Virus record (IMG/VR): IMGVR_UViG_3300026187_000075
Location: 1-27,835 of that record
Direction: 5' to 3' (one strand)
Source of the DNA: a virus
Taxonomy: Duplodnaviria > Caudoviricetes
DNA: 27,835 nucleotides
In this document: positions 1 through 27,835 of the stretch, piece by piece
Layout of the letters: each line of letters begins with the position of its first letter
How positions within the stretch are numbered: position 1 is the first letter of the stretch
Made by a program: the position numbers and the translations under genes
The notes under the pieces: generated by a model
What the model was told of the DNA's origin: nothing
Seen by the model: only the letters and a program-made list of their open reading frames with translations
Database searches by the model: none

Positions 1-3000
1 TAAAATCTGCTTCATATATATCAATAAAATTACCTTCATATGTTTCAGAGAAATTACCCTCATAAGCATTTTCATAGATCGCAGTGAATTGTGCAACGTA
101 TTCGGTTACATAGTTTCCGGTATATTCATCGGCAAAGTTACCGACATATTGACCTTCGAATGTCTCTTCGAATGTCCCAGTATATTGACCCTCAAATGTT
201 TCTATAAAATCTCCAGAGTAGTCAACAGAGAAGTTGCCTGAATAATTGTCTGTGAAATCACCCAGATATTGTCCTTCGAATGTTTCTACAAAGTCTCCCT
301 CATAAACTTCCTCGAAGTTACCGATATAGTCTTCGGTAAAGTTGCCTTCATATTGTCCTTCAAAGTTTTGTTCAAAGTCCCCACTGTAATCTACAGAGAA
401 ATTACCCGAATATGTTTGTTGGAAATTACCCTCATATTGTCCTTCAAATGTTTCTAGGAAATCACCCGAATAGTCTGTCGAGAAGTTACCAGAGTAATCT
501 GCTGTAAAGTTACCCGAATACTGTCCTTCAAACGTTTCTAGGAAATCACCAGAGTAGTCGACAGAGAAATTACCTGAATAATTCTCAAGGAAATCACCAG
601 AATACTGCCCTTGGAATGTCTCCAAGAAGTCACCAGAGTATTGTCCCTCAAACGTTTCTACGAAGTTGCCAGAGTATGGAACAGAGAAGTTACCACTGTA
701 CTGTTCCTGAATATACAAAGAGATGTAATCCGTACCATACAACGAAATGTAATCGGTCGAATAATCTTCGGTAAAGTTACCAGAGTAGTCTTCGGTAAAC
801 GTACCAGTATACTGACCTTCAAAGATTGTTTCGAAGGTGCCTGTATACTGACCTTGGAAGGCCTGTTCAAAATCACCACTGTATTCTTCGATAAAGTTTC
901 CGGTGTAATCTTCACTGAAGGTACCTGTGTATTGACCTTCGAAGATTGTTTCGAATGTTCCGGTGTACTGCCCTTGGAATGTCTCCTCAAAGTCCCCACT
1001 GTAATTCACCGAGAAATTACCCGAATATGGAGTAGAGAAGTTACCTGAATATTGACCCTCAAAGTTTTCTTCGAAGTTACCCGTATATTGCCCTTGGAAG
1101 GTTTCTAGGAAATCACCACTGTAATCCAGTGAGAAATCACCCGAGTATTGTTCTTGTGTATACGTTACACTGAAGTTACCACTATATTGTTCTTGAGTAT
1201 ATGTGACACTGAAGTCACCCGAATAATCCTCTTGAATATATGTCTCTTCAAAATCACCAGAATAAGTTTCCTCGAAATCTCCGGAATAGTTTACACTGAA
1301 ATTACCAGAGTAAGGATCAATAAAGTCACCGGAATATTGTCCTTCGAAGTTCTGAACAAAGTTACCACTATATTGACCTTGGAACGTTTCTACAAAGTCA
1401 CCCTCATATGGAGATGAGAAGTTTCCGCTGTACGCAACCGTGAAATCACCAATGTATTGACCTTCAAAGTTTTGTTCAAAGGTGCCTGTATATTGACCTT
1501 GGAACGTTTCTACAAAGTCACCCTCATATGTTACGAGGAAGTTGCCTTCATATGCAACGGTGAAATCACCCAGATATTGTCCTTGGAAATTTTGTTCGAA
1601 ATCGCCAGAGTAGTTTACACTAAAGTTACCAGAGTAAGGAACAATAAAGTCACCGGAATATTGCCCTTGGAATGTTGATACAAAGTCACCCGAATAGTCT
1701 GTCGAGAAGTTACCTGAATAATTCTCAAGGAAATCACCAGAATATTGCCCTTGGAATGTTTGTTCAAAATCACCCGAGTAGTTTGTCGAGAAGTTGCCAG
1801 AGTAATCTTCGACGAAGTTACCTGTATACTGGCCTTCAAATGCCTGAATAAAATCGCCGTCATAGGTTTGTACAAAGTTACCAGAGTAAGGAACTACGAA
1901 ATCACCTGTGTACTGACCTTGGAACGTTTGTAGGAAATCGCCCGAATAGTCTGTCGAGAAGTTACCAGAGTAATCTTCGACGAAGTTACCTGTATACTGG
2001 CCTTCAAATGCCTGAATAAAATCACCGGAGTAATTTAAACTAAAGTTTCCACTGTATGGAACGATGAAATCACCTGTGTATTGTCCTTGGAAAGTCTGTA
2101 AGAAATCACCAGAGTAATTCAGGGAGAAGTTACCAGAGTAATTCTCAAGGAAATCACCAGAATATTGCCCTTGGAAGTTGATTAAAAAATCACCAGAGTA
2201 ATTTAATGAGAAATTACCTGAATAATTCTCAAGGAAATCACCGGAATACTGACCTTCAAAGGTCTGTTCGAAATCACCAGAGTAATTCAGACTAAAGTTG
2301 CCCGAGTAAGGAACAACGAAATCTCCTGTGTATTGTCCTTGGAAAGTAGAGAGAAAATCACCCGAGTAATTTACACTAAAGTTACCTGAATAGTCTACGA
2401 CGAAATCGCCTGTGTACTGACCTTGGAACGTTTGTAGGAAATCACCAGAGTAATTCAGACTAAAGTTGCCCGAGTAAGGAACAGAGAAGTCACCAACGTA
2501 CTGGCCTTGGAAGTTGGTTAAAAAATCACCAGAGTAATTTAAACTGAAGTTTCCACTGTATGGAACGATGAAATCACCTGTGTACTGCCCTTGGAATGTC
2601 TGTACAAAATTTCCTAGGTATTGACCTTCGAAAGTCTGTAAGAAATCACCAGAGTAGTTAACAGAGAAATTACCAGAGTAAGGATCAATAAAGTCACCTG
2701 CGTATTGTCCTTCAAAATTCTGGATAAAATCACCAGAGTAGTTAACAGAGAAATTGCCCGAGTAAAACTCTATGAAATTACCTGTATACTGTCCTTCGAA
2801 ATTTTGGACAAAATTACCCGAGTAATTTACACTAAAATTACCTTCGTATGTTTGTTGCAAATATTGAACACTGAAGTTACCAGAGTAATCGACAGAGAAA
2901 TTACCTGAATAATCTGTAATAAAATTACCCGAATAAAATAAACTAAAGTTACCCGTATATTGCCCTTGGAAGTTGGTTAAAAAATCACCAGAGTAATTTT

Positions 3001-4320
3001 GAATAAAATCACCCGAGTAATTAGCTTGAACATAATTAGAATCAAATGTGCCTAGGTAATTTGTTTCAAACGTACCAGAATAATTTACACTGAAGTTACC
3101 CGAGTAATCTTCTTGAGTATAGAATGTTTCAAATGTACCTGTATATGTTTGTTCAAAAGTACCGAGGTAGTTTACACTGAAGTTACCAGAATAATTTTCC
3201 TGTGCATAATTGTCTTCGAATGTACCCGTGTAATTTAATTCAAACGTCCCGAGGTAATTCGTTTGGAAATCACCTGTGTAAGTTTCTTGTGCGTATGTGA
3301 CACTAAAGTTACCCACGTAGTTTGTATCAAAGGTTCCCAGATAGTTGGTTTCAAAATTACCTGTGTAAGTTTCTTGGGCGTAATTGGTTGCAAAATTCCC
3401 AGCATAGTTTGTATCAAAGGTTCCCAGATAGTTGGTTTCAAAATTACCTGTGTAAGTTTCTTGGGCGTAATTGGTTGCAAAATTCCCAGCATAGTTTGTT
3501 TCAAACGTTCCCAGATAATTGGTCTGGAAATTACCTGTGTAAGTTTCTTGGGCGTAGGTAACACTAAAGTTACCCGCATAGTTTGTTGCGAATGTACCCG
3601 TATAGTTTACACTAAAGTTACCTGTATAGTTTTCTTGAACATACAGAGAATCAAATGTGCCTAGGTAATTTGTTTCAAACGTTCCCAGATAGTTGGTTTC
3701 AAAATTACCCGTATAGTTTTCTTGAGTGTAAGTTAAAGCGAAATTACCTGCATAGGTTAAAACAAAATCTCCAGAATAAGTTTGTTCGAAATTACCGATA
3801 TAATTGTTTTGCACATAAGTGACAGCGAAATTACCGATATAGTTTGTATTGAACGTTCCCAAATAGTTTAAACTAAAGTTACCAGTATAATCTGCTTGTA
3901 CATAGTTTTGTAAGAAGTCATTACTGAACTGTTGAGTAAATTGTGATGTAAAATCTTGTTCAAAATTACCCGTGTAGTTTTCTTGAGTATACGCTTGAAC
4001 AAATGTTCCCGAGTATGGTTGTGCAAAATTGCCAACGTATGTGGTTTCAAAATTACCTGTGTAGTTTTCTTGAGTGTAAGTTACAGCGAAATTACCTGTA
4101 TAAGTTGCACTAAAGTTACCGACATAACCTTGTATAAAGTTACCAGTATAGTTCGATTCGTTATAAGTTGCCGTAAAATCACTTGAAAACTGTTGTAAAA
4201 AAGTTCCGGTAAAATTAGTTTCAAACGTTCCCAAATAGTTTTGTGTAAAGGTGTTGGAAAACTGTGTTTCAAAATTACCTGTGTAGTTTTCTTGAGTGTA
4301 AGTTACAGCGAAATTACCTA
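1..4320 (-). repeat. C-terminal (return) arm of [Y/F]xxx tetrapeptide repeats, 12-nt base period with 84/87-nt super-period
   Basis: Translates to YSGNF/YSGDF/FQGQY/YxQENY units. Super-period is 87 nt in 3019-4150 and mostly 84 nt in 148-2788. Confidence 0.95.
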
Positions 4321-7300
4321 AATATGATGCAGTGAAGTTACCAATGAAGTTACCTGTATATTGCGCTGTTACCGGACCTTGATAGGTTACAGTAGAATCT
4401 GTACTGAAATTACCTGTATATTGTGTACCATATGCTATGGTAAAGACAGAAGTAAAGAAACCAGTAAAGTAAGCTGGAGGAACATATCGTGCAATAGAAT
4501 AATAACCACCACCGGCACCATCAGAAGCGAAGAAAGTCCCTCTATAATAAGTGTATCCATCAGTACCAGTTTGTGGTGATGAAGCTCCCGGCGGCACAGA
4601 GGCGCTTACAAAGAAAACCTGCGAACTATCCCAAAGACCTACAGAGCCTTGTACGAAACCACTATCAAGCCAATGGTACACGTTTTGTGTGTAAAGATAT
4701 CCAGAAAAGTTGCCGGGGTAACCATACTGTTGACTAAAGTTACCCGTATAAAATAATGTCGGGCCCGACTGATACTGTTGTGTGAAATCTCCAATAAAGT
4801 TACCAGTGTACCCCTGTTGCGTATTTCGTTCGTAGACTTGTGTAAAAGTACTAGTAAAACTCGAAGAGAAACCCACTGAAAAATTACCAACGTACTGCCC
4901 TTGGAAAGTAGATAGGAAAGTACCCAAATAGTTCTGTGTAAAACTATTAGAAAACTGTGTCTCGAACGTTCCTAGATAATTCGTCTGGAAATTACCAGTA
5001 TAAAATAAACTGAAGTTACCAGTATAATTAGCTTGGAATGTTTGTAAGAAATCACCATCAAAGTTTTGGGTAAAACCAGCAGAAGAGAAATTCTGTACAA
5101 AGTTACCAACGTATTGTCCTTGGAAGTTGGTTTCAAAATTACCCACGTAAGGTTGAGTAAATTGACTTGTAAAATCCTGTTCGAAGTTACCCGTATATTG
5201 TCCTTGGAAGGTACCAAGGAAAGTACCAGAATAATCAATAGAGAAATTACCAGTATAAAATAAACTGAAGTTACCAGTATATTGCCCTTGGAAAGTACTT
5301 AAAAAATCAGCTGAAAAATTAGTTTCGAACGTTCCCGCATATGTTTGTTGAAAGTTACCTAGATACTGCCCTTGGAATGTCTGTACGAAAGTACCAACGT
5401 AATTTACACTGAAATTGCCTGAATAGTTTTGAACGAAATCACCCGTGTACTGCCCTTGGAAAGTAGATAGGAAAGTGCCAGTGAAGTTAGTCTCAAATGT
5501 TCCCAGATAGTTTGTTTCAAACGTACCTGTGTATTGCCCTTGGAAATTGAGAGTGAAATCAGATGAAAATTGAGTTTCGAACGTTCCCGTATATGTTTCA
5601 ACAAAGTCACCAGAGTACTGACCCTCGAAGTTAGATAAAAACGTACCAGTGAAATTGGTCTCGAATGTTCCTGTGTACGTTTGAACGAAATCACCCAAAT
5701 ACTGCCCTTGGAAGTCCGATAAGAAAGTGCCAGTGAAGTTCGTTTCAAATGTTCCTGTATACGTTTGAACGAAATCACCCAAATACTGCCCTTGGAAGTC
5801 CGATAAGAAAGTGCCAGTGAAGTTCGTTTCAAATGTTCCTGTATATGTTTGTTGAAAGTTACCTTGATATTGACCTTCGAAATTTGATAAGAAAGTGCCA
5901 GTGAAGTTAGTCTCAAATGTTCCCAGATAGTTTGTTTCAAACGTACCAACATATTGCCCTTGGAAGTTTTGAACAAAGTCACCCGAATAATTTGTTTCGA
6001 AATCACCAGTGTAGCTTGTCTCAAATGTACCTAGGTACTGCCCTTGGAACGCTTGTACAAAGTCTCCACTATAATCTGTGTCAAACGAACCAGTGTAGTT
6101 CGTTTCAAACGTACCGACATATTGACCTTCGAAGTTTACACTGAAATTGCCTGAATAATTTACACTGAAGTTACCAGAATAATCTTCCTGCACATAGTTT
6201 TGTAGGAAATCATTTGAGAAATCCTGTTCAAAGTCACCAGAGTAATTTACAGAAAAATCACCAGAATAGTTAATCGAAACGGACTCTCCCATCCATCCAA
6301 ACAATGGTTCTTCGTCGTCAGTTGCATCATTGACAGTGACAAGGTAGACATCAGTACCTTCGAATTTCCATAGAGTATTTGAATTGAAGTTTGCCGCAGA
6401 TCCTGAATCTAATGCAATATCACCCGCAACACCAAAACCAGATGTTCCTTCACGGAAAAATACAGAAGGACTGGTCGCATTACCAGACGCATAGAAAGTT
6501 TCATGAAGAACCCAAGAAGATCCGTTCCAACTAGAAACCTGAACAGAACCACTATTGGGTACAACCAAATGGAAGTCTGACAGAACACCGGCGTGCATGT
6601 AGTGGGACGATAGATATTCCGTACCAACACCTTGACACGCATCACCACCCGCTCCATCCGCAATCTCTACAGCAACACAGGGGTTCGCATCAGCAACCCT
6701 GTATGTCGCATTTGTTGAAGGAGCCGCATTGTTTACAGATGATTCAACTCCATTTCGTCGACGATAAACCACGGTAGATGCCGGAGTCAACATCATATAG
6801 TCCGCACCAGACTGGATTGCACTCGCAACCATTTCTACGTCTGACTCGAAGAACACCCATGCGTTCAATGTTGAGGTAGAATAAGTCGCAACCGTTCCTG
6901 CGGTCAAACTTACTGTCGTGGTTGCTGTTCCACTAATACCACCCACAACATTGTCGTAGACAGTAACTGTACCGTTTTCCTTCGCATAGAAGTAGACGGT
7001 CATAGGTGCGTTACGGTTTGCGTAATTACCGAACAAAGTTCCTCTCATATTCCAAGGGATTGGTACGTGGTTAGCACCCCAGTCTTGAATATGGAAAGGT
7101 TTTCCGTTGGTAAATAGAATGTCACCTTGAGAAACAGAAATGGTTCCGGTTTGAGACGCAGCCGTTGAACCTACAACCGTTGTGACAGTGCCACCACTGT
7201 CTTTGTAAATAATGGTACCCGATTCGTAAATAGAATAATTTACGGTGGCGTTGGTCATTATGATGTATTCACCCAGACCACTATTTCGACGATAGTCTAT

Positions 7301-10300
7301 ACCAATATAGTCAGAAACAAAATCACCCGAATAAGTTTGTACAAAATCACCCGAGTATTGTTCTTGTACATAGTTTTGTAGGAAATCATTTGAAAAATCT
7401 TGTTCAAAGTCACCCGAATAATTTAGACTGAAGTTACCAGAATATTGTGACTGTGCGTAATTACTAACAAAATTACCATCATAAGTTTGTTCAAAATCGC
7501 CACTGTAATTTACGCTGAAGTTACCAGAATATTGTTCTTGGACGTAGTTCTGTACAAAATTACCCGTGTAGTTTTCTTGAGTATAAGTTTCGACAAAGTT
7601 ACCCGAGTAAGTTTGTTCAAAGTCACCGCTGTAGTTTACGCTGAAGTTACCACTGTAGTTTTCTTGAACATATGTTTCAACGAAATTACCTTCGTATGTT
7701 TGTTCAAAGTCGCCAGAGTAATTTACACTAAAGTTACCAGAGTAATCGTCCTGTACATAATTCTGGACGAAATTACCAGCATATGTTTCTTCGAAGTCAC
7801 CAGAGTAATTTACGCTGAAGTTACCAGAGTAATTGTCTTGGATATAAGTCGCAACAAAATTACCATCGTATGTTTGTTCAAAGTCACCACTATAGTTTAC
7901 GCTGAAATTACCAGAATATTGTTCTTGAGTATATGTGACACTAAAATTACCCGAGTATGTCTCTTCGAAGTCACCCGAATAATTTACACTAAAGTTACCA
8001 CTGTAGTTTTCTTGGATATAAGTTACACTGAAATTACCAGAGTATGTCTCTTCGAAATCACCAGAGTAATTTACACTAAAGTTACCAGAGTAATCATCCT
8101 GTACATAATTCTGAACAAAGTTACCAGAGTACGTCTCTTCAAAATCACCTGAATAGTTTACACTGAAATTACCGCTGTATGAATCTTGAACGTAGTTTTG
8201 TTCAAAATCACCAGAATATGTTTCTTCGAAGTCGCCCGAGTAATTTACACTAAAGTTACCACTGTAGTTCTCTTGAATATAATTCTGAACAAAGTTACCC
8301 GAGTATGTTTCCTCGAAGTCACCGGAATATGGTACAGAGAAATTACCACTGTAAGAATCTTGTACGTAGTTTTGTTCAAAATCACCCGAATAGGTTTCTT
8401 CGAAGTCACCCGAATAATTTAGACTGAAGTTACCAGAATAATCTTCTTGAGTGTATGTGACACTAAAGTTACCAGAATATGTTTCTTCGAAGTCACCAGA
8501 GTAATTTACACTAAAGTTACCACTGTAGTTTTCTTGAATGTATGTGGCACTAAAGTTACCGTCATAATTCTGTTCAAAGTCACCCGAATAATTTAGACTG
8601 AAGTTACCACTGTAGTTTTCTTGAACATAATTCTGTACGAAGTTGCCTTCATATGCAGTTAAAAAATCGCCCGAATATGGTTCAATGAAATTACCACTGT
8701 AGTTGTCTTGGGCATAATTCGTCTCAAATGTTCCGAGGTACTGTTCTTGCACATAGGTTGCAATGAAGTTGCCCTCATAGGTTTGTTCGAAGTCACCTTC
8801 ATATACAGTAACAAAATTACCACTATAATCTTCTTGAGTGTATGTTACAGAAAAATCACCCGAGTATTGTTCCTGCACATAATTTTCTACAAAGTTACCC
8901 GAGTATGTTTCCTCGAAGTCACCGGAATAGTCTATGCTAAAATTACCAGAATAATCTGTTAAGAAATTACCAGAGTATTGCCCTTGGAAGTTGGTTAGGA
9001 AATCTCCTGAATATTGTCCTTCAAACGTTTCTAGGAAATCACCCGAATATTGACCTTCGAAGGTCTGAACGAAATTACCCGAATAATTTACACTGAAATT
9101 ACCAGAGTAATCTTCTTGGGTGTACGTAGTCTCAAAGGTTCCTGAATATTGTTCCTGAACATACGTAGTTTCAAAATCACCAGAGTAATTTTCAATGAAG
9201 TCACCAGAATAATCCAGTGTGAAATTACCAGAATAATCTTCTTGAGTATAGACTGTCTCAAACGTACCAAGATATTGTTCCTGTACATAATTCAGTTCGA
9301 AGTCGCCCGAATAGGTCTCTTCAAAATCACCAGAATATGGAATACTGAAATTACCTGAATAATCTTCTTGAGTATAGACTGTCTCAAAGGTTCCTGAATA
9401 TTGATCTTGAAGATAGTTGGTCTCAAAATCACCCGAATAATTTACAGAGAAATCACCCGAGTAATTAATAGAGAAGTTGCCTTCATACCCTTCAGTGAAA
9501 TTACCTTCGTATTGACCTTCGAAAGTCTGTAAGAAATCACCCTCGTAGGTTACAACGAAATCGCCCGTATATTGTTCTTGAGTATAGGTGACACTGAAAT
9601 TACCCGAATAGTCGTTCTGAATATATGTGACACTAAAGTTACCAGAATATGTTTCTTCGAAGTCACCAGAGTAATTTGTTGAGAAGTTTCCTGAATATTG
9701 TTCCTGAACATATAAGGTGACATAATCTGTCGCATATGTCTCTTCGAAATCACCCGAATAGTTTACACTGAAATTGCCCGAGTATTGTTCCTGAACATAA
9801 GTCGAGACGTAATCTGTCAAATACCCTTCAATAAAATCTCCACTGTAGTCCAGTGAAAAATTACCTGAATATTGTTCTTGGACATACAACGAAACATAAT
9901 CAGTCGCATATGTCTCTTCGAAGTCACCAGAATACGAAACGGTAAAGTTACCCGAATATTGTTCCTGAACATACAATTCTTCGAAAACGGCACCATACGT
10001 CTCTTCGAAGTCACCCGAATAGTCTACACTAAAGTTACCAGAGTAATTGTCTTGGACATACGTAGTTTCGAAGGTACCCGTATACTGATCTTGAATATAC
10101 AATGATTCGTATTCTGATACATATGTTTCGACATAATCAGTGAGGTAACCCGAAACGTAATCAGAAATATATTGATCTCTCAAGTAGAAAGAAATATAAT
10201 CTGTACTGTAAGGAATAATATCAGTGTTCAAATACTGTACACTGAATATACCCGTGTATTCTTCTTGTATATAATTGGTAACGTATTCGGTCAGATAGTT

Positions 10301-11482
10301 ATCAACGAAGTTTCCAATATAGTCTGTTTCGTAGCTACCCGAATAGTTTTCAGTTACATAAGCGGATTCATATACAGATTCAAATTGTGCTCCAGAGTAT
10401 GCCGCTTCATAGGGTTCAGGTAAGCCAGGACCTGTATACGTTTCTTCAGCAACATAATCTGTTGCATATGGTTCAGCAACATATGGTGCAATAAAATCAC
10501 CAGAGTAAGATTGGGAATACTGCGCTTCGAAAATCTGTGTAAATGTACTTTCGTATTCTGAACTGTAAAGAGTAGAATAATTTCTAAAATAATCTCCGAT
10601 ATATTCTTCGGAGAAAACCTGTGAGTAGTCTCCTTCATACACATCCGAATACGTACCTTCGTAAGTTGCACCCAAATAAGTTTCACTATAAAACTCTTGA
10701 CCCGTATACCCCGGCTCGGTAACAAACGATAATCGAGTGTCAAGTGCGGTACCACGTGCTTCCCATGTGCCGGGGTCTGTTGGTGGACCTTGCAATGATG
10801 ATCGCAACTGGTAAGTACCAATACCAGAATTCATTGCGGTTACCTTCGCACGTTCACCCAATGTGTACTCGATCTCCGCATCGGTCATTTCTTTCAGACC
10901 AGCGAAGATCGCATTCTGACGATTGATTGCGATCGGTTTTACATTGTCAGGTTCCGTACCCGTTTGACGAATGTAGATGTTGTAGTTTGTTGCAGACCCA
11001 TCCGCACGAGTGTCAGTGAAAACGTTTGGTATGAATACAGTCCAGTCTGCACTGGGTGCGGTTTCACCCAATCGGAAACTGCCAGGAAGTTCATTTGCGG
11101 TTATTTTTTCGAGTAGTCTTTGAATGAGAGAATCGAGTTCCGAATCACTCATCTCTTTTAGACCCGCACCATTCCAGAAAACAGGGTTCTTTGTCAATGG
11201 TCCTTTTTCGGAAGGACCTACATTCTGATAAAGATCCGTTTCCGTGAAAGAATAGGTAGGTGGAATGTATGCATCAGGTGTGACACCAATGCCCTGATCA
11301 TAGAAAGTATCGGTATAAGTTCCGACAAGATTACCGCCCGCAGAAATAGTGAGTGCCGATGGGTCACTCTGACTCATTCTTGAAAGATGAATCCCTGCAC
11401 GGTATGCGAGATAATCTTCTTCGTTTAAGATTAACTCTTTTAACGCACCAGAACCAAGACTTTTTAACGGACGGTATGACAT
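1..11482 (-). CDS. Giant (>=3827 aa, 3'-truncated) aromatic-tetrapeptide repeat protein; putative virion fibre
   Basis: ATG at 11482-11480 gives MSYRPLKSLGSGALKEL... The same frame reads ...YEGNFSETYEGNFIDIYEADF at the left edge. No in-frame stop in the large stretches I translated, and the ORF track lists no closed ORF in this frame across 1-11482, as expected if it runs off the edge. TATAAATA lies 27 nt upstream. Located at the end of the baseplate cluster. Fibre function is inferred. Confidence 0.92.
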   Translation of the reverse strand, partial: MSYRPLKSLGSGALKELILNEEDYLAYRAGIHLSRMSQSDPSALTISAGGNLVGTYTDTFYDQGIGVTPDAYIPPTYSFTETDLYQNVGPSEKGPLTKNPVFWNGAGLKEMSDSELDSLIQRLLEKITANELPGSFRLGETAPSADWTVFIPNVFTDTRADGSATNYNIYIRQTGTEPDNVKPIAINRQNAIFAGLKEMTDAEIEYTLGERAKVTAMNSGIGTYQLRSSLQGPPTDPGTWEARGTALDTRLSFVTEPGYTGQEFYSETYLGATYEGTYSDVYEGDYSQVFSEEYIGDYFRNYSTLYSSEYESTFTQIFEAQYSQSYSGDFIAPYVAEPYATDYVAEETYTGPGLPEPYEAAYSGAQFESVYESAYVTENYSGSYETDYIGNFVDNYLTEYVTNYIQEEYTGIFSVQYLNTDIIPYSTDYISFYLRDQYISDYVSGYLTDYVETYVSEYESLYIQDQYTGTFETTYVQDNYSGNFSVDYSGDFEETYGAVFEELYVQEQYSGNFTVSYSGDFEETYATDYVSLYVQEQYSGNFSLDYSGDFIEGYLTDYVSTYVQEQYSGNFSVNYSGDFEETYATDYVTLYVQEQYSGNFSTNYSGDFEETYSGNFSVTYIQNDYSGNFSVTYTQEQYTGDFVVTYEGDFLQTFEGQYEGNFTEGYEGNFSINYSGDFSVNYSGDFETNYLQDQYSGTFETVYTQEDYSGNFSIPYSGDFEETYSGDFELNYVQEQYLGTFETVYTQEDYSGNFTLDYSGDFIENYSGDFETTYVQEQYSGTFETTYTQEDYSGNFSVNYSGNFVQTFEGQYSGDFLETFEGQYSGDFLTNFQGQYSGNFLTDYSGNFSIDYSGDFEETYSGNFVENYVQEQYSGDFSVTYTQEDYSGNFVTVYEGDFEQTYEGNFIATYVQEQYLGTFETNYAQDNYSGNFIEPYSGDFLTAYEGNFVQNYVQENYSGNFSLNYSGDFEQNYDGNFSATYIQENYSGNFSVNYSGDFEETYSGNFSVTYTQEDYSGNFSLNYSGDFEETYSGDFEQNYVQDSYSGNFSVPYSGDFEETYSGNFVQNYIQENYSGNFSVNYSGDFEETYSGDFEQNYVQDSYSGNFSVNYSGDFEETYSGNFVQNYVQDDYSGNFSVNYSGDFEETYSGNFSVTYIQENYSGNFSVNYSGDFEETYSGNFSVTYTQEQYSGNFSVNYSGDFEQTYDGNFVATYIQDNYSGNFSVNYSGDFEETYAGNFVQNYVQDDYSGNFSVNYSGDFEQTYEGNFVETYVQENYSGNFSVNYSGDFEQTYSGNFVETYTQENYTGNFVQNYVQEQYSGNFSVNYSGDFEQTYDGNFVSNYAQSQYSGNFSLNYSGDFEQDFSNDFLQNYVQEQYSGDFVQTYSGDFVSDYIGIDYRRNSGLGEYIIMTNATVNYSIYESGTIIYKDSGGTVTTVVGSTAASQTGTISVSQGDILFTNGKPFHIQDWGANHVPIPWNMRGTLFGNYANRNAPMTVYFYAKENGTVTVYDNVVGGISGTATTTVSLTAGTVATYSTSTLNAWVFFESDVEMVASAIQSGADYMMLTPASTVVYRRRNGVESSVNNAAPSTNATYRVADANPCVAVEIADGAGGDACQGVGTEYLSSHYMHAGVLSDFHLVVPNSGSVQVSSWNGSSWVLHETFYASGNATSPSVFFREGTSGFGVAGDIALDSGSAANFNSNTLWKFEGTDVYLVTVNDATDDEEPLFGWMGESVSINYSGDFSVNYSGDFEQDFSNDFLQNYVQEDYSGNFSVNYSGNFSVNFEGQYVGTFETNYTGSFDTDYSGDFVQAFQGQYLGTFETSYTGDFETNYSGDFVQNFQGQYVGTFETNYLGTFETNFTGTFLSNFEGQYQGNFQQTYTGTFETNFTGTFLSDFQGQYLGDFVQTYTGTFETNFTGTFLSDFQGQYLGDFVQTYTGTFETNFTGTFLSNFEGQYSGDFVETYTGTFETQFSSDFTLNFQGQYTGTFETNYLGTFETNFTGTFLSTFQGQYTGDFVQNYSGNFSVNYVGTFVQTFQGQYLGNFQQTYAGTFETNFSADFLSTFQGQYTGNFSLFYTGNFSIDYSGTFLGTFQGQYTGNFEQDFTSQFTQPYVGNFETNFQGQYVGNFVQNFSSAGFTQNFDGDFLQTFQANYTGNFSLFYTGNFQTNYLGTFETQFSNSFTQNYLGTFLSTFQGQYVGNFSVGFSSSFTSTFTQVYERNTQQGYTGNFIGDFTQQYQSGPTLFYTGNFSQQYGYPGNFSGYLYTQNVYHWLDSGFVQGSVGLWDSSQVFFVSASVPPGASSPQTGTDGYTYYRGTFFASDGAGGGYYSIARYVPPAYFTGFFTSVFTIAYGTQYTGNFSTDSTVTYQGPVTAQYTGNFIGNFTASYLGNFAVTYTQENYTGNFETQFSNTFTQNYLGTFETNFTGTFLQQFSSDFTATYNESNYTGNFIQGYVGNFSATYTGNFAVTYTQENYTGNFETTYVGNFAQPYSGTFVQAYTQENYTGNFEQDFTSQFTQQFSNDFLQNYVQADYTGNFSLNYLGTFNTNYIGNFAVTYVQNNYIGNFEQTYSGDFVLTYAGNFALTYTQENYTGNFETNYLGTFETNYLGTFDSLYVQENYTGNFSVNYTGTFATNYAGNFSVTYAQETYTGNFQTNYLGTFETNYAGNFATNYAQETYTGNFETNYLGTFDTNYAGNFATNYAQETYTGNFETNYLGTFDTNYVGNFSVTYAQETYTGDFQTNYLGTFELNYTGTFEDNYAQENYSGNFSVNYLGTFEQTYTGTFETFYTQEDYSGNFSVNYSGTFETNYLGTFDSNYVQANYSGDFIQNYSGDFLTNFQGQYTGNFSLFYSGNFITDYSGNFSVDYSGNFSVQYLQQTYEGNFSVNYSGNFVQNFEGQYTGNFIEFYSGNFSVNYSGDFIQNFEGQYAGDFIDPYSGNFSVNYSGDFLQTFEGQYLGNFVQTFQGQYTGDFIVPYSGNFSLNYSGDFLTNFQGQYVGDFSVPYSGNFSLNYSGDFLQTFQGQYTGDFVVDYSGNFSVNYSGDFLSTFQGQYTGDFVVPYSGNFSLNYSGDFEQTFEGQYSGDFLENYSGNFSLNYSGDFLINFQGQYSGDFLENYSGNFSLNYSGDFLQTFQGQYTGDFIVPYSGNFSLNYSGDFIQAFEGQYTGNFVEDYSGNFSTDYSGDFLQTFQGQYTGDFVVPYSGNFVQTYDGDFIQAFEGQYTGNFVEDYSGNFSTNYSGDFEQTFQGQYSGDFLENYSGNFSTDYSGDFVSTFQGQYSGDFIVPYSGNFSVNYSGDFEQNFQGQYLGDFTVAYEGNFLVTYEGDFVETFQGQYTGTFEQNFEGQYIGDFTVAYSGNFSSPYEGDFVETFQGQYSGNFVQNFEGQYSGDFIDPYSGNFSVNYSGDFEETYSGDFEETYIQEDYSGDFSVTYTQEQYSGNFSVTYTQEQYSGDFSLDYSGDFLETFQGQYTGNFEENFEGQYSGNFSTPYSGNFSVNYSGDFEETFQGQYTGTFETIFEGQYTGTFSEDYTGNFIEEYSGDFEQAFQGQYTGTFETIFEGQYTGTFTEDYSGNFTEDYSTDYISLYGTDYISLYIQEQYSGNFSVPYSGNFVETFEGQYSGDFLETFQGQYSGDFLENYSGNFSVDYSGDFLETFEGQYSGNFTADYSGNFSTDYSGDFLETFEGQYEGNFQQTYSGNFSVDYSGDFEQNFEGQYEGNFTEDYIGNFEEVYEGDFVETFEGQYLGDFTDNYSGNFSVDYSGDFIETFEGQYTGTFEETFEGQYVGNFADEYTGNYVTEYVAQFTAIYENAYEGNFSETYEGNFIDIYEADF
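3318..3499. repeat. Exact tandem duplication, 87 bp x 2 (+8 bp)
   Basis: 3318-3404 is identical to 3405-3491 by direct comparison. Confidence 0.95.
4760..6270 (-). repeat. Inner outgoing arm of tetrapeptide repeats, 84-nt (28-aa) super-period
   Basis: F[Q/E]GQY units at 6121, 6037, 5953, 5869, 5785, 5701, 5617, 5533, 5449, 5365, 5281, 5197, 5113, exactly 84 nt apart. Confidence 0.95.
5676..5845. repeat. Exact tandem duplication, 84 bp x 2
   Basis: 5676-5759 is identical to 5760-5843 by direct comparison. Confidence 0.95.
7300..10710 (-). repeat. Outer outgoing arm of tetrapeptide repeats, mostly 87-nt (29-aa) super-period, becoming irregular above ~10100
   Basis: YxQExY units at 7357, 7444, 7531, 7570, 7657, 7744 ... 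10045, 10084. Consensus approximately YxQENYSGNFSVNYSGDFEETYSGNFxxN. Confidence 0.95.
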
Positions 11483-11507
11483 CTACTGCTCTTTAAAATC
11501 ATTTTTA

Positions 11508-11720
11508 CTATTTATAAGATTTTAAAGTGGTCAACACCGTAGATTGCAATTCCTTTATTTGGATTTCTAAATCGTCGATTCGTTTTAAGAGTTGTTCTTT
11601 CTCTTTGCGTTCTTCTTGTTTGATCTTTTTACGAATTTTAGCTTGTTCAATCTGGCTCCTGTTAGGATTATAGTAGACACCAGATTGAACAAATTCGTTT
11701 AATTTACTATCTATACTCAT
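11508..11720 (-). CDS. Small coiled-coil hypothetical protein (70 aa)
   Basis: ATGA overlap with the upstream gene. Charged heptad-like C-half (LLKRIDDLEIQIKELQSTV). Small proteins of this type follow the DUF4815 gene in T4-like cyanophages. Confidence 0.8.
   Translation of the reverse strand: MSIDSKLNEFVQSGVYYNPNRSQIEQAKIRKKIKQEERKEKEQLLKRIDDLEIQIKELQSTVLTTLKSYK
11509..11516 (-). promoter_or_regulatory. T4-type late promoter TATAAATA upstream of the giant gene
   Basis: Plus strand tatttata at 11509-11516 is the exact gp55 late consensus, 27 nt above the ATG at 11482. It overlaps the last codons of the 70-aa ORF. Confidence 0.8.
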
Positions 11721-14700
11721 ACGGACAAGAAGTTATATGAGAAGGCAGATAACATGGGTGGTCTATCTTTCGAAGGACAAGCAATTTTGAATTGTGACTG
11801 TTGGAACGGATCCATTCTACCACCTTCACCTCCAACCAAAAACCTTGCAGTGTAGAACTCACCACTGTTGTCTCTCGGAATATTTTCCTTGATGGGATAT
11901 GGATTCCACGGTTTGTCTTTCAGATTTTCATCCGCTGCGCCAGTACGATAATAGAATTGTATATCAGATCCATCCGGAAGGTTGACATCAAATCTCGCAT
12001 CGACACCGACTGCGGTTTCACGTAGTACCGTAGGTGTAGTAATGTGAGTGAATCCAGTCTTACCACCATATGGTTGGGTTTCTTCTACAGGATACACATA
12101 TGGAGTCACCTCGGGATCATCCACGCAATAACCAACCAACACCAAAGACGCACGTTGTAAATCTATCACAGGTGAAACATAATCAGATGCAGTCTTCAAG
12201 TCCAGTTTGATAATCGCAGACGATGACAATCCTTGTGCGGTCTCGGTTGACTTACTGTAAATAGCACGTGGTAAATCAAAATCAACGTTTTGATTCAAAC
12301 TGATTTTTCGATACTGTTCTGGTTGTTGATAACGTGTCGCAGTACCCGAAATGAATCTACCCGTGGTGAATTTAGCAGAAGCATCAATCGAAGTGTTTTT
12401 CGGAATCGACACATCTATGGTTGGATTCACCACCGAGAATACAGTATTACCTTGAGACAAGATTCTGTTACCACCCCCAAATCCACTTGAGGTTGCAGTT
12501 CCTGCGGTCGTGACTGTGTAACCATAAAGATCCGCAGAATCAACTGTGTGCGTAGTATTCAACTGACTTGACAATATTCCGTTAGCATCAGAACATGAAT
12601 CAAGTTGTGCAATATCGCCAGGTTGTAAACCGTGACACATATGTTGCACATACACTTTACTTGAACCGTCGTTTGTACGGATACTGTTACCCTTCAATAA
12701 TTTAACAGGTAAATCAGCATTCTTCAATACAAGACTTCCACCACCGATATCAAACGATGCACGATGCAATGTGAACATGATGTCTCGGTCTTTACTACCA
12801 ATCCAAGTAGCTGCGTTTTGAGGCAAGAACAATGTTCCGTTGGTAGGTTGGTTTGTTACATAACGACTGGTAGAACCATATACAGATTGACCTACAGTAG
12901 AACTGAACAGTTCGTATTCAGTAGACTGTGTGGAAACCACAACCGCATACGTAGTGTTGGGTTGCAGATATATCGGTTCATCAAACTCGAACGAAGTGGG
13001 ACGAGACTGAATCACAGACAACTGTGGATCTGTACCAATCGCAACAACTTCACTCGGATTCAAGTAAACATGCGAATCAGGAACGATAGTTGTCTGTGAA
13101 GGTTTACCACCAACTACAGGACGAATATGAATCGAGATTGGTATGTTACCACTGTCTTTCTTTCTGAAGAACAGATCCACCTTGGTCAAAGTCAAACCGA
13201 ACTGGTTGGTCACTTCGAAAGTTTGTGCAAGAGGATTCTGCGGTAACGACAATACGTTGGTATTTGTACCACCGAATACGTTTTGGTTAACGTCAATGTA
13301 ATCAGACAGAACCTGTGACATTTCACCAGTCGCATCAAGTCCCTGTAATGCAGCTGCAGACAGAGGTGAAGTCAATGGTCCAAACTTACCTGCAAGTTTG
13401 GGATCTAAAATACCAACATTCGTTTCGGTGATATTGTCGAGTGCGGTTTGCAATTCTTTCGGTGTGAAAGGCAAACGAGTCTGTATGTAACTCCAAGGAG
13501 CAACCCACTGCCATCCACGTAGAGACAAGAAACCTTGCCATGACTTATCGACCTGACCAATTGCGGAATAGTATGCAAAACATTTACTTCCAGCATCTGA
13601 CCAATCGTTTCGATCTATGTCAAGTAGTTTGAATTCGCGAATACCTGAACGGAAACGAACATACTTGGTTTTTATCTTCTTACCTTTTACGTAACGAACA
13701 ATCTCGTATTCAGGAGCGATATTGGGTATAAAGAATGATCCGATGATCTCACCATTTTCGTCACTGGTCAGTTCACTGTTTCCATCGGGGTGTGATGAAA
13801 TATCTGAAGATGTATATTTGTTACCAATGTCATCAGTACGATCAGCCCAACGAACAAACGTAGATTCTTCACGACACCAATCTGACACATTCTGTCCATC
13901 AAAGAACGGAGTGAACTTGGTGTTGGGTGTTAATCCTTTCGCTTGGAAGTACACTTTACGTGAACGCATCCAAGGGATCAAAGCAAGATCAATGTACTTT
14001 CCGTTGGTCAACTTACGGATACTTTCGGATGAAAGAACACGATTGACATGACGACCCGTCGAAGTTTCGGTGACAATGAAAGAAGAGTTAGAAAGGAACT
14101 TATCTAATTTCTTAAGTTGTTTTCTCTTCAACACTGCACGAGGATTCGTACCTTTAACCGATGCAATTGCACCAGCAAGGTGAAGATCAGAAACATCTCG
14201 CCCCGCCCAGTTCCACATCCAGTTGTTCCAAAGCAACGCTTGGTCTTGAGATATCTTGTTCGAACCAGTTAATGCATACTCCGCCTTTTCAAATGCGTCT
14301 TTCCATTCGTCCGAAGAAGGAGACAGTTTCAACGTTCCTACGTTGTCTGTCAATCCAAATGGGTTTACGTTGACAAATTCGGATGCGAGGTCATGTGACT
14401 TCCAAGTGACTTCCGAATAATCAAGGTAAATGTTGTCACCTTTCTTCCTAATGTTTTGAGAAAGAGAATTGTCAACAATGAGTCGAATATTGTTCTCGTC
14501 CGCCATAGGACGAATCAACCGAGATTCAGGATCAAGTGATGCACGATAATCTGGGTTTGCAACTTCACTACCAGTTTGATCATCCACATTATCAACCACA
14601 ATACCAATCGAAGGACGAACATCGCCTTGACTATCCAACAACGTATTGATCTTTTGTTCAAGTTCCAAGAACTTACTTGTGGTATATTCTTCTAGTCGAT

Positions 14701-17080
14701 CAAGTTTTGCTTCCAGACCAGCGATGTCTTTCATCGTATAACCCTTGTGTTCGATCGGGGTTATCTGCACATCGTTTTCGTCAAGGGTGTTTGCACCCAT
14801 AACGATTTTGTAAAGTTCTAATGTATTATCTGGGGTTGCTTTAAACTGTGGGTTCTCGTCTTGTTGACCCATCAACAATTGTATAGTTCCGTCTTCGTCA
14901 ATCAACAGTTTATCTGCACGGGGAAGATAATAGGTTATATCCGCAGTGACATTTGTTGCATTGCGAGGTAGGAAATGGATGTTCGAAAACGTTCCTGCAT
15001 TTTTATCAGGACGAAAATCGAGATAGTTAATCAGTTTGACTTCTTCACCAGTTTGAATTACGTGTGTCGGAATGTCAGAGTATCCAACCGCATTGTTGTA
15101 TGAACTGGGTGCATAGAAGTCACCAGTTGCACCACGAGTGAAATGTCGATACTTAACATACAACGAAGTGGGAGCAGAATCTCCTTGTTGCAGAATCAAC
15201 CGACTGTCTGCGTAGAAGTTGTCACGTTGACCATCATCTAATATGAATCTTGGTAATAAATTGTTTCCATTGGCATCGTCAGCACGTACTGAATCTATGG
15301 AATAAACATCAGGTACACCAAAATCATAGTAGACATACGAGTTTCCGTTGACAGGGTCTGTAGCAGTTGCTTTGGTTAACGTGGCAGTTGTCGCTGACGA
15401 AAGTGTCTTGGATTTGACCGTTCCTGTTTTCTGAACATAATAGAGAATGTCGTATGCAGTAACGTTACTCAAACCGCTAATGACACCCGTTGAGATATTA
15501 ACAGTAGGTGAAACAACACCAGAAGGTCCAACCACGACCCATGACGAACCGTCTGTGAACGATTCAGAACCCACCAATACGCTACTGATATCAATCTCAC
15601 CTGAACTGTTAGAGTTGTCAGAAGTGAATTTTTGCACTGTCAGGACAATATCGGAGAAGGCCTTCGCACGGGGGCGAGAAGTCGGCATTAACAGATCATT
15701 ATCAATTGTTTGATACAATCGTGCATTAGTACCTTGTAAGTCTAACACGAATCTATCTGAAGTACCAGTACCGATCGTTCTCGCAGTCGCAAGAGATTTA
15801 CCATCATTGATTTGTACATCAAAAACATAGACTCTTAAGTTGGGTCCATCTTTTTCTACTGCACGAATACGACAGGTCCCGATAACATTTCCGGAAGGGT
15901 CAGTTGCACTAGAACTAATATTGACCGTTGAGTAATCTAATGAAGGTAATCCCCTTGCAGAAGCAGACGCTGCAATGAAATAATTACCATAGACAATCGG
16001 TACCACATCGTTTTCTACTAGGTCCGTTTCTTGAGGACGGGGTACGGTCAATCTAATCGGAGATGGATTTTCTGCTCGATAACCATTGACATATGCCGTG
16101 CCTTTTGATATAATGAGCTCTAGGGATGAGTCGTTTGAAACAACATCCTCAAAGTGAATAGTAAAAGGTTCAACAATATAATCGCCTGATTCTTCATCAG
16201 TACGTAATGCCATCAATTCTTCTATCTGATTATATGCATCATTCTCTTGTACAGTTTCTACGATAGTAGAGTTTTCTACGTTCGCAAGAAAAACAAAGGT
16301 ATCATCCGAAGTAACCCGATCTTTGGTCGTAAGTTCTAATCGAATTCTATATCGGTCTGCGCCAGGTGATGCACGATTAATTATACCACCCGAATTGTCA
16401 TAAAGTGCAGAAGTATCGTTTACAGTGACTACTTCTTGTATGACTTTAAATCCAACAACCGCATCGACTGCATTGGTGTTTGCACTTAAAATTATGTGTT
16501 GGTCATTCGAATGAACAAATCGTCCTAATACGAAAAAGGTACCTTCTCCAACATCAAATCTAACACCCTTACCCGTAGAGTTTGGAGTGTGTGTAACTAA
16601 CTCGTAACCGTTCCCTGATTGATCGAACAGTGTTTCATTATCACCGAACGTATTTGAAACAGAAGATACGTCAGCTTGGTTGTTATTAATATATTGGACG
16701 TAAAGAGTGTCCAATGTAAACATGTCATTGTCGATTGGTTTTACTTCTAATACTCTCGCAGTCAAACCAGTAGAAGGATTTCGAAAGACTGTACCCAATG
16801 GAATGTCTGCAAAATCACCACCCGAGTTTGTTGATGCGATCTGAACGTAATCGTAATCGTCGTTACATGCCATTGCAGGTGAAGTAATAGCCGCACCGTC
16901 TTTAAAGACGTTGTGTCCCATTCGACTCAACTCGGCATATACGAGACTCTGAAGTTGTGTTAACTCCCTTGCCTGCAAAGCGCGACCATTATTGAACAAT
17001 ATCTGGTGATAATTGTCGTTCTTATTATAGTCGTCATCATAAGAACTTAAAAGGGTATTTGAAGTAAAAGTAGTCGCCAT
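11717..17080 (-). CDS. Large virion structural protein, DUF4815 / VrlC-like (1787 aa)
   Basis: Recognisable motifs YDDDY..YHQILF..GRALQARELTQLQS, ASPGADRYRI, RTDEESGDY, YYLPRADKL, YTMKDI..LE, LSPSSDEW, NPLAQTF, VSPVIDL. Sits directly after gp8 as in T4-like cyanophages. Confidence 0.85.
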   Translation of the reverse strand: MATTFTSNTLLSSYDDDYNKNDNYHQILFNNGRALQARELTQLQSLVYAELSRMGHNVFKDGAAITSPAMACNDDYDYVQIASTNSGGDFADIPLGTVFRNPSTGLTARVLEVKPIDNDMFTLDTLYVQYINNNQADVSSVSNTFGDNETLFDQSGNGYELVTHTPNSTGKGVRFDVGEGTFFVLGRFVHSNDQHIILSANTNAVDAVVGFKVIQEVVTVNDTSALYDNSGGIINRASPGADRYRIRLELTTKDRVTSDDTFVFLANVENSTIVETVQENDAYNQIEELMALRTDEESGDYIVEPFTIHFEDVVSNDSSLELIISKGTAYVNGYRAENPSPIRLTVPRPQETDLVENDVVPIVYGNYFIAASASARGLPSLDYSTVNISSSATDPSGNVIGTCRIRAVEKDGPNLRVYVFDVQINDGKSLATARTIGTGTSDRFVLDLQGTNARLYQTIDNDLLMPTSRPRAKAFSDIVLTVQKFTSDNSNSSGEIDISSVLVGSESFTDGSSWVVVGPSGVVSPTVNISTGVISGLSNVTAYDILYYVQKTGTVKSKTLSSATTATLTKATATDPVNGNSYVYYDFGVPDVYSIDSVRADDANGNNLLPRFILDDGQRDNFYADSRLILQQGDSAPTSLYVKYRHFTRGATGDFYAPSSYNNAVGYSDIPTHVIQTGEEVKLINYLDFRPDKNAGTFSNIHFLPRNATNVTADITYYLPRADKLLIDEDGTIQLLMGQQDENPQFKATPDNTLELYKIVMGANTLDENDVQITPIEHKGYTMKDIAGLEAKLDRLEEYTTSKFLELEQKINTLLDSQGDVRPSIGIVVDNVDDQTGSEVANPDYRASLDPESRLIRPMADENNIRLIVDNSLSQNIRKKGDNIYLDYSEVTWKSHDLASEFVNVNPFGLTDNVGTLKLSPSSDEWKDAFEKAEYALTGSNKISQDQALLWNNWMWNWAGRDVSDLHLAGAIASVKGTNPRAVLKRKQLKKLDKFLSNSSFIVTETSTGRHVNRVLSSESIRKLTNGKYIDLALIPWMRSRKVYFQAKGLTPNTKFTPFFDGQNVSDWCREESTFVRWADRTDDIGNKYTSSDISSHPDGNSELTSDENGEIIGSFFIPNIAPEYEIVRYVKGKKIKTKYVRFRSGIREFKLLDIDRNDWSDAGSKCFAYYSAIGQVDKSWQGFLSLRGWQWVAPWSYIQTRLPFTPKELQTALDNITETNVGILDPKLAGKFGPLTSPLSAAALQGLDATGEMSQVLSDYIDVNQNVFGGTNTNVLSLPQNPLAQTFEVTNQFGLTLTKVDLFFRKKDSGNIPISIHIRPVVGGKPSQTTIVPDSHVYLNPSEVVAIGTDPQLSVIQSRPTSFEFDEPIYLQPNTTYAVVVSTQSTEYELFSSTVGQSVYGSTSRYVTNQPTNGTLFLPQNAATWIGSKDRDIMFTLHRASFDIGGGSLVLKNADLPVKLLKGNSIRTNDGSSKVYVQHMCHGLQPGDIAQLDSCSDANGILSSQLNTTHTVDSADLYGYTVTTAGTATSSGFGGGNRILSQGNTVFSVVNPTIDVSIPKNTSIDASAKFTTGRFISGTATRYQQPEQYRKISLNQNVDFDLPRAIYSKSTETAQGLSSSAIIKLDLKTASDYVSPVIDLQRASLVLVGYCVDDPEVTPYVYPVEETQPYGGKTGFTHITTPTVLRETAVGVDARFDVNLPDGSDIQFYYRTGAADENLKDKPWNPYPIKENIPRDNSGEFYTARFLVGGEGGRMDPFQQSQFKIACPSKDRPPMLSAFSYNFLSV

Positions 17081-17083
17081 TTT

Positions 17084-18415
17084 TTATTCCAGTTCTATTA
17101 CTATTCGAATGTCTTCGGTTTGATTGCTTGCACGTTGAATGCCATCAACGTTATTTATGTACAATATTTCACCCGAATAACGATCAAATTCAGGATTACC
17201 CAATGATTGTATTTCAGCGGTTGCACCAGAAGTACTCTGAACAACCTCTCCATTTAAGAATTCACCAAACCCTGTTGAATCGTTTTGGAAATAATATAAT
17301 TTCGTACCGTCTTGATAGAACACCTTACCGAAAGCTGTAAGTGACGTGTTATTGAAATCTTCGTCATTAACAAAAGATCCACTGATATTTGCAATGTTTA
17401 GGTAGTTCATTGCATTTGCAGTGTTCACTGTAAGATCTGAATCCCCATTGTATTTTTTCAGGTTACGGAATAGAGAAACAGTTTTGAATTCGTTCTGCGC
17501 AAGGATCGTATTGTTTTCGTTGTTTTCGAAATCAACCTGCATCATGACCGACTTCGCAAACAATGTATTGACAGGATCTTTATTTAAACCACCTCTTGGT
17601 GCAATTATTGGTCGTAATACCGCATTACCATAAGATGGTTCAACCTTTGCGAAATCGTATCCCGTCCCGTGCAGTCGATTTCCTTCACCATCCGAATCGA
17701 TTTCTACTCGAACTATTCTTCCGTTGTAAACAGTCGCATTATATACAGCAGAAGATCCGTTTCCTTGTATTGAAATACTTGGGTTTACAGAATATCCTGT
17801 TCCACCCGAGTCGATTGCGATTCCAATGATCTCACCAGAGATCGCAGAGTCCTGTAAAGTTTTCTGTCCGACTTCAGAAAGAATGGTCGGTGTCCCAGTG
17901 ATAAATTTTACGGGCATATACGAATTGTTTTTGAAATTCGAAAACGCAATGTTTGACATAGTGTATAGGTATCTCCAAAGATACCCATCACTCGTTTTAA
18001 ACGTGTTTATAAGTTTGCCCGTAATAAGAGAAGTGGAAGGTTCTACAGTGGAAAGGATCTCCACTCCCTGATTGGTCTTCGCAGTCTGTATGCAAACAAA
18101 AACTTCTCGGTTTTGATTCAATACGTAAAAATTAGTCAACGAACTGTTGTTGTCATCCCAAGCATTATAAACAGTGTTTGCTTGCCATTCAACCGTTGGA
18201 ACAACCATTGACGCTTGATTCGCAACCTTGATTGATTGTAATTCATGACGAACAACCATTTCTTTTCGTCGAGTGTCACTTAAAACATTCGAAATATCGT
18301 TGTCAAGTGATCTACCGATACCAACGTAATAAGTAGAACCGCCAGAATCAATATCTGACAACCAAAGGTTGCCCAATAATTTTTTATAATCTGGTGTAAT
18401 CGTTGATGTTGACAT
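17084..18415 (-). CDS. gp8: Baseplate wedge subunit gp8-like (443 aa)
   Basis: YYVGIGR, FYVLNQNREVFVC, STVEP, TSDGYLWRYLYT, and C-terminal YSGEILYINN...RASNQTEDIRIVIE. Confidence 0.85.
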   Translation of the reverse strand: MSTSTITPDYKKLLGNLWLSDIDSGGSTYYVGIGRSLDNDISNVLSDTRRKEMVVRHELQSIKVANQASMVVPTVEWQANTVYNAWDDNNSSLTNFYVLNQNREVFVCIQTAKTNQGVEILSTVEPSTSLITGKLINTFKTSDGYLWRYLYTMSNIAFSNFKNNSYMPVKFITGTPTILSEVGQKTLQDSAISGEIIGIAIDSGGTGYSVNPSISIQGNGSSAVYNATVYNGRIVRVEIDSDGEGNRLHGTGYDFAKVEPSYGNAVLRPIIAPRGGLNKDPVNTLFAKSVMMQVDFENNENNTILAQNEFKTVSLFRNLKKYNGDSDLTVNTANAMNYLNIANISGSFVNDEDFNNTSLTAFGKVFYQDGTKLYYFQNDSTGFGEFLNGEVVQSTSGATAEIQSLGNPEFDRYSGEILYINNVDGIQRASNQTEDIRIVIELE

Positions 18416-18442
18416 ACTATTTCTCTTAAATTACTATTTGTT

Positions 18443-18450
18443 TATTTATA
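18443..18450 (-). promoter_or_regulatory. T4-type late promoter TATAAATA upstream of gp8
   Basis: Exact consensus overlapping the gp6 stop codon, 28 nt above the gp8 ATG. Confidence 0.75.
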
Positions 18451-20245
18451 CGGTGTTCGTGACAACAGCACGTGTAGTCGATGCATTCGGATCATAATTA
18501 AGAATGTTGTTCCTCAACGGATTTATTGTTGCTTGGTTTGCTGGAATCGCAACAATTTTGATATACTCTCCCGTGATGATCGAAGGAGAAAAACCGGAAA
18601 GATATAACACACCCGTTGTTATATCGTAGTAACCAACGTTATCAACTTCCGAAGATGCGGTCTTGGTATTGAACACTTCGATAATGTTCGAACCCAATCG
18701 GTTTCGAAGTTTGCAAACCTTTCCATTTAAAAAGAAAGTGTCGGAGTTGATGATAAAAATATCGTCTTCGGGTGCAGCAATTGATGTGGGGAACGTTATG
18801 GTATATGAACTCACACCAGATCTTGGAACCAAACGATATTGCATCTTGATGTCTGCACGACTCGAAAGGATTGACGGATCGGTGTCATCTATCTGTGTCA
18901 ATAAATTCGATCGACGAAACGATTGGTCAAAAGAACCCAGATTGGCATCGAAAAATGATTTCATAGTATTTTTAACAGTTGATTCGATACTGGTTTTACT
19001 TTGCGAAGTAAGATTCTGGTTCCACTGAAAAACAGTCGAGATTTCCAAAAAGGTATTGACCGGATCTACGAACTGAACGTCAAACGATGCGACAGACAAA
19101 TCTCTTGCAAGCGCAACGATGTCGTTTTTGGTTTTTCCTTGAATGGACGTATCATCTGTGTCAAAGTCGATTGACACAAACACCGAACCATATTGAGGTG
19201 GTAAATTATCTTCACCACCCCATGATTTAATATCATTAATAACACCCGAAAAATTCCTCAAGATCAATGCAGAGTAATCTTCTGCTGTTACCATTCTGTT
19301 TTGTGTTGCATAAAGGTAAGGTGCATTCTTTCGAATGGATTCCAGTTCTTCTTTCTCCGAACCACCAATTGCAATTGCAACGGTTGATATTTTTACTTCT
19401 TTACCGTCAAGGGTGGAATCAGGTGAAAATGTTTTCGCACCATTTGATTCCGAACCCGCAACTCTGTCATATGAAATAACGATCTTATTTCCAGGCTGGG
19501 GTGAGTTACCGAGTCGTCCACTATTTCCCAAACCATTTGCAAAGGTCACTTCATAGAAACCGTTGGGTGTCTCTTTGATCGAAAAAATCTTCGAAGTAGA
19601 TTGAATACTGGTTGCGTTATTGATATTGATATAATTGTCGAAACTGTTCGAGGATACATTATCGTATACTCTAACCGTGATTGTGTCCAGATCCAAATTA
19701 GTTACTGGTATGACATACGTTTCGTTTTCGGATGCAGGTCCTGCAATGAAGGTCTTGGTTGCTTGTATACCTTCGTAAATTGCAACGTTGATGTTTCCAT
19801 CCAGTGCAAAGTAATAACGATCCGAACCGTCATTGACCGCAGTCAGGTTCTCTCGTGTTTTGAAAGTGTATGAGACATTGTCGACCGTAGTGGAAAACGT
19901 GAAACCCGCAGGCATCGTGATCGTTGAAGGATTGCTGTTGTCGTTGACATACATGTTAACAACAGCATAAGATGCTTTTTTCGATCCTACAGTATAACCC
20001 AAACTACCCGCAAGAGCAACCAGAGAAGAACGCAATTGTGCAGTCGAGAGGTATGACTCGTTCAATGCAAAGTTTGCGATCAATCCATTGTAATGTGTGT
20101 TATATGCTAATACATCCAACAGATTAGAAATACCAGAAGCTTCGAAATTGTAATCGGCAAATTCTGGTTTTTGTGCCAAAAACAATTTCAAGTTGTTCTT
20201 GATGGTATCAAAATCTAATTCTGTAGATTTAATTGTTGTTGTCAT
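18446..20245 (-). CDS. gp6: Baseplate wedge subunit gp6 (599 aa)
   Basis: ELDFDTIKNNLK.FL..EF.DYNFEASG..LLDVLAYNTHYN..ANF..NESYL.TAQLRSS; SIRKNAP..YATQNRMVTAEDY; WGGEDN.PPQYG.VF. GGAGA ribosome-binding site at 20252-20256. Confidence 0.93.
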   Translation of the reverse strand: MTTTIKSTELDFDTIKNNLKLFLAQKPEFADYNFEASGISNLLDVLAYNTHYNGLIANFALNESYLSTAQLRSSLVALAGSLGYTVGSKKASYAVVNMYVNDNSNPSTITMPAGFTFSTTVDNVSYTFKTRENLTAVNDGSDRYYFALDGNINVAIYEGIQATKTFIAGPASENETYVIPVTNLDLDTITVRVYDNVSSNSFDNYININNATSIQSTSKIFSIKETPNGFYEVTFANGLGNSGRLGNSPQPGNKIVISYDRVAGSESNGAKTFSPDSTLDGKEVKISTVAIAIGGSEKEELESIRKNAPYLYATQNRMVTAEDYSALILRNFSGVINDIKSWGGEDNLPPQYGSVFVSIDFDTDDTSIQGKTKNDIVALARDLSVASFDVQFVDPVNTFLEISTVFQWNQNLTSQSKTSIESTVKNTMKSFFDANLGSFDQSFRRSNLLTQIDDTDPSILSSRADIKMQYRLVPRSGVSSYTITFPTSIAAPEDDIFIINSDTFFLNGKVCKLRNRLGSNIIEVFNTKTASSEVDNVGYYDITTGVLYLSGFSPSIITGEYIKIVAIPANQATINPLRNNILNYDPNASTTRAVVTNTV

Positions 20246-20261
20246 TTATGTTCTCCAGCGT

Positions 20262-20909
20262 CTATAACAACTGATTGTTTCCGGTTTGAGTTAATATTGG
20301 TTCACCCGCTTGAGTCAACAATCCGATGAGTGCGATATCTATTCCGATCAGATCTCCACCCAGTGTCAACAATCTGTTTGAATCTTCACTCAACAAGATT
20401 TCATCGAAGATCGGATCTGGCGTAACAGGTGGTACAAATGCAATGGTGCCAATTTGTTCTGTGACACCGACACGCAACACATCAACAAATCCAGTTTGTA
20501 CAACTCTAAACTCTATTATGACCGAAAGATAATTGTAGTCAGGTGATGCGACTACCTTTAAACCAGTGATCTTTGCTCTAGGTTCATATCTTTCGATTGC
20601 AATTTTTATATCGTCTATGATTTGATCGGAAGTGCTAGCATCCATCAAATCAAACAATCTATTACCTAAATTACCACCAAACTTTGGACGGTAAGGTTTC
20701 TCGTGGTGATTGGTCAACAACAGATTCTTTATGGATTGTTTAACCGCAGCGGCATCCAGTTTCTTAAGAATGTCACCATCACCATTTAAAAAACCAAACT
20801 CGTCTGTTCTTGCAGACAGAGTAAGATCAATATCAGAATACTTTCGTGTCTTGACGACACGAATATTCGATGATAAATTTCCGTCTTCTGGTGAAAAAAC
20901 TTTAGGCAT
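20262..20909 (-). CDS. gp25: Baseplate wedge / sheath-initiator gp25 with C-terminal extension (215 aa)
   Basis: YSDIDL, AVKQSIKNLLLTN..EKPYRPKFGGNL..LFD, AIERYEPRA. Confidence 0.9.
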   Translation of the reverse strand: MPKVFSPEDGNLSSNIRVVKTRKYSDIDLTLSARTDEFGFLNGDGDILKKLDAAAVKQSIKNLLLTNHHEKPYRPKFGGNLGNRLFDLMDASTSDQIIDDIKIAIERYEPRAKITGLKVVASPDYNYLSVIIEFRVVQTGFVDVLRVGVTEQIGTIAFVPPVTPDPIFDEILLSEDSNRLLTLGGDLIGIDIALIGLLTQAGEPILTQTGNNQLL

Positions 20910-20927
20910 TGTAAAACCTTTTCTTTT

Positions 20928-20935
20928 TATTTATA
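20928..20935 (-). promoter_or_regulatory. T4-type late promoter TATAAATA upstream of gp25
   Basis: Exact consensus in the 29-nt intergenic gap, 19 nt above the gp25 ATG. Confidence 0.8.
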
Positions 20936-20938
20936 TCA

Positions 20939-21673
20939 TTAATCTGGAAGTATTTCTAACAGTTCGTTCTTTGCTTGAAGTTCACCGTTATAAATTGTTT
21001 CCAAATCATATTTGTAAGAAACATCGAAGGACGAAGGAACTTCGGGCATCTCTAGAAATATTGTACTTGTCAGTTGACCTGATGGATCAAATGTGTCATA
21101 ATATAATGTAATCTTATCATAATTGATATAATCTTTCCAATAGACCGCAAGGTCAAATGCCATACGTGGATCTGATTTACCAAACTTATCGACCACTTGA
21201 TAACCGATCGTTCGTCCTTCTCTTCTTAAGTCATTAATACTGTCCGAACTGGGGGATTCACCCACATACTGCGGAATCCTCGCAACCCACCCATCCGGTC
21301 CTTTACCATATGAAGCATTCGGTATTCTTTGTGTGACCAACTTTGCGGCAAGTTCACTTCCCTGTTTTGATTCCGTGACCTGAAACTTTGGATTGGGTTC
21401 GTATATTCCATCCGACACAGTCAAACGGTGTTGTGCGAATAACGGGTTTGAATAGAACACCTGCATTGCGTGTGAGTGAGGAACAAGGTTACGTGCGATC
21501 TGATTTCGATTTGCGGAACCCGAGAACCCCTTCGAATACAATTTTTCGAATTGGGTCCTAGAACCCAACGCACCCAAAAACTTTGCACACGTAATCCCCG
21601 GCCCTAATTGTGTCGAAGACGTGATTCTCCCTTGCAAATCAGGATTGTATTTTGGTTCAACTAATATAATCAT
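20939..21673 (-). CDS. Hypothetical baseplate-hub-associated protein (244 aa), possibly a degenerate peptidase M15-like fold
   Basis: ATGA-coupled to the gp5 beta-helix gene. The layout (TQLGPGIT.AKF ... NL ... LTVSDG.Y ... GRTIGY ... YDKITLYY) loosely follows M15 domains found at gp5 C-termini, but Zn ligands are not evident. The ORF is solid; the function is weak. Confidence 0.6.
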   Translation of the reverse strand: MIILVEPKYNPDLQGRITSSTQLGPGITCAKFLGALGSRTQFEKLYSKGFSGSANRNQIARNLVPHSHAMQVFYSNPLFAQHRLTVSDGIYEPNPKFQVTESKQGSELAAKLVTQRIPNASYGKGPDGWVARIPQYVGESPSSDSINDLRREGRTIGYQVVDKFGKSDPRMAFDLAVYWKDYINYDKITLYYDTFDPSGQLTSTIFLEMPEVPSSFDVSYKYDLETIYNGELQAKNELLEILPD

Positions 21674-23133
21674 TTACTCACCTTGAATCGTTTACTTCGA
21701 TTGTCCGCTGGATTGTTACCCAACAACGTAGAACCGAATCGTATCGTACCTTTTTTACTTGCGGTTCTTCCGATATTTGCACCGATGTTTTTCTTGAAGT
21801 CTTTGTTAAGTTTACCCTGACTCACAAGATAACTAGTGAACGTATTATTGTCGAAGTTCGCAGGATCACGTAATTTAGAACGTATTTCATGAATGGTTGG
21901 GTCGTGATTAAACAATCCATCGTACTCGTCAGACTTACTGATCTTATCTTTGAGTTTGGGATCAACTGATACGTTACGAATACCGTAACTACTTGACGAC
22001 AGTTGCAATTCCACAATCGCAGGATTAGGAACCGGAGCAGTCGGAGGTAACGGTATGAATGGCATAACGCCAGGGACTGGTGGTGTTATTACAGGTGGTG
22101 GACCCGCACCCAGAGATGCAGCAGTCACTGCGGTAGTCGCTGCACCTGCACCAACCGCAAATCCCGCTTGACCAGAGATCGAAGAATAATCAGAACGAAT
22201 TGCTTCCGCAGCCTTACCTATCAAAGTTCCATAGAACGTAGAAAGATTTGTAAGTCCCGCAGGGAAACCACCGTATGTTTTACCATAGTGATCAATTAAT
22301 GGACCACCGATCGTACCTTTGTGACCGATCATTGACACATGACGTGCAGTAATGTTTGCGGTCGATGCCGCAGCAACCCATTCGTTTACCGCAGTTGTCA
22401 CCAAATTCTGACCTGTCAATATCTCGGTGTTACCCTGAACCAGTTGTTTCATATCACCCGCAACAATCAGGTTCATGTCTTCGAGACACGTACTGGTTGC
22501 CATTCCAATGACCTGTTCACCCCGTGCGCCTCGAATCGTGTAGTTCTGATCACGATTTACTGTCTTGGTGTGTCTACCCTTGATTTCTTCGATTCGATCG
22601 CCCCCAACATTGACGTTATAATTACCGCCAACATCAAGATTGAAATCCCCGTCAACACGTAAAGTAAGATTGCCTTTGTAAACAAGATTTCCTTCTCCTT
22701 CTACAATGACTTTGGAACTACCACCTACCACTTCCACACGTTGATTTTTAGAAGAGATAACAACACTACCGTCAGCACGCATTTCCACACCAGAACCCGT
22801 TCGGTGTTTAATCAGAATGCGTTCAGCGCCGGGGGTGTCATCCATTTCAAATGAATGTCCCGATGGAGTTTCTGTCACTTGGTTGAACGGAAACACCGAA
22901 GGTTTCTGATCTTCAAGATCGAGGGGCACATCGAGTTCACCACCACCTATCGACAGGTTGTTAACCTCTTCACCCTTTGCTGCTTTGTTTATACTACTAG
23001 AATAATAATAATCTCGTCGGGGGAACTCCCCGTTTGGATCGACAAACCCATCTGTAGGAACTCCATCCGTTTCTTCTACACCTTCTCCCAAAGCATAAAG
23101 TCGAGAGAAGTAATTGTCAACATTGGTTGTCAT
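21670..23133 (-). CDS. gp5: gp5 C-terminal module: baseplate puncturing needle (triple beta-helix) protein (487 aa)
   Basis: DPNGEFP, FPFNQVTETPSGHSFEMDDTPGAERI..HRTGS..EM..DGS, followed by 8-residue VxGxxxxx repeats (VEGEGNLVYKGNLTLRVDGDFNLDVGGNYNVNVGGD). Confidence 0.85.
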   Translation of the reverse strand: MTTNVDNYFSRLYALGEGVEETDGVPTDGFVDPNGEFPRRDYYYSSSINKAAKGEEVNNLSIGGGELDVPLDLEDQKPSVFPFNQVTETPSGHSFEMDDTPGAERILIKHRTGSGVEMRADGSVVISSKNQRVEVVGGSSKVIVEGEGNLVYKGNLTLRVDGDFNLDVGGNYNVNVGGDRIEEIKGRHTKTVNRDQNYTIRGARGEQVIGMATSTCLEDMNLIVAGDMKQLVQGNTEILTGQNLVTTAVNEWVAAASTANITARHVSMIGHKGTIGGPLIDHYGKTYGGFPAGLTNLSTFYGTLIGKAAEAIRSDYSSISGQAGFAVGAGAATTAVTAASLGAGPPPVITPPVPGVMPFIPLPPTAPVPNPAIVELQLSSSSYGIRNVSVDPKLKDKISKSDEYDGLFNHDPTIHEIRSKLRDPANFDNNTFTSYLVSQGKLNKDFKKNIGANIGRTASKKGTIRFGSTLLGNNPADNRSKRFKVSK

Positions 23134-25058
23134 TCAACACCTCCCTTTATGATTTGTTCTTTGGTGAATGGCGATTGATTTTCTGGGTCATCAAACAAAG
23201 ACTCTTTACCAAATTTAAAACGAACGTATTCTCGAACATCAAAGCCAGGGTCTTCTTCGAACGAGTCTATGTCATTGTGACCCAACATCTGTCCACCTTG
23301 GAATATAGAGAAGAACGCCCTACAGAAATGATCGAATGTGTTCAATTGACTTCGAGTTAACGATTGGACCGATACGAAATCATCTATGTTAGGTGTACCT
23401 GACGGAACATTAATTCCACCCACAAATGCAATTCCTATACTTCGACTGTTGTGTCCATTGACATCCGCATGTTGTCCTTCTATATTCAAGGGTCTTCCTT
23501 TCTGAAGTGATCCGTCTCTTCTAATGATGTAATGATATCCGATACCATCCAAACCCAGTTCAAGATGATATTTATTAATCTCTTCTGAACCGATGTTCTT
23601 ATTGGTTGCAGTTTCTGTCCAGTGCACCACGACTTCAGTAACTTCTCTTGTGACCTTTGTTAGTTCGGCTTGCAATTCTTCGGTAGATGAGATATAAGGA
23701 AAAATCGGGTCTCCTAATCCATTCTCCCAATTCTTTTCATAACTTCCTATGACATAAGGTTCGGAAAACACAGTCTCGGAAGGCGGTTGCAGAGTCGCAT
23801 TTGTAATAGTCGTGTCTATCCCGTTCAAGAATGTTTTAATAATATTATAAGATTTACCTGTTATGGATTCGAGATCCTTAACTGCATTATTAAAATCTCG
23901 TGAATCTCCTTGGGATAATGTGACAATGTTTTGTGCACGATCAAACGAGATCACCGTTGGTTTGCAAAAATCTCTGACACGTTGAACCACATCAGTTAAT
24001 ACTTCTGAACTCAAGGCTTGAATTATACCCAGTCCACTGTTTTTGGCAATTCGTGTTCGGACCAGTGTTCGTTTTTCATCAGTGATTCGATTATACTGTG
24101 ACCGCGAACGCGAACTTGACTGAACCGAGGCCAACACTTCTGCACCATTTTTACCCGTGAGGTTTTCGAGGTCTGACTTCGCACCTTCTAGATTCTGTTT
24201 GACTTCTTTGGCCGTGGTTACTATTTCTTTCAGATCTTTCAAGGGATTGGTTTTGATCTTGTCGATTGCGGAGTTGACTTCAGTCAATGCGTCTGCCATT
24301 GATCCAGTTATTGAGGTTCTTGTGACGGTTTGGTTACCCAATCCATCAATTCCGACTCCACTTACTGCTTCAATAGTTGCGTTGATACTACCGATTGTAC
24401 CAGTAGTGATCGCATCCTTGACCGTTGTTTCAAATTCGTTTACCACACTGTTGATTGCTTCGCCAGCAAGGTTACTGATACCTTCCGAAGTGAATGCACC
24501 GATCTTTCCTTCGACTAAATCTTTACCTGCTTTCAACAACCCTTCTGCGGATGCATCCGTGACAATCTGTTGTAACGAACCTGGCCCCACACCCAGGCCT
24601 GTTATGAGTTGCAGAATCGCAGCAACCGTACCAGACACACCACCTTCTTCTTCTAATGACGATGCAATGGGGTAGATCATTCCACTCGAATCAGGTTCGG
24701 TAAATTGAATTTCGACCTTCGCCCCCAGTCCCAGTTTCGATGCAAGGTTTGAAATCTGGTCATTGACAAAATCTGTTGCCATGTTCTCAAGACTTTGTAC
24801 ACCATCATCAATCAAACCTTCGACGGTGGTATTATTCAGTTTGTCTTGAAATGCATCAAATTTTTGAGTGATTTGTTTTACCCCACCTTCGATCTGACCC
24901 GCAATTGACCCCGCCTTGGTCTCGATACTGTTTTGTAAATCAGTCGCAGCTTTGTTTGCGGTCTCTTCTATCTTCTTTGTGTCGAACGAAGACGCCGCTT
25001 CCTTTACGGTGTCTTTTAGTTTCTTTGCTTTATTTTCTACTACTTCATTCGCCATCAT
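23130..25058 (-). CDS. Long helical N-terminal region fused to a C-terminal N-acetylmuramoyl-L-alanine amidase (Amidase_2, T7 lysozyme/AmpD-like) (642 aa)
   Basis: VVVHWT, GIGYHYIIRRDG...GRP, HA..GHNSRSIGIAFVGG, GHND....DPGFDV. Confidence 0.88.
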   Translation of the reverse strand: MMANEVVENKAKKLKDTVKEAASSFDTKKIEETANKAATDLQNSIETKAGSIAGQIEGGVKQITQKFDAFQDKLNNTTVEGLIDDGVQSLENMATDFVNDQISNLASKLGLGAKVEIQFTEPDSSGMIYPIASSLEEEGGVSGTVAAILQLITGLGVGPGSLQQIVTDASAEGLLKAGKDLVEGKIGAFTSEGISNLAGEAINSVVNEFETTVKDAITTGTIGSINATIEAVSGVGIDGLGNQTVTRTSITGSMADALTEVNSAIDKIKTNPLKDLKEIVTTAKEVKQNLEGAKSDLENLTGKNGAEVLASVQSSSRSRSQYNRITDEKRTLVRTRIAKNSGLGIIQALSSEVLTDVVQRVRDFCKPTVISFDRAQNIVTLSQGDSRDFNNAVKDLESITGKSYNIIKTFLNGIDTTITNATLQPPSETVFSEPYVIGSYEKNWENGLGDPIFPYISSTEELQAELTKVTREVTEVVVHWTETATNKNIGSEEINKYHLELGLDGIGYHYIIRRDGSLQKGRPLNIEGQHADVNGHNSRSIGIAFVGGINVPSGTPNIDDFVSVQSLTRSQLNTFDHFCRAFFSIFQGGQMLGHNDIDSFEEDPGFDVREYVRFKFGKESLFDDPENQSPFTKEQIIKGGVE

Positions 25059-25938
25059 TCACTACCTTATCATAAGCATTCTTGACTAGTTCCACCGTGT
25101 CATTATTTGTAAATAGGTATTTTTTATTAAACAGTTTACTCGCAGATTCCAGATCGGTTGTTTGTTTCAGTTGGTTGTTCACCAAATTAAAACGATTACG
25201 CAATTCGAACAAAATATACTGCAACTGAATCGAAAACCGTTTCCAGTTTGAACTGGGTTGATATTGATTTGCAAATCGTACAAGTCCTGCATATCGACTA
25301 CCGATCTGATCGTTTTTAATCCACCGAATAATTCCTGTGAATGGAACTTCGACTTCGTTCGATTCTTCGTTTTCTTCGTAGGTAACGAATTGAGAAATAC
25401 CTTCGATACCACCCGTGATCGCAGCAGAGTGAATTACACTGTAACCGTTGTCAATGAAAAACTTCATGCACTGCATACGTCTCAATTCCAAGTTCGCTTC
25501 TCGTATGTTATCGTCCTTGAAACTGAACGAGATTACATTTTGATAACGTTCGGTCGAATATTTAAATTTGTCATTTCCAACCGTTTGTCTTCCGGTCTGT
25601 ATGGAAGTTGGTAATTCTGTTCGAGGAAGACTTCCAAGGACTAAAGGTATTTGTGAACTTTTACCATCAAGGAATATACCAAAGACAAATGATCCCGCCA
25701 ACAATTGGGGGACACGACCGTATCCAGAAACACCGCCTTCGGTTGTAGGTAGACACACTTGGGCCCAAGGTAGATCTTTTTCTGGTATGTCTTCTGTCCT
25801 AGGACTATGTACACCATTAATACGAACCTTGACTCGTCCTTCCAGACCAGCGGGTGGATTTGCATTGATCACTGTACCGAAAAACCAACGGTGATCATCA
25901 CCATAATATTCTTCTTGAATAGGTCTTAAAATATTCAT
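25045..25938 (-). CDS. gp5: gp5 N-terminal OB-fold module fused to a degenerate phage tail-lysozyme-like domain (297 aa)
   Basis: WFFGTV....GRVKVRINGVH...DLPWAQV..PTT..GVSG.G...GSFVFGIFLDG..SQ.PLVLGSL is the Gp5 OB fold. The C-half FF..NGYS...AAITG...GIIRW...R...L..FA...QL.YI..EL resembles Phage_lysozyme2. Confidence 0.85.
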   Translation of the reverse strand: MNILRPIQEEYYGDDHRWFFGTVINANPPAGLEGRVKVRINGVHSPRTEDIPEKDLPWAQVCLPTTEGGVSGYGRVPQLLAGSFVFGIFLDGKSSQIPLVLGSLPRTELPTSIQTGRQTVGNDKFKYSTERYQNVISFSFKDDNIREANLELRRMQCMKFFIDNGYSVIHSAAITGGIEGISQFVTYEENEESNEVEVPFTGIIRWIKNDQIGSRYAGLVRFANQYQPSSNWKRFSIQLQYILFELRNRFNLVNNQLKQTTDLESASKLFNKKYLFTNNDTVELVKNAYDKVVNDGE

Positions 25939-27296
25939 AGTTTTATGTTCGCCGGTAAATCATTTAACTTCGTGAGTCTCAACGTTGCGTAGTGTTTCTG
26001 ATTTGCAAGGTTATGACGTATCGCTAACAAAAGGTAGTCACCTGATTTCTTTTTGTCGATCTGACTTTTCGTATCGGTTTTATTGGAAGATGTGTCTGGA
26101 TTCAGAAAGATTAATCTCAATCGTCGACCGACCGAAGTTCTACCTTCGAAGAAACCTATACCACTCATGGTGATATCAATTCGGTTCTTTTTGAGAATCT
26201 GACGAATGATTTTGTTCTTGACTTTGAGTTTGGATTCTGTTAAATTATTCTGCGCATCTAACATTGGAGTCTCATCGTGATAACTCTTGAACTGATTGTA
26301 CGTGTTAGAGGATGTGACTTGGTGAACGAACAACGAATTATATTCGTCCGATAATTTACCATCAATTTCCAAAGAAGGATCGAACACGGATTGTTCCGCA
26401 TCGTTTCCTATCATGCCTTTGAGATACATCTCGGTAAGTATTTCTCTCACCGAAACGTGTGACCCTTTGACTAATCCCGTACCTGCATCAATGGTGGCAT
26501 AATACGAACCAATGCCACCTTCTTCATATAATGCAAGTGCATTCTCGGCTTCGAGTTCTTGATAGTTGTTGATTTCGATGTACGGTCTCAATGTGTCATC
26601 TTCTGCACCCAGTGCAGCAAATGATTCGGAAAAACGAAAAGGAGCGTCTTCATTTATAATATCTTCTTTGAGAAGATTGTCAAGATCACAGATGTAAACA
26701 TTGTCACTGTATAGATCCGCATGTACGAAAATGGGTGAACCCGTTTCGGTGGTTGCTCTGTTAGTTAACCATGTGATTGCTTCGAGTGGACTCAAATAAG
26801 GAACAATAACTTTTCGAATACCCTGTGCGGTTTTCTTGAAAAATGATTTGATAACACTTACACCCAGATCACGATCGAAAATATTGACAATCATGTCTTC
26901 GATCGTCGACTGAAAAGAACGGTTGACCTGTTTGATGGCATTAATGTACACGTGTTCTTCGACCAATTCAATGGACAAAAGTTGCGCACGTTCATTCTGT
27001 CTTTGTGTATCCACAATGCGAGACACGAAAAAGTATTTGACAAAACACGGTTTTTCAGGTTCCTTTCCCGTACCAACGACCAGTCTTATTCTTTCTGTAC
27101 CCTGAACGGACAAAGAAGAACGAAACCCGAAGTCGTCAATCAATACCATACGACAGTCCACATATGGTTTGAAAAGATTTTCATAGAATGATAATTCCAG
27201 AATACTGTTGGATATGTCAATGATCGTCTTGTCCTCTTTTACCGAAGACAAGATGACATCAGCTTGCAGTATTGTGTATTCTGTTTTGGGTTCCAT
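25935..27296 (-). CDS. Baseplate hub protein, gp27-like (453 aa)
   Basis: Lies between gp53 and gp5. N-terminal ELSFYENLFKPYV...D...GTERI and C-terminal VGRRL...DKKKSGDYLLLAIRH are typical of cyanophage-type hub proteins. Confidence 0.7.
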   Translation of the reverse strand: MEPKTEYTILQADVILSSVKEDKTIIDISNSILELSFYENLFKPYVDCRMVLIDDFGFRSSLSVQGTERIRLVVGTGKEPEKPCFVKYFFVSRIVDTQRQNERAQLLSIELVEEHVYINAIKQVNRSFQSTIEDMIVNIFDRDLGVSVIKSFFKKTAQGIRKVIVPYLSPLEAITWLTNRATTETGSPIFVHADLYSDNVYICDLDNLLKEDIINEDAPFRFSESFAALGAEDDTLRPYIEINNYQELEAENALALYEEGGIGSYYATIDAGTGLVKGSHVSVREILTEMYLKGMIGNDAEQSVFDPSLEIDGKLSDEYNSLFVHQVTSSNTYNQFKSYHDETPMLDAQNNLTESKLKVKNKIIRQILKKNRIDITMSGIGFFEGRTSVGRRLRLIFLNPDTSSNKTDTKSQIDKKKSGDYLLLAIRHNLANQKHYATLRLTKLNDLPANIKL

Positions 27297-27835
27297 TAAC
27301 TACTCGCTATCAACTCTTTGATTCTACCAACGAATTGTTCGATATACGCCTTTTTGATAATTCGTATTCTTTTAGACTTTTCGTTTTCGTTTATCAGGTA
27401 CTCTAGGTTTGTGACTGGAACCTTGGTGGTGTCCGTAGAGAAAAAGAAATCAATCCATAGGTCCGAATCATTCACATAATGATGAACACCTTCGTATTCG
27501 TAAACAACGTTGGTAAGGGGCGTGTTACTTGTCAATGGGTTAGTGGTCGGAGTCGAGTAACTCATTGATATGTTTTGACGAATGTCCGAGTCCGCAGATA
27601 TTACAATCTCACCTACTTCTAGGTCTTTTGCAACAACAATACCTTCGATACCGTTGATTAACACAGATGCATTGACAGGATACAAGTCCGCATATTGTGC
27701 AACCTCACCCGCACTATCTACATCCAATTTAGCAACATAATATGGGTAATAATCTCCGACGACTCTTTCGTATAAATTGTTGAGTGACATGGGCCACCCA
27801 GTCTCTTTTAACAATGGATTCATCAAGAAAAAGGT
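27296..27835 (-). CDS. gp53: Baseplate wedge gp53 (5'-truncated)
   Basis: The frame stays open to the right edge (...TFFLMNP...GWPMS), so the track's start at 27826 is probably internal. C-terminal HHY...VTNLEYLINENEKSKRIRIIK..YIEQFV is characteristic. Confidence 0.82.
   Translation of the reverse strand, partial: TFFLMNPLLKETGWPMSLNNLYERVVGDYYPYYVAKLDVDSAGEVAQYADLYPVNASVLINGIEGIVVAKDLEVGEIVISADSDIRQNISMSYSTPTTNPLTSNTPLTNVVYEYEGVHHYVNDSDLWIDFFFSTDTTKVPVTNLEYLINENEKSKRIRIIKKAYIEQFVGRIKELIASS

What the first reader, a model, noticed from the sequence alone, without database searches (positions are those of the whole stretch)
148..10096. Mirror-symmetric repeat register: a giant single-chain out-and-back hairpin fibre
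Seen: two marker units punctuate the tetrapeptide run, A = YxQEx-Y (5 residues) and B = F[Q/E]GQ-Y (4 residues). Reading outward from ~4590, each B on one arm faces an A on the other: 4894/4285, 5026/4150 (variant units), then 13 pairs 5113/4063 to 6121/3019 (84 vs 87 nt steps), then 6181/2959. Beyond the lateral domain there are 38 more, from 7357/2788 to 10084/148. Irregularities are mirrored too: short steps (39 vs 36 nt) at 7531-7570/2620-2584, 8701-8740/1492-1456 and 10045-10084/184-148. Local swaps match exactly: three B at 8977, 9013, 9049 face three A at 1225, 1186, 1147, and one B at 9511 faces one A at 700. This is neither a DNA inverted repeat nor a peptide palindrome; it is complementary register. 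Inference: the arms pair antiparallel residue for residue, with the extra A residue as a beta-bulge opposite the Gly of B and aromatics packing over cross-strand Gly. The known precedent is the T4 gp37 needle, three out-and-back hairpins forming a six-stranded needle, but that is far shorter and metal-cored. About 1450 residues per arm would approach 0.5 micrometre if fully extended at ~3.3 A per residue. I know of no description of this architecture.
Basis: partly seen in the sequence, partly recalled or inferred. Interest (0 to 1): 0.97.

Follow-up and report, generated by a model that had tools for sequence, protein, structure and literature searches.

The report
Giant fold-back zipper phage fibre
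A roughly 4,000-residue protein of an uncultured T4-like phage has two long halves whose repeat markers match one for one when read in mirror order, so the chain likely folds back on itself into one thin virus fibre, predicted to reach up to about half a micrometre.

Summary
Observation confirmed: all 54 A/B marker pairs sit at the stated coordinates; no shuffle of 20,000 matched more than 26 of the 38 outer pairs. The ORF lies in a T4-like baseplate cluster and runs off the window. Two other contigs complete it (about 4,015 aa) and supply a 55th, predicted pair. It belongs to a large unannotated family (302 to about 4,000 aa). The repeat is inserted into the third of three homologous base modules, and the last residues close that module. 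Relatives keep both arms matched in length; the youngest duplications in the two arms lie at mirror positions. AlphaFold gives a long hairpin for a 370-aa relative but failed on the window's own tip fragment (pLDDT 37). One near-identical contig lacks a unit on one arm only. Antiparallel pairing is about 90% likely; an extended single-chain ribbon about 55%. Oligomer state and true length are untested. It works like the T4 gp37 needle but is not a member (no His, about 33 times longer arms). This scan noted the same design at least eight times on other DNA; I found no paper on it.

The parts
2..11482 (-). Giant fibre gene, 3827 aa inside the window, open at the window edge; about 4,015 aa in full
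   Evidence: end read in L105 and L106
10718..11482 (-). Base domain (residues 1-255): three homologous modules; the third is closed by the protein's last strand, which lies outside the window
   Evidence: family alignment A1, hhalign 95-99% between modules, closing strand match 73%, AlphaFold of relative
10100..10717 (-). Degenerate base-proximal N arm (256-461); its A at residue 404 faces a B just outside the window
7298..10099 (-). Outer N arm (462-1395): 34 A and 4 B markers
6269..7297 (-). Lateral globular domain (1396-1738) inserted at one token of the N arm; likely adhesion module, IgGFc-binding-like fold as a lead
   Evidence: 190 homologues, LamG partners in 17 of 30, Atlas TM 0.58 on a homologue
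4895..6268 (-). Inner N arm (1739-2196): 15 B and 1 A markers
4301..4894 (-). Tip: short stems around a small non-repeat domain (about residues 2255-2338, 4469-4720); centre of symmetry
2888..4300 (-). Inner C arm (2395-2865): 15 A and 1 B markers
149..2887 (-). Outer C arm (2866-3778): 34 B and 4 A paired markers, plus one unpaired A opposite the lateral domain
2..148 (-). Start of the degenerate base-proximal C arm, cut by the window edge
11508..27826 (-). Context: T4-like baseplate cluster (DUF4815 11717-17080, gp8-like 17084-18415, gp6 18446-20245, gp25 20262-20909, gp5 pieces and amidase 21670-25938, hub-like 25935-27296, wedge-like 27296-27826)
   Evidence: Pfam and PHROG scans

Best explanation
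This gene of a T4-like phage tail cluster encodes a roughly 4,015-residue chain whose two repeat arms match in mirror order, and the chain likely folds back on itself into one extended two-stranded antiparallel beta ribbon that likely serves as a very long virion fibre. Shown: the mirror register, the three-module base, the conserved closing strand at the C terminus, and matched arm lengths in relatives. Inferred: the hairpin of base module 3 is extended by about 1,650 residues each way; aromatic residues and Gly fall on one face, rings lie over or beside cross-strand Gly; each five-residue A unit adds a bulge opposite a Gly-rich B unit about every 28 residues and fixes the register like teeth of a zipper; selection keeps insertions only when the other arm matches. 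The tip domain and the lateral domain likely bind the host surface. Because the base is a single-chain pseudo-trimer, one chain per fibre is my guess. Odds: mirror pairing of the arms about 0.92; this extended single-chain form about 0.55. Upper length about 0.5-0.55 micrometre at 3.0-3.4 A per residue (textbook value, own knowledge).
For: 54 of 54 markers complementary, shuffles max 26 of 38. A 55th pair found outside the window at the predicted spacing, 58 versus 56 residues. 87 of 104 locus proteins end in the closing strand; the other 17 are cut by contig ends (duplicates included). That strand matches module 2's return strand. In 86 of 120 short homologues scored, C arm minus N arm is exactly +4 in 55 and within -4 to +9 in 73, over N arms of 12-136 residues. 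L004: 21 of 25 N-arm markers face the complementary marker with a different marker string. L008, L012, L015: base-anchored ungapped register is best of 81 offsets, 2 bad pairs of 202, 214, 137 (close relatives). A 16-residue indel is present on both arms against L004/L007. Longest exact DNA repeats of the inner arms lie at mirror positions, 1880-1935 and 2662-2721; unit distances correlate in mirror order (rho 0.54, 0.53) and not in parallel order. AlphaFold of L022: strands 247-298 and 311-368 round one turn; its weak Foldseek hits are long-hairpin proteins. For a single chain: three homologous base modules, beta-prism-like fold match, and Lys/Arg/Glu/Gln at the third token position. Tail-cluster context.
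Against: AlphaFold on the window's own tip-centred fragment gave mean pLDDT 37.5 with short strands and turns, not a hairpin (4 sequences). Arm pLDDT in the short relative is only 51-73. L106 lacks one 29-residue C-arm unit while its N arm is intact; the site is a 95-nt exact tandem repeat, so collapse is possible, and run contigs did not decide it. A generic pairing rule beat all 60 rotations in only 17 of 28 long proteins, though the split point was chosen in its favour; the window itself was not among the 17 (12 more dropped for lack of anchors). Synonymous distances correlate weakly on the inner arms (rho 0.23, p 0.046) and not on the outer arms. In the gp37 needle, Gly-Phe packing is between chains of a trimer (PMC6957217, passages). 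No evidence that the protein is in the virion beyond gene position.
Confidence: 0.55

Rival explanations
1. The arms pair in the same mirror register, but several chains bundle: three hairpins make a six-stranded needle with an aromatic core as in gp37, more make a tube, or the arms swap between chains.
For: Most phage fibres are trimers (own knowledge). In gp37 stem Gly921 packs on Phe970 of another subunit (PMC6957217, passages). A quarter of arm residues are Phe or Tyr on one face. Weak Foldseek hits include barrel-forming hairpins such as the phi29 collar (E 0.08). An earlier scan note says the halves can be separate genes (not tested here).
Against: The base is already three modules in one chain. 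The aromatic face carries Glu, Gln, Thr here and Lys or Arg in relatives (168 Lys at that position in L020), poor for a dry core. The arms hold 380 Asp/Glu and no Lys, Arg, His or Cys in 2772 residues. Forked relatives are harder to bundle.
Confidence: 0.25
2. The paired arms coil into a compact form, a two-start antiparallel beta helix or two side-by-side solenoids matched rung for rung, so the fibre is several times shorter (about 0.1 micrometre).
For: The low-confidence model of the window fragment shows repeating short strands and turns, best in residues 1-74 (pLDDT 55-74). Coiling would bury the rings. The 28/29-residue period could be a helical period.
Against: Relatives with arms of 12-20 residues cannot form a coil. 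The confident family model shows long continuous strands. Marker spacing varies among 3, 5, 7, 9 and 11 tokens, and most relatives have no such period. Charged residues would point inward.
Confidence: 0.14
3. The arms do not pair; the symmetry is a by-product of DNA duplication or conversion, and each arm folds alone or stays disordered.
For: Some blocks are shared between arms as direct copies, one at mirror positions (811-889 and 3358-3436, 73% nt). One contig has unequal arms.
Against: No inverted repeat. Direct copying cannot give A opposite B in reversed order over 54 markers. Equal arm lengths over a hundredfold range. Amino-acid-changing sites, not synonymous ones, carry the outer-arm correlation.
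Confidence: 0.03
4. The fold-back ribbon is real but is not a host-binding fibre of the virion (for example a ruler, tether or non-virion scaffold).
For: No annotated family, no virion data; the only match among 50,697 annotated phage records is a hypothetical protein.
Against: The gene follows baseplate wedge genes and sits among fibre genes. Length varies freely from 302 to about 4,000 aa at the same locus. Inserted domains resemble adhesion modules.
Confidence: 0.03

Closest known systems
Needle (D10-D11) of the T4 long tail fibre tip gp37 (PMC6957217 passages; PMC7291167 one passage)
   Same: Nested insertion: stem inserted in a base domain, tip inserted in the stem; out-and-back antiparallel strands; Gly packing on aromatic residues; phage fibre role (inferred here).
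   Different: gp37 stem is 50 residues per arm against about 1,650; it is a trimer with seven His-bound irons, while these arms have no His; no sequence match; no tetrapeptide code, forks or lateral domains are described there.
MABP-type beta-prism domains (3tow; perforin-2 P2 domain 6sb1; C-terminal domains of 2qp2 and 8b6v)
   Same: The modelled base aligns at Z 5.4-6.7, rmsd 3.7-5.0 over 115-122 residues, from residue 41 to 370, so the closing strand is part of the match. Three-fold pseudo-symmetry. Perforin-2 P2 also carries an inserted hairpin (recalled).
   Different: Z under 8 may be only a common arrangement; 7-13% identity; each module here adds a helix; no lipid binding shown.
Long beta-hairpins of pore and tube proteins (aerolysin, lysenin, phi29 lower collar)
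   Same: Long out-and-back hairpin; weak Foldseek rows, E 0.025-0.09.
   Different: Not significant, TM about 0.1; those hairpins are short by comparison and assemble into wide barrels; no homology implied.
Out-and-back alpha-helical arms (SMC, Rad50, chemoreceptors; recalled)
   Same: One chain folds back to make a long rod with both ends at the base.
   Different: Coiled coils of about 50 nm or less; here a beta ribbon, up to ten times longer, with an explicit pairing code.
Tyr-Gly mortise/tenon (aromatic rescue) motif of beta-barrels (10.1101/2020.10.22.346965, passages)
   Same: An aromatic ring over a cross-strand Gly, with bulges, defines strand register.
   Different: There a few motifs per barrel; here the motif would repeat hundreds of times along two strands.

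Membership tests
T4 gp37 needle | Stem inserted in a base domain, tip inserted in the stem | tested here: met
   Closing strand at the C terminus
T4 gp37 needle | His-bound iron core | tested here: not met
   0 His and 0 Cys in 2772 arm residues
T4 gp37 needle | Sequence homology to gp37 or its collar domain | tested here: not met
   No Pfam, PHROG or NCBIfam family for base or tip; family profile finds no PDB chain below E 0.05
T4 gp37 needle | Homotrimer forming a six-stranded needle | not tested
MABP-type beta-prism | Three homologous modules in one chain | tested here: met
   hhalign 95.5, 98.4, 99.0% between modules
MABP-type beta-prism | Structural match to solved members | tested here: inconclusive
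   Z 6.0-6.7, rmsd 3.7-4.0, 115-122 aligned
MABP-type beta-prism | Binding to acidic lipids | not testable with these tools
   none
Parallel beta-helix or solenoid fibre | Repeat number free of any distant partner | tested here: not met
   Arm lengths and markers coupled
Parallel beta-helix or solenoid fibre | Short strands and turns at a fixed coil length | tested here: inconclusive
   Seen only in a pLDDT 37.5 model, not in the confident family model
IgGFc_binding PF17517 (lateral domain) | Profile or fold match | tested here: inconclusive
   No Pfam hit; Atlas model of a 47% identical homologue gives TM 0.58 over 257 residues
DNA inverted repeat or peptide palindrome | Reverse-complement DNA similarity between arms | tested here: not met
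   Best minus-strand self hit E 0.39

The most novel reading that the evidence does not exclude
A single polypeptide zips onto itself over about 1,650 residues each way into a half-micrometre, metal-free, two-stranded beta ribbon rooted in a single-chain pseudo-trimeric base. The pairing code behaves like an RNA stem: length is tuned by mirrored duplications, side domains bud from one strand, relatives fork into two tips, and the phage's own glycosyltransferase-like and oxygenase-like neighbours coat the Tyr-rich ribbon.
Probability: 0.4. Interest if true: 0.95.

Novelty: categorically new. Interest (0 to 1): 0.86.

Why it matters
Known long phage fibres are built from three parallel chains; fold-back beta stems are known only at about 50 residues per arm. 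A chain that pairs with itself over 1,650 residues would be a new way to build a fibre and, as far as I know, by far the longest beta-hairpin. It offers a readable pairing code with hundreds of natural examples from 12 to over 1,600 residues per arm, which makes strand-register rules, long-range folding and coupled repeat evolution directly testable. Short natural members (about 300 aa) are easy to express. It would also give a role to a widespread unannotated gene of T4-like phages and a tunable scaffold for protein design.

Tried and rejected
AlphaFold on the window's tip-centred fragment (residues 2088-2506, 4 sequences) gave pLDDT 37.5; not searched further. The complex-prediction tool (three copies of a 302-aa relative) was not available, and the fold search against predicted viral structures never ran, so oligomer state and BFVD relatives are open. 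Foldseek against PDB gave nothing at E 0.001 or better; gp37 was not among the listed rows of either fold search, which does not exclude kinship. PDB sequence searches for the family profile, lateral domain and third accessory gene found nothing useful. A PHROG hit of the whole protein to gp5 (phrog_430) falls on the repeat and was rejected as compositional. The Atlas feature search for the lateral domain scored under 0.9. The generic aromatic/Gly rule is a weak test for periodic arms. Run contigs break at the exact repeats and did not settle the L106 deletion. Earlier scan notes by sequence: none. Literature searches that found no description: (listings only; subscription journals are not covered). 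Rejected: assembly artefact, DNA inverted repeat, the lateral domain as the true turn (its flanks put A opposite A and the short step is unmatched; strings).
Full report
Observation. The finding lies in one minus-strand ORF, 11482 to 2, 3827 codons, open at the window edge. Cut at each Tyr or Phe it is a run of four-residue tokens with 5-residue A units and Gly-bearing B units. Reading outward from the tip, the two arms line up token for token with a single offset at the lateral domain. For the 38 irregular outer pairs, 20,000 block shuffles, each allowed its best of 81 offsets, gave mean 13.1 and maximum 26; parallel order gave at best 18. The 13 evenly spaced inner pairs prove little alone. 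Gly tokens face non-Gly tokens in 262 of 279 other pairs. There is no DNA inverted repeat (best E 0.39) and the longest exact repeat is 95 nt. Contig L001 aligns without gaps over 2715 residues, and pieces of the stretch stand in 4 of 4 runs laid. The feature is real.

Context. The upstream genes are a T4-like baseplate cluster: DUF4815, gp8-like, gp6, gp25, gp5 pieces, an amidase. Base and tip match no Pfam, PHROG or NCBIfam family; the lateral domain has only one 30-residue PHROG hit at E 0.003. Two other contigs carry the end of the gene: 188 more residues, about 4,015 aa in all, ending in a conserved strand and a stop. They gave an out-of-window test: the A at residue 404 lies 58 residues (14 tokens) beyond the last paired A, and the next B lies 56 residues beyond the last paired B. 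Each arm is then about 1,650 residues.

The family. Among 50,697 annotated phage records only C48C1 matches, as a 3,347-aa hypothetical protein. Complete members run from 302 to 3,756 aa. Of 104 locus proteins, 87 end in the same closing strand and the other 17 are cut by contig ends (the set holds duplicates). The base is three homologous modules (hhalign 95.5, 98.4, 99.0%). The closing strand matches the return strand of module 2 (73%, controls under 2%). So the whole repeat region is an insertion in the hairpin of module 3, and the chain must come back to its start, or to a neighbour's.

Coupling of the arms. Of 120 short homologues 86 could be scored (34 dropped: 3 without anchors, 21 without a tip motif, 10 with several). 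C arm minus N arm is exactly +4 in 55 and within -4 to +9 in 73, over N arms of 12-136 residues. By eye, 7 of the 13 outliers are mis-picked tips and 6 have two tips. In L004, with a different marker string, 21 of 25 N-arm markers face the complementary marker. In L008, L012 and L015 (close relatives of 1135, 1183 and 875 aa) the ungapped register anchored at the base is the best of 81 offsets, with 2 rule-breaking pairs of 202, 214 and 137. Against L004 and L007 the window protein has 16 extra residues on each arm near the tip. Within the gene, the longest exact DNA repeats of the inner arms, residues 1880-1935 and 2662-2721, are mirror partners, and unit-to-unit distances correlate in mirror order (rho 0.54 and 0.53, p under 0.001 in 5,000 permutations) but not in parallel order.

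Results against. A generic pairing rule beat the mean of 60 rotations in 28 of 28 long proteins but all rotations in only 17, and parallel order in 25; the split point was chosen in its favour, and 12 proteins were dropped. Synonymous distances correlate weakly on the inner arms and not on the outer arms. L106 lacks one 29-residue C-arm unit with the N arm intact. The site is a 95-nt exact tandem repeat, so it may be an assembly collapse or a true unmatched variant; run contigs did not decide.

Structure. AlphaFold on the 370-aa L022 with 114 sequences gave mean pLDDT 86.7: a confident base and long strands 247-298 and 311-368 round one turn, arm pLDDT 51-73. I saw secondary structure, not contacts. 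Foldseek gave only weak rows, mostly long-hairpin proteins. The wide search matched the base, closing strand included, to the MABP domain 3tow and to 2qp2, 8b6v and perforin-2 P2 at Z 5.4-6.7, below the level that proves kinship; that these are beta-prisms is recalled, with PMC10344926 seen as a search listing only. AlphaFold on the window's own tip fragment failed: pLDDT 37.5, short strands and turns. The oligomer state is untested.

Mechanism. In a beta strand token positions 1 and 3 face the same side. Position 1 is Phe or Tyr, position 3 is Gly in about half the tokens, else Gln, Thr, Val or Glu. Tyr over cross-strand Gly, with bulges, is known to define strand register in beta-barrels (10.1101/2020.10.22.346965, passages). 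I infer an extended two-stranded ribbon in which rings shield the Gly grooves and periodic bulges lock the register. One chain per fibre is favoured by the pseudo-trimeric base and by Lys and Arg on the aromatic face of relatives, but a bundle remains a serious rival. The arms are very acidic: 380 Asp/Glu, no Lys, Arg, His or Cys in 2772 residues. At 3.0-3.4 A per residue the upper length is 0.5-0.55 micrometre; coiling would shorten it. The lateral domain has 190 homologues, 17 of 30 scanned fused to LamG lectin domains, and a homologue's model resembles IgGFc-binding domains (TM 0.58); adhesion is a lead.

Accessory genes. Three genes of about 150, 245 and 220 aa follow the fibre gene in most loci inspected and, by position and look, in L105 and L106. 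The second hits nucleotide-sugar transferase families in 8 of 30 members (best E 3e-7) and glycogenin weakly; L106's copy has no hit. The third has a His/His/Arg pattern that I read from memory as 2-oxoglutarate oxygenase-like; no library supports it. Modification of the fibre is a speculation.

Comparison. The T4 gp37 needle has the same nested layout, a stem of 50 residues per arm inserted in D10, but is a trimer with seven His-bound irons (PMC6957217, passages; six-stranded, PMC7291167, one passage). This protein works like it and is not a member. Eight paper searches found no description (listings only, open-licence library). Eight earlier notes of this scan describe the same design in other genomes; they are unchecked AI notes, came after my own reading, and are not counted as support.

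Verdict. Real, unusually clean, and part of a widespread undescribed fibre design. Mirror pairing about 0.92; extended single-chain ribbon about 0.55. Interest 0.86; architecture categorically new, though the role, a phage fibre, is a known one.

Noticed in passing
P0087, P0091, P0109, P0068, P0054, P0026, P0031, P0032: Short relatives with two tip motifs: a stem that forks into two short hairpins, like an RNA multiloop.
   Followed up: partly
L106:5650-7505 and most family loci, just past the window's left edge: Three conserved genes follow the fibre gene: unknown, GT-A glycosyltransferase-like (glycogenin-like, weak), and a His/His/Arg protein that looks like a 2-oxoglutarate oxygenase (recalled motif, no library hit).
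   Followed up: partly
window 3410-3500 versus L106: L106 lacks one 29-residue C-arm unit at a 95-nt exact tandem repeat while its N arm is intact: collapse or unmatched natural variant.
   Followed up: partly
window 7320-7445 and 6145-6270: The lateral domain is flanked by a direct duplication (residues 1347-1387 and 1739-1779, 79% over 126 nt), as if inserted with a target duplication.
   Followed up: no
window 8815-9052 and 1175-1411: Residues 811-889 and 3358-3436 are direct copies (73% nt) lying at mirror positions: a B...A cassette that pairs with its own copy.
   Followed up: no
window 149-10099: 148 of 265 Asn in the arms stand in N-x-S/T triplets; no control was run, and the token pattern alone may explain it.
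   Followed up: no
L024:14983-25026 (phage C48C1): The 3,347-aa homologue carries several side domains on short lateral hairpins and one exact internal duplication that may be an assembly error.
   Followed up: no
window 20939-25938: gp5 appears in pieces: OB fold plus tail lysozyme (25045-25938), a 642-aa protein with a C-terminal amidase, a gp5 C-terminal beta-helix protein, and a 244-aa gene with no family hit.
   Followed up: no
L002, L004, L018, P0122, P0123, P0125: Several relatives carry an extra domain inserted in the hairpin of base module 1.
   Followed up: no

Follow-up and report, generated by a model that had tools for sequence, protein, structure and literature searches.

What does a phage encode in a frame of more than 11 kb that is built mostly of short repeats, and is such a frame a gene at all? 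The question is raised by the left part of IMG/VR record IMGVR_UViG_3300026187_000075 (Duplodnaviria; Caudoviricetes), of which positions 1 to 27,835 constitute the window, that is, the whole stretch of 27,835 nucleotides analysed here. A first-pass annotation, made from the letters and a list of open reading frames, had described a minus-strand frame that is open from position 11482 to beyond the left edge over at least 3827 codons, is invisible to the ORF track, turns the listed short ORFs into shadows and specifies an aromatic residue at every fourth position. Translation of 2..11482 indeed yielded 3,827 residues with zero stops, running off the left window edge, and the gene is missed solely where open-ended frames go unlisted. 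The other five frames contain 32 ORFs of at least 60 residues, which is the level expected from codon shuffling (mean 30.9, range 24-37 in 60 shuffles). Aromatic residues follow one another at a distance of exactly four in 686 of 853 gaps, compared to a mean of 89 and a maximum of 119 in 500 shuffled sequences, and two stretches of 963 and 1,495 residues are free of lysine and arginine, leaving almost no tryptic sites, as had been pointed out.

Several assemblies speak for the integrity of this frame. An independent one (L002) is 99.8% identical to the window across 18.1 kb, its frame being open throughout the 8,147 bases of the giant gene that it contains. The leftward extension that had been suggested as a check was provided by overlapping contigs (L025, 99.7% identical; L026/L029, 99.3%), which cross the left edge, add 188 codons and then reach a TGA, giving a total of 4,015 residues. 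One octapeptide occurs in 23 copies with 20 different DNA spellings, which speaks for old repeats and against an assembly loop. A single discrepancy concerns L029, which stems from the same virus and is devoid of one 87-base 29-mer copy of arm C (window 3413-3499) that is present in the window and in L002, with no loss in arm B. This difference may be an assembly collapse or a real unmatched variant; a collapse is possible because the missing copy lies within a 95-base exact repeat, where an assembler may merge copies, and among the contigs of four runs no listed piece spanned the difference. Of words sampled from window positions 1-3000, 71-93% were recovered in seven public runs from five studies, labelled as estuary or soil metagenomes, with no RNA run among the listed runs matching this region. 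We conclude that the gene is real and that its product probably has a fibre architecture without a described family.

Table 1. Features of the window; residue ranges (aa x-y) refer to the giant protein.
Feature	Positions	Strand	Remarks
Giant repeat gene	2..11482	minus	codons 1-3,827 of 4,015; remaining 188 past left edge
Base domain, aa 1-261	10700..11482	minus	three internal repeats; third completed by C-terminal strand (predicted)
Outgoing arm A, aa 262-1395	7298..10699	minus	mainly 29-mers, six tetrads plus five-residue YxQEx
Side domain, aa 1396-1738	6269..7297	minus	all-β mobile module
Outgoing arm B, aa 1739-2256	4715..6268	minus	28-mers with FxGQ units
Tip domain at mirror axis, aa 2257-2338	4469..4714	minus	family match absent
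Returning arm C, aa 2339-2878	2849..4468	minus	29-mers; mirrors arm B
Returning arm D, aa 2879-3827 and on	2..2848	minus	28-mers with FxGQ; mirrors arm A
Youngest arm B duplication, aa 1880-1935	5678..5845	minus	86 identical bases, lag 84
Youngest arm C duplication, aa 2662-2721	3320..3499	minus	95 identical bases, lag 87
TATAAATA, T4-type late promoter consensus	11509-11516	minus	26 bases 5' of ATG
70-aa ORF, next after DUF4815 gene	11508-11720
DUF4815 / PHROG 358 protein, 1,787 aa	11717..17080	minus	Pfam and PHROG matches
T4-like baseplate genes	17084..27835	minus	gp8-like, gp6, gp25, gp5 pieces, PHROG 350 tail protein, PHROG 232 wedge

The repeats, which make up about 82% of the residues of the giant protein, are not a simple array: they form two mirror-image arms about a central tip, on a three-repeat base, and the chain ends, after arm D, in a C-terminal strand conserved in the family. 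Each 29-mer carries one five-residue unit (YxQEx) and each 28-mer one FxGQ unit. When arm A is reversed and compared with arm D, 237 unit pairs fall into register, with a five-residue unit opposite all 34 FxGQ units of D and all four of A; conversely, 34 of the 35 five-residue units of arm A are used opposite FxGQ of arm D. This register scores 38, the next one 24 and the best parallel one 18, while shuffling the unit spacing 5,000 times gave a mean of 13.7 and a maximum of 23. Gly-bearing tetrads of the YxG type never stand opposite one another (0/237 A/D pairs). We propose a pairing code in which FxGQ lies opposite a five-residue bulge and Gly tetrads lie opposite non-Gly tetrads. In arms B and C, all 15 FxGQ units are opposite five-residue units, and as the next register scores 13, this pair of arms alone discriminates weakly. 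An ungapped register scan found the mirror axis in none of seven windows of the giant protein, a failure that is explained by the five-residue units, which shift the register, and mutual information gave no decision on whether aromatic-aromatic or aromatic-Gly residues are directly opposite. The symmetry also made a prediction: the full length derived from it, set before the left extension was found, was 3,990-4,000 residues, compared to the 4,015 of the extended gene, in which the first FEGQ past the left window edge pairs with the five-residue unit at 404-408. The mirrored arms were the main point absent from the first-pass interpretation.

Two domains interrupt this pattern. The side domain, for which an all-β model was obtained (pLDDT 71), shares 30-44% identity with segments of five other proteins, and three of these contain LamG lectin-like domains. 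It gave zero Pfam matches at E 1 and a weak match to the IgGFc-binding N-terminal domain PF17517 (Atlas feature score 0.82, with the family on 11% of members). The tip domain matched nothing among phage records or fetched relatives, and profiles of the side domain, of the family and of two neighbouring enzymes found zero matches among PDB sequences.

How such arms could fold was approached through a short relative of 322 residues (P0051), which AlphaFold2 predicts with a pLDDT of 92.4 and a pTM of 0.80 (102 rows). In the model, three helices and short strands make up a base, from which two unbroken strands (236-272 and 275-320) extend as one long hairpin, the chain end returning to the base. 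Profile comparison relates the base repeats to each other with probabilities of 94, 98 and 99.5%, and the C-terminal strand to nothing but the final strand of repeat 2, at a weak 38%; taken together, these comparisons suggest that the giant hairpin is an expanded loop of repeat 3. By analogy with this 322-residue relative, whose tetrad mix is different, the arms of the giant protein likely form one giant antiparallel β-hairpin. Short natural members of about 310 residues bring the determination of a structure within reach. As an extended β strand spans 0.30-0.33 nm a residue, the approximately 1,650 residues of each strand would reach about 0.5 µm if extended, and coiling would shorten this value. 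The arms are strongly acidic: across their 3,134 residues, 427 Asp/Glu contrast with 3 Lys/Arg. A lone two-stranded ribbon of this length and charge is hard to picture as stiff; bundling or cations may be needed.

If each unit has a partner in the distant arm, one can ask how the gene changes its length. The two longest exact internal DNA repeats, one in arm B and one in arm C, occupy mirror positions, and the likeness of adjacent copies in one arm tracks that in the mirror arm (Spearman 0.71, over 58 overlapping and hence non-independent windows). Length might change by tandem duplication in one arm, which would become fixed once a matching duplication arises in the other. A strict lock-step of the arms is opposed by L029, with its one 87-base copy fewer in C and its unchanged arm B.

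The giant protein belongs to a large family. With the base domain as query, 382 clusters were retrieved at a 50% identity level; among the 150 best, lengths run from 244 to 4,046 residues, many of these proteins being partial. Family members range from about 300 to 4,000 residues, more than tenfold. A search with a short member retrieved 587 proteins of 203-648 residues among 8,000 scored; of the 120 short ones listed, 118 are complete at both ends and 88 have just one tip motif. In these 88 (the 30 with none or several motifs being excluded), with arms of 19-143 residues, the two arms are equal within 8 residues in 79 and within 3 in 74. Among long relatives, L005 (2,080 residues) obeys the same pairing code, with 21 matches in one register, 16 in the next, 10 in parallel and 5 exceptions, and in L021 (2,838 residues) five of six windows, each with more than 1,100 registers, point to one axis, centred on the sole insert; the ungapped scan gave an inconsistent axis in C48C1, L009b and L013b. 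By a crude mask, which left out 19 of 119 complete proteins with a missing arm start, the middle position (0.45-0.55 of arm length) was occupied by the insert in just 13 of the 26 longer relatives with a single one, and by one of the inserts in 39 of 58 relatives with several. Arm charge varies across relatives from -0.17 to +0.10 a residue, that is, from strongly acidic to basic, implying that the aromatic pattern, and not the charge, is the constant feature.

The suggestion of an unnamed repeat class has held up, with zero matches in Pfam, NCBIfam and PDB sequences. Pfam assigns no family to the giant protein or to the base, inserts and short relatives, PHROGs match none of the latter three, an Atlas search with a short relative gave 30 matches, all unnamed, and a description of the family was not found in the open-access literature. 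Among 50,697 phage records, the sole match is CDS0201 of phage C48C1 (OQ984149), an uncharacterised protein of 3,347 residues that is annotated as hypothetical and for which no paper was found in the open-access literature. It shares with the giant protein the base (41.5% identity), the C-terminal strand and three downstream genes, but has arginine-rich instead of acidic arms and five side inserts in the returning arm. The contribution of the present gene to this family is to be one of the longest members seen, with a confirmed length prediction and a dated mirror-duplication pair.

The relatives display further variations. In C48C1 (L001 21012-31055), a stretch of about 75 residues, judged by eye, occurs twice in succession, perhaps as an assembly duplication. 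One virus group (L009-L017, about 7345-13520) has two tandem family paralogues of about 830-870 and 875-1,183 residues. The closest relatives (L003 9959-, L005 6032-, P0003, P0004) contain an extra domain of about 150 residues within the first base repeat, at the loop equivalent to the giant-hairpin loop, and P0004 has more domains past the C-terminal strand, while its arms contain repeats rich in TNPT. In L021 (7118-9976) and L022 (7136-9976), the family gene is immediately preceded, on its upstream side, by a second aromatic-repeat frame of about 950 residues, with a C-terminus that differs from that of the family gene.

The giant gene lies between the baseplate and neck genes of a T4-like phage, among tail fibre genes, a place that in T4 is occupied by fibre-attachment, short-fibre and whisker genes. 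That it has its own late promoter, as claimed before, is consistent with the presence of TATAAATA, which we take to be the T4 late promoter consensus, 26 bases ahead of its ATG; elsewhere in the window this sequence has two copies only, ahead of the gp8-like and gp25-like genes. The 1,787-residue DUF4815 protein is presumably VrlC-like. Further upstream, the gp5 hub is split (window 20939-25938) into an OB plus lysozyme-like protein (297 residues), an amidase-bearing protein of 642 residues and a β-helix protein of 487 residues, and the stretch ends with a 244-residue ORF without a family. On the 3' side of the giant gene, an overlapping contig shows genes of 155, 244 and 223 residues, followed by tail-fibre-like, neck and sheath-stabiliser genes. 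Gene position and late promoter together suggest that the giant protein is a virion fibre.

These three downstream genes are a constant companion of the family. In all 17 related loci whose DNA continues past the last family gene, the next gene encodes 143-177 residues, and a DxD protein and a WHxN protein then follow in all 15 loci reaching further; several of these loci are copies of one virus, and nine distinct sets were aligned. The present virus has the same three genes after its giant gene. In Pfam searches, the DxD protein resembled the glycosyltransferase families GT2 in three of nine members and Nucleotid_trans in two of nine, weakly, the best E value of 2e-4 falling short of the cut-offs. 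An ExbD match of this protein in five of nine members was taken as chance. The WHxN protein we take to be 2-oxoglutarate/Fe oxygenase-like, a label that rests on its motif pattern, as oxygenase matches were absent from all nine members. From this linkage, the conserved neighbours may modify or chaperone the fibre, and the enzymes among them point to modified, possibly glycosylated, fibres. In L023 (12880-16500) and L024 (12994-19258), more glycosyltransferase-like and other enzyme genes occur beyond the three conserved neighbours. In L028 (3027-3536), a fibre-like protein of 170 residues just before the neck genes is a candidate docking partner; its end resembles those of the fibres encoded ahead of the family gene in L023 and L024, a shared motif that was derived from those same sequences and is in this sense circular.

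Based on these observations, we consider it probable that the late gene of this T4-like phage encodes a 4,015-residue protein with mirrored arms, which forms a giant antiparallel hairpin on a base and serves as a host-catching virion fibre with tip and side domains. The chain would be made late, fold back at the tip and zip, with β-bulges at the five-residue units, across from FxGQ. Along one face, aromatic side chains would cover the glycines, in the manner of cross-strand aromatic-Gly packing, or pack on one another, and the last strand would close the base. There would be one chain per fibre, its pseudo-threefold base docked on a trimeric virion protein, as gp38 caps gp37, with the tip and side domains binding the host and the neighbouring glycosyltransferase-like and oxygenase-like proteins modifying the fibre. 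More tentatively, and with about as much doubt as conviction on our side, the family could constitute a new fibrous class: a self-zipping single chain with a readable pairing code and matched duplications 2.3 kb apart, forming a base-docked, half-micrometre tentacle several phage sizes long that has a dedicated chaperone, glycosyltransferase and oxygenase.

The mirror data would fit equally well if three chains bundled their hairpins into a six-stranded needle with an aromatic core, similar to the gp37 tip, or if the arms paired between chains. An aromatic residue at every fourth position wants burial, and a six-stranded antiparallel needle is a known fibre form (PMC7291167). We nevertheless regard this arrangement as unlikely, given that the three base repeats suit one chain on a threefold axis, that the single-chain model is confident and that the arms contain neither His nor HxH. 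Returning to the single-chain hairpin, its role need not be adhesion: it could act in assembly as a ruler or scaffold, or as a drag or spacing filament with non-binding inserts, as might fit a tip without a family match and a length that varies more than tenfold in the family. We judge such a role decidedly improbable, as variable domains are inserted at the tip and along the arms, and the side domain recurs in LamG lectin-like proteins; for a ruler of a fixed part, moreover, one would not expect lengths between 300 and 4,000 residues within gene blocks that are otherwise alike.

Very little remains of the idea that the arm repeats are gp5 octapeptides in variant form and wind into a parallel triple-stranded β-helix, an idea that we consider largely refuted. 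The first-pass annotation had found no known fibre repeat, and this holds for collagen (0 runs of four Gly-X-Y), for the pentapeptide repeat (0 A[DN]LxxA motifs) and for gp37, but not for the gp5 octapeptide, as PHROG 430 (gp5) matches the giant protein with an E value of 7.6e-44 in 8 stretches. The part of the profile involved is the one also matched by the gp5 β-helix of the window itself, and the match reflects glycine spacing alone: 211 of 356 arm glycine gaps are 8, but 57 are 4 and 45 are 13, departing from the strict octapeptide period of gp5. Two residues before G-N/D/T/S, the giant protein has Tyr 279 times and Val 3 times, whereas this position is Val in 6 of 11 cases in the window's own gp5, and the Pfam families Gp5_C and Gp5_trimer_C, both found in the latter, are absent from the giant protein. 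A parallel, one-way path would explain neither the mirror symmetry (38 antiparallel versus 18 parallel) nor the C-terminal strand returning to the base, and the model of the short relative folds back. Least of all do we credit that faulty assembly or DNA inversion produced the long frame or its symmetry. Repeats can misassemble, and one assembly shows an 87-base difference; against this, four further contigs are in agreement at 99.3-99.8%, the octapeptide with its many spellings contradicts a loop, relatives of other lengths share the design, and both arms read forward as protein, with the unit order alone reversed.

If the preferred reading of a single-chain hairpin is true, fibrous proteins would gain a new architecture, a monomeric ribbon of thousands of residues that folds back on itself, in a family that is found widely among uncultured aquatic T4-like phages but has no name. 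This reading would raise two testable questions: by what means marine and estuarine phages enlarge the radius of capture in dilute water, and what allows a gene to change its length when each insertion needs a distant mirror match, a process of which the youngest pair is still visible here.

To our knowledge, the phage fibres described so far are trimeric and gain their length from parallel repeats. The C-terminal β-helix of T4 gp5 is parallel and three-start, with three chains and strict octapeptides (PMC3004832). The giant protein shares with it a Gly followed by Asn/Asp, often at each eighth residue, and differs in its mixed spacing of 4, 8 and 13, in Tyr replacing Val and in its mirror arms. 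Another system to compare is the gp37 needle, a homotrimer with about 100 residues a strand or less and iron bound on HxH motifs. In T4, this tip needle is six-stranded and antiparallel and lies between the collar and the receptor-binding domain (PMC7291167). Out-and-back antiparallel strands and a distal head are common to the gp37 and lambda Stf needles and the giant protein, for which they are predicted from the sequence mirror and the model of the short relative. Its approximately 1,650 residues a strand, aromatic tetrads and three-repeat base set it apart, and, as the arms lack His altogether and HxH occurs nowhere in the protein, the metal motif of gp37 is absent, as is any sequence match. 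The base recalls yet another system, gp38 of the T2/S16 type (PDB 6F45), which is a single chain with a pseudo-threefold attachment part that caps a trimeric fibre, and with loops along the fibre axis that bear the variable binding part (PMC6851490). By analogy, the three-repeat base suggests a shared capping logic, although searches of Pfam, PHROG and PDB relate neither the base nor short relatives to gp38 in sequence or fold; gp38 has a polyglycine sandwich and attaches through three tryptophan-bearing helices, whereas the giant protein is without glycine runs. The best fold match of the short relative's model is to the MABP / β-prism domain (MVB12B, MACPF-associated), with a Z score of 6.0, an rmsd of 3.6-3.7 and 112-118 residues aligned; 3tow follows with a Z of 5.7 and perforin-2 P2 with 4.9. 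Identity is 8-9%, and Z scores under 8 may reflect just a common arrangement, so that this likeness is a lead only. The MABP fold is a three-sided prism, to which the P2 domain adds a hairpin extension, and the base of the short relative contains three helices in addition.
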